Assembly (NCBI GenBank): GCA_958009085.1
Contig: OY253673.1
Span: forward strand, 1,116,001 to 1,180,000
Reading direction: 5' to 3'
From: Protoeuglena noctilucae
Taxonomy: Eukaryota
DNA length: 64,000 nt
The notes beneath the pieces are model-generated. The model did not search any database. It saw only the letters and a list, made by a program, of their open reading frames with translations, and was not told the DNA's origin. Of the stretch, positions 1 through 64,000 are shown piece by piece (position 1 is the first letter of the stretch; the number at the start of each line of letters is the position of its first letter). The position numbers and the translations under genes are program-made.

Positions 1-788
1 CGACATCATCCAGCTGCCGGGTCTTGTCAACGTAGACTTTGCCGACGTCAAGACCATCATGACCAACGCCGGCACGGCGCTCATGGGGCAGGGGGTCGCG
101 TCGGGGAAGGGACGGGCCGCGGAGGCTGCGAGGGCGGCGCTCAGGTGAGCGCTTGCGACACGAGCGCATGTGTGCGCATGTGTTATACCAACGCCAGCGT
201 GACACGTGCTGCCACCCTGGCCTGTGATCTTATCACCACCCGCGCTTGCCCCCGCAGCTCGCCGCTGCTGGACGTGGACATCGGCACGGCCACGGGCATC
301 GTGTGGAACATCACGGGGCCCAGGGACATGACCCTGTTCGAGGTACGCGGTTGGGCTGCATGCTGAGATGGGTAGCGATAGATACTAGATAGGGGTAGCA
401 CATGGGATAGAAATAGCACATTCCCTTGCCTCGCGTCACACTCGCTTCACGACCCTCTCTCTGCCCCAGCACGTAGTATCACGCCTGCCCGCCCCACCCT
501 CGCCCGCACCCTCGCCCGCAGGTGAACAGCGCCGCCGAGGTCATCTACTCGGCAGTCTCCCCTGACACCAACATCATCTTCGGCGCTGGCGAGGACAACA
601 CCTCGGGCACCGTGACGGTCACCCTCATAGCCACGGGCATTCGGCCCGACACGCCCATCACGGCCGCCCCGACCGCGTCGATGGCCCGGCCCATGGGCGC
701 CCAGCCCAGCCAGCCGCCGCCGGCCTCCGCCCCTCCCAGGCAGCAGGGCGGGGGCATCCAGGTGCCCCGTTTCCTGCGCAGGAACTGA
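1..788 (+). CDS. ftsZ2: Plastid division GTPase FtsZ2, 3' part (gene starts upstream of the window; 3 exons)
   Basis: Spliced translation [21 protein letters not shown] / [26 protein letters not shown] / [22 protein letters not shown]-terminal [10 protein letters not shown] resembles the FtsZ2 core motif. Stop TGA at 786-788. Confidence 0.93.
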
Positions 789-1354
789 CACAGAGACTGA
801 CAGAGAAACTGACAGCCTGACTGTGTCTGTGCATGGGCGACCTGATGACATCTTTGCCTGATATCTCAGCCAGGCTCACCGGGCTAGGCCCCGGGGGAGT
901 AGTCTGACCAGAGATCGGCCGTTCAGTAAGAGCCTTGCAGATCTTTGTTTGAAAGTTCAAGACGCGTGGAGTGCTGGCAAGCGACACAGCACGTGAAAAC
1001 TATAATTATCCCAGCCATTGCACAACTGTAGATAACGGTCACGGGCACAGCGCACGTCACGCAGCCAAGGCATTCGGGAATCTACGAACACGTGTTGGTC
1101 GCGTGGGCATCCACACAGGCATGACTATGCTAGCCGCTCCAGTCACGAGCACAATCATGACACGCCACATCTACAGCCACCTTCTTGGCTCACGCTGCCC
1201 ATATCACAGTCACTGCAACGTGCTCCCCACGCTGCCCTGTAATATCCACCCCTGCACATCTGCGCACCATTCTTAAGGCCTTTCCGCCCACCAGCAGTCC
1301 CCCAATGGCCATGGACAGCGATGTTGTGGTGGACCATCGCTACCATTGCCATCG

Positions 1355-4225
1355 TCACACGTTCGCCTCCGCAGCCGCGTTGGCTGGCTTGACAGGGAAG
1401 CCCCCCTCGTGCTCCAGCGGCCTTGGGTGCACGTGGGTCAGCAGCCACTCAGGCGTGTACTGGGCGCTGGGTCCCATCAGGTCCTCCGGCCACTGCGTAT
1501 CCTTCATGAACCGTTCCATGAACCAGAGCGACGTGGTCCACTCGTCGTGGCCAGTCGCGACCTGAGCCCCGGTCTCGGGCTTGGGCCGCTTGGCGCACCA
1601 AGCGCGTATGGCGCGTGCCTCCAGCCACTCTGACAGGACGTAGAGCACGATCGCGATGCCCCAGGCGACGGCCTCCGACACGATGACGCCCTGGAAGTAG
1701 GACTTGGCAAAGAGGGCCTTGTCGTGCGCGTTGGGGTGCGTGGAGGTGATGACGACCGAGGTGTAGATGACAGAGACGAGGAGGATGACGAAGAGGGAGG
1801 TGAAGAGGAAGCCCTTGCTGGCGCACTCGCCGCACCGCTCCACGTCGAAACCCTCGCTTGTGCAGCAGCACTCCCCACAGCACTTGCTGCACCTGAGATG
1901 GCGGGGCGGGGGTCGTGCGAGGTCAGGCGGGTGCGCGTGTAAGTTGGAGAAACGGACCGGGGTGGATGCGCAGAGGTGGGCGTGGCAGCGGGGATGAGGG
2001 TGGGGGTGGGGGTGAGAGTGGGTCAGCAGGCAGTGCGCATTTACTCACGAGCAGCAGGCGCCGCACGCGCCGCAGGCCATCCCGCATCCCTTGCAGGCCT
2101 TGGGCCGGCCGACATGGAAGGTGCTTCGTGCGACACGCGTCTGGACGAACACAATCGCAAACGTCACGAGGCTGCGGGGGCGGAGGGGCATAGCACGAGT
2201 GACACAATGGCACGGGGTGGTACCAAGGGACGCTGCATGACTTGCTTACAAGGTAAAAGCAAGTCATAGGTCTCCTTGCGGTGACGACACTCTCGGCACA
2301 TCGCAGGTGACGACTCGTCGCTCACCCGTAGACGGGGGCTTTGCTCTGCTCGTGGTAGGCTGCCTGGACGGTGGCAAACAAAAACGATAGGGCGAGTCTC
2401 TCAACGATGAGGATGAAGCGCTCGTTGCGCGACAGAGGGTGGAACCTGCGCGTGTGACGTGGGGCTCGTGACATGGGAGTGACATGGGGTGCCATGCTTT
2501 CAGGGTTAAGCATGGCACGAAGCGCGACATGCACTGCTGCTGCTGCTGCCGCGATGCCCTGGCCAAAACAGATGCTCTTGCTGCGCCAGACAGCTGTCGC
2601 CATGCCCACCTGATGGCGAAGCGGATGCTGACGAAGCTCGCCGCCTGGGAGTTGCACACCGCCAGCCACATGTTGAGCAGGTAGGCGTACTTCCCGTGCG
2701 AGGTCCAGCACATGCGCTTCTGCGGGTGGCGGGCCCAGCACGGGCGGCTTGCAACTGCGCATATCGCTATCGTCACCAGCACAGGGCACGTGTCACAAAC
2801 TCCATAGACCCCAACCAACCAAGGCTTGGTTCAGCAGCCTCGCAGCAGCGTGCATGCAACGTTAACGCGTGCCTGCGCGGGACGTCTCTCACCTGGGAGC
2901 AGCAGTAGTAAACGAAGCGCGTGGCGAGTTCCGTCCAGTACGGCTTGGGGCGCCCCTCGTGCTTGTCGTAGGCGTACCCGCACAGCGCCATGTGGTTGAC
3001 GAAGCGGTCGGTGAACACCGAGTCAGGGAGCTGGTTCAAACCCAAGAGTTCCTCGTGGTTGGGAATCAGGATGCGGCCCTGAGGACGGCCGGCTGCGGGT
3101 GACGGCCGCACGGCGTGGGTGGGGAGCAGCAAGCGCATGAGGTGTGCATGAGCTGTACATGGGATGGAGTCACGTCGCACGGCGTGGCGCCAAGGTTAGA
3201 CAGTGCGCTCCCAACGGTGCGAGCTCCGTCGGGCCTGGGCTCACCTTCGTCGAATCGCCGCATCGCCATGAGCGTGGGGTTGTAACGCCGCCGGGGCAGC
3301 AGCAGCTGCCACCCTGGGATGGTCCAGCCTCGGTCAAACTCCAGAGGGTCTATGAACCACACAGCCATGACTTCCGCTGCTGCTTCCACGCGACTGGGGA
3401 GAGCGGAAAGGGGTTGGCTCTGTTCCCTCGACTCTCACGGGCACTTTCCACGACGACAAATGAGGTGCACGCCTGGCAGGCCGATACCACGCCCCCGCCC
3501 CCGCCAGCCCCTTGCCCCCTGCAGCATCTCACCACAGGGTGTAGGCCACGGGGGCCATCACCAGGGTGGCGTAGGCGTAGGCGTATGCAAAGATCACGGC
3601 CCCGAACGCCGCCTTGTAGATCTGCCAGCTCAGGTTGCCGCCCCGCTCCCCCGCCCCGGCCTCAGGCGCCGTGCGGCGGTAATGACGGTCCCGCAGCTCC
3701 AGAATGAGGTGGGGGAAGAGAAACACGTAGAAGAAGGCGAGGGAGACGACCTTACAAGGGATGAATATCACGTACGTTGGGAGAATCACGAGGGCCGGGA
3801 CGAGGAGCCATCGCGCGGCCGCAAAGCACTTGGACGTCCCCCTGGGCTCGTACAGATCCACGTACCACGGCCGCCCGTCCTTGTTCTTCTCATGGCGCTG
3901 CGGCAGGTCGTTCTCATACTTCCACGCGAGCGTCCCTGCAACGCAAAAGGCGCAACAAACAGCGCGATGGAAGTTCGATGGAAGTTTGCTCATTCCCGCA
4001 CGGGGATCGCCAAAGGAAAGACGTTGTCGAGGTCAAGTAGATTTTAAAGCGGGATAAATGTCGCAAGCGAGTCGCGTTTTGCTCCGCACGCTGCGCAGGC
4101 GATCGCAAGGGTGTTTAGGCATGCGTGGCCACACCTGCGTCCACAACCGTCTCGACGCGATTCTCCGCCGTCCCCTTCATCTCCAACTGAGTTGGAGGCG
4201 CCTGCTGCGCCTGCACGCCGTCCAT
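1355..4225 (-). CDS. Unassigned multi-pass membrane protein with Cys-rich segment, paralog A (multi-exon)
   Basis: GT-AG exons join in frame: MDGVQAQQ..; DGRPWY..FPHLILELRDR..GAGERGGN; GWTIP; NSQAASFVSIRF; FHPLSRNER; CKGCGMACGACGACCSRCSKCCGECCC; ..WPEDLMG..NV*. Colinear with paralog B. Confidence 0.75.
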
Positions 4226-4497
4226 CCTTCACACCTCGCGCCTCACTGGGGCCCAGACATGTAGTGTGGAATCCGCAAGCCTTTTACAGGCGATGGTCCC
4301 ATGCCGGCGGGACTCGGCGCGAAGCAGTTTGCCTTCCACGAGGACGTCATGGGGATTCAAGGGCGACAACCTCAATACCCTACCCACCATGTCACTATCT
4401 GTCTGTCCAGCGCTATCCCGACACTTCCTGCCCGCTTCGGCCTGAAACACGATATATCACGAGATCACCATTCCTGTAGCAAACCAAAAGTGCCATC

Positions 4498-6910
4498 TCA
4501 CGCCTTGGACTCGTCGTCGAACACGTACGCCAAGTGTTGGGCGGCCTCCTCGGCCTGTGGGTGGAGCTTGGCGGTGAGATCCGCCGCAGTGTAGTCGGTC
4601 GGCTCGCCCATGAGGTCCTCGGGCCACGCCACGGCGTGCAGGAACTTCTCCATGTAGTACTGCGACGTCGTGTACTCGTCGGCCACCGCGCCCTCCAGCC
4701 CGGCGTCCTTGCAGTACCGCTCCACCCGGCGGCGCTCCGTGCGGCGCGCCACGAAGTGCAGCAGCGTGCCTGCGGTCGCATTGGCAGGCCACCTCGTTCC
4801 TGCTCCCGCACAGCTCCAAAGACTGTGGAGCGCAGGGTCGCTTGATAGAAACCCACTCGCCTGTGACCCACGCCATGCCCTCGGAGATGAGGACGCTGTT
4901 GATGAGCTTCTTGCCGAACTTCTCCTTGTCCGCGGTCGAGATGGCCGTGGCCGTGTTGCCGGTCATGACGACGCTCGCGACGATGATGCCGAGCGAGAGG
5001 AAGAGGATGAAGAAGAACCAGAGCACGACCTCGATCAGGACTTCGACGAACGTCTCCACGTCGAAGCCCTGGCTCGAGCAGCACTTCTTGCAGCTGCGTG
5101 CGCGGGCGCGACCGGCCGTCGTGCGCGCGTGCGGGCACCGGCACCGCTCGCGCTCCCATCTGGGCTCGCCGCGCTCACCAGCACTGCCCGATGAGGCCGC
5201 AGCAGCAGCCGCAGCCCTTGCACTGCTTGGCCACGCCGTTGTGGCAGGTGGCGCGCGCGATTTGCGTCTGTGAGAAGATCACGACGAACGATATGATACT
5301 GCGGGAGGAGGGGTCGAGCGGGCACGTCAGGTGAGCGGCAGCAACGCAGTGGCGGCCACGTCGATGTCGGAGCCCAGCCTCCCACCCGTACACGGTGCTG
5401 AGGCCGTTGTTGTCGGGCTGGAGCACGAGCAGGGTAGTGAAGAAAAGGGAAAGCGCGATTCTTTCCAGGGATATCAACAATCGCTCGTTGCGGGTCAGCG
5501 GGTGGAACCTGGGATACAGGCGAGACGCAGACTCGATCGGAACGTGGCGTGTCAGCTCGCCACGTTCGCCATGCCAACAGCTGCGCGCCAGCACCCTGTC
5601 CAGGAGCTGCCTCAAGTGCCGCCTCACTTGTTGGCGAAGCGGACGCTGACGAAGCTCGCTGCCTGGGAGTTCGCGATGCCGAGCCACCAGTTGCGCCAGG
5701 CGGCGTAGCTCCCCGAGGTCCACATGGTCCGGTTCTTGCTGGCGCAGAAGGCCACGTAGCGGCACGCGAACTCGGTCCAATGGGGCTTGTCGCGCTTCTC
5801 CTCTCGGTCCAGCATGGCGCCCATGAGGATGAGGCGGTTGACGAGCCGGTCCATCACCCGCGTGTCCGTCAGCTGCGAGAGGCCCTGCAGCTCCTGGTGG
5901 GCCGTCAAGAGCACGTGGCTCAGCGGCCGGCCCCCTGCGCACCGGAGCAAGCGAGGGCGCATGTCAAGGGCACACGTCGCACGCGTAACGGTCGCACGGC
6001 GCCCGGAACAGCACGGCGCGGCTCCCTGCGCAGCATGTGGCGTCCCTCACGTTCGTCGAATCTCCGGATGGCCATCATGGCTGCATTCTTCCGCCTCGGG
6101 TTCAGCAGGAACTGCTCCGCAGGGATGGTCCACCCGTGGTCCCAGTCAAGGTGCTCCACAAATGCTACGGCAACGAGCCTGGAAGCTGCCTCGGGGCGGC
6201 TGCGGGGGACGAGCGGGGAGGTGTGGGAAGAGGCCTGGGGGTGTCATCCCCCAGGCCAGCAGGTGCCGGCGAACAAGGCTCACCACAGCAGGTGGGTGAC
6301 CGGTGCGGCGATGCCGATGATGAAGGCGTAGACGGGCGTGAACAGAAGGTAACCCGCGGCCATTTTGTATATCTGCCAGCCCACGTTGCCGCCCCTCTCC
6401 CCTGCGCCCGCCTCCACCTTGGTGTCGGTGCGGAGGCGGCGGTCCCGCAGCTCGAAAATCAGGTGGGGGAAGAAGATGATGTAGAAAACGAACAGTGCCA
6501 CTACCTTCCACACGACGTACTGCAAACAGAAGGGGAGCCGGGGGTCAGCGTGCTGGTTTGGTGGGTGACGCCGTACTGCAAAACAGAAGGAGCCAGGGGA
6601 GCTGGCTTGGTGGGTGCTGAAGCGTGGCGGTTGAAAAGCAAGATACACCGACATAAATTGACGTGCGATCGAGCGCTGGAGACCCGTTACATGTCGTGAC
6701 ATGTTCGGGCATGCTCACAATCATGTAGAAGGGTAGAATGACGAGGACGGGGCACAAGACCAGACGCAGCATGGCGGGGATGCAGGAACCGAGACCGCCG
6801 TAGTACTGCGTGTGGTACCAGGGCCGCCCGTCCGGTGTTTGGTCCGATATCGTCTCGACCATGGTGACGGCGAGCCCGCCGGCCCCGGCCGGAGCCTGCC
6901 GGGACGCCAT
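4498..6910 (-). CDS. Unassigned multi-pass membrane protein with Cys-rich segment, paralog B (multi-exon)
   Basis: Same motif order as paralog A: DGRPWY, FPHLIFELRDR..GAGERGGN, GWTIP, NSQAASFVSVRF, FHPLTRNER, CKGCGCCCG..CKKCC, GFDVE, WPEDLMG. Stop TGA at 4498-4500. Confidence 0.75.
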
Positions 6911-7142
6911 CGTCTCCGGGGGGAGTGCAGATTTAGTTCACGGAAGGAATCTAGTGCAGAAGAGCCAAGCTGCGCCGGCAAAGGCGCCGCCAAGCGGCAA
7001 CTAACTGGCGCATGACGCGCAGGAGACTGAGGAGTGGTTCCCAGGTCCAGCTGGACCGCGGTGTGCGCAACAGCGTCCAGAAAGCGCAGTGCATAGGATC
7101 TTCCGCGCCTGCCTTGTGTTGCGCAAGCGGGGACCGCACGCA

Positions 7143-8175
7143 ATGCCCGTTGCGCGTCTTGGGCGGCTGCTGGACGCTTGCAGGGTCCGAGACTGCGCCT
7201 CAGGGATCGGGGGCAGCGCCATTAGGTGGCTCAGGACCTCGCCGCTGAGCGTGTCGTACCGCTGGGTCTTCATCGACGCAGCAGGGACCCTGCTGGAGCC
7301 CGCGGAGGACGTGGCGGACGTCTACCATCGCCTCGCGATCAAGCACGGCCTGCAATGCTCGAAGGCGGAGGTCCTCGCGAGGTACCGGGTCGCTTACCAG
7401 CGCCCCTGGGCCGACACTATCCGCTTTCGGGGCGACGCGCGGGATTTCTGGGTGGGTCGCGTGCTCTCGCGGTCTCGGAGCCCGTATGCCATCAGCTGAT
7501 GGCGTTGATACAAATGGCGGCTCGATACCTGGCCCACTGCAGCGTGCGGTCGTGACGGATACGCTCGGCAAGGACCACGAGCGGTGCTTCGATGACATAT
7601 ACCAGTACTACGCGGAGCCTGAGTCGTGGAGGGTCCGCCCTGGCGCAAGGACGGCACTGCTGCGGTGAGTAGATTAGAGCCGACACGCTTCGCGGGAGGC
7701 TGGTGCTGGGAACGTGCTGCGGCTGTGCAGAGCATCGACCTCGTCGGTCCCCTTGCAGGCTCCGGGAGGCTGGCTTCGGCCTGTGCTGCGTGAGCAACTT
7801 CGACTCCCGGCTCCGCGACATCCTCTACGGCCTCGGCGTGGGGACCATCTTCCACCACGTGGTCGTGTCCGCGGACGTGGGCTTCGAGAAGCCGCACCCG
7901 GGGATCTTCGAGGCCGCCCTGGAGCGGTGCGGGGCGGCGCCTGCAGAAGTGCTCCATGTGGGCGACGACCGCAGGAATGACGTGTGGGTGAGAGTCGCAC
8001 GCCGGCATGCAATTCCGAATCCTCTGCGCTGCAGCCGCCCTGGGCTCACCGCGCGGCGATGTCTCGTGTCTCGCAGGGCGCGAGGGACGCCGGCATCCAC
8101 GCGTGGCAGTTCGGCAACGATGTGACGAGTTTCCAGGAGCTCGCGGACCTTCTGATTGCCCGCAAGCAGCCATGA
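7143..8175 (+). CDS. HAD-superfamily hydrolase subfamily IA, HDHD3-like, with possible organellar targeting peptide
   Basis: Motif I FIDAAGTLL, motif II VSNFDSRL, motif III/IV SADVGFEKPHPGIF..HVGDDRRNDVW-GARDAG. Four exons. Confidence 0.85.
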
Positions 8176-8279
8176 GATATCGGCAGCGGTGCTGTCCATG
8201 CACAACGTTCCGCTATATTCCATTTCATCCACTGCGCATCCCCGCGCCCCTGCCCACTTCTACTGTCAGTGCACGGCGC

Positions 8280-9651
8280 TCACAGTTCGTCGTGCCCCTC
8301 CAGCCCCGCGCTCGGCACCGCCCAGCAGCACTCGGTGTCGCACGCATGCATTCCCCTGACGGCCTCCAGAGCGATGGACCGTCGGCGCCGAGGGTGGCAG
8401 TTGCGCACAGCCAGCGCCTGCTCCCAGTGCCCCCTGCGCAGCACGCGCAGGCCCGTCGCTCAGATTTGAAGCAAACTAGAACGGGACACGGGCACCCCAA
8501 GCGACTTGACCCTCTCGCCAGGTGTGCCGGTACCTCCCATTCCCTCACAACCCCGCCCACTCGCCTCAGGGCCTCCACCATGTGCAGCGTCGCGTCCCGG
8601 TCCACGGGCCTGCCCCCATTGGCGACCTCGTTCTCGGCGCCCCCAGCCGCGATCTTGTACTCCCGGAAGTGCTTCACAAGCGCCTCGAGCGTACCAGGGA
8701 ACGCCTGCTGCACATCCGCCAGGCTGCCCAGCCCCGCGGCCCTCGGATCGCTCTCGCGGATCGAGACGATTTTCCAGTCCATCTCCCCCGAATCGATCAG
8801 AGGAATCGCGCCCAAGACCTTGACCGCGTATGCCTCACCCGCCTCCATCGGCAGGCCCGAGATCTCCACGATGTCCACCGGGTCGCCGTCCCCAATCACC
8901 TGCCGGAACCTCTCTCCCGGCGGATGCACCGGCACGGGCGCCTCCCAGGTCTGCGGCACCATGCCGTAGCTCCACGGCTGGGGAGCCACGAAGCGCGCCT
9001 GCCCGTCCTCCGACGTGTCCTGGGAGACGCCAAAGCGGGCGCGAAACGTAGCTTTCATGCAGTTGTTGCGAATGGAGCTGCCGCTGCGTGCGCGCGATGC
9101 CCTGGCGCGGCCTCGCTCTGGGCGATGCGAGCGTGGGTGCGGCCGCCACTGCAGTCGCTCGCCTGGAGCAAAGGGTTGCCGACGACATCCGGACGAATCT
9201 CCAGCTTGGCAGTAGCTCCCATCGGGATCTCGCAGATCATGTGGACGACGCCGTCGCTGAGCGGGCGGCCATCGGGGGTGAGAGGAGTGTCGTGCCACGG
9301 CGAATCGAACGCGCCAAGGCTCGTCGGGTCTGGGAGAGGCACGATGGCGAAACATAATCGTCTACAGCTGACGATAGGTGGCACAGCATCGGCCCTAGTG
9401 CACTATCTCGGCGCGATGTCGGTGTGAGAGTGCACACCTGTTGCCACCCGGTAGAGCGGCCCCAGGCAGTCGCTGGCCGAGTCATCTGGCAGGCTGAGTT
9501 CGTAGTCCCTTGCCGCACACTCCAGGCACGCGTCACAGTTCTTGTACCAAGTGCTCGTCGCCCCACCGGGGCGACCTGTGAGGAGGATGAAGATTGCCAC
9601 GAGCCAGGCGGACCAAAGCCGCCGTGCCCGTGCCCCTGAGAGCCATGACAT
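8280..9651 (-). CDS. Family I soluble inorganic pyrophosphatase with predicted signal peptide and C-terminal HDEL
   Basis: Exons 9651-9438, 9329-9163, 9019-8565, 8433-8280. Motifs SPWHD, CEIP..AKLE, NPLLQD, YGMVPQTWE, GDGDPVD, DSGEMDWK, FREYK. Ends GLEGHDEL*. Confidence 0.88.
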
Positions 9652-9832
9652 GTTGGCGTCGTCGTGGCCTGTGCCGATGGGCCCCACGGGCCTCGAGACG
9701 ACGCCAAAGACCCCATCTGGCAACGTGATGCCAGAGAAGTGAGCGCGGCAGCGGGCTACTTCTCCCATCTACGCCCCCTCGCTTGCTACTGATTCCCCAC
9801 GATCACCAGCGGCAGTCGATGTGACCTGGAGA

Positions 9833-12263
9833 ATGGCTCTCGCGACGCCAGGGCCACCTGCGGTGTGCACGTGCGGGTCCCTCAAGCAGGCGCGGCGATT
9901 TCAGCATGTTGGCTGGAAGGCATTGACTCGTTTGTCGGAGAGGGATGCTCGGAATGGCATTGGGGCCCGCGGGGGAACGTCGCGCGGGGGCCAGCACGCG
10001 CCTCGGCCCCGTGTGGCATGCGCCGCGGCCCAAACGAACGAGTTGTTTTACGACACGGCTGTGAGCACCAGAGACGATCTTCGGGAAGCAATCGCGGAAG
10101 CTGTAGGTGACGCGCCGGGTTCTGCCAGCCTCGGGAAGCTATGCGCAGAGAACGCCGCTTGCCACGCGCGGCCCGCCACTTGCCGCACGTCGCGGGCTTT
10201 GATTTGGATCAAGTGTCATAGTATCGACGCCGTGTTGGTCCGAGTCACCGTCGCACCGCTCTCAACAGTGCAGTTTGCGTTTCTTCCCACAGATCAGGTT
10301 TTGTCGCGTCGAGGGACCGCGGCGGCGCAGGCCGACACCGCGTTGGTGTTTGTATCGTCTCGCTTCGCCGGCCAGTACGAGCGGGTCGTTCCAATGCTGC
10401 TGGACTACGCCCCCCAGCTGCGCAACGTGGTGGGCTGCTCGGCATGGGGAGTCATTGGCACGGACGCGCGCAGCAACGCGCCGCGGGAGGTCGAGGTGCA
10501 GCCTGCCGTCTCCATCACGCTGATACGCTTCCGGGACGCACGCGCGGACGTCTTCTACGCCGCGGCGGACGCGGCTGCGCTCCCTGACGCCGATGCGCCG
10601 CAGCACGCCTGGGCCTCCGCCCTTGGGACCGACCCGGCGTCCCCTCCCACGTCCTTCATCGTCCTCGTGGATCCAGCTTTTCCGAACATCGAGGCGTTGC
10701 TCAAGGGCCTCGACTTCGCTTTCCCGACGGCCCCGGTCATCGGCGGCCTCAGCAGCGCCTCCACGCCCGCCGAGACGCGCTCGCTGGTGCGTGTGCGCGC
10801 CGACTGCCACTGGCACCTGTGGGAGCGAGGGCGGGGAGACAGCACACCGGCACCCGTGGCCTGTGGCATCCGCAGTTCTGCTGGCAGCGCCGGGGAACGT
10901 TCCCTACGGAGGAAGGGCCCTGCACGGGTGCCGTGTGGGACGAGTATCGTGCGGCCAAGCCGGTCGGGGCGGTGGGGCTGGTGCTGTCGGGGGAGGCGAT
11001 GGTCGACCCCATCGTCGCGCAGGGGTGCCGAGCGCTGGGAGAGGACACGCTGACCGTGATGGGTGAGAGTCGGGCAGCCCGTGTCAGCAACCTTGCGTGC
11101 GCCATGCAAGCGAGCCACGGCGCGAGTTGCGCTGCTACAGCGTTTCCCTGAACGTTTGCCCGATGATACATGCAGAGTCGGAACGAAACGTGGTGTCCCG
11201 AGTGGCAGACACGGAGGGGTTCGAGGCACCGCCGCTTGAGTTCCTCCATCGCGCGTTCCTGGGCCTGGAGGGCCGGGCCAAGGAGGAGGCTGCGGCCAAT
11301 CTGATGGTCGGGCTTTGCCGGGACGAATTCCGTCGCACAGAGGACCTCACGCCGGGGGACTTCCTGGTGAGGAATGGACGGGCGCGAGCCAGGCAGCACG
11401 GCAGGTGGTGTCGGGTGCAATGCGCGGTGTCATCGCGGAGACGCCCCGCGCTCGTCGCAGGTGCGGGGTCTCGTGGGTGGCAACCCGGTCGGATCGCTGG
11501 CGGTAGCGGACCTGGTGCCCCGTGGCACGCGCCTGAGGTTCGTTGTCCGTGACCGGTGAGCCATGCCGTGCCGAGCGCTCCGCTCGCTGCGCATCGCGCC
11601 GCCAGCCTACGCCATGCGTGCGCTGCGCATGCATCGACTCGCATCGACTCGCGGCACTGACCCGTTCCTATCCGCTCAGGGCTGGAGCGTTGGCGGACCT
11701 CGAGGAGCGGGGTCTCTCGTACAAGCGTAAAGAGTTGCAGGCGCTGGTGGAGGGCAAGCCGCGTCCCCCGGCGATGGGAGTCCTCGTCTTCACGTGCAGC
11801 GGACGCGGGCGGGGGCTGTTCGGGGATGCGGACGTGGACAGCCGGGCCATGGCGAGCTTCGTCGGGTGAGAGGATGGTGGTCCACTGCTCGCGTCTCTTG
11901 CTCACTGCACTGTGAGAGTCGGGCTGGGACGCAAGTGAGCTGCGGCTGAGACGCGTGGCCGGTGGCCTGCCACGCAGGGTGCCATGCAGCGGGTTCTTCG
12001 GGAACGGGGAGATTGGGCCCGTGGGGAACACCACGGCGCTGCTGGGGTTCACGTGCGCGGCGGGCGTGCTCCGGGCGGGGCGGACGGAGACAGGGAAAGG
12101 CGCGTCGACCACGTCAGCGGCGGAGGGGGAGCTGGCCAAGCGCATCGCGCAGCTGCGGGCCGAGGGGAAGCTCGGGGGCGCCGAGGGAAGCGAGGGCGGG
12201 GCGGGGGCGGGCCCCAGCGCGGAGGGGCCGGAAGATGGGGCGTCAGGGACCGGCGCAGCGTGA
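9833..12263 (+). CDS. FIST (FIST_N + FIST_C) domain protein, probably plastid-targeted
   Basis: VVGCSAWGVIG..EVE..AVS, GLDFAFP..VIGGLSS, VAQGCR, FVVRD, FTCSGRGRGLFG..D, GFFGNGEIGPVG..LLGFT. Ala/Arg/Ser-rich N-terminus. Confidence 0.88.
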
Positions 12264-12559
12264 TCGGTGCAGGGCATACAAAGTGTGTATGTTGCACGTG
12301 GGGATGCCCTGCTAGGGTCTGTTTAATCCTGTTGTGCTGTCACGGGATGCGCTGCTCGTCGCTTGAATTGCAACATAGCGGGCGGCATGCGTCTGAAGGT
12401 CACGGCGGAGGGGTTCATCGCCCAGGCTGAGGCGCTCCGACGGGGCCTCCCCGCGAACAGGTACGTTGGATTGCAAAATTTTGATCAGCGTGTCCTCCAG
12501 ACGCATCGCCGGTCCTGGGACGCATAATTCTCACTTCGCAGACCAGTCCTCGTTGTCGT

Positions 12560-14017
12560 GAGTGGTCGCGTCATTTCGACAAACGAAAAAGCCCGAGAAC
12601 TGGACCTGCCTCTCGTGGGTCACAATGTGGATGCATCCGCGATTCCCGATGGTGACGGCCGTGCGTACAGGCGTCATTTGCCAGCCATTGCAAGTGCTGC
12701 GGCTCATCGTGCCCACCGCGGCCCCAGGTGTCGAATGCCTTGAACTGGGAGCATCCACGGAGGGCCATGATGACGATGGGAACCGTCGCTTGCTCGGATA
12801 CGCCCGCAATCTCGCCTGCCGGGCTGCGCAACTCCTCGGGTCCCTTCCCCTCGTCACCGCCGTTCAATCTCCTGAGCCCGGCCTGTGGCTGGTTTGGGTC
12901 TCTGTGGACGCCTTCACAGGCGGTGCCGAGGACGCCGTGGACGCTGTGAACGCGGCCCGGCAGGTGGCAAGGGCCGCCGAGCGGTCCCTCCATGCTCAGC
13001 TCGGCCTTGCTGTGACAGCTCAGCTGAGCGGCAGCGACCCGGAGCCAGTGCAGGTGGGATGCCTGTGCGAGCCAGCGGGGCGCCACGACCCTTTAGGAGT
13101 GGCGTTGCCAACAGCGAAGCATCGGGACGCATCCTTGCAGAGGGAAGCGTCGTTGGCCTCGGCAGAGTGGCGGTGGGAGAGGACTACGCCGGGCGATGAG
13201 GAGGGCGAGGCAAGGCAAGATGCCCCCAGCACGTGTCCCGACGTGGGCACAGAGTTTGGGAGAGGTGTGGTGGTGGAAGCAGCCAGGTGACGCGCTCGCA
13301 GCGACGATGAGTCCCATGGCTGCTCCACTCTGTCTTGGTCTACTCGCAACCATGCAACTGGACATGCGTCATGCACGCAGGGAGGTTGTGACCCGCCACC
13401 TGTGCCACTATCTCCACGACGAGTGCAATACCGTGCAAGTGACGGTGCGGGTTCAGGTCGCATGGGACCCAGGGGGCTCGGGCACGCTGTCGACCAGCTC
13501 TGCACAAGCGGCGTGGATGCCGCGCCCGGGACCCGCCTCGGGTCCTGTGCCTGGCCCATCCGTGGCGCAGGCAGCTCTGGACAAGCGCTGCCGAGGTGCC
13601 ACAGAGACTGCACTCAAGTCTGCCGTGGTCCTGGTGGCGTCCCTGACTCGGCAGACACTCGGAAAGGTCCCTCCGGGTTCCCATGCGCGTCTCCTGCGTG
13701 TGTCCTTGCATGAGGTGGACTCGGATTTGCAAGAAGAAGGGCCAGCACCACACAATGCAAGGAGCTCGGAACGCCGGCCCCTGCACCGGGTGGCGCCTGT
13801 GCGGGGCGCCGTGGCCGAGCGGGCCCACCGGGTCCGCATGCGGAGGGCCGGTCACGTCGCGGTGCCCATCTCTGCGGAGGGGGTCTCGCCTGTTGACATC
13901 CTGCGGGCCCTTGAGGCCGTGGGGCGCGGGGACCTGTCCGAGAGCGACGTGAGACGGGCGGTCCTGGCGAGGCTGCGGGTGCTGGGCCGGCAGCCCGAGT
14001 TCCTGGGTAGCAGCTAG
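12560..14017 (+). CDS. Hypothetical protein (5' end uncertain)
   Basis: Two long ORFs (12562-13290 and 13097-14017) can be joined in frame by a 43-nt GT-AG intron at 13054-13096. No family recognised. Confidence 0.4.
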
Positions 14018-14305
14018 CGGGGTGCCATCCTTGCATGCAGCCAGGTTTCTGGACCTGGCGTGTCGACTGTGGGTAGGGTTGGCAACCCCCGGTTGCGTGG
14101 GTAGCTACATGATTTTCTGGCCTGGCTTCCTCAGATTCACTTCCTCTCCATTCCTTAGCGATGCTTGAGCACAAAGCCTTCGTACCATTTCTTCCCCTCT
14201 TTGTTCCTTCTTTGCACCTAGCTCTACACCGCGGCTTTGTTGGCCACCAAGGAGCGGTGCCGACGGTTGAAGTAATCCTTCGGCTTGCTCCTTGACGCCC
14301 GCGCC

Positions 14306-16224
14306 ATGTTCCCGGCGGCCCACCCGGCCGCCATTGTGCGGGCGACCCAGAAGGACTTCATGCACATTCGGGAGCTCACAGGTGGGCGAGGCGGCGTGCA
14401 TTTGGAGCGTCGGCACCCCGCGTGTCTGTCCTGCGGGTCACAGCGGCCGCCGGTGCTCGCTTTGGGGACTACGGACGGGCCCGCGTCGGTCACGGCTCGT
14501 GTGGCCTTTCTTCGCGAACCATTGGCTCGCCCGGCCCACCCTCACAAATCTCGCTCCATCTTCTTTTAGTATCGGTGCTCTGACGGCTTCACGCCAGCTC
14601 GTACGTTTGGATTGGATTGTGCTAGGGCTTCCTTCTCTGAAAGTCCCCGGCGCATTGCCGGCGACGCAATTGGAGACGCCGAGATGACCGCAACGCATAC
14701 TTTACATGCAGACGTCATCCGGAAGGCGTGCGTCGCGACGATGGGACAGGCGTGGGCTTTCCGAAACGACCGTGAAATCGGCCTTGCTGCCGACGTCATC
14801 TACAGGTGCGCTGCGCCGCCTGGGGACGGGCACCCGTGCGCTTTTGCTTTCTTGCTTGTACGTAGTGGCTTATCCCGCTTTCACTTTCGCCGCTCGCGAG
14901 CCCCAGTCCGCGCCATTGGCGTCCAAAGCAGGGCGTCGCATCCTTTCTCCGCGCAGGGCGCTCACGACGGGCGCGGGCCTTCCGACGCTGGGAGAGGAGT
15001 TCACGGAGATCTTGCAGGCGACCCCGGGGCCGGACGGCACGGCCGCGTCCGTCTCCCCGATGGGCCGGGCCATGCTGGTCGCCCTGGAGGCGCTGGGCCC
15101 CTACTTGGCAGAGCGACTGGATGCCGCCGCGCGGGCGCAGTCGGATGGGGGAGGGTCGGGGAGCGAGGAGAGCCTGCACACGGCGCGGTCGGGCGCGCCG
15201 AGCGAGGTGGAGAGACCGTCGTCGCGAGCGTCGGACCCTGGCGATTCGGCGGACAGGTCGGGCGAGATCCACGCCGCGCCGACCGCGACTGCCAGGGACG
15301 CGGCAGGCGCCAGCGAGCCCGCGCCGTGGCCTGATAAATGGGCATCCCCCGGCGCCGCTGCGCTGTGGCTTCGGGACGTGGCTCGCGACGCAGCGCAGTG
15401 GGCCCTAGCGGCCCTCGAGCACCGTTACCGCGTCGCGTGGTCTCGGGCCGTCCCCGCCCTTCGCGCCGTGTGGGCGTACGTCCCGCACCTGCGCGCCCTC
15501 GCATCCCAGGCCCTCCGCGCCCACCTGGCCCTCTTCTACCTGCGTGGCGCCTACCTCAGCCTGGCCAAGCGCCTCACGCGCGTCCAGTACGTCTTCTTCG
15601 GACGCCTCCTTGACCAGCTGCCCTCTTACCAACTCCTGGGTGAGGTTGGGACACGAGTCAGTGCGGCAGTGCGGCGGCGATGCGTAGCTGGGCTCGTCAG
15701 CAAAACAACGTCGTTCGCCACTCGCGTGCCGCAGGGTGGGTCGTGTTGATGCAGGTGCTGCTGACCGCTGCCAACGCGGCGGTGGACCTGGCAGTGCGGA
15801 GCGGGGCGGCCGGGCCGGTCCACGCAGCGCGCGTGCGCAGGGAGGACGGGTCCCTGCACGCGCTGACTTCTGATCCGGCAAAACGGGCGGGGGATGCGGC
15901 AGAAGAAGCGCACGCCGACCAGGCCAAGTCCAAATGCCCTCTCTGCTTGGGCCCACGGGAGCACCCAACAGCCACGCCTTGCGGGTGAGATCCTTATCCG
16001 CGGCGCGACCCCTGCATTGCGTTCTTGCGTACGATTCTCTGTGACATTTGTCACAGGATCGCGGCCTGCTTCTTCATCATCTGCCTCGTGTGCCCTTTCC
16101 TGGCAGGCACGTGTTTTGCTGGACGTGCATTGCGCAGTGGGGCCAGCAGAAGGACGAATGCCCTCTGTGCCGTCAGGAGTTCAGGCTGCAGGACCTGGCC
16201 AGCGTGTACGCCCCAGCCGTGTAG
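14306..16224 (+). CDS. PEX10: Peroxin 10 (Pex2/Pex12 N-domain plus C3HC4 RING)
   Basis: MFPAAHPAAIVRATQKD, TLGEEF, HLALFYLRGAYLSLAKRLT, RING CPLC..TPCGHVFCWTCI..ECPLCR. Stop TAG at 16222-16224. Confidence 0.93.
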
Positions 16225-16308
16225 CAGCACGACGGTCGCCATGACTGCCACAGCCCTGACTGCACTGCCGAGACACGGTGCAGCCAAGGCAAAGGCAACG
16301 CGTTGAAC

Positions 16309-17238
16309 ATGCGCAAGAGTAACGACCCTTCGACAACCACAGCGACCATTCACTCGGGGCCCAGCACGACAGCCACAGCACGCGCCTCGGCTGGGCTGGG
16401 CCCCATCGCTACATGCCCTCGTCCTCCTCCGACGCCGGCTCTTGCAACTCTAAGAAATGCCCCCCGGGGATCTGCGGAGAGCCGGGTCTCGCAGGGGCTC
16501 TCGTGTTTCTGACCTCCGCACTGCAGAGGTCAGCACCGTGTGGGATGAAACCCTCACCTGGCACGCCTCGGTCCCCGTCATTCGAAGCGCCCTCACTTCG
16601 GAAGATATTGCTGCGAAGATTCTGCGCCTGCCAGATGCAGCCCCCGGGCCCTCGGCCATGGCTGCGGCAGGGAAGGGTTGCGTCGTCACACGATGCAGCA
16701 AAGCAAAGGTGGGGCAAGATACCGGGACACGCCATTTCTGACACCATCAATAGCAAGCTCATCCCCTCCCCCACCTCTTGCGACAGATGGCACTCGCCAC
16801 GGCCCCGGCTGCGCCGCTTCCATCGCAGCCCGGCGCACGCCCCCCGTCATGCTGGGCCCAGCGCCGCCCGAGCCCGCGAGCGTCTGCCAGGCGCGACCTG
16901 ACGAGACACCTGCCCCCGAGGATATGCGATCGGCGACGGCCCGTGCGCCCCACGCCGCCAATCGGCCAAGGGAGTGCCTGGGACGGGAGCAGTCAGCGGC
17001 GATCACTACGACGCGGCTTCAGCGCACCACACCGCCATCCGTGGCAATGCATCTTAGGATAACAATGCAAGGAGATTGGCGGGGCATTCGCTCAAGCCAT
17101 CGCGCGACAGCAGCGAGAGGAAAGGCAATGAGCCGCCGAACCGGCCTTCCCAGCTACCTGGCGGCCATGGCTCTCCGCTCTGGGGCGATGCACCCCGTCC
17201 ACGAGGTCACTGCAGCCTCTCAGCAGATCCCTGTGTAG
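16309..17238 (+). CDS. Possible hypothetical protein
   Basis: Open frames after AG acceptor-like sites (~16527, ~16788) ending at TAG 17236-17238. No recognisable motif. Confidence 0.2.
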
Positions 17239-17573
17239 CGTCACTCGCCACCGTGTTTGGGTGATGAGCGCACCCAGCAGCTCGGCGCGATCGCAGCCCC
17301 ACAGCCTACCCCTCGCCACACAGCCACCCTCTCCATCTAGAGGCGAGTGATTTGCCCAATGCGCTGTAAGTTGAGGCTGTCTGGCAGAGTCGGTGCCCGA
17401 ACCCTCCAGCTGCCGCGTTCACTCGCCCAGCGCGACGGCACTTCCCATCGAATGCGACAACGCCGGTGCCCAGACCCATCGGGAAGCTGCCCGGGCAGCG
17501 CCGCGAGGGAAAAAGTGTGGCCTTTTCCTCGAGCGTCGTTGTTTGGCTTATCGGGGGAGTGCCGTCGCGGTAA

Positions 17574-19113
17574 ATGACGTTCACGAACGCCGCAGTTGCA
17601 TCGGGAGGGCTGTGCGGCAATCCAAACTCGCGGGGGACGCTGTTGACCGTCAGGCCAGGCCCCAGCGCTCGAGAGGGCCCCCGGGTCGTGCCTGCGAGGC
17701 GCACTGCCTTCCTGGTGCCCAAGGCAACCTTTTGGAAGCGGATTTTTCAGTCGCCGGGGGACGAGGGGCAGGAAGCAGGCTCTCCAGGTGAGTGGTACTC
17801 GTGCGGCTGGCCCGAGCTTGCGTGGCCATCCCATGCCGATCGATGCGACGGTGTGGCACCTTTGGCGTACAAGGGTGTCATCGGCGCCGATCCCCGCAGC
17901 TGCAGATGGCGAGGAGCGCGTCACAGCGAAGAATGTCGCAGTCAATGGCATGTACAACGCCCTGAAAGCAGCCGCATGGAGCGTGGACGCCCTTGGCTCG
18001 TGAGTACTGCGGGTTTGGAGGAACAGATGCGTTTCGGAGGGGCACTGAACAATTCAGAGACTTGGTTCGCCGCCCCTCGGGTCGCAGGGTGGCCGTGAGC
18101 CAGGCCACGCAGGCGAAGGCCGAGTTCGACGAAGCGGACCGTCTCCGGCAGGAGCAGGAGCGACTGAACCGCGAGGCTTCGATGGCGGACCCGGTGGCGG
18201 ACAAGGCGTTCATGGCGATGCTGCAGCGTGCCACGCCGCGGCTCACAAGCGCCGTCACTTGGGAGGAGATTGAGTCGCGCTTCAGCCAAGAAGGTGAGAC
18301 TCTCAGGAAATGGGCCTCGGTTCCATTACATCACAGGTGCGATGTGTTGCTTCCCAACAGCGGGCATGCAGCAAGCGAGCGTCGCAACGTGCGTCGTGTG
18401 CAGGTGCCTTCCAGGCGGTGCCTGAAGGCCGTCGGGGGGTGCTGCTGCGGGCGTTCGTAGCAGCCCTGGCGGAATTCGAGGCGGAGCAGGCGGTGGTGGA
18501 GGCGAAGAAGTAAGCTCGCGGTCATTGGAATGAACAGTGAGGCATGGCAGGTTGCCGCATTCTTGATCACAAAGTGCTCCCCTCGCGCGCAGAGACTTAC
18601 TGGCGCAGCTGGAGCGCGTGGAGGGCGTCTCCCGCTTCAGCACATGGGAGGACGTGCGTGGGAAGGTGCGTCAACAGCTGCACCCTTGGTCCGTTCCAGT
18701 GATGGCCCTGCGCTGCTTAGCCAACCTGATCCTGACTTGGCAAACATCTCGTCGGCGATCGCATCGCAGGTCAAGCCGGACAAGTTGCTTCCTGCGGAGG
18801 AGGTGGAGCGTCTGTTTGTCGACTTTCGCAGCGGCCTCAAGCCACGCGACATCCAGGTGAGGGTGCCGCTGCCTCTGTCAAACTGGTCGACAGCCACGTG
18901 AGCAGCCATGCTAGCATCTACGTGCTGGGTTGCGGTCGTGTAGCCACGTGTTACCGCCCCTCGCTGTCATCGTTGGTGTGTGCTTGAGTGGCCCCTGTTG
19001 TGCCATGACTGCCCCCGCAGCCCCCCACTGGCGGCCCGGAGTTTTCCACCATTGATGGCGTCAGAGTCGCGATCAGAGAGACAGCGGATGGCGCCATTGT
19101 GTACAAGTTTTGA
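17574..19113 (+). CDS. Protein with two FF-like domains and a transit-peptide-like N-terminus
   Basis: In-frame spliced model: AFMAMLQRATPRLTSAVTWEEIESRF..RRGVLLRAF and LLAQLERVEGVSRFSTWEDVRGK..EEVERLFVDFR fit the FF pattern (F..L..W..F). Ends ..GAIVYKF* at 19111-19113. Confidence 0.65.
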
Positions 19114-19377
19114 GCCGCAGCGTGCTTCGCCTGACGCTGCGCCTTGCGCCATCTGCGCAGCACCGCCCCAAGCCCGGCGGTGCCCTCGTCGACCCTCCAG
19201 CGTTGAAGGACAGCCCTGGAGGCGACGCCATCCAAAGAGCACGTTCTCCCGAAGCACGAAGAGAGGCGGGACCCGTGGACGGGCCTGGCGTTAATGGCCG
19301 GGGGCCCGCTCTGCTTGGGGGCGGGGCAGCTGCCCCTTCGTTCTCGCAGCCTGCGCCAAGAACAGCCTCGCCCGCGA

Positions 19378-21197
19378 TGGAGGGGGTGCGGTCGCCCAGC
19401 CCTGAGAGGGTCGCCTTACCCGTGGCTTGCCGGTCTCCGTCGCACGCCTTGGATCCGTCCACCTACATGCTGCTGGAGCGTGCAGGGTCGACCTTCCTCG
19501 ATACGACTGAGCTGTGCTTCCTCACCCAAGAGGGGCTTCCGACGGAGGAAGATAGCAGCGACGCAGGTGCCGTGCCTGACGCGGGTGCACTGGCCGAGCC
19601 ACAATGGACGGGCCCGGGGGTGGCAACGCCGTGGGGTGCAAGTGCGGAGGATGGGGCTATTGAGCAGCCCGCGCGCTCTTCCCTGGATCTCTTTGAGAGT
19701 CTTCGGGAGGTCGCTGCCGATGCTAGGAGTCTCCCCAAGGTTGTGAGGTCCCTGGCAGCAGACGCTGGGTGGTCCTGGCCGGATGCCCTGGCTCAGGTGT
19801 TCCAGAACGACCCTGCGTTCCGGCCTTTCGTCGACAATGCGGGGATAGCGGCACCCTTAGCGGCAGACTCATTGGGGGTGGCTGAGGAGGCAACTGCAGA
19901 TGGGCCCAGTGGCGCTACGTCAGCCGCGGCAGTCACAGAAGGGTTTGCCGTGCTGCCCTTGCTGCCCAGGGTGGTGCCGTCTGTCGCGGACCCTGGGGCG
20001 CGATGGCAGGGCGCGGCTGATGCGGAGGGTCGCGTGGCAGGGCCTGGGCCCGTCAGTGATGGCGCCTGGTCCGCACACGCCGGTGGTGTGCTGGGGCATG
20101 CTGTGGAGCACGGGGATGGCGCTGAGGCTTCCAGCTATACCCTGCCGTGGGCTGCGGACGCAGCAGTGAGGCTGGTCACTCCCCCGCTGCCCAGAGTGGT
20201 GCGTGGCTCTTACACACCCCTGAGCCACGATGCGTCACCTGGGTATAACGCAGGGCTAGAGACTAGATATGCCATGCCCAGTGAGGTGCCCTTGCCACAC
20301 CAGGGCCACGAGGGTGCGGGGCTGGAGAGCCACCCTGATCCTGGTGCTCAATGGCAGGACGACGCAGTGGTTGCCCTCGTCAACGCCAGGTTTGGGGGGT
20401 CGCCGGTTGTTATCAGCAGCCGCGCTAGGCATGTGGCGCATTGGATGCAGGCGCCGCGCCCTGGGCAGTCGGCAATCGCGAGTGCCGCGTCTGTGACGGC
20501 GGGCAGCAATGGCGTTGCTCCGGGGCTATCACAGGGTGTGTTCACGCGCAGCAACAGTGGCGGTGTGTTTATTGGGACTCCCAGTGCCGCTGTGGTTAGA
20601 GAAACGGTGCAGACTGCTACAGGAGCCAACATGCCTGGCGCGGCATCCGCGTCCCCATGCGCCGTTCCTGAGCCACGCGCCAGGGGTGGTGCATCGCCAT
20701 TGCACCGCTCGGCGATGGGCGTCCCTTCACGCATCGGTAGCACACAGCCCGTCGCTGCGGTGGCCAGCGCCCGTGGGGCTGTGAGCGATGGGGCTTCGAG
20801 CGCCACTCCACATGCCCCTCCCACCGAGCTCATTCCAGAGGCGCCTGGCACTCGCAGCACCGTCAGCCTGTACATGCCCGACTGGGCAGACCGACACCTT
20901 CGCTTGGCCTGGGTGAGACTGTTCAAGATTGTGCCGGGGCCCTTCTCATGCATCGCGCAGCATGAGCCACTGACCACAGACAGCCGCCTGGGCATTGCCG
21001 GATCCGAGCACCACGCAGCGAGCGATAGCAGAGGCCCAGCGATGGAGAGGATCGGCGGTAGTAACCATCACCACCACCATGCAGGGAGCGATAGCAGGGG
21101 CCCGGCGATGGATGGCGGTAGGAGCCAGCTTGTCATCCAACCTTTGGTTGACTGGTTGTCCAACTGGGGCCGCGCGCCGATGCGGTCCCTGCCTTAG
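19378..21197 (+). CDS. Long uninterrupted Ala/Pro/Ser/Gly-rich hypothetical protein (~600 aa)
   Basis: Single stop-free frame 19110-21197 with first ATG at 19378. Low complexity, His tract near the end. Confidence 0.5.
21020..21121 (+). repeat. Imperfect direct repeat with 66-nt spacing (gagcgatagcag.ggccc.gcgatgga..ggcggtag) inside the ORF
   Basis: Encodes HHAASDSRGPAMERIGGS and HHAGSDSRGPAMDGGRS. Confidence 0.75.
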
Positions 21198-21342
21198 TTC
21201 TTTGACAGACTCGGCTTTCACGTTTCACACCTAGCCAACGTGCCTTCCGGCGTCACCCCCAGCAACGGCTCCCGCCTGCCCTTTGAACAGTCCCAGCATC
21301 GACCGCTTGCGTCGTCCCTCCTGGCGTCCATGGTCGCGTTCT

Positions 21343-21430
21343 GTCATCCCTCGTCGTCCCTCGTCATCCCTTGTCATCCCTCATCGCCCCGCATCACCCC
21401 TCATCCCCGATCGTCACCCCTCGTCGTCTC
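21343..21430. repeat. Degenerate ~10-bp tandem repeat (gtcatccctc-like) just 3' of the TL29 stop
   Basis: gtcatccctc gtcgtccctc gtcatccctt gtcatccctc atcgccccgc atcacccctc visible directly. Confidence 0.7.
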
Positions 21431-21431
21431 T

Positions 21432-22897
21432 TCACAGGCGGATGTCCCCGCTCGACTTGATGGGCACGCAGTACTTGGTCCGGTCGAACTTGGCCCCCAG
21501 GGACGCGATCTTGTTGAGTGTCTCAATGAAGTCCACCTCGTAGTTGGTCCTAGTCACGGTGTCCCGGCTCTGCACAAAGTCCTTGCGCAGCCCGCGGTAG
21601 AGCGAGTCCGCCTCCGCCAGCCGCTCCTCCTCCGCCTGGAAGCAGGGAGCAGTGCACTCAGCCGCATGGGCACAGACAGGGCTGATGCGCACGCCCGGTA
21701 TGGGCCACTGGCAGCCTGAGCGATACTGAGCATGACGGCAGCGCTTCAGCTCCCTCGTCGGCAGACAAGGGAGCTGCACTGGCCAGGCACTTCGCCCGGC
21801 CATGCACTGCGCCCAGTCACCTCTGGGTTCAGGGCCGCGGACGTCCAGGCGAGGAAGCCGTACTTGCCCCCGTAAGGCGCCTGGGGCTTGAAGGGGTTGC
21901 CGGCGTTGCCGAGGGTCGCGGCGGGGTCCTTGTTGTTGAGCTGGTTCAAGAACACCTTCACCTCCTCCACGGACGCCCCTGGCTGCGGGAGCTTGCCCGC
22001 CAGGCCTGGGGCGGCGCCGTCGATGCGGCCAATGGGGACGTCGAAGGCAGTCATGAAGCCAATCAGCGTGCTCGCCCGGCCCTGCGTGGAGGTCGACCAG
22101 GGTCACTACTCGGGGTGATGTGGCACACAGCTGTAAGCACCAACCTGGAAGGTTGCGACCCTGACCGAAACCACCCTTGAGCTCCCGGGCACGCGCCACT
22201 GCGTTGCCCCAACAGCACTCGCCTGGTCCCCGCCCGCGCGCTCGACGCGAAGCTCCCTCCACCCCTTGACCGCCGAGACCTTGGCAGCCAGGACGGCCAG
22301 ATCGGCCCAGCTGATGGGCCCACGCTCCCCCGCCTTCCCGTCGATCTCGGCCTTGGCCTCCGCCAGCCGCTTCACCAGCGGCTCAAGCATCTTGTTCTCG
22401 GGCCGCCCGAGCTCTTCTGGCAGCACCACCGACCCGTCCATGCCGCCCGTCTTGGTCGCGGCGTCGTAGGTCGCAGCGTCGTTGAACACGAGGCGGAAGC
22501 ACAGGCTGGCGTCCTCCTTTTCCACGTACCTGCGCAGGGCGGGTGAAGAGGTTAGGCAACCGCGGAGGAGCTCTTAGCAGGTGTAGGCAACATGAGTGCT
22601 GCTCGATCCAGATGTGCCGGCAGGGCCTCACTTGCTGATGATCCTCTCCGCCGACACACGGTACTCGTTCTGCTGGGCCTTGGCCTGGACGGGCGACAGG
22701 TTCTCGACGGGGATGTCACCGAGCTTGATTGTGATTGCATCGGCACGGGGAGGGAGCCACAGCGCGGAGGCCGCTGCCGTCCCCGCGAGCAGCAGCGCAT
22801 CACGGCGAGTCGGTACGGAGCAGGTGACGACGCTGCGTCCCCGGGCGGCCGCAGTGCGGCTCCCCGCAACCGCACGCGAGGCTGCGATGGTTGCCAT
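21432..22897 (-). CDS. TL29: Thylakoid lumen 29 kDa protein (APX4-like pseudo-peroxidase)
   Basis: Bipartite transit with Tat motif TRRDALLL..ADA. RLVFNDAATYD..TGGMDGSV..EELGRPEN (distal His replaced by N), GPISWADL, FVQSRDTVTRTNYEVDF. Confidence 0.88.
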
Positions 22898-23282
22898 CCC
22901 TGACCCAGATGCCTGCAAGGGCGGGGGGCTGGGGGGCGCGCGTCGGTGCACAGGCAGCACGCAAACCAAGCACTTAAACCATCGCGACTGTCGATGCCGG
23001 TGATGGGGCATGCAGGAAGCGGTTGGCGCGCAGTGCCAAGGATCCACCTGCACGTTGGGCCGTCGCGCGGCTGATCGTCGCGAGATACAGTTTGTACTGC
23101 AACCAGCGGTCATTGAGACGCTGACAATGGAAAACCTCAAAGCACGGGGTCGAAACCCTGCTGACAGGATCTATCCGCCCGAGCACTTTTCCCTGCGACG
23201 GCTCGACCGCCGCCCCAGCCGTCACCCGTCCTTCACCGCCACCTCTCATTCCATCGCGACTGCCAGAGTAGACCGCGGCATC

Positions 23283-24987
23283 ATGTCGTCGCTGGCCGCG
23301 GCGAGACCCTCCGTCCTGCGGGCGCAAGCGGCGTCCACCTCGCTGCGCGTTGGCCCCGTGCACGTCGTGCCGAAATGCCAGAGTGAGAGAGCGCATGGGC
23401 GCACGTGGCCCCGGCCTGGGCCAACGAGCCCTGCGTTGCAGCGGCACCGCGAACCTCCCCCCGCTCCTCGCAGCGCTCGTCAAGGCGCTGAACGTCTCTA
23501 CCTGCGGGCTCAGCTCGTCCGCCGCTATCGGTGTGGTCGGGGCCAGGAGGCGGCCCCTGGTGGCCCGCGCCACTGCGGATGGAGTCGACATGAGCTGGCG
23601 GAACAAGCCCGCCAACGAGATCCGCGTCCTGGTCGTGGGTTCCACGGGCTACATCGGGCGCACTGTCGTGAAGGCGAGAGCGGCGGCCAGATGCTCTCGT
23701 CACGCAGAGGACGGCAGCCGAAAGCAGGAGACCTTACCCACCCTCGCCCGCCGATGCCCCGCCGCCTCCTCGCAGGAGCTCGTGTCGCATGGCTTCGAGG
23801 TGACTGCCGTGGCTCGCAGCAAGTCGGGCGTCGGCGCGAAGAACAGCGAGGGCGACGTACTGCGCGACCTGCGTGGCGCCAAGGTGCTGTTCGGGAACGT
23901 GGCGGATGAGGACGAGCTCGACTTCGCGCTCCAAAACAAGCAGTTTGACGTTGTCGTCTCGTGCCTGGCGTCGCGGACGGGTGACTGGCGCTGTGGCTCT
24001 GGCTGCAGCCTTTGCATGCGTGTGCATGCGTGCGTGTTCAGTGGGCCTGACCATGCTTCGTCGCGCTCCGCAGGTGGCATCAAGGACTCATGGCTGATCG
24101 ACTACCGCGCGACGAGGAACGCGATGATGGTGGGGCAGGCCCACGGCGCCAAGCACTTCGTGCTGCTGTCGGCCATCTGCGTGCAAAAGCCCCTGCTCGA
24201 GTTCCAGAAAGCCAAGCTCAAGTTCGAGTCGGACCTGGTGGCCAATAAGGGCATGACCCACTCGATCGTCCGCCCCACGGCCTTCTTCAAGGTGCAGCTG
24301 GCTGCTATCCTGCTGTGTGCGGGGTCCCGGCCTGGCCAGCGAGCCATGCCGCGACAGGCTCGCCCACGCTGGCCCCTCCCCCGCAGTCGCTCGCGGGCCA
24401 GATCGAGGGCCTCAAGGGCGGTGCTCCGTACGTCATGTTCGGGGACGGCAACCTCGCGGCGTGCAAGCCCATCTCGGAGGCGGACCTCGCGGCCTTCATT
24501 GCCGACTGCGTCCTCGACCGGGACAACAACCTCACCAACAAGATCCTCCCCATCGGCGGCCCTGGCCCCGCGCTCACCGCCCGCGAGCAGGCAGACATGC
24601 TGTTCCAAATCACCGGCATGAAGCCCAAGGCGAGGCTCCGCGGCGGCGACCTCTTGCGCCGCGCGAGCACCTCATGACCTGCATCATATGCAACGCTCTC
24701 GCTCCCTGCAGTTCTTCCCCGTCCCCGTGGCCCTGATGGACGGCATCATCACCACCTTCGACGGGCTGTCCAAGGTCTTCCCGCAGCTGGAGGACTCCGC
24801 GGAGTTCGCCCGCATCGGCAAGTACTACGCGACCGAGTCCATGCTGGTGATGGACCCCGAGACGGGCAAGTACGACGCGGACGCCACGCCCGAGTACGGC
24901 CGCACGACGCTGCGCAAGTTCTTCGAGAGGGCCGTGCAGGAGGGTGGGCTCGAGGGGCAGGAGCTCGGCGACCAGGCCGTCTTCTAA
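23283..24987 (+). CDS. DVR: Divinyl (proto)chlorophyllide a 8-vinyl reductase (BciA/PCB2 type)
   Basis: [93 protein letters not shown]. Confidence 0.96.
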
Positions 24988-25402
24988 TCTGCTGAGGCCC
25001 GGCTGAGGGCGCACGTGCTGCACGACTGACCTACCCCAGATTAGCCACCCAATTGAAGGGCTCACACGTCTGCGGTCGCCGCACTCACCTCAGCAGCCGC
25101 GCTGACCTCCCCTGTGCTCCCGTGCCCCGGCATGCTGCGAGGTTGACCAGGCTGTGAGCGAGACGGTCGTGGCGGACCGATCGACCGTCTGCGAGCTCAG
25201 TAGCTCGTCACGTTCCGCTTTCAAGAGTCGGATATGAATGCACAGGGTGAGAGGAGAGGGCGAAGATGTCTGAATTGGCGCGGCGACTCGATCTACGCGT
25301 TATGGGCTCGCTGAGCCCATATGAGGGAGCTGGGGTGATGCGTTTCCGCTTAATCGTCAACGTAGTTGTTTAAACGACCGTCGTCCGTCTTTTTCGCAGA
25401 CC

Positions 25403-27376
25403 ATGGAGAGCTCGCCGCAGCCATTGGAGTCTGCGACCCCCGAGAGCGACCTCTCGGATATCGAGAGGCTCCCGCGTGACGTTCTCGAAGTCATCATCAG
25501 CCATGCTGGCCTCCTGGCCTGGGCTGCGCTCGCGGGGAGCAGCCGCACGTTGTGGGCGACCTTAACGGGTAGACGCGTCATCGAGGGCCAGCAAGCTGAC
25601 CAGCAAAGCAGCGAGGCCGACGGGTGAGCGGCAAGTTAGGCGACAGCAATGCCGTCAGCCGCTGGCGCCGCACCTGCCCAAGCCGTCGTGCAGGGCTCAG
25701 CCGGCTCGGCGCCTGGTGCCACGAGTTGACCCTCCATAATTGCTGTAATCGCGGCCCGCATTGCTCCCCGCAGGTTCACCGGAGTCCACGTGTATACGGC
25801 AAGCTTCCATGCGTCGGGTCTCCACACGCGCCTGGACGACGCGACGCTCGCGAGGCTGTGCGCCGGGCCGTTGTCCCGCGTGCGTGCCCTCTCCCTGGCC
25901 GGGTGCACGCGCGTCACTTCCGAGGGCCTCACGGCCATTGCGACGCTGTCATGCCTACATCGCCTCGACCTGGGCGACCGGGACGTGGACGGGCCCACGC
26001 TTCGGTCGCTGCTGGCGTCGCTGCCCACGCTGACGCACTTATCGCTGCACAGCGGACGTGCCGCCCTGCACGGCGCCGCGGACGCCGTCGCATGCGCGCC
26101 GGCGCTTTGCGACCTGTCCCTTCCCGGCTGCAAGCTCGACGACAGCAACGTCGCCACCTGGGCCGGCTCCCTGCCCCACCTCATGCGGCTGGATCTGAGC
26201 CATAACGACCACGTCTCGGAGCAGGGGCTGCACGCGTGCCTCCCGGGCATGCCGCGGCTCCGCGAGCTGCTCGTGGACGCCTGCGCGGGGGTCACGGGCG
26301 GTGCCCTGCGCCACGTGCCCCACCTGCACGCCCTGCACGCCCGCCGCACCGGGGTCGACCCTTCCCACCTGTCCTCGCTCACCTGCCTGCGGGTGCTGGA
26401 CCTCTCGAGGTGCCCGGCAGTCACGGACGCCTCCCTCGCCCACCTGGCGCCGCTGTCGGCCCTGCACTCGCTGCGCCTCCAGCAGTGCGACGTCTCTGGC
26501 GCGGGCCTCGCCCACCTGCGCGCCGCGCTGGGCCGGACCGACGGGCACGTCGTCGACCTCGACCTGAGCGGGTGCCGCATGACGGACGAAGGGCTGCTGA
26601 GCCTGGCGGGCATGCGGGGACCGCCGGCGCTGCGGTCTCTGTCTCTGTCCTTCAACCGAGGCGTGTGCCGGGGCCTGCGCGCGCTCGCAGGTGCCCCCCG
26701 CCTGACCCGCCTGGTCCTGCGGTCGTGCCGGGCCGCGGGCGACGACGCCGCTCTCCACGCCGCCGCCCTCCCGCGCCTCCGGGCCCTCGATATGTGCGAC
26801 TGCGAGGCCCTCACTGACGCGGGCGTCGCGCACCTGCGCCTGTCGACGTCTCTGGAGGACCTGGACCTCCGCCGGTGCCCGGGGGTGTCGGGCGATGCTC
26901 TCGCGCACCTCGGGGGGCTCACGCGGCTCACGAGCCTCCGGATGGGAGGCGCCGTGAGTATCATGGGGCCCACCTCGCCACGCGCCGCGAGCGTGCGCGG
27001 GGCCGGGAGCCGCCCGCGCGTCGGCGACGAGCACCTGGCGCACGTGGCGGGCCTCACTGCGCTGCGTCAGTTGGAGGTAGCGCCGGCGGAGGGCGTCACG
27101 GACGCGGGGCTGGCGACGCTGAGCGCCGCGTTGGTGCACCTGACGTCGCTGCGCCTGACGTGGTGCGAGCGGGTGACGGGGGCAGGCCTCGAGGCGCTTT
27201 CAAGTTTGGCGCTGGTGCGCCTGGACCTGACCGGGTGCCGGCGCGTTTCTGGCATCGATCTGGCGGCCTTCAGCACACCCCAGGGCAGCCCCAGGGCCAC
27301 GAGCTACGCGGGGGCCATGGCGATTGCGCGGGGGCCGAGGAAGGAGGCTGGGGAGGTGGTGGCTGCGTCGGTGTGA
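25403..27376 (+). CDS. F-box/LRR-repeat protein (FBXL-like)
   Basis: F-box-like IERLPRDVLEVIISH followed by many LxxLxLxxCxxVTDxGL repeats. One intron ~25624-25773. Confidence 0.85.
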
Positions 27377-27682
27377 GAGGCAGGGGCGTAGGGGCAGTGC
27401 AACGTGCCTGGGATTGCACGTGTACCGTTGAAGAGGACACCATTTGAAAGAAAGGAGAGGGTACGGTGGAAGACAGCCTCGGAAACCGGAGGAGCAAGCC
27501 ACGACAACCCCTACACTTCAGAAAACGTCAAACAGCAGAGGCTCTGAGCTTTGCGATCAACTGAACGTTCTCTGGCATCGCATGCCACCCCGACACAGCC
27601 ACGTGTCCCTGACCTCCACCAGCGCCCACCACGACGGCCCACCACAGACAGTCGTACCATTGGGATGGCGAAGAGTGTCATC

Positions 27683-30600
27683 TCACGCCAGCCCCAGGGC
27701 GCTCAGCTCCGCTTTGATCTCCTGCACCTCTGCAGCCAGGCGCTGCACCACGTCAGGCCCGTCCTTCTCCATCGCCTGCGAACGGAAAGCAGATGCAACA
27801 CAGGGTGACGAGAAAGAGAGTGTGTGCCGACGTGGGGCTTACGTTTGACGGTTCATGGAGTTGATGGCCTGTCAGAAGCACCTATGCAGGTAAGCCACTC
27901 CACCCCTCCTCACTCAAGCACCGCACCCTCCCTCCCAAACCCCTTCCTCGCCTTCTCCAGCGGCGCGCGTATCTTGCGCTCCTTCTCGACGTCCTTCTTG
28001 GCCTTCTTGGCAGCCTTGTCGTCCAGGGCTTTGCCCTCGGCATCGTGGGTGGGGTCGCCCGCATCGTCGAACCGAGAGTAGCGGTCACGCAGGGCATCCT
28101 GGGAGGCCAGGGTGTGAAGAAAGGAAGTGTGTTACCCTAACCCAATTCACGATGATGACCATGAACCTTGATTAGTTAAGAAATCCTGCCGCCACCCAAC
28201 CTGCCACCCTCACTGCCATCCCACCGCCCCCTCGCCTGCACCCTCGGCAGCTCCGCCAACTTCTGCAGCTTTTCCAGATCCCTCTCCTTGCGCTCCAATG
28301 CACTCAGCAGCTTCTGCGAAGGTGAGGGAGCCATGGAGCTTTAATGGGCCGTCCAACGACGCTCAGCCTTTCCTCACAAGTGGGACCGGGCAGGCCGCCA
28401 AAGAGCATCTCTTGTTCCGAAACAACCATCGTACAACTCGTCCTTTTCTTCTGCCACATCATCGCAGCACCGCTAACAGTACGCGCACCCACGGGGCACT
28501 CGCCACGGCAATGCTCGCCCCCCGTTGCATTGCCATGCCTCGCACACTTGCCTTGGTCTTCGCCTCCATCGCCGCCCTCTCCTTGGCCTCCACCTCTGCC
28601 CTGAGCACTGCGGGGTCCTCCTTCTTCCACACCGCCTTCCCGGTGGGTCGGTCTTCCAATCGAATCCCCAGGTCCACCAGCGTGTGGTCCCTGATAGGTG
28701 CAACGCAAGGCACCAATAGGTGAAACGACAGACACCAGGATGACTACCAGCCAGCTATGGTTCCTGAGAAGTGCAACGCAAATTCCCACGCGCACTGGCT
28801 ATCAGTCATGTCATCCAGTGCCGCCGCCCATGCACCGCACTACCCACGTCACGACCACTGCGCGCGCACCACCACTCACCTCACACGGTCGCAGGCCTCC
28901 AATACGGCGCTCATGGGCGCGCCGCCCCTCGCGATGCCCCGCACATCGTCCCGGAAGTTCGCCAACGCGTCCATCACCCCTGTCATCCCCGCATCGTCCG
29001 CACCCTCCCCGGAGCCACCCAGGCCCAGACGGTCCGTTGCGCCGTCCCCCAGGCCAAAGAGCGCGCACACGCGCGTCACGAGGGCCGCCGCCTTGCGCAG
29101 CAGCAGCGGCTGCGGACGCGTGGGGTTGCGAAGGATCAATGCACGCCCATCAACCTGTGTCCCGCACATGACCCGGCACGAGTGTCTACAACAGCAGTCG
29201 CCATAGCGCGCGCCGGCGTGAGACCAGGCGCCCTGGCATAACATCAGAGCGCAGAGGGTGACAGTGCAGTGCCCACACCGCCATCCAAACATCGCGCTCA
29301 CCTGCGCCCGTCCCCCTCCCTGGGCCGCCGACTGCTCGCGCGCGGACATGTAGAGGTTGCACGCCTTGATGAGCTCCGCCAGTGCGTCCATGGCGCCCCG
29401 CGTGTTGACGTTGTCGCACAGGCTCGCGTGCACGTCGGCCTCGCAATGCGCCACGGCCTGGGCCAGCTGGCCCTCCTCGGACTCCCACTTGGTGCTCCCC
29501 TCCGCGCGAGTCTCACGCAACACCACCTGCGCCGAAGCATGGGAATGGTGATGCGAGACATGCACCGAATTATCAATCGCAACATGCATGTCATGAGAGG
29601 CTAGCGTCAGAGCCAGGGTACGACGTGCCGTCCCACTGCTCCCACTGCTGCCTCTATCAAGGGTAAGTAAGGCCCTTATGGCAACCAAGTCACCTGTACG
29701 TTTGCAAAGAAGTTCCTCAGCGCCGCCTCCCGCGTGCGCATCTCCTGCTGCGCGCCCTCCCCGTACATCATGCTCTTGTCCCAGGGCTGGAGGAGGAACA
29801 TCAAACGCAGCTGCCGGGGCGAGAAGGTCGCCAGCGCCTGCCTGCGGGAGAGGGCGGGGCACGGGGCGCAGGTGCGGTAACTGTTGACTGTGAAATCTAC
29901 CTGACCCTGTGCAGTCCCATCCACCATTGAGTATCAAAAAAAATATACAAGGGTCTTGGCAGTGACTTGAGAGCAGATCACAACGCAGCGACAGTATTCA
30001 GTTAACTGTTGCTGTTGCTCGTCTTCTCATGACATGCCCACCCACGCATCGCGTGTCTCACCGGATGGTGATGAAGTTTTTGAGTGACTTGGACATTTTG
30101 AGCCCCTCGATGTTCAGGTGCCCGGTGTGCAGGAAGTAGTCCACCCACTGGTGGCACCCGCAGTCGTCAAAGAACGCCTCGGCCTGCGGGGTGGCCGATA
30201 TGAGAGACATGTGGGAACAATACGGGAACACGTCACACTGATAAACTGACGCGACTGAGACTCAGGCATCAACTGGGATGGGAGTGAATGTCCTGTTGTA
30301 ACCATACATGGACAGCCCAGCTCATCCGCAGCATTAAGCCTGTCTACCAACCCCCCTGGCCCCAGGCCCCTCGCCTGCGCGAGCTCATTGGTGTGGTGCG
30401 GGAAGCGGAGATCGTGGCCACCCGAGTGGATGTCCAGGGAGCTGCCCACGAGGGACGATGCCATGGCGCTGCACTCGATGTGCCAGCCGGGGCGGCCGGG
30501 GCCCCAGGGGGAGTCCCAGGCAGGCTCCCCGGGCTTGCTCGCCTGCAGGTCAGAGATGGGTGTACTGGTGCAACAGAGTGACACGGTTGTTAGTGGGGGG

Positions 30601-32505
30601 CTAAGGTGAGGTCGACGCAGAGTGTCATGTGCGGAAGGCACAGATACACACACGATTCAAAGGGCCCACAGACCCGTGCTAGAATGGATGTTATGAGCAT
30701 TTCCACCCCTCTAGCCCTCACCTTCCACAGCGCGAAGTCCTGCGGGTTCCGCTTCTCGGTGCAGGCGAACTCCCCCCCGACCTCGCCCTCAGCGGCCAGC
30801 ATGGACCCCACCGCCCACGGGTTGAGCTTGCCGTACACGTGGCCGCGGGCGCGGAACGCCGCCGTGTCAAAGTACACGGAACCTGGCGGAGAGAGGGCAG
30901 GCACAGGGTGTGCCAGCTGTGTGGCAAGCAGCTTAGGGGGGTGACACGTGCGTGCGAGGGTGCCTGCTGATCCTCGCGCCCGCAACAATGTGTTGATTGA
31001 TAGCAACTCTCTGCCGCGACTTTGATCCCACCCGCAGCACCAGCGCGCCCCTCACTCGCACAACCCCGCCCCCTCTGCCCTGTTAGTCACAAGCAAAGGC
31101 ACTCACCCCCGGATGCGTAGGCCATGCCCTGCGCCACGATCTTCTCGACGTAGGCCACGATCTCAGGCACGTACTCGCTCACGCGGGGCATGGCGTCCGG
31201 TGGGCGGACCCCCAGAGCCTCCATGTCTTCCAAGAACTGCAAAGGAAACAGAACGTGATGTGACTAGTAGTTGCAGTGAGGTAGATATGCCGGAGATGTG
31301 AGGTGCGCGGCTCGTCTAAGCGAGTGGCAGAGAGCGAAGGTGCCAGCCGTGTGCTATGTGTTGTCCACGCACGCGCCGCGCCGCTGCAGTGCTTAAAGAC
31401 AAGCTCCACCATCCCCGCCCCTCACCTCCTTTTCGTATCTCGCCGCGTGTGCCCGGAACACCCCCGGGTCGCGCAAATCGGCGCCCTTCTCCCGGTCCAG
31501 TGCCTCCGCCACCACGTCCCCTGCCACTCCCAGCACCTCCTCCACCGTCGACTGCCCCGCAGCCGCCCGCTCCTCCAGCGCCCGCGCCGTCCCCTCCGCC
31601 TGGGACAGCTTCAGCCGCTCCTGCAGACGCACAGACACAGGCGCGACGATGTATAGTACTACGATGCAGGCACGACAAGGTAGACGATACAGGAACTTCC
31701 ATGGGAGAGTAGCCCTTAGCGTGTTACGGCTGATACTTGCAAAGCAAAGCACAGGGCACCACGCCATGGCATTTGCGCCTCGTCCATGTGCCCCGCACCT
31801 GTTCCAGCGCTTCAACCGTGTCCTGCACCACCCGCGCCTGTGCCTTGTCGCCCGCCTCCGCCGCGCTCTTGGCCTCCGCCAGCGCCGCCTCCGCCTTGCC
31901 CACCTTGCCGCGCGCCCGCTCCACGGCGGCGGCCGCAGCCTCGCGGGCAAAGCGCAGCACCGATGGTGGGTCCAGGTTGGACGCACGGTACTGGCCCAGC
32001 AGGTGGTGCAGGCGCGCGCGCTTAATGATCTTGTCATCCACGTCTGCGCGGAGAACGCGGGCAGATGGCGCGCGCGGGGCGGGGGCCGCGGCGCGCGCCG
32101 GGGCAGCACGCGCAGCACGCCGCACCTGTCACGTTCATCACGAAGAAGATGTTGTAGCCAAAGTAACCCTCCAGCACGCGGCGCAAGATGTCCACGGTGA
32201 GGTAGTTGCGCGCGTGACCCATGTGAGCGGAATCGTAGACGGTAGGGCCGCAATTGTACCATGTAATGCGCTTGCAGCCCGGGCCGCCTCTGCGAGAGGG
32301 AAGCGCGCAGCTGGGCTCGCCCTCGCGACGCAGCGTACCACAGACAACCGCAGCAGCTGACGCGGACAAGGACGGCGCGCGGGGCGCGCGCTCGCCTCGG
32401 CACGAAGGGGACCTTCTCGTCCAGCAGGGAGTTGTACAGGCGCAGGCCCTGGGGGTGCTCCGCGCCCGGGTGCGGGCTCTCCCACACGCGACTCATGGCA
32501 GCCAT
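27683..32505 (-). CDS. CARS: Cysteinyl-tRNA synthetase, eukaryotic cytosolic type
   Basis: [99 protein letters not shown]. Confidence 0.96.
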
Positions 32506-33267
32506 CCCTGCGGCTGAGCGCAGGGGTCGCGATTCAAGCGCTCGTCCCAGGACACAAGCGGCGTCGCGATGGACGGCGGGACCTGGGTCGGGAGAGTCGT
32601 GGCGTCGGATCGAGCCGCCGGACGCTGGTTTAGCGGTGTCAACGGCTCGACTGCTACGCATGCCGGCCGCTGCGCGATCGCCGCTGCGCTTGCGGCTCCC
32701 CGACGGCCGGCGCACCGACTTCTGCACGCAGGACACGGTCCCCTCGGCAAAGCCGTCCTCACAGCCCCACGACGCGCGAGTCCACGCAGGCTCCGGCGTG
32801 CGCAGAGGGTCCACCCGAGCCGCGACTGGCCTTGTACGGTCACGGGCCACGCGCCTGCTAAGTTCGAGCTGCCGGTCACGCGACGGGAAGAAAACGCACG
32901 CTTTTTCGGGCAATGAGGCGCCGGAGCAGCCCCCTACCGTGGTGAAATCTCGTGCAGGAATCGGTGACGGACGGCAAGGGCATCGTGCGGGCTCCCTTTC
33001 CGTCGCCGTTCGTACCCTCCCTGACGGTTATTGCACTTGTGCACGGCTGGTAACCCACAATGCAGCTGCAGATGCCGCAGGCAACGAACTTGACGACGTA
33101 CCCATTCCTTTGCATGCCCCCTTTGTGCTTGCAAAGATTTTCAGATTCATAGCAGCGAGGTGGTGGCAGGTCCTGCTCCGGTCCCCCGGACGAGGAGCGG
33201 AGTTGCTTTAAAGCGTGGCGTAACATGCACGCCCACTGAGGCAGCCGCCCGGGGGGTGCGCGTCACC

Positions 33268-36200
33268 ATGGACGTGTTTGGGGACCTTGAGGCGGAGGTC
33301 CGGCGCGAGCTGGATGCGCTGGGACCGCTGAGCCCCGCGCGGCTGACGCCCGAGCCGTCCGGACTAACACCGGAACCCAGGTGCGGGTCGCCGCGCGCTC
33401 TGCGTTGTTCCATTGGTCTCCGCGCCGTCCATGTGTCTTGCTGTATTTATGTAGAATCTTCTGATAGCTATGGAGCCTCGCGGCAAGTCCTGTTCCCCCT
33501 GAAACCCGATCCGGGTGCTGGGTCACATCTGGGAAGCCGCGCGCGTCCCTGGATGCGAAGGAGCGGCCCGGATTTGCTCGCTCGACACTGTCTAACTTTG
33601 TTCCATCCCGCAGCTGGGGCGCGCGCCTCCCCCATCAAGGCGCGACGACGCTGGAGGAGCTTCTGCAGGATTCGGACACCGAGTCCGACGCCAGCGTCTC
33701 GTTCAGCCGGCCGCAGAGCTCCCGACCACATCACAAGCCGCTGATGGCGGTGTTCGAAAGGTGGGCCCTATCCAGAGGCGCTGCTGCGGCGCGGTTCGCG
33801 CGCACGGACCCTGTGCACGCTGCCCAACGCATTGCTCCGCCCACTCGCGCGTTCACGGGCACCCGCAGGGTCCGCAACCAAGATGCTCTCGTACAGCGTG
33901 TGCAAAAGAGCATTGACGAGTTCTCCCATCAGCTGTCCACCGTCCCCGTGCGCGCCGAGTCGCTGGCCCGCGACAGGCCAGGAGATGCCAGCACCTCCGG
34001 GCGCCCCGCGTCGAGCGTTGGCCGCACCGCTTCGAACATCGACCTTATACGCGCGTCCTTTGCCTGGAGCGCGCTCAGCGGAGCGTCCGGAGGCGCTGCC
34101 AGCCGCCCTCCGTCCGCCCTCAGCAGCCTTCCAAGCACTCCCGACCTCAGCAGCAACAGGACCACGAATGCGGGGCTGCGAGAGGGCGAGGTGCTGCCGC
34201 AGCATGGCGCGGGGGTCGCGCCGGAGGGCGTGGTGCCCGGGGAGGCAGAGGCCGGACCCACCGCAGGCGCGGAGGCGTGGCAGCGTGCCGACAGCGGGGC
34301 AGCTCCATCCGTCGCCAACGCGCCGTCAACGGCAGACGCGCCAGAAGACGCGGAGTCATCGGACGGGGTCGAGGCGGAGGCTGCAAGGGAGCGGCGGCGG
34401 CGGGCGTTGCAGGAGGAAGAGGAGCGGCTGGCGTGGGAGGCGAGGCAAGAGGCGGAGGCGTACGAGGCGGCGATGAGGGATCGGCGGCTGCGGCGGCAGG
34501 AAGAGGAGCGCGCGGCGCGGGAGGCGGAGGCGGAGCAAAGGGTGAGGGGCGGTGCAGGGGTTGCTGCATGGCCAAGTGCAGGCCAAGCCCCAGCGGTCCC
34601 ACCGCTGGGGTAGAGATCAGCAGAGGGCACGATGAGACTTACCAAGTGTGGCTCTGCGTGCAGCGGGCATTGGAAGAGGCCGAGGAGCAGAGGCGTCGCC
34701 AAGCGCTGCGGGAGATGGAAGCACGGCTGGCAGAGGGGCAGCGGAGGGCAGAGGAGGAGCGGGCAGCGGCGGAGGCGGAGCTGCGACGGGTGCAGGTGTG
34801 CGACGCTTTTGATGCACCGGTGAACATTCCAATGGCAGCGGCAACTGGGTTGATGCAATGCGTCGTCCATGGTGGTGGCACTTGGGCGGACGTCCCTAGG
34901 GGCTCTCCTGTCCTCACACTTGCAAAAGCAAATACCTCGACTACTTCACTGTCTCTGCGCAGGAGGAGCAGGCGGCGCAGGCCGAGGGGCTGCGGCGCAG
35001 GCGCGCGGCAGGCGTCATTGCACGACACTGGCGGGCGTGGCTGGGGTCGGCAGTGCGGGGGGCGCGCGTCGAAGCAGCCGTGCGCATTCAGGCTGCGATG
35101 CGTGGGGCGCTCAGCCGACGGCACGCGGAAGCGGAGCGCCGTCGGAGAGCCGATTGCGACCAGGCAAGCGAACTTGACAGTACTGATACAACTACTCACT
35201 CAGCGGCATAGTGATACACCATGTACCGTGAAGCATAGCTGTTGTGATATCATTGCCTCCATTTGCTCCACCGCAGGCTCTCCGGGCGCTCCAGCGGGCG
35301 CTCGAGGACGGCGATGCCCCAGCAGCGCAGCAGGCGATGGGCGCCGCAGCGGCGGCGGGCGCCAGAGACGAGGCCCTCCGCCTGCGCGCTGCGTTCGAGG
35401 GCCAAGTGGCCCAGGCCAAGGAGCGCCTCAGTGCCGCGGCCGAGACGGGGACCTTCGAGGTGTGCGGGAGTGGCACAGGCAGCGACCCTGGCCGTGCCAT
35501 GCGTTTGCGACGGCATCGCATTTGCAAAGATACCCAAACCGTCGTCGCCTGTCCCACCCGCAGGAGTTCACTGCCGCCGCTGTCGCCTGCCGCGCCCTGG
35601 GCTCTGCCGCGGCTGCGTGCGTACCCCCAGCGGAGGCGCGCGTGCAGGATCGCCGTGCGGCCGCCGAGCGCGCCGCGCGGGAGGCCGCGGACCGCGGGGC
35701 GCGTGGCGAGGCGCGGGACTGGTGTGCCAAGGCAAAAGCCCTGGGGTCGAGCGTCCAGGCACTTCACCGCATCGAGACGGCCGCCGTCGAGGCATCACGC
35801 GCCCTGGTCGCGGAGCTGCAGGCGGCCGCGCGGGGCCCCGGCTTCGACGAGGCGCGGTGGCGCCGCGCGAGGGCCTCCGCCGTGGCCGCCGGGCTGGGCC
35901 GCTACGTGCGGGAGGAGGAGCAGGCGCTTGCCGCACGCCGTGCGCGTGTCTCTGCGTCGCTGCGTGACCTGAGGGCCGCACTCGCGCCCGCCTCCTCCCG
36001 GGGGCTCCTCGGGTTTGCGGCCGCGGACGGCGCTGCGCCGCCGCTCGCGGGCAGCGTGGCGCTGGCAGAGGAGGCGTTGGCGGACGCGGCCCGGCTGGGG
36101 CTCGCCCAGGAGGCCGCCCTCACAAGGGAGGTGCTGGCGCGCGAGCGCAGCCGGTGCGCGGAGGGGCTGGCGGCGGCGGCTGCGGCCGGCGACGTGTCGG

Positions 36201-39200
36201 CCTACGAGGCCGCGGCGGAGGCGGCACGGGAGGCAGGGGTCGACGCGGGGGCACTGGCGATGGCGCAACGACAGTTCGGGCACCGGCGGGCCGAGGCGGA
36301 GACCGCGGTGCTGGAGGCCGGGTCGACGGGGACGCTCGCGGCGTTCGCCTCGGCGCTGCGGGCGGCCGGGCCGATGCTCCCGGGGGGGCCAGGGAGCGCT
36401 CTGCTGCGTGCGCGGGAAGCCATGGCAGCTCGGCGACTGCGGTGCGCCGCGGCGCTGCGAGACGCGGCAGTCGCTGCGCTGCAGGGGTTTCTCCCTGCCT
36501 CGTCATCCCGAGCACCCCGGGAGTGCTGGGGTGACGAGGGTGCCAGCAACAGTGGGGGCGTGAAGGGCGCTGCGCTGCAGGGGTTTCTCCCTGCCTCGTC
36601 ATCCCGAGCACCCCGGGAGTGCTGGGGTGACGAGGGTGCCAGCAACAGTGGGGGCGTGAAGGGCGTTGGTAGTCGTACGCAAGACGACCTGGCCCGGGCG
36701 ATGGCGCGGCTGCGTCCGGCACTCGCGGAGGCGAACGCGCTGGGGTTGGCGGGGGGCATTGCGGCGGCTGTAGAGGCGCTGAGGGCTGCGGCGAGGGCGA
36801 GGGAGGCTGCGGGTGCTGGGGTGGTGGCGCAGTGTGTGCTGGAGCGGTTGGAGGGCAGCATGTGTCGCGGAGACAAGTGCGAGGAGAGCGAGGACGCAGT
36901 GGCTTCGCGGGTGGACGAGATGGTGGCATACGAGGTGACAAAGCATGGCAAACGCTCACATCATGGTGCGCTCATGGCATCCCATCTCCCTTCCCTCGTT
37001 CCATGCCAGCCCCCAGCTGGTGCATGTGTCCTGCCGCAACCTCTGCCGCGCGTCAGTACGCCTCTCCCTCGCTGCCCTCAGGCACAGCACGCTTCCACCC
37101 GGGGTGCAGACGGGGTCCCGTGGGTGTCGGCGCGCCGGCCCATGTGGCCGCCAGCCGCGGACGCTGCCGCGGTCGTCGTCGGGCACGCGGCGTTCGCCGC
37201 TGCGCAAGCGGAGCCCGGTGCAGGCCCCCCCGGGCACCGGGCAGCGGGTGTCATCAACACGCCTGCCCCGTTGACCCCAGCGTTGCACGCACCATCCGAC
37301 GCGGTGGCGACGCGCCCCACATCACGCGCGTCTGACGCGAGCTTCCACAAAGACGTCCCCGATAACATACTCACGGGCCAGATGCTCCAAGAGAGGTGCG
37401 GTTGCTGATATTGGCGCCATTGCATGGTTGCGCCGCTACCAATGCTGTTGGTTGTGTGACACGTGCGTATTTTGGCCCCGCCCGCAGACTCGTGGGCCTC
37501 TCGCCGTCAACTCTCGCGGCCCTCGACCTCTCCTCTACCGCTCTGACGGGCCTGGGCAAAGCCCTGAGCCACGCCACGCTGCCGTCGCTGACCCGCCTGC
37601 GCCTGGACTCGTGCCACCTGCGTTCCCTGGATGGCATCGAGGGCCTCGCGCGCCTCACGGAGCTCTCCGTGCGCCACAACCAGCTCTCCGACGCAGGGGC
37701 GCTCCGTCACTTGTCGTCCCTCCGGACGTTGTCGCTGGATGAGAACTTTCTGACGGACGCAGCGCCCATCGCCAGCTGCACGGCCCTGACGCAGCTGAGC
37801 GTGTCGGGGAACGACCTCGCGCACGTGCAGCTCCACGCCCTGCGCGGACTGGAGTCCCTCAACATCGCAAACAACCCTCTGGCGTCAGACGCGGGGCTGG
37901 CGTGCTGCTCCTCCCTGACCATGCTCAACGTCGCCGGGTGCCAGGTGCGTGGTGGCAAGGACGAGAAGTAGCCGATGTCACCTTCTAGAGAGCGCATGTG
38001 GCACGTGCTGTGCCCGAGCTGCCCATCATGTCTGAGCCTTGTGGGGTCGCAGGCACGCCATGTCGCTGGCTTTCACGCGCTCAAACAGCTCCATGCACAA
38101 CCCCTCGGTGTTACGTCGCCCTCGCAGCTGCCTTCGTTGGCCAGCGTGGCCCACATGCCGGTGCTGCGGACGCTCGTTGCGTCGCACAACCGCATCACCA
38201 CGCTCCCGCCCTTCGCCAGTGCTCTACTGCAGGCGAGCGGCGGCTTCGGTACTAGTTGCGCCCTCTTTCGTGCATTGGCGCCATACTTGGTGGAGTTTGG
38301 ACTGCGTCAAGCCAGCCAGCTGTTCGGTGCAAGCGCCTGGTTGCCTGCAACTTGTAAGCCACTTCCCTCATTGGCTACCCGCAGGAGGCATGGCTGGACG
38401 GCAACTGCATTGTCTATGTCCAAAGTGTGCCGTGGCTGCCGCACCTGAGGGCGCTGTACCTGCAGGACAACGAGGTCGTGTCCCTGTGCCCGCTCGTGAG
38501 TCGCAGCTCTGTTCTTCATAAGCCATCATCGTTGGGCGTCAGCGATCGTGCGTTGTTTGCGCTCTCTCAAGCAGCTTGTCAGTCACGCAGCTTGTTGCAC
38601 ACGCAACCGTTCAGTGCTGCTCTGCTGACCTCCCAACACCTCTGCCACCCTTGCCCACCCACAGTCGACCCTCCCCGTGCTGCACACGCTGGACGTGTCC
38701 TTCAATGCGCTCATGGACCGGGGCGCCCTGCACTGCGTGGCTGCAGCCACCACCCTACGCGTCCTGCGCATTCAAGAGAACCCCCTCTGTGCCCTGCCCC
38801 ACCACGCGCGGCACGTTCACAAGGCGAGCAGGGGCGGATGGTCGAGGCGGGGTGTTTATAACAGGAGATCATATGGTATTGTTCGAGAAAGTGCCCGGTC
38901 GTAGTGGTTGCCCGGCAGTGCCCATAGCACCCGAGCATGGGTGTGCTATTCAAGTTAGGGTGAAGGTGCGGCCTTGCCATCAACAAACCCACCAGTTCCT
39001 GCGCCCAGGTGCTCCCTTGGCTCTCGGAGCTCGACAACGAGCCCATATCCGCCCCGGCCCGCGCCCGCCACCTCACCGCCGCCCTCCGAGGGTCGCCTCG
39101 CCTGGGGTGCGCCGTGGCCCTGGGCTCACCAAATATGGCTGGGCCAGGAGGGCCGTCGCCGGTGTGGAGCATCGCGGGCGTCTTGCGGAAGCTGAGCGGT

Positions 39201-42048
39201 GGTGACGGTGGCGCTGGGGCCGAGGCTGCGATGCCGGGGGCTGGGCCTGCCAGCGCTAGGGGAACGGGGCGTGGGGCGCGGAGTGACGGGGCCGTGCTCG
39301 CGGACGCGAATGGGCAGAGCGGAGACGCGGCGGCCGAGGCCTTGGCGATTGCGATGGGGCATCTCGTCAGGGGGTCTGTGACGGGTGCCGGGGTCGTCGG
39401 GCGGAGGCATGCGCGCGGGGAGGGGTGGGCAGGGCGACTGCGGAGCGCTGCGGGTGAGGGGCGAGGCTGGCAGCGCAGGGTTCAAAGCTTTGGTACGAAA
39501 ACATAATCCTAGCCAGGCAGGGTTGCACCGACTGTGGGCACCGTCTTAGCGCACGAGGGTGAGCATGCCAGTCCTGAGGTTTGCTCGTCTCTTGCAGATG
39601 CGTGGCGGGCGGCCACCCTCGCGCACATGGCGGCGGCGCAGCACGAGCAGCAGAGGGCCGCGATCGCGGGGCAGCGGAGGGCGCAGGGCGCGCGGAGAGC
39701 CGTGCAGGCGAGTGCAAGGGCGGGCGTGGAAGCGAGACAAGCCACGGTGTTTGAGCGACTCGCCTTGGGCAATCAAATCTCGCCTCATCTATCACGCTCA
39801 CTTCGATATTCAATTCCCCACCCGTGTCCCTAACTCCCCTCGCAGGCCTCACACAGCGCGCGCAGCCTGCCCGTCGGTTCAAATGCTGCGGAGTCGGCGC
39901 AGGGAGACGCGGGGGCCTTGCTGCCGCTCTTGCGGCGACACGCGGCGCAGTGTTCCCGCTCGGACCTCTCCACGCACCAATGCGTCTTTGTGCCAAGCAA
40001 GTCGTACCTGTCGATGGTCGCTGCCAAACGCGACGCTGCTGCCACGCGTCTCCAGGTCGCCTGGCGCGGGGTGGCTGCCCGTCGGCTCGCCTCGCGTTTG
40101 CGGGAGTGGAAGCGGTCGACGGGGCTGCACGCCGCTGCTGCTGCCATCCAGGCTGTATGGCGCGGCTGGCGGTGGCGGGCCTCTGGGGCCATCAACGCCT
40201 TGCGAGAAGAACGGGCGGCGCGGTTGGCAGCGGCGGAGGCGAGGAGGACAGCGGCGGTGACCAAGCTCCAAGCGGCGGTGAGGACGACGCTCCACGCAGG
40301 GCAAGCAACGCAGGCTTGGTGTCATCTGTCGTGTTATATGCATCCCCACGCCCCGGTCTCCGACGTCCATCGCAGTTCCGAGGCCACGTCGTGCGCCGCC
40401 GCCTCCGCAAGGCCCTGCAGGCATGCGGCGCGGCCCCGGTCGCGTGCGCGTGGCTTTTCCGAGCCGCGCCCGCCCGCCCCGGCCACTCGGCGCGCCGGGG
40501 CTACGGGCGAGGCAGGGCGGGCCGAGACGACGACGACGACGATTTGGAGGAGATCGGCGATGACTTTCTGGCACCGCCGCCAGACCTGGCCGCGGAGCTG
40601 GGTCTTGACTTCGACCTCACCAGGCCCGCGCCGGTGTCGGCCATCGCCGCTCTCCGGGCGTCCACGGGGACGGTGCGCGCGCCGGAGCGCCCGGTGGAGC
40701 GAACGCAGGTCGCACGCAGCCAGGCCTGGGCCACGCCTGGGGAAACCTCGGCTGGGCCGTCGGGGGCGGAGCGACACATGCCACCCCTGCTGGCCTCTGC
40801 GGCACCTGCGGTTGCGGCGAAGCCCTCTTCTATCCCTGTTGCGGCGACATCAGCCCCTGCAGCGGACGTCCGCGCATCGTCGGGCATTGCGGCGTCGTCA
40901 GACATCGCGCGCCGTGCCGCAGCTCAGGCCGCGGAGGCAGAGGCGCGGGCGCGTGCCCGCGTGCTGCAGCAGATGCTCGAGCGCGGCGCGGCGCCCGAGT
41001 CCGTGGCGAGGCTCAGCCAGCTCTGGCCCGGCGCACGGGGTACCTCAGGTGCTGCGGGGTCCGGCCCAGGCAAGGGCAACGCCCCAGGCGCACCCGCGCC
41101 GTACCCGCGGGTGCCGTACCCAGGTCTCAAGAGCCAGGACCGCCCGGGCACGTCCGGCTCGGGCAGCGGCGCGGGCGATGGCGGCGGCGCTGGGGGTTTT
41201 GGGCCGTCGCTAGCCGGGGAGGCCTCTGCCGGGGCCGGGCCCGGCGGGGCGGCGTCTCCCGCAGCGGATCGGAAGCGCGAGGCTCACGAGGACCGGGTCA
41301 AGCGCATGGTGGAGGAGTGGGGGTTCAAGGACGCAAAGACGGCCGAGGCGTACTTTAAGATGGTCAAGAAGCGCCGCCGCATCCGCGAGGGCGACAAGCA
41401 CATGGCGAAATACAAGGACCCGGAGGCTCGCCTGGACCGCCTGCGGAGAGCCATCCAGGCGGCGCCTCCTGTCGAGGAGCTGACGCGGAGGTGAGCTGGG
41501 CACCACCCACACCCGGGCAACGCACGGCTCCGCTGCAACCAGCTGGCGCGCGCTTGATCGTCCGTCTGTGGTGCTGTTCGTGCGCCGATGGGATGCCGAG
41601 CGCATCTCTGCCTCTTGGTGCCTGCCAGCCTTGTCGGGTGTCTGGGCGGTGTGTCATATCGTGGCAAGCCCCCCGCCTCCGCAGAGAGCGGCAGCACGGT
41701 CCTGAGCTACCCCTTCACCAGGGCCGCATGGACCTCGAAGCGCCCGCGGTGCCGTCTCCCGGGGTGGCGCCCCGACCTGGGCCCAGAGAGGACGGCCGTG
41801 CGTGGCAGCCCGCGGGACAGGGCCAGGGTGGCACGCCACTCCGCGGGGAGGGCTCCTCTGCGCACGCCAGCGAGCACGCCAGCGCGCGGCGGCCGCTGCC
41901 AAACGAGGTGGCCTACCGCGGGCCCAGCGTCGGGCGCAGGCTGGGCGACCGCCTCGAGGCCGCAGCGATGGAGGCGCGCGAGGTCGGCATCGACGACCTG
42001 CCGGGAGTGGCGGGGATGCCTTGGGGAGTGCGCGCCGCGAGACGATGA
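33268..42048 (+). CDS. Large LRR- and IQ-motif protein, LRRIQ1-like (3' exon uncertain)
   Basis: N-terminal DLEAEVRRELDAL, EAR-rich coiled coils, SDS22-like LRRs (37490-39040), IQ motifs LQVAWRG, IQAVWRG, LQAA-FRG, and C-terminal EEWGFKD..TA. Both termini resemble LRRIQ1 as I recall it (not database-checked). Confidence 0.7.
36472..36665 (+). repeat. Exact 96-bp tandem duplication inside a coding exon
   Basis: Two identical copies starting at 36472 and 36568, encoding AALQGFLPASSSRAPRECWGDEGASNSGGVKG twice. Confidence 0.95.
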
Positions 42049-42368
42049 GAGCCGAGACATGCTTGGCAGGATGAGTGTGTGCATACCCTTGTGTTCTGGC
42101 AGGACGGCGCTGAATAGGCTCTTTCAGAGCGTGACTAGGACAGTAACTGTTGCACGTTGAACGGACTAGCGCTTGTGCGCAGCACAGTGCTAGCGTCACC
42201 TCGTCCCGCGCCGGTGAGACGCTGTGCCTCCGCGCTGCATCGAGAGACGAAGCTCCCTGGAGACGCATCGACATCCTACGGCGCGCTTGCACGCAGAAAC
42301 GGCTCCTTTCTTGTGATTGTTGCTCCCGCCGGGGTCCCGCCCGTTTGTGCGCGCTGACCGGGGTCAGG

Positions 42369-43397
42369 ATGGCCGAGGAGGGTGGCGCAGCTGGGCCCAG
42401 CGAGCCCATGCCGACGGAGGAGGAGCTTCTGCGGGACGGGAATTTGGACACGGCGTTCCGGGACTTCCTGAACGAGATGAAGTCGGTGGACAGGGACAAC
42501 GAGGTCGAGCGCATCCTCCGTGCCTTCAAGCTCAACCCGTACGAGCAGCTGGGTGTTCGCTTCGACGCGAGCGAGGACGACATCAAGCGCGCGTACCGCA
42601 AGACGTCCCTGATGGTCCATCCGGACAAGTGCAAGCACCCGCACGCCAAGGAGGCTTTCGAGGTCCTCGGGCGTGCGCACAAGCTCCTGACGGGTGGGCC
42701 GCGAAGCCCGCGCAGCCGCGGATTCCGCCTGGCTCGGCACGCATATGACGCAGCAATTTCGTTTCTTTACGCAGGAGCCGAGAACCCGGAGCTGATGGAG
42801 GACATCAAGCAGGTCGTGGAGTACGCGCGCGAGGAGCTGCGCAAGGACGTGCGGAAGGAGCAGCGGCGCGACGTGACGGCCAAGCTGGCGGCTTTGATTC
42901 ACGAGGAGGGTCAGGAGGGCGTGCTGAGCGAATACGAGCTGTCGGAGGAGTTTCACGACCGGTGGCGGGCCAAAGCACGGGAGATGCTCGCGCAGGCCGA
43001 GTGGCGCCGGCGCAAGATCCACCAGCGTTCGGCCGAGGAGAACAAGCGGTTGGAGAAGCAGCTGAACGAGATGCACGAGAAGGAGGTCAAGGCCAAGGAG
43101 CACGGGCGCAAGTGGGAGAAGGCTCGCGATCAGGTGCGGCCACGCCAACTTGCAGGCCACATCGCACCGCGCCGTGCTTGCGCGCCGGGTGCAGCCATGG
43201 GTGCCGACCTGCCAAGGGCTTGCCGCGACGTGCTGTGCCGCCCTTGGCCGCAGCGGGTGGGGGCGTGGCGCGACTTCATGAAGACCAAAGGCGCGAAGGT
43301 GGTCAAGAGCACGGGCATGCCCAAGAACCGCGCCGAGGACCCAGACCGTCTGTACGTGCGGCGCGTGGCGCAGGGGGCAGACCACTTCAAGGATTGA
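42369..43397 (+). CDS. DNAJC8: J-domain protein, DNAJC8/SPF31-like
   Basis: VERILRAFKLNPYEQL..IKRAYRKTSLMVHPDKC, WEKARDQ-RVGAWRDF. Introns 42694-42774 and 43134-43253. Confidence 0.9.
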   Translation: MAEEGGAAGPSEPMPTEEELLRDGNLDTAFRDFLNEMKSVDRDNEVERILRAFKLNPYEQLGVRFDASEDDIKRAYRKTSLMVHPDKCKHPHAKEAFEVLGRAHKLLTGGPRSPRSRGFRLARHAYDAAISFLYAGAENPELMEDIKQVVEYAREELRKDVRKEQRRDVTAKLAALIHEEGQEGVLSEYELSEEFHDRWRAKAREMLAQAEWRRRKIHQRSAEENKRLEKQLNEMHEKEVKAKEHGRKWEKARDQVRPRQLAGHIAPRRACAPGAAMGADLPRACRDVLCRPWPQRVGAWRDFMKTKGAKVVKSTGMPKNRAEDPDRLYVRRVAQGADHFKD

Positions 43398-43478
43398 ACC
43401 CAAACAGAGCCACCAGCGCCGATGGATGGAAAGCGGAGATCGCTGAGTTGCACTTACAGGTGCATGCTTGAGCCGCAG

Positions 43479-45423
43479 CTACTGCGGATCGGGCCGCATC
43501 GGCGCTTGCCGCTCGCCGGTGGTCTCTTGCCGCACGCGCCCGCGCTCCCCCGGGCGCCAGTTGGGGTTGGCCATGCGCCACGCGCGAATGTTCTTCCGAA
43601 TGACGTCCGCGATGTCCTCGGCCGTGTTGTTCTGCGAGACACGCTAGGGACTGCCTGGTTCCGGTGGTTGCAACAGAGGGGCAGAGAGCGTGGAGTTGGT
43701 CCTACAGCAGCGCAAGCGAGGGCTGCGTGGCACTCGCCCTGCCGAAGAAGGTCAGGAAGTCGCCGTTGGGGTCGATCATGTACATGATGATGGAGTGATC
43801 GACCAGGTAATCGCCCTTCTCCTCGTTGGTCTTGTGGAAGTAAACCCGGTATGCCCTGGCCGCCTTCTTGACTGCAATCGCGTGGCAGGAGGTGCGGGTC
43901 GCCCATCCGACGCGCTGCTGCAAGCAATCAGTGGCACCAGCAGCACAAGTAGCCACGGACAGGCAGCTGCCTCATGCTTGAGCCGCGTTGGAACGTTGCG
44001 TGCCCCAGACCATCTACGCGCCTTGCTCCATGGTCCCGGTGAGCCCCACGAAGCGAGGGTGGAAGTCCTTCAGGTACGCCTTGACCGCCGCGGGCGTGTC
44101 GCGCTCGGGGTCGACGGAGATGAACACGGGCGTGACGGGCACCTGCATGGATGCAGAGCACAACCCAACACGTCACGTAACAGAGGCGGCGTAAGGCACA
44201 GGCATGACGGACCACCGTGGCACGGTAGACTTGCTGCTTCGAGAGGCGCGGCCTGGCCTCTTCAAATGCAGGACTGCGCCCTCGGTTATACTTGTAGCCA
44301 CGCAGCTGCACTGTACCTGGGAGACCGCCTTGTCTGCCAGGTTGATGCCCTCTGTGATCTTGTCCAGCTCGTCAGGACAGATGTCCGGGCAGAAGGTGAA
44401 CCCGAAATAGATCAGGGCGAAGTTCCCCAGCAGGTCTTTGTCCGTGAATGGCTTGCCCTGCAACCCACAGCACGGAACTTCGTCGACAGGGTGCGCCACC
44501 ACTCATTACATGCAGGCTGGCTAGGTCGCAAAAGACGGTCCCTGGACGTCCTGCGGGTTACACAAACACTGCCGCATCGCCAACTCACCTCCGTGTCCAC
44601 CAATTCGAAAGGCCCTCCGACCGCAGCCCTCCCCACGGCACCCTGCTTGGGGATCGAACGCATGACCTCCTCCTTCCTCTCCAGAAATGCGAAGCGGTAG
44701 AAAATGTACGTCGCTCCTGTGGACGGATAAGGCCGGCGGCGTGGCTGGCAGTTGCAGGCAAGGGCCGGAAGCACGCTGGCTGTGGCAACGCACCCAGCAC
44801 TGCTGCCACGGAGCCCCAGGTGATGGGCCGAGTGTACGAAGTCGAGCCCTTCCCAGCTCCTGGGGCCACGGGTGTCTCTTGTGGTGGCGGGCGCGTCTCC
44901 CCGGCGCCCGCGTCGCCCTTTCTCCCCTCGCGCTTCGGCACCTCCTGCAAGGATGGCAGGCGTCCAGGTCCCGCGCGGCTCGAGCGCAGATAGCACGGCC
45001 TCATCCACACGTACGTAAAACGCACCTTTGTTCCGCGACCACCTCCAGACGAGAAGGCACGGCCACGCCATCGCAAAAGCCGTGCCCACGGCTCCCTGGC
45101 CCATTCAGGTCCTCCGGCGCTGGATGTGGCGTGGAGGGATGACAAGAGGCGCTCGGAATCCCCCACAACCTGCGATGGAAACGGAAGCATGCGGCATGCA
45201 TCGCCAGCAGCCCTCTGCATCAAGAAAGGTGCCCTTAGCAGTCGCGTGGGCTGATCCCGCGCGGATGGGCTCCGAAGAGACCAAGCTAGCACGCCGATGG
45301 CAGTGTCGCGCTGAAATCAAGGCACGACGGTCACCCAGGCGGCCGGCCCACCTGCGAGGTCTGCGAGCTGCGAGCCCCGCCCCAGGCGAGGCCCATCCCT
45401 CGCTGGAGGGCCCGTCGCATCAT
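43479..45423 (-). CDS. SCO1: Mitochondrial cytochrome c oxidase copper chaperone SCO1/HCC1 (start approximate)
   Basis: [59 protein letters not shown]. Presequence-like MMRRALQRG. Confidence 0.93.
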
Positions 45424-46283
45424 GACGAGATGCGCTTCTTTGATTGGAACAGTGCCCAGTAACGAAATGAGTCCGTGGCTGATTTGTGCACGCTGCCAAA
45501 ATGCACAAGCCGTGCCGCACGCACCTGGCACCGTGCCAGTACGTTGCCCCGTGTGTGAATTTGTTGGTGCCCAGCGTAGGCCACCGTGACCTTCTATGGC
45601 GCAAATGCCGCACTGAACGCGACCCAGGCTTGCAGCATTCCATTCAACCGGCACAGGAGCCAAGCCTTGCCTCTGCTCGAAGCATGAGAAACGGTGGCCT
45701 GGACAGCCGGGGACAAGGCGCGACTAAGGTCGCAAAGCAAGATATTGAGGGCTAGGTGTGAAACGTTGCGCCTGTCGCGCCACGCAATCCGCAGTCGTCC
45801 CGACGTGGGCGCAACAGCAAGGGCAGCGATGGTGTAAGGGGCGTAGAACAGTGGGGCAAAACTAATCCAGCTCAGTGAGAAAAGGGGGGTTATAGAGTCT
45901 GGGAGACATGGCCTGGGAAGGGAAAAGCGCGCTGCAACCACTGGGAAACACTGTGAGCTGCCAGCCAGGCGCTGTCGCAAATCGCAGGTCGCTCCACACA
46001 CAGACACACGGAACGTGAACGGAAAAGGATTCTGTGGGCACCCATGCTGGGACTTGACGCGTGATGGGGGAGCGGTGCTGGCTGCTCCATCCGTGGGGGC
46101 TCCGGCCGCTGGGCCGCTGGGGACCCAGCGCCAGGCGCCCCTGTCAGGCCATAAGTCCGCGAAGCCGGTGGGGCTGCTATCCACCGTACTTTCCGTAGCA
46201 GTTGCCGTGTTGTCTTGGAGTTTCCGAGCGAGTGATGTCGATATCCATGTCGATGTGGCACGGGCGTTGACGCCCGCCTGCTG

Positions 46284-49200
46284 CTAATTCGTGTCATTGC
46301 AACTCACGACGGCCCGGATTACGTCCGGGTCCATCGCGTGCACGAGTCCCGTGTGCATCATGCCCTTCCCTGCGAGCAGGCAAGTGGCTCACCGTGTTAC
46401 TCGTAAGTTGTCAACTGTACCAAAGCAAGTGTGCCTGGCCAGCTTCCCCCAAGCCTGGTCATTCCCAGACCACCCGTTTCCTCCTACAACTCACCCTTGA
46501 CGTCGATCGTCTCTCCCTTGACGAGCCGCAGGACTTCTTGGGGCAGCGCCCCGGCTGTCTGCCACGACAGCCGCACGTACCCGGGCTTGGAATTGGACTC
46601 CATGCGGGACGCCACGTTCTGAGAGGAGACAGAAAGGTGGCACAAGTTCACCGACAAAGATCACCCGCGTGTTTAAAGACGCACAGAGCTCGACGCGTGC
46701 GCCCCGTAGCACGTCACGTCGCCTACCGTCCGTGTGACGAGAGATAGACCGGAGAACAAATGCGTGATTCGTCTTACCAGGGTGTCCCCGCAGAGGGTGA
46801 GCAGCGTGCGCTTGACTCCCAGCACGCCCCCCGCCACCGGCCCAGTGTGCACCCCCACGCGGATCTCCAAAGGCCCAGAGCCGTCGGCCTTCTGCACCTT
46901 GGACGCCAGGGCCACCATTGAAAGGGCGATGCGCAGGGCCACCAGCTGATGGTTCTTGCAGGGCGACAGGAGGTTGACGGCCACCACGTACGCATCTCCC
47001 ACCGTCTCATACTGCGGGGGTGGGAGTGAGGGTGGCGAGGTGAAAGAGTGGCGAGAGGAGATAGCAGAAGCTCGCATGCGGTCTGTCGATGCTTCTTGGA
47101 TGCTTGTGACAAGGCCAGTGCATGCTTGCGAGACCGGAGTCGCAGCACACGTCGAGGCTTGCGGGAACCTGTCAAGGCCGGCAGCCAATTTTTCTGAGGC
47201 TGTCACCTTGTAGGCCCCCGGCACGGCGTCGACCATCGAGTCGAGGCGGGTGAAGTAATCGTGGAGCATCGAGAGGACCGCCATGGGTGCCGCGTCCGAG
47301 GACATGGTCGTGAAAGAAACCACGTCACTGCAGGCACCACACGCATCGGGTAAGCCATTGTCAACGGCACCATCACTGAAGCCACTTGGCACGAGAGCAC
47401 CCGAGCTGGCTTCCACGGTTTCGCAAGGACGGCTGAGAGGCAGACGAGCGGGGCAGAAGAGCCGATGGGGGCACGAGTAAGGGTGCTTCTCGGCTTGCCT
47501 GAAGATCATGGTCACGTCCTGGTACTCTCGTAAAAAGACGGGGCTGCCCGGTACGTTGGTCCACGGCCGCTTGGTTGACCGGGGGGTCCCCTGCCCCTCC
47601 CGGTTGGACATCTTGTGCACCCCGCTGCGGTCCGGAGCAAAGATGCTGTTCTTCTTCACAAAGCTCTTCCCGGACTCCTCGGGAGCCACCGACCGCCGGC
47701 GCCCCCGGCCACTCGAGGCCGTGTCTGCAGGGAAGCGTGCAGGGGCAGCAAGGCTCAACGAGCGCCACTGGACCTCTGGCCAGCACGTCTGCCAGACACC
47801 TCGGGCGCTGCCAGGAGCATGTATGCTTGAAGCATACATGACCTGACTCACCCAGCTGTTGCTTGATGGACCCCCGCGCGCCGTCGGCCACGTTGGACGA
47901 GCACACGTGCATCGGCAGGCCCTCGTCCTCCCGCGACGCGATCGTGTCGGGCGACGGGTGCACCCGGTGCGCATGCTCCGTCTCAGTCATCCGGTCCTTG
48001 CCGCTGTCTCCCTTGGTCGTCCCGATGGTGCTCCTGGCGTGCACGATGGCCCGCCGCTCATCCGCGGATGTCCTCATGTTGCGCATCAACGCGTCCGCCA
48101 CCTCCTCCGGCACCAAGTTGCTGATCACCGTGTCACGGAAACGAATGGCGTCTGCGCGAGGCATGGCTGGCTTGTCGCGATCGATACTCACGAAAGTGGT
48201 GCAGTGTCGCCCAAGCGTGCCACAGGGTTGTGCTAGCACAGGCGCATGCACATAGGAGCGTGGACGCGCAGTCCACCATGAGCTGTGTGTCCCGTGGCGT
48301 GCCTCACCCATGGCCGTCTTGCGCTGCAGGCCGATGACCAGGATGACCAGCAGGGTCCAGGCAGGGTGCACGTCCAGGGGCCCCTGCTTCATGAGTCCAA
48401 TCGCCTGCGTCAAAGGCAGATTGCGTAACAGTCGTGCGCTCCGCAGCCAGCAGCGCCAGGGTGGCTGCACCACCCTGCCCCGCGCGCTCACAAGGAGGAT
48501 GACGAGCCCGACCGTGGTGGCCCAAGCCAGTGCGTACTGCACCAGGTTGCGCATCGTGATGACGCGCAGGAAGCCGTCGACCGCTCGTCCTAGGGGAGTG
48601 AGGAACTCGACGGCTCTGTGGAAGAGCAGGGCCGGCCCACGGGACGGCGACGGGGCAACTGAGGCAGGTTGGAAGTTGGCCAGGCCGCCCGAGCTGAGGG
48701 TGATACGGAAGGTGGCGGTGGCGACAATGCAGAGGATGCCGGCACCGATGACGCTGCCCCAGGGGATGCGGCCATTGGGCCAAAGGGCTGGGTTGGCGCC
48801 GTACACGACCACGCAGGCCATGCTGCCCGTCGATGCCAGGAGCTTCTTCAGAAGCAGCTTCCAGTTGGTTCGCCACGTCATGGTGGCGTTGAAGAGCGCG
48901 AGCGCCAGGCTGATGCTGCGGGGGGTGAGGCGGTAGGGAAAGGCAAGTTGATTCAACAGCGGAAGCAACGAGAGGTAGCCTGTGTGGCCAGAGTTGGCCA
49001 GACGAGCGAGGACACACATGCGTAGTTTGGAGCCACAGTTGTTCACCCCTAATGCTACCCCCGCCTCACCAGATCAGGTCGCTGACGGTGGCCCGGATCC
49101 CGACGTCAGACCGCACCCTGCTCCCCGGGATGAGGATCATGGACGACATGAGGCGAGGGAGCAAGAGGAACATGTTGATCCTCCAGGGCGAGTCGACGAT

Positions 49201-49813
49201 GTAGATGCCGAGGGCCAACAGGGAGAAGAAGATGTAAAGGACCACGGACGTGATGGAGATGATGGCCGAGTCGCGGCAGTACATGGACTCGTGCTGCGTC
49301 TGCATCGATGGGAGGGAGGGCACGTGCGTGCATGTAAGCGAGCAACGAGAGGCTTGCAGCACGGGAGCCCTCTCGCTGCTGACCTGCAGGACCGCGTTGA
49401 GCCACGACTTGGCAGAGGTGCAGTGCTGCAGGACCAGGTACTGGTGCCAGTAGGCTGTGGTGAAAACCAAGGCAGCACACAGGAGGCACGTCGCGATGGG
49501 GTGGTCGAAGCGCGTCGCGGTCGCCTCACGGAGGAACAGAGCCCTGCGGCACGAGCATAGGCGTGGCAAAGGGTCAGGCACATTGCTGCGCAGACCATGC
49601 AGTTACCCTGGAGCAAGCGTGGGGCGAGGGCGCCTCGTGCCTGTAGTGCAGGAGCTGCTGCTCGAACCGGCCTGTCGTTTTGACCTGACCGGCACCGCCG
49701 TGATGGACCTCCAACGCTGCCAGTGCATCCACGAGGTCCGCCTCCTTCTGCCACCGCAGGGCGGCGAGCTGCGCCGGGCGTGTCATGGAGTCCTTCGGGT
49801 TTATCTGCATGGG
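46284..49813 (-). CDS. Membrane-bound class III adenylate/guanylate cyclase (~8 hydrophobic segments plus one catalytic domain; 5' end uncertain)
   Basis: NLVPEEVADAL, VTMIFSDVVSFT, YKYETVGDAY, IRVGVHTGPVAGGVLG, GDTLNVASRMES, IDVKGKGMM. Confidence 0.88.
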
Positions 49814-51190
49814 ACGAAGCATCGGGGCATTGGGAGTGAGGCCTTCGTCACACGGTCAAATGGCCTTCCCGCTGCCACTCCGGACGTGCAGCCAAAGCGC
49901 AAGTGGCAAGTGGCCTTGCCTCGAGAGGTGCGCCCGCATCTGCATGGCCAATGACCATTTGCCGCGCGCCCGGCTGATCCGCACTCCCTCCCCGCGCGTT
50001 GTCGGGATAGACTTTGGCCGCGTCGTGCAGCGTGCGTATCGTGTGCGTCCTCGTCTTGGGCGCAGCGAGGCTGCCGTTCGGCACAATCACCAAGGCCCGA
50101 GAGCTCCTGCATTGTCGGGGAAAGGGCCCATTTGCCGCGCTTGCTCAGCAGCAAACCCAGAGTCCGACAGTGCGGCATCCAACCCGCATGCGGCAAACTC
50201 ACGGCCGTGGCTCATGTCCTCGCAAATCATGGGCCTGCGAGCGCGGCGGGCGAAGCACAGGCTCTCTGAGGCTGTGCTTCAGGGCCAGGGTACATTCATA
50301 CGCTAAAACGACGCGGCGTGCTGTGCCGCCGACCTGCAGGGTGTCGTGGGCCACGACGTGGCTCCGTTGCCCAACATCGCCAACACACGGTGCGTACCCC
50401 TCCGGCCCGGGCCCCTCTGGCTCCCTGCGGACAGCGGAAGCCCAATCTTTCCGCGCTGCCCGACTACCTCGGCCGTCGAGCCGCCGCAAGCGCTTTTGAA
50501 GGCTGAGCTGGTAGGAGGGCCTGCCCGCCTCTGTTCCGACTGCCGAGGCCACCAGGATGCCTTACAAGATTGCAGCTTAAGCGCCGCGGAACCACGACAC
50601 AGGGCGACGTCCCCTGCCGGACCGCCGTTGGGTGACACTTGCCGAGCATTTGCGGGTCGGCGAGCGCTCGGCGAGCCGAGACGGCCCCACGGAGCAGGCG
50701 CGATTCGCATGACCGGCAAGGAAGTATCACATCGAGCAGTTCACCTGAACGTGGCGCCCTCTCCGACCCTCCCTTCGCCCCCTTCCATCTTGGAGGGGAA
50801 TGAGGGGGAGTGGTGCTCCCCCCGGCCCTCCGCGCCAACGATTCTGTACGAAAGCTTTTGTGTCTTATCAGGCGGCGACTGCACTGGCGACTCGGCTCTC
50901 GGCTGTCGAGCTAGTGACGTTCAGATGCGTCCAGATGCAACCTGGGGGACCCCAGCTCCGTATAAAGCCGCCGCCTGCGGCGCATTGTTGTCGCAGACGA
51001 CACCGCCGGCTCGCGAAGGGGACTGGTTGCCCTGGCGCAGTGTTCTGCCAGTGCCCTACGCGTGACTGGGCAGTGCAGGCCCCCACCATCTGCTTCAGCG
51101 CGTGTTCCGCCTCGCATCTGACTCCGCATCACGACTTGCGCGACCTGTAGCAGCAGGCCCCCCGGGGCAAAGCATACCGGTTAATATCGG

Positions 51191-53004
51191 ATGCTCGACC
51201 TCTCCACGCTCGCCCTGGACGACGACGCGGTGGCCTATCGCGCGCTCATCCATCTGAGCTCTGCCTTCTGCCAGCGACATGCGACGCCCGCGACGGCGGC
51301 CTGCACCGCATGCACAGCAGAGCGTGGGGAGGGACTCGCAGGCTCATTTGTGCAAGTGCGTGAGCCGGTGCTTGCTGTGCATTCAGAGCTGTTCTGAGCA
51401 TAGCCTGAGATGTCGTAACCCTTTGCGAATTGCAGGAGAAGGCCGAGCGACGGCGCCGTGACGACCTTGCCGCGTCCGAGTTTGCCGAATATTTCGACGT
51501 CTCTGCCGTCGATCCGGGGCTCCAGCAATACGTCCCCGTCAGAGTTCCGCACGTAGCCAACCCTCCTGTTGCGGCGCCGGGCGCTGCAAGCGCTGCACCC
51601 GCCTTGGACGTCTCTTTCCCCCTGCACAGCGAGGCCGTGGCTCAGCATGGCCTTGACCCGGCGGACCTCCAGCGCATCGCGGCTCTTCCCAAGGTGCATA
51701 GCTTGCCGATGCGTCCGCGGACCTGGCTCGCGTCCCAATGTCGCCCCACGTGCTCTGCCCTGCCCCATCAACTCTCAGGTGGAGCTGCACGCGCACCTCA
51801 ACGGGTCTCTGCGCCTGTCGACCATCCGCGAGCTGGCAGAGACCGGCGCGGGGGACCTCGCCCCGACGGACGCAGGGCGCCTCACCTCGATGGCGGGCCG
51901 CACGCTGGCGGAGGTCTTCTCGCTGTTCCGCCTCATCCACCGGGTCACGACGGACGTCGCCGTGCTACCCCGCCTCGTGCGGGAGGTCGTCGAGGACCTC
52001 GCAGCCGACAACGTCGCCTACGCGGAGCTGCGCACGACCCCCAAGGCCGACGCGGGGCGCGGCCTCACCAAGCGCACTTACATGGACGCCGTCTTGCGGG
52101 GCCACGCGGCCTTCCTCGCCCGCTGTGGTCTCGGAGAGCAAGCACCGTCCGGTTCGGGCGATCCCCAGCACGGCGCGCGCGTCGCCGGCCCCAGGCTGGA
52201 CCGTGGTCACATCACGGGGGTGCCGTGGGTGCGGTGGGTGCTATCCGTCGACCGGCGCGAGTCTCTCGAGGGCGCGATGGAGACGGTGGAGCTGGCAGCG
52301 CAGCTGAAGAGGGAGAGCGGCCTGGTGGTCGGGGTGGACTTGTGTGGCGACCCTCGGGTGGGGCGCTTCGCCGCTTTAGAACCGGCATTCCGGTGAGCAC
52401 GAGGCCGGTGCAGGCGCCGCGCCTCCATGGGTGCATGCTTGCGGACACCCTATACATGCGCTCGCAGGAGGGCGCGGGAGCTCGGGCTGGGGGTCACGCT
52501 GCACTGCGCTGAGGTCGACGACGCTGCGGAGGCCTTGGCGATGATCCGCTTCCGGCCCGACAGACTGGGGCACGCTGTCCACGCCCGGGGAGACGTGGCC
52601 GCCGAACTGCACGCGTCGGGGATCCCCGTGGAAGTGTGCCCCACGAGCAACGTCGTCACGGAGGTGCGTGTGGCGCGGCAGCTGCCGTCGTCACTCAGGC
52701 GCCGCTCGGAGCCCGACGCTCTCCTCGCAAGTCCCCACAGAGCGTGTCGGGATACTCGGACCTCCACCTCCGCGGCCTCATGGATGCGGGGCACCCCGTC
52801 TGCATCTGCACCGACGACTCGGGCGTGTTTGGCACGACGCTCTCGCTCGAGCTGGCGCTGGCGGCGCGCTACGTGGGCCTGGACTTGAGGCAGCTTGCCA
52901 GAATGCAGGAGCATGCGGCCACCATGGCCATGGACAAGGACCCACGGGTCGCACAGAGGATAAAGGAGATGGTCGCCGACTGGCGCATGGCTTTCCAAAT
53001 CTGA
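51191..53004 (+). CDS. ADAL: Adenosine deaminase-like protein (ADAL/MAPDA, N6-methyl-AMP deaminase type) with N-terminal extension
   Basis: LPKVELHAHLNGS, DNVAYAELRTTPK, LSVDRR, GVDLCGDP, TLHCAEV, RLGHA, EVCPTSN, ICTDDSGVF. Confidence 0.9.
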
Positions 53005-53243
53005 CGGGGCAGGCTTACGGGGCTGTGACAACCCACAATGGCATGCCGCAGTGGCCAGTGAGGTCTGTGACTCTGCTGAATCTAATCTCTTAAGATGTGG
53101 GCGGTTTGACTTTGAGGGATCAGCCTTGATAGGAATGTGGGTAGGTAAACAAAGGAGTCGCTAGCATGCCATATGAAAAGAAACCCGGCTTTCGCAACGG
53201 GCAGGTGTAGAAATGTGCGGCGCACGACGAGGCCAGTAGTGCC

Positions 53244-54100
53244 CTACTTGTGTGCTGCTTCTGCTGCCTCGGCCCTGGACGTGGCAGAGCTGCTGGACCG
53301 CTGCCGCTCCATCTCTTTCGATAACACGGCAGACGCGGCCATCAGGCTCTGTTGCGCGACCCACTTGGCGACCGGGATGGCTGCCACAACCGCGTCCCGG
53401 CTGGCCTCCACTGCGGCACGGTCGGGAGAGGTCGCACTTTGCAACATGACTCTGCGCTGCGCCCGCAGATTATATAGAAATCGACAGGCCTAGTATTCTG
53501 ACTCCATCGCGCCCTCGCTCACCTGAGGCGGCAGCGATGGTCCTGACCGCCTGGCCAGTCATCCTCCCCACTGGAGAGGTCGAGATCTGATCCAACGTGG
53601 ACGCAAGCTGCAGGGTGCGAGGCGGCGCTGTGCTGTTCGTCAGGTCTGGGGCAGCAAGCAGCCATCGCGCGTCCCACGCACGCGCGAGCAAGGGCACGAC
53701 TCGTCACCTTGGACGGCCGCGCCTCCACCTCATCCAGCGTATCATCGACTTGTTGGAGCAGATAGCTGATGGCGTTCTCGCTCTGCGGGCGCGCAAGCGG
53801 CCCACACACCGTTGCGACACCAGATGGCCCAGCCCTCCTCGCCCTACCTCCCTGCCCGCTCCTCACCAGCGCCTTCCGACTCCTGGACGACTCATCCCTC
53901 CCCGAAAAGCTCGCCTCGGCAGCCAGGCCTTCGGCCTCGCGCTGCTGCTTAAGCAGGTAGGACCGCGAGTGGCGCAGGCGGACGGGCGGGGGAGGTGGGG
54001 GAGGCGTAGGCGGGAGAGTGACCTTGATGTCGACTGCGCAGGAAGGGAGAAGGCTGCCCCAGTGTGAGCGTGGTACGGTGACTGAGCGGCCGCGCCTTGC
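53244..54100 (-). CDS. Hypothetical multi-exon protein (5' end unresolved)
   Basis: Exon-like blocks bounded by AG/GT: SYLLKQQREAE.., SENAISYLLQQVDDTLDEV.., DLDLSSGEDDW.., ..AEAAHK*. Confidence 0.4.
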
Positions 54101-55049
54101 TGGGCCATGCGTGGAACGACACTGGCCCTTCGGCGTGAGCCAGGTCCGCACCGACGAAGCGGCCACCAGGAAGCCAAACCAATCATATGCTAATAAAGCT
54201 CACTCTGCGTAGCATCTGTCGGGGCGGTCCGCCGAAACCCCGGCGAGGATTGTTGGCCCCACGCCTTCACTGCCCTCCGGGCCCCTGCGCGTGCGCGATG
54301 CGACTCGTGAGGCGCGTCTGAGCGTGCGCGGCTACACAACAGCCACTTTTGGATGTGGGCGTGGTCGCTGCGCCTCGGGGAGTCCCGCGCGGGGCGGGGA
54401 GGGAGGGACGGGATGCAGCGTCGATGCGCGACGGCAGCGATGGCGGGGGTGCCGGGGCAACCTAGTCCCATCGTGAAATAGGTCTCGGATCAAGTGCGAT
54501 CCGTTTGCGTCGGCGGAGCGGGACGCACAGGCACCCAACTGCACGCCCTTCCCCGGACCGCATCTTCGCCCGCAGCTCACCCACACCAGCCCCCCCCGCC
54601 CGGCACGGCGAACCGCACAATTGAGCCGCCCGCTCCATCCCTTCCTGAAGTGCGGGACGGCGCGCTTGTCGCCGATCGGCAGCCGCTGCGGATCTAGGGA
54701 GCGGAAGATGCGAGGGCAGCCGACGCCGCGTGAACTTCTTTGCACGGCCAAAATCAGCGATCCCGTTTAAGCGCGTGGACGTATGGCGCAGGCAGTGGCC
54801 GGCACGACGTCCCGAGCAGGACGCGTCAGGGGGCCCGGGTCACCGATCGGCGCCCCCTGCGCATATCAGTGCGGAAGCTAACGAGGCGACAAAGCGCGGC
54901 GCGCTTCAATATCGCCCGGAGGTGGACAGCGGGGCCCACCGAAGCCCCACCACGCCCGCGCCCGAAGCACTATCATCTAACAGCGTCATGGCCCCGCTCC
55001 GCACCCCTTCCGTATTCCTGTAATGTTGTTCAAGTCGCACGACCGTCCA

Positions 55050-55482
55050 CTACTTGGCCTTCCCCTTCAGCGTGTCCACAATCACTGCGAGCATGGGTTG
55101 CGCAGGCGACGTTCGCTCCAGCCGGCAGACGCAGGCGCAACGGCACGACGTCCACGGCACTGACGCCATCCCCAGCCCTTGCCTGTGCTGTCGGGCTTCC
55201 CGTTCACCCACACGGCGTTCTTGTAGTACACCGCCTCCCTCGCCTTGGCCGCCTGCATCGCCGGCTCCTGCACGCGCGAAGTGGGTCAGGGTGGCCATCT
55301 GCTCCCGAGCTGCGGAGTCCGTGCGACGCCCCGGCGCGTGACCAGGGCTCCCGGAGACGCGACCACCCCAAGCATGGCCGGACGCGAGCGCTGCTCACCT
55401 TCAGGGCATTCCGCATGAACTCCGAGCACAGGCTAACGTACTTGAGGTACGAGAGCCCCGCCGCTCGCCAGTAGGCCGTCAT
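55050..55482 (-). CDS. ATP15: Mitochondrial F1-ATP synthase epsilon subunit
   Basis: MTAYWRAAGLSYLKYVSLCSEFMRNALK-EP..AKARE..WVNGKP. Three exons. Confidence 0.92.
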
Positions 55483-55659
55483 GGCTGGCCCCCGTGAACC
55501 CTCCGCGCCCCAGGCACAAGCACGACGAGCTGTCGAGCAACAGCGATGCACGATGGCAAGCTCCTTGGCGGTTCCCGTCCGGAATGGGCGCGGGCCGGCG
55601 AAACAAAACCCGACACATCCTTCGGGCAATTCCGCCAGTCCTCCAGCGCGCGCGTCGTG

Positions 55660-55700
55660 CTGCTCAATTCGCTTAAAAAGTCGTATTTAAGGCTGACAAC
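55660..55700. promoter_or_regulatory. AT-rich element in the short divergent intergenic region between ATP epsilon and MSH4
   Basis: gcttaaaaagtcgtatttaagg within a ~310-bp head-to-head gap in a GC-rich background. Confidence 0.3.
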
Positions 55701-55793
55701 CCACCGTAGCCTTCAGATTTGATGAGGCGAAGGCGCTGAGGGTCGCAGACAGGTGCTGGGGGCCCCGCGGACCTCGCGCCAGGGCCGTGCGCC

Positions 55794-58700
55794 ATGTCGA
55801 CCGTCACTCCGGGCAGCTGGGCAGGTCCGGGGGAGTCTGAGCATGTCATTGGGGCCGTCATCGAGAACCGGGCGAAGGAACTCGGGATGGCGATGCTGGA
55901 CTTGTCGTCGTGGCGTGTGCACCTCCTTCAGGCGCGTGCGGCCCCGCAAGCTGGACGCGCAGATTACAGCTAGGTTGGTGCGTCGCTGACGGAGATCGAA
56001 TGCCCCGCCTGCAGCTCATCGAGACGTCCCGAGGTTACCCTTCGGCCCTCTCGGTCCTGGACATCTACCAGCCCAGCAAGCTCATCCTCTGTGGCAGCTC
56101 CGCGCTGGACAGGAACCAGGGACATCTCGGTAAGCTCAGCGAGTTGAATTACCCGCTTGCTCAAGCGCAGTGCCCCAACCGGGAAGTTTACGGCGCTTTG
56201 CACATGCTCAGGATTCCACCGCGCAGCCAGGAAGGTCAGCCAGGTGCAGGTCCCCAGGAGCATGTTCGACGATACCAAGGGGGCAGGTGAGCACCTTCAC
56301 TTTGCAGAGCGGGCAGGCAGTCGAGGCCTCTTGCTCTGTATGCGCATCCGCATCACACAGCCTCGCCCGCAGCCCTCCTTGGCCAGTTCGCCTCGGCCGA
56401 TCCTCTCTCCCGCGTCGACTTCTCCGGCATGCGTGGGTCCCGGTACCTGGCTCTCGGGGCGGCTGGGGCGGTGCTGCAGTACGCGCAAACCGAGCACGGG
56501 CTCCACCTGGTCCCGCACTGTGTGCGCGCGGAGTTCGTGGACCTGAGCGAGTTCGCCAGGGTCGATGCGGGTGAGGAGAGGATGGCAGGGATAGAGGCGG
56601 TTTCCGGCAGCTTGGCCAGCCTTGAGTGTCATGGCACGTGCGGGTGCCGCAGGGACGGCAGCTGGCCTGGAACTCGTCGCCCCGATGTCACGCGCGCATG
56701 AGGGGCGGGGCGGACGCAGCAGAGGCGCTGGCAACCGGCCGGAGTGCCTGCTTGACGTCGTGGATGGTTGCAAGACGAAGCCAGGGTCCAGGATGGCTCG
56801 GGCTAACCTGCTCCAGCCCCTGCGGGATGTGCGCACCATCAACAAGAGGTGCGCGGCATCGTCGAAGCGCACGTTTGCAAGACACGCCGTGCCTTATCAT
56901 GTCATGTTGACAGCCGCTCAACGGCCACCGCAGCGTCCGTGCAGGCTCAACGCCGTGGAGGAGCTTTCCGGCATCGCGAACACGGTCGTCTCGTGCCTGG
57001 CTCAGCTTCCTGCGGACCTAGACCGCGTGTGTGGGAACCTGGTGCAGCTTGCCTCCACGCCGTCCCCAGGGGCAGCCCATGGTTCCACTGCCTCCGCTGG
57101 GGCCCTGGCGACCCGGGTGGCGTCCTGTGTCTCGAGCGCCATCCTCCTCCGCGAAGTCCTGCGCCTCCTCCCCGCGCTCTGCGAGGCCCTCGACGACGCC
57201 GAGGTGTGTCAGCTGGGTCCTCCCCATGACATCGACAGGGGCACTGAGTCAGATGGGATGTCGCATTATATGAGATATGAGGGACTGGGATGCATGCATG
57301 AGAGGTGAGGGACAAGGATAAGCTTGGACTCGTCGCGTGCTTGACTTCCCCACCTGCAGTCCAGTCTCCTCCAAGCCATTCGCGACAACTTCCTTCACCC
57401 GGACCTCGCTCTCCTCGAGACGGCCCTGAACGACGTCATTGACGAGGACGTGCACAGCTCCAGGCAGAGCTTCATGAACCGGACCAACCAGTGCTTCGCC
57501 GTCAATGCTACCAGGGACCCCTTTCTGGAGCTCTCCCGCAGCCTCTTCTGTCGTGTCACCGAGCGCACGCACCAGCTGGTCGAGGAGTACCGGAAACTCG
57601 AGGGCATGAGCGGAGGTTAGGGCGGAACGGCCATATGTCCAAGCCGGGGCGCCCTTGCCACGCCTCAGGCTGGGACCCACTCCACAGGACGTGTCGAGTC
57701 TCGTGCGGCTCATGGTCCCTTTAAGCCTCTGTGTTTGCACGCAGTGAGGCTTGGGTACGGCATCAAGAAGGGCTTCTTTCTGCAAGTCAACGCCGGCGAG
57801 GAGGGGCTGCCTGTGCCGTTCCGGGTGTTGAGGAAGGCCGCATCCGGCGCCATCGTTTGCACCACCCCTGAGCTCATGGCACTCAACAAACGGTGAGTCG
57901 GGCTCTTCGTCCCTCCACGTCCTGGTTAGGGTGTTTCGCACGTCATGGGCTACAAGTAGAGCGTCTGCAGCACGACAGGAACGCTGGCTTCGCACGGTCA
58001 CTCCCGCACCCACCACTGCCCTGTGCAGGCTTCGAGAGTCGGGAGAGGACTGCATGCTCCTATCGCTCAAGGCTCTTGAGGCGCTCCTGGCGGACATCCG
58101 GCCCAAGATGTACCTCCTGCACGGCCTGATCGACAGCATCGCGCTGCTCGACATGCTGTGCGCCTTTGCCACCATCAGCGAGCGGACGGGGCGTCCATAC
58201 ACCCGGCCCATGGTGGGACGACTTGTCCGCCAAACGCTGCCGTGCGCTGTCCGTCCCTTGGCCTGCAGCCTACGCCACGTGGCGCTGGCCGCCGCAGGTC
58301 ACCGTGGAGGGTCCCCTGGCCATCCAGGAGGGCCGGCACCCCATCGCCGAGCTGCGCGTCGACGGCGCCTTCCAGAGCAACAGCGTCTTCATGTCCGAGG
58401 CAGCGGCCGTGCACATCATCGGGTGCGACCATGGAGTGTCAGGGCGTTGGCAGCCCTGTGGCCGTGTGGGTGTGTGCACGCCAGAGCGACCCTCTTCCTG
58501 ATTCCATCGCAGGGGTGCGAATATGAGCGGCAAGTCCACGTTCTTGCGCCAGGTGGGCTGCATCGCCATCCTCGCCCAGATCGGCTGTCTCGTCCCCGCC
58601 AGCTTCGCCTCGGTGCGAATCACGGACAAGTTCCTCTCGCGGTTCGGATCCAGCGACAGGTGACGACTCACGAGGGCCTGCGACGTCGGCAGGGCCCCCC

Positions 58701-59689
58701 GGCGCCATGCACGCCGGGTCTCCAGCAATGCTATCCCCGTGTTGCCGTCGCCCGTGACATGCAGCATCGAGGCCAACGCTTCGTCCTTCACGGTGGAGAT
58801 GCAAGAGGTCGCGGCCATTCTCCAGAACTGCACCGCGTCCAGCCTCGTGCTCTGCGACGAGCTCGGCCACGCCACCTCCACAGCCGATGGGACGGCCATC
58901 GCTTGGGCAGGCGAGGATGCGGCGATGCCCGGCCACAGCGGCTCCGCCGATGTGTACCCTTGGCGCGCCGCGGCGCACTCGACTGCAGCGGAACCAGGCA
59001 CGCCTTCTCACGCAGTCGCGGAGGAGCTGGCGTCTCGGGGCACGTATGCGCTGTTCGCCACGCACTTCCCCCAGCTGCGCCTCCTCGCCGACCTGCAGCC
59101 CAACGTGCAGAGCTGGACGCTCCAGGCCTGCGTGGACCCCTCGGGGAATAGCCTCGAATTCAAGTGCGTGGTGCGGGTTGGCATGGGTTGGTGTGCGAGA
59201 CGGGAATCAACGCGATGTCACGGACGACTGCCGTCCGCCCCTCGCAGACACGCCCTGGAAGCATCGAAGGACTTCCCGCCGCACTACGGCATCCTGCTGG
59301 CGGCTGCCGCGGGCATGCCGGAACGGATCGTCGCGGCGGCCCAGGCCACCGCGGAGGAGGTCGACGCCGAGGCTGCCGACGTCATCGTCTGTTCGAGAGA
59401 AGCTCAGGTGAGCAGCGAGCACGTTGGTGCGAATGACCGGGGCCATCCGGCGCCGGTGGGACGCTGTACCCACCGCCTCGCCCTGCAGGAGCTCGCTGGG
59501 TGCTACGACGTCGCGTACCGGCTGCACTTCCTCGCGACGATGTACCAGCGGGGTGAAGTCTCGGACGAGGATTTCCGCGCGCAGCTCTCCGCGCTCCAGG
59601 CCGACCTCCCGTCCGACTGCCATCAGGAGGGTAGCCCCCGCGCGCGCATGTCCGCGTTACACCGCCCTCGCCCCGAGTGTGCGCAATGA
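55794..59689 (+). CDS. MSH4: Meiotic MutS homolog MSH4
   Basis: [85 protein letters not shown]. No N-terminal mismatch-recognition domain seen. Confidence 0.9.
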
Positions 59690-60378
59690 CGCTTGAGCGT
59701 GTCGACGCGCATCGCACGCGAGGATAGCGGATGGCCGCGCCATCCTCCGTTCGGGCGCGTCCGACGCTTTCCTGAGCCCCGGAGCGACTTGCGCATAGCG
59801 TCAGGCGGGCGCTCTTGATTAAGAAACAACGACGGTAGAGGTCTTGCTCGGAAAGGGGCGCTGGGGTGAGACGTGCGGCCAACCTTGCAGGGCCCGCTCA
59901 CCGATTCGCCGCCCCGGTGCCCCTCGTCAACTCGCACGGTGCGATTATGAAACGAGAACCGCTGTGATTCGCAGGGCGCCTGCGGGACGCTTCCGGGGCA
60001 GAAGATGAGCGGCCAGGGGCCAGGCCACGCTCACGGCCAGGTGAGGCGGGTCCCTTGCCACCGGCGCACGCCATCGCGGCAAAGCTGCCTTTCCTAGAAA
60101 CATTTTTGCTAAGCATGTCACACTGAGCTCCGGAGCCCGGGAACCGCGCTCATGGGGTGAGATGCTGGGTCTCGCCTTGTGCATGTTGCATGCCCCGTGC
60201 GGCCGCATCGAGCGTCCTTTGGAAGCGCGAGCCCACATCGGTGATCCCATATACGAATACATCATCACCCTTTTCACGCGGTCGCCCCGGGCTCGTCGGC
60301 TGGCGGGCTCCGCCTATGTACCTACGGTGTCTCAGCATCGTCCCGTTCGCACGTCCATCCTGCCGACATTTCTTGCAG

Positions 60379-63300
60379 ATGGGAACCTTCGACGTCGACT
60401 ATGACATCGGGACGGAATTCCCAAGCGAGCTCCGCTTCTGGGAGGACCTTGGGCTGGGGGAGGAGCCCCTCGGTGGGTCGGCGCGTGCCAGCGTCGAGAT
60501 AACCGCGAAACTGGACTCGCTTGCGCTGTTCTGGCAGCTTATTAGCCTCGCGAGCTTTCCGCGCCTTTCCGCTGTCGTCGCAGGCCCGGGCAGCATCTCC
60601 CTGCGGTCCCAAGGAGAAGGTGCCGCAGCCCCGCAGCCCCCGAACCTGAACACTCTGATCCCGAGCAGCCTCGAGGCTGGCGTGAAGTACGAGCCCGGTT
60701 TCGCGGGGGAAGTTCCGGGCGGACGGTCCCTGGTGCGAGCGGGGCCAAGCCTCGTGCTGGATTTGGACGCCCTGGGCCTGGGAAGCGACTCCTCGCGCCT
60801 GGGGATCCACAGCCGCGCCGAGACGCCAACCACGAGCGGCGGCCACGTGAACCACCACCCGACGCCCTCCCACCGCACGCGCGCGTCAGCGCCTGACGTG
60901 CCGTCGGACCCCCTCCCGGAGCAGCGGCCGCGGCTCAGGTGAGGCCCGCCCCGCCTCTCTCGCTGGCGTGCCTCGAACAGACTGGTGGGCACCGCTGGCG
61001 AGAACGCAGCCCATGGCCGGAAGTGCTGTTGCTTGCAGGTGGACGCCCGAGCTCCACAACAAGTTCATCGCGGCTGTCAACGAACTGGGCGGGGCCGACC
61101 TGGCGACCCCGAAAGCCATTCTGTCCAAGCTCGAAGTCCGGGTACGCGCGCGTCGCGAGGGCGCCCTGGGTCCTAGAAGACATGGCGGCGCCCAGGCCGC
61201 ACCATCGCCCAGGAGTCGTCGCCCATGATGCCGCTCTCCCGCTGCCTGCCCGCAGGGCCTCACCATCTTGCACGTCAAGTCGCATTTGCAAAAGTTCCGG
61301 CACGCGCGGGACGCCGGCAGCTCGTCCCTGCCGTCCCCCAAGACGGCGGCGAGGGTCGAGAATCCCAGAAAGGACCTGCTCATCTACACGTCTGCGCCAG
61401 AACACGAGGTGGGGAATATGGAATGGGCAGCATTCCGCCTCGCCGATATCTACTTGTATTACCAACCTGTGGGGCCCCTGGGATCGGCCAGGCAAAACGG
61501 CGTGCTCGGTCGTGCGCACGCAGGCCCCGGAAGCCTTGGGGCTGCAGAGCGCCCAGAGCCTCCCGCTGTACAGCCCGGGGCACGAGGAGCTGAACCACAG
61601 GCACCTGCTGCTTCCTTGGCCCGCGAGGGAGCCCGTCGCAGGGGCGGACAGCTGGCAGGTGACGCATGACAGCGTAACGGCCTTGCGATGTGCAATGGCG
61701 CATCACAGAGCCCCGCCAGCACACGCCCGCGATCCGGGGCGCCGCGCGGGAGGGCGCCTGCGAGGCGGGGGGTTCGATCTGACACGCGGCTGACCCTGCT
61801 TGCGTGCGCAGGTGCAAGGCCTGGTGTCGCCCACCAAGGGCCTGAAGCGGGTGCGGGAGGGCTCCGTCCTGGGCCCCGCGGGCAGACTGGCTCCCGCCAA
61901 GTCGGGCTCGCGCACGCGCATGTTCACGACCGGTGCCTTCATGGAGGAGTCGGCGGGGATGTCCGCGGTGAGAGCTGGCATGCGCTTTTGGGGTGTGCCC
62001 AAGAGTGACGCCCACGTTCCCTGTCAGCTCGGCGTCCCTCGCACCGCCGTCGCGCCTCCACTTCTGCATGTCGTCCATGCTCCTTATCAGCACCCGTCAC
62101 ACGTCGTGTCCGTCTTGCCACCGCGTGTTCGGCCCCATTGCCGGGCACCTGACACGCCCGATCGTCGTCCCATGCACGGCCTGGACTCTTGCGCCCGCAG
62201 GACCCCACGACAGACGTCATGGGCGACTCCGCCAGCGATGTGCCGGACATGCTGCCGTCCAACAACCCCACGGCGCCCTTCTACTACCAAGCGGCACCCG
62301 CGGGCGCCGTACCCACGCCCCGCGCGAGCCGACTCAAGTCGGCCCCCGTGGGCTGGGCCGTGGCCAGCGACGCAGGGAGCTTGCCCCGGGCTGACAAGCC
62401 CGGGTTTTGCCCTGCGGAGCCAACCACGCCGGGGAGGGTGTCGGCCAAGCGACGGTCCGCCGAGATGTCGGCCCATTGTGAGCAGAGCGGGCCGCCGTTG
62501 CTGGCGCATCGTGGCATGTGCCGTCCTCTGTCGCAGCGCGGTGGCTCCGTGCGAGCCTCTCAGCTCCCACAAGTGCGGTGTGCCAACCCAAAGGCTGAGA
62601 TAGTGATCATGATCGCGCTGACCGTCCCAGCCCTCTCAGCTGCTGAGACTTGACTCCGACGGCCTCTCACCCCGCCCTTTGCGCCGCAGTGCGACTGGGC
62701 TCCGTGCCTCCGCGGCCGCTCAGTGCCCTGGGCGGACCCTCCTCGGAGCGCCAGCCGTCGATGCTGGCACGCGCCTCGCTCCCGAGCCTGAAGGGGGAAG
62801 ACGCGGACCATGTCGGCGCCGGCGCGGACCCCTCCGGTCTCTTCACCGCATACGGTGCCTACGAGCGCGGTGGGCTCGGCCAGTGGCACCCCCGCGGGCA
62901 AGGGGCGTCTGCGTCGGTCCCGGCCTTCATGGGCTACATGGCCGGCGAGACGGTCAGCGGGGGCGCCGTGAGCGGGGCTCCCGAGAGCAGCGGGGGCGCG
63001 CTACCGTCGCATTCGGGGGGCGACGGCTCCCACGGCGGCGGAGGTGGCGGGGACCCGGGCCGGGGCGGTGGGGTCGCGGGCGCGGTCGATGGCTTCCATT
63101 GGCATGGCGGCCGCGCGGGGGACGCGCACCATGGGTCGCACCAGGGCCATGCCGTGGCGTTCAGGGGCCCAGCGGCTGGTTACGTCGACCATGCGGGAGT
63201 GGGAGCAGCCACGGGCCCCGCTGGGCACACGGGGACTGACGCGGGCGTCCGTGCGGATGTTGGAGCATTCCAGTACGCGCAGTGGGCGGGCCTGGCCGGG

Positions 63301-63989
63301 GCAGAGGGCCAGATGGCGCAGGGCCTGTACGGAGCGGGGTTGTCTGGCGCGATGGACAGCATGGCGGGGGAGTCCGCGGACGACAGTCCCCTGCAAGGAG
63401 CGTTCCAGAGCGCCCTCCGCAAGCAGATGGTGAGGCACTGCCCGGCCTGGGGTGCTGCGCCGTTGGTGGGGCTCGCACACGCCCCTCTGTAGATGCCAGC
63501 ATGTGCCGTAGAGCTGCTAGGGCGAGCAACCAGCTGTCCTCATCGCACTCCGCGTTGGGTTTGGACCTCCTGCGCCTCTCCCTGCCAGCCGCTCTTTTGC
63601 AGTAAGCGGCCATCCCGTGCCGCCCCGCCGCACCCGTCCTGCCGCCCCGCCTCCCGCAGGAGCTGCAGGCGAAGCTGTCGGAGCACCTGCGGGCTCAGAA
63701 GGAGCTGGGCTCCCTCATGGAAGACAACAACAAGTTCATCTTGCAGCTCGTGTCCCAGATGGGCGATGCGAACGCCAACGACGAGGCCCAGGCCACCGCG
63801 TCTGAGGTCTTCGGAGGTCTCTTCGGTGACTCGCCCCGGGCAGGCGACCCCCTCGCGGACCTGGGAATCCGGATCCCGTCTGACATGGCGGACGGGCCCT
63901 GGGACCACCCCGAATCGGTCCTGGAGCCCTGGGCCCCCATGCCCCGCCAAGACGAGGGCGGCCCCAGCGACAAGGGGTCCCGCAAATGA
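60379..63989 (+). CDS. GARP-type MYB plus coiled-coil transcription factor, PHR1/PSR1-like (internal exons and start uncertain)
   Basis: RPRLR-WTPELHNKFIAAVNELGG..ATPKAIL..GLTILHVKSHLQKFR, and distal ALRKQM-ELQAKLSEHLRAQKEL resembling the LHEQLE coiled coil. Confidence 0.82.
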
Positions 63990-64000
63990 CGCGTGCCCAG

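Follow-up and report, generated by a model that had tools for sequence, protein, structure and literature searches.

A spliced family I inorganic pyrophosphatase gene with putative ER entry and retrieval signals that are conserved in a divergent ortholog

Background

Is there a soluble inorganic pyrophosphatase (PPase) that is kept inside the lumen of the endoplasmic reticulum (ER)? The removal of pyrophosphate (PPi) has so far been assigned to the cytosol, mitochondria, plastids and acidic stores, leaving the ER lumen off the map. The question is raised by a minus-strand gene in the window (the whole stretch of 64,000 nucleotides that was analysed, with a G+C content of 66.2%), the predicted product of which joins a PPase core to a signal-peptide-like N-terminus and a C-terminal HDEL, HDEL being an ER retrieval signal. 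An earlier note on this DNA had remarked that no soluble PPase was known to its author from this compartment, and our full-text literature search, with subscription journals outside its coverage, likewise found no ER-lumenal soluble PPase. The accessible part of a 2024 review of microbial PPases contains no occurrence of 'endoplasmic reticulum', 'lumen' or 'secreted' (PMC11210485), the accessible part of a study on Plasmodium soluble PPases (sPPases) places the isoforms in the cytosol, the mitochondrion and the apicoplast (PMC13170353), and the 'luminal pyrophosphatase' of a further paper, as far as its accessible part describes it, acts on dolichol-linked oligosaccharides and not on PPi (PMC2907391). 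The mite allergen Der f 32 (group 32) is tabulated as a 'secreted inorganic pyrophosphatase' in the accessible part of PMC6064784; thus, going by that entry, a family I PPase on the secretory route would not be wholly without precedent.

Results

Gene structure

The gene runs from 9651 to 8280 on the minus strand and, in the splice model read from the window, consists of four exons with 990 nt in frame, encoding 329 amino acids and ending in GHDEL followed by a TGA stop codon (8282-8280); the coordinates and the sequence are those that the earlier note had claimed for a spliced gene at 8280..9651 ending in GHDEL-TGA. Exon 1 (9651-9438) opens with the start codon (9651-9649) and a heuristically predicted, signal-peptide-like N-terminus of residues 1-31 (9559..9651), and the rest of it (9438..9558) encodes an N-terminal cysteine motif. 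After intron 1 (9330..9437, 108 nt, GT-AG, phase 1) comes exon 2 (9163..9329), which by homology to the ortholog described below encodes the strands with which the PPase fold begins, the conserved C-E-I-P ... A-K-x-E among them. Intron 2 (9020..9162, 143 nt, GC-AG, phase 0) separates it from exon 3 (8565..9019), which carries the catalytic core with Y-G-x-x-P-Q-T-W-E, D-G-D-P-V-D, D-W-K and Y-K, and beyond intron 3 (8434..8564, 131 nt, GC-AG) exon 4 (8280..8433) encodes the end of the terminal helix, a cysteine-rich tail with four cysteines and the HDEL codons (8294-8283). Two of the three introns are therefore of the GC-AG type.

Transcript evidence

A search of sequencing runs listed 12 runs, of which eight contain the stretch, four of them being metatranscriptomic RNA runs from one study. 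The share of sampled words found was 1.00 in each of four runs of 'organism A' and 0.64 in each of the four RNA runs, the latter being what is expected of the spliced form. We compared the contigs of three of these RNA runs (X1, X3 and X4) and of a full-share run (X5) with the window over 7600-10300. One contig in each of the three RNA runs matches without a single differing letter and skips 108 bases at 9329/9438, 143 bases at 9018/9162 and 131 bases at 8432/8564, while the DNA-like control run X5, which contains the whole stretch, is unspliced throughout and has none of the three joints. When all equivalent placements of these joints are enumerated, the only ones with splice-type ends are GT..AG at 9437-9330 and GC..AG at 9162-9020 and 8564-8434, so that the junctions proposed in the earlier note (8434-8564, 9020-9162 and 9330-9437) are exactly placed in all three RNA runs. 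This includes its proposed splice from AG|GCGAGT (8564) to the acceptor at 8434, which is joined in RNA and restores both the terminal helix and GHDEL. Since the RNA contigs join exon 4, the HDEL exon is part of the assembled mRNA; the same note had held that transcripts lacking this exon would speak against its reading, and no contig without the exon was seen among the RNA contigs of X1, X3 and X4, which are assembled contigs from one study and blind to rare isoforms, strand and transcript ends. The PPase gene of this alga-like marine eukaryote is expressed. That the gene could be a pseudogene or a mis-assembly is ruled out by its clean frame, the RNA support and a conserved ortholog.

At their 5' limits the RNA contigs stop at 9663, 9660 and 9663, i.e., 9-12 nt upstream of the ATG at 9651, giving a minimum 5' untranslated region (UTR) of 9652..9663, contig ends not being transcript starts. 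On the other side of the gap, the RNA contigs of a divergent plus-strand gene with a FIST domain start at 9800-9809. At the 3' end, the PPase contig continues below 8280 into GT..AG joints of the plus strand (7986/8076 and 7663/7758), which belong to a convergent gene for a HAD hydrolase (Pfam), so the contig runs two overlapping 3' ends together and does not represent a single transcript; accordingly, the 3' UTR region of the PPase gene (8076..8279, minus strand), where the RNA contig spans both genes, overlaps the 3' end of the HAD-hydrolase gene. For another neighbor, an adenosine-deaminase-like gene, the best relatives that carry a name reach 44-47% (an MMETSP transcript followed by Tetraselmis chuii, the latter at 47%), which hints weakly, and no more than weakly, at an alga of the green lineage.

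Pyrophosphatase domain and catalytic residues

Exon 3 alone matches the Pfam family of inorganic pyrophosphatases (PF00719) at E 2.9e-24, its score of 86.1 bits exceeding the cut-off of 23.5, and exons 1, 2 and 4, each searched alone, match no Pfam family at E<=1. The closest solved chains are eukaryotic family I PPases, namely 6c45_A (E 9.4e-28), the acidocalcisomal 5cux_A (1e-26) and the yeast 1e6a_A (3e-25), and the bacterial-type chains match only at about 1e-8. Alignment with 77 single-domain relatives (MAFFT) gives 29 columns that are at least 90% conserved, of which the window protein keeps 28 and its ortholog all 29. The single changed column is an N to S replacement at residue 144 in the W-N-Y-G motif; the kept columns comprise the D-G-D-P-V-D signature, the D-W-K and Y-K pairs and all those columns of the metal and substrate site that hold Asp, Lys or Tyr, and the E, K and E columns of exon 2 are nearly invariant across the family. 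The catalytic motifs that the earlier note had picked out by eye (EIP, YG..PQT, DGDPVD, DWK and YK) are thus all present. By homology, the predicted product is a eukaryotic-type family I soluble inorganic pyrophosphatase with intact catalytic residues, and since it keeps 28 of the 29 conserved columns, we read it as a probably catalytically competent enzyme.

A divergent ortholog with the same architecture

A homolog search returned a protein of 309 amino acids, P0002, that is 49% identical to exon 3 and has a cysteine-rich tail and a GHDEL end. Its gene call turned out to be an intron read-through with a false start. The underlying gene lies at a metagenome locus, L001, to which a further locus, L002, is nearly identical, and our model of it (3670-3850, 4059-4216 and 4310-4930, all introns GT-AG) yields a product of 319 residues predicted from the sequence, with a short hydrophobic Ala-rich start, the pattern W-x-x-N-C-D-x-C-x-x-C, the PPase core, a cysteine-rich tail and HDEL. 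Starting at an in-frame ATG that lies 11 codons upstream would only add a basic n-region. An AlphaFold2 model of P0002, built on an alignment of 70 rows, has a mean pLDDT of 80.4 with 181 of the 309 residues at 90 or above; its core is confident and contains the terminal helix, and its tail (residues 277-309) is below 50.

A global alignment of the window protein with the L001 product shows 157 identical residues out of 314 (50%), distributed as 7/20 in the signal region, 13/40 in the N-terminal cysteine motif, 104/204 in the core and 33/50 in the tail. By tblastn, exon 1 matches exon 1 of L001 with an E-value of 3e-7, and exon 2 its counterpart with 61.7% identity over 47 amino acids. The last five residues, GHDEL, are identical. 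The hydrophobic N-terminus of L001 differs in sequence from that of the window protein, as signal peptides typically do. Introns 1 and 2, two of the three, have the same position and phase in both genes. Intron 3 is not in L001, where the residues that flank the window junction are contiguous, which provides independent support for this GC-AG splice. When positions 1-22000 of the window were compared with L001 and L002, the PPase gene alone was found in common. Orthologs with no conserved ER signals had been named in the earlier note as evidence that would count against it; the sole ortholog found has retained HDEL as well as a start that resembles a signal peptide, and thus both putative address signals are conserved in the one ortholog lineage found (1/1).

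Address signals and cysteine modules

The first 30 residues of the window protein hold four Arg and no acidic residue, and an uncharged stretch of 15 residues at positions 12-26 is followed by small residues. This bears out the description of the N-terminus as basic and then hydrophobic in the earlier note, with the call of a signal peptide being made by a hydrophobicity heuristic and the cleavage site being putative. Among 141 relatives with a predicted Met start, only nine have an N-terminal 12-mer that is equally hydrophobic. No later membrane-like segment was found, the best 19-mer past residue 35 having a Kyte-Doolittle mean of 0.97 in the window protein and 1.21 in L001. At the other end, the HDEL of the PPase is the only [KHR]DEL among the 2132 stop-terminated ends in the six frames of the 64 kb window; given this frequency and the presence of HDEL in the ortholog, a chance occurrence is negligible. 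Furthermore, since two proteins with only 50% overall identity have the identical HDEL, and conservation is higher in the tail than in the core, the terminus appears to be under selection.

Between these signals, the core is flanked by two cysteine modules. The motif of exon 1 has four cysteines at residues 39, 42, 45 and 62 in the pattern W-x-x-N-C-D-x-C-x-x-C and matches no Pfam family (E<=1), and the C-terminal tail has another four. All four N-terminal cysteines, and all nine cysteines overall, align with those of L001. Neither the window protein nor L001 contains an N-glycosylation sequon, which is neutral for the ER reading.

Distribution and phylogeny

An exhaustive search with exon 3 over 1.84 billion representatives gave 2156 matches at E<=0.001; the best 150 of these were inspected. 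Among the 156 proteins formed by these 150 and earlier matches, one, P0002, has an HDEL end; many of the 156 are fragmentary gene calls, the C-termini of which may be missing. A second, word-based search with the core and tail of the ortholog returned four proteins and no new HDEL form, the two further relatives that it added also ending without HDEL. A metagenome scan hit five loci, two of which are the ortholog (L001 and L002) and three distant PPases, and the Protein Atlas search returned only ordinary eukaryotic PPase clusters.

A quick maximum-likelihood tree, built from 79 rows, pairs the window protein with L001 on a long branch with 100% support (stem 0.8), inside a group of ten with 98% support, the other eight rows of which are without hydrophobic N-termini. 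Across the tree, the seven rows labelled as having hydrophobic N-termini need six changes and are not clustered beyond chance (71 of 500 shuffles were as low), suggesting that signal-peptide-like PPases arose several times. Five of the seven, scattered over the tree, lack HDEL, for example the fungal protein P0007. The HDEL form thus appears to be a derived form of a narrow lineage, found in two marine lineages so far.

Discussion

A candidate PPase of the ER lumen

The explanation that we infer, with a probability of about 0.65, is an active pyrophosphatase that is kept in the lumen of the ER or of the early secretory pathway. In this scheme, the signal peptide would bring the PPase into the ER and be cleaved there; the eight extra cysteines, four just past the signal peptide and four in the C-terminal tail, would likely be oxidised to disulfides; the KDEL/HDEL receptor would read the C-terminal HDEL and return the protein to the ER lumen; and the resident enzyme would hydrolyse PPi, possibly also very short polyphosphate, to phosphate with Mg2+, the substrate presumably being made in the lumen or entering it.

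The strongest of the other readings, although unlikely, is that the PPase enters the secretory pathway and works elsewhere, for example in a vacuole, in a polyphosphate store resembling an acidocalcisome, on the cell surface or outside the cell in the medium, with HDEL merely slowing its exit or being masked. The five HDEL-less rows with signal-peptide-like N-termini, the mite allergen that is listed as 'secreted' in the accessible table of PMC6064784, and the presence of solved acidocalcisomal PPases among the close matches all speak for such a route. However, the identity of HDEL in a 50%-identical ortholog and a tail conserved above the core argue for selection on the terminus, and neither an EF-hand nor any further domain typical of acidocalcisomal PPases was found in exon 1. 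Smaller still is the chance that the N-terminus is an organellar targeting sequence, be it a transit peptide for plastid or mitochondrion or, in an alga with a complex plastid, the leading half of a bipartite plastid signal, with HDEL unused. Organelle-targeted soluble PPases are a known pattern, the leader of Plasmodium sPPase2 leads to both mitochondrion and apicoplast according to the accessible part of PMC13170353, and the N-terminus of the window protein, with its four Arg, is Arg-rich. Nevertheless, 132 of the 141 relatives have N-termini that are less hydrophobic than its uncharged core of 15 residues, so that, by the hydrophobicity heuristic, it does not look like the transit peptide that the earlier note had named as grounds for giving up its reading. 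In both orthologs the conserved cysteine motif starts a few residues past the hydrophobic stretch, which leaves no space for a transit peptide, and no transit-peptide-like stretch, as in a bipartite plastid presequence, was found behind the putative signal peptide and its putative cleavage site. Moreover, the eight conserved extra cysteines and the conserved HDEL suit an oxidising lumen, and a protein with HDEL would stay in the lumen of the ER or of the chloroplast ER even if the alga had a complex plastid.

Two further readings concern the start codon and the chemistry. An ATG at 9766..9768 on the minus strand, immediately after a TAG stop and outside the RNA contigs, is in frame with that at 9651 with no intervening stop, and its use would add 39 residues. 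Since these would precede the hydrophobic stretch, the latter would then be an uncleaved signal anchor rather than a cleaved peptide, and the product a PPase tethered to the membrane in type II orientation, the catalytic domain and HDEL lying on the lumenal side. Since a transcript start cannot be read from a contig end, there is room for a longer transcript, but the contigs of all three RNA runs stop at 9660-9663, the bin 9693-9783 has an RNA depth of 0 in all three, the contigs of the divergent neighbor start only about 35 nt past the ATG at 9768, and the region upstream of L001 has no counterpart of the 39 residues. We therefore consider initiation at 9768 improbable, to a degree that is, if anything, a shade greater than for organellar targeting; even a protein begun at this ATG would have its catalytic domain on the lumenal side. 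It is less probable still that the protein is lumenal and has lost PPi hydrolysis, serving as a binding protein or as an enzyme for another phosphoanhydride. The N to S change in W-N-Y-G and the long lineage-specific extensions without an assigned role could be taken as hints of this, against which stand the 28 kept columns, among them all the Asp, Lys and Tyr columns of the metal and substrate site, and the complete set of 29 in the ortholog.

Implications

Two pieces of background count against the lumenal reading: Ca2+, which is high in the ER lumen, strongly inhibits family I PPases, and we know of no major source of PPi that has been established in this lumen. A wider interpretation, which we put forward tentatively and rate as slightly less than an even bet, is that these algae keep a dedicated soluble PPase inside the ER lumen, which would mean that PPi or short-chain polyphosphate arises there, or gets in, in amounts that need removal, and that the family I fold has been adapted to this oxidising, Ca2+-rich compartment by the paired conserved cysteine modules at its two ends. 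If so, the enzyme would be the first soluble PPase of the ER lumen and would open a way into the PPi metabolism of this lumen, on which there is next to no work. What is new here is a family I PPase in which two conserved cysteine modules are combined with conserved, putative signals for ER entry and retrieval; the enzyme family itself is already known. The narrow distribution, two lineages so far, limits the case. An expressed PPase with intact catalytic residues, in which both putative ER signals are kept across 50% divergence, provides a testable entry point to the questions that it raises: does PPi or polyphosphate turn over in the lumen, what produces it, and how does a Ca2+-sensitive enzyme family cope in the ER?

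Comparison with known systems

PPases of the yeast IPP1 and human PPA1 type (6c45, 1e9g) belong to the same fold family as the window protein and share its active-site columns and terminal helix. These enzymes reside in the cytosol or, by means of transit peptides, in mitochondria or plastids, whereas the window protein adds a signal-peptide-like start, a cysteine motif of 40 residues, a cysteine-rich tail of 40 residues and HDEL. The trypanosomatid acidocalcisomal PPases (5cux, 5cuu and 5c5v; E 1e-26) likewise place a family I core in an endomembrane-derived compartment, which for the window protein is a predicted one. Enzymes of this VSP1 type have an N-terminal EF-hand domain and also act on short polyphosphate; they have no HDEL, and exon 1 of the window gene (71 amino acids) in turn matches no Pfam family at E<=1, the EF-hand included. 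The fungal P0007 and the mite group 32 proteins likewise have a hydrophobic N-terminus on a family I PPase, in the mite case going by the name, from which its secretion is also taken; however, they carry no ER retrieval signal, have no cysteine modules in common with the window protein and fall in other parts of the tree. To our knowledge, there is no pyrophosphatase among the classical clients of the KDEL/HDEL receptor. It is nevertheless with these clients, such as BiP, PDI and calreticulin, that the window protein appears to share its overall logic, i.e., an N-terminal signal peptide, a C-terminal [KH]DEL and many cysteines.

Neighbouring genes and the transcripts of the pyrophosphatase locus

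The pyrophosphatase (PPase) gene is flanked on its 5' side by a divergent gene on the plus strand, window positions 9743-11053, encoding a FIST N-domain protein (PF08495, E 7.5e-15). A gap of about 140 nt separates the ends of the PPase contigs from the start of the RNA contigs of this gene (9800-9809), indicating that the two genes have a very short bidirectional promoter region in common. A loose contig end at 10106 within the FIST gene, found in all three RNA runs, is probably a splice donor. On the other side lies a convergent gene for a HAD-type hydrolase (7600-8432, plus strand; PF00702, E 1.8e-13 on the ORF at 7673-8125), interrupted by two introns at 7664-7757 and 7987-8075. Since the 3' end of this gene overlaps the 3' UTR of the PPase gene, a single RNA contig spans both genes.

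Most long ORFs in the 64-kb window match no Pfam family. Those identified by Pfam as eukaryotic nuclear genes encode Pex2/Pex12 (14688-15746), cysteinyl-tRNA synthetase (30117-30656), DnaJ (42147-43394), an adenylate/guanylate cyclase domain (46676-47986), mitochondrial ATP synthase epsilon (55207-55686) and MutS domains III and V (56595-59686); Pfam also identifies an adenosine-deaminase-like gene (51557-53001), which introns split over three frames.

N-termini and domain architectures of related pyrophosphatases

Hydrophobic, signal-peptide-like N-termini without HDEL were observed in eight family I PPases from our homolog searches, namely, P0007 and P0008 (both from fungi), P0017, P0028, P0076, P0096, P0114 and P0118, which are dispersed across the tree. 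P0007 also has cysteines immediately after its hydrophobic start. A Cys-containing stretch precedes the S-F-W-H-D domain start in L003, a partial PPase gene (12-392, plus strand) on a separate metagenome contig, with both gene ends lying off the contig.

Two other relatives, P0010 (5113 aa, with 19 matched stretches) and P0001 (1202 aa), are giant proteins of tandem family I PPase domains; by reading of its sequence, P0001 appears to contain four to five of them. In Galdieria, P0005 and P0006 are fusions of fructose-1,6-bisphosphatase (PF00316) to a PPase domain, and the Protein Atlas search also returned ATP-sulfurylase-PPase fusions, most frequently in diatoms.

GC-AG introns in the pyrophosphatase gene

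Two of the three introns of the PPase gene (9020-9162 and 8434-8564) are of the GC-AG type, with the donor AG|GCGAG. Both introns of the neighbouring HAD-type hydrolase gene, as well as the three modelled introns of the HDEL-ending PPase ortholog at the metagenome locus L001, are GT-AG.
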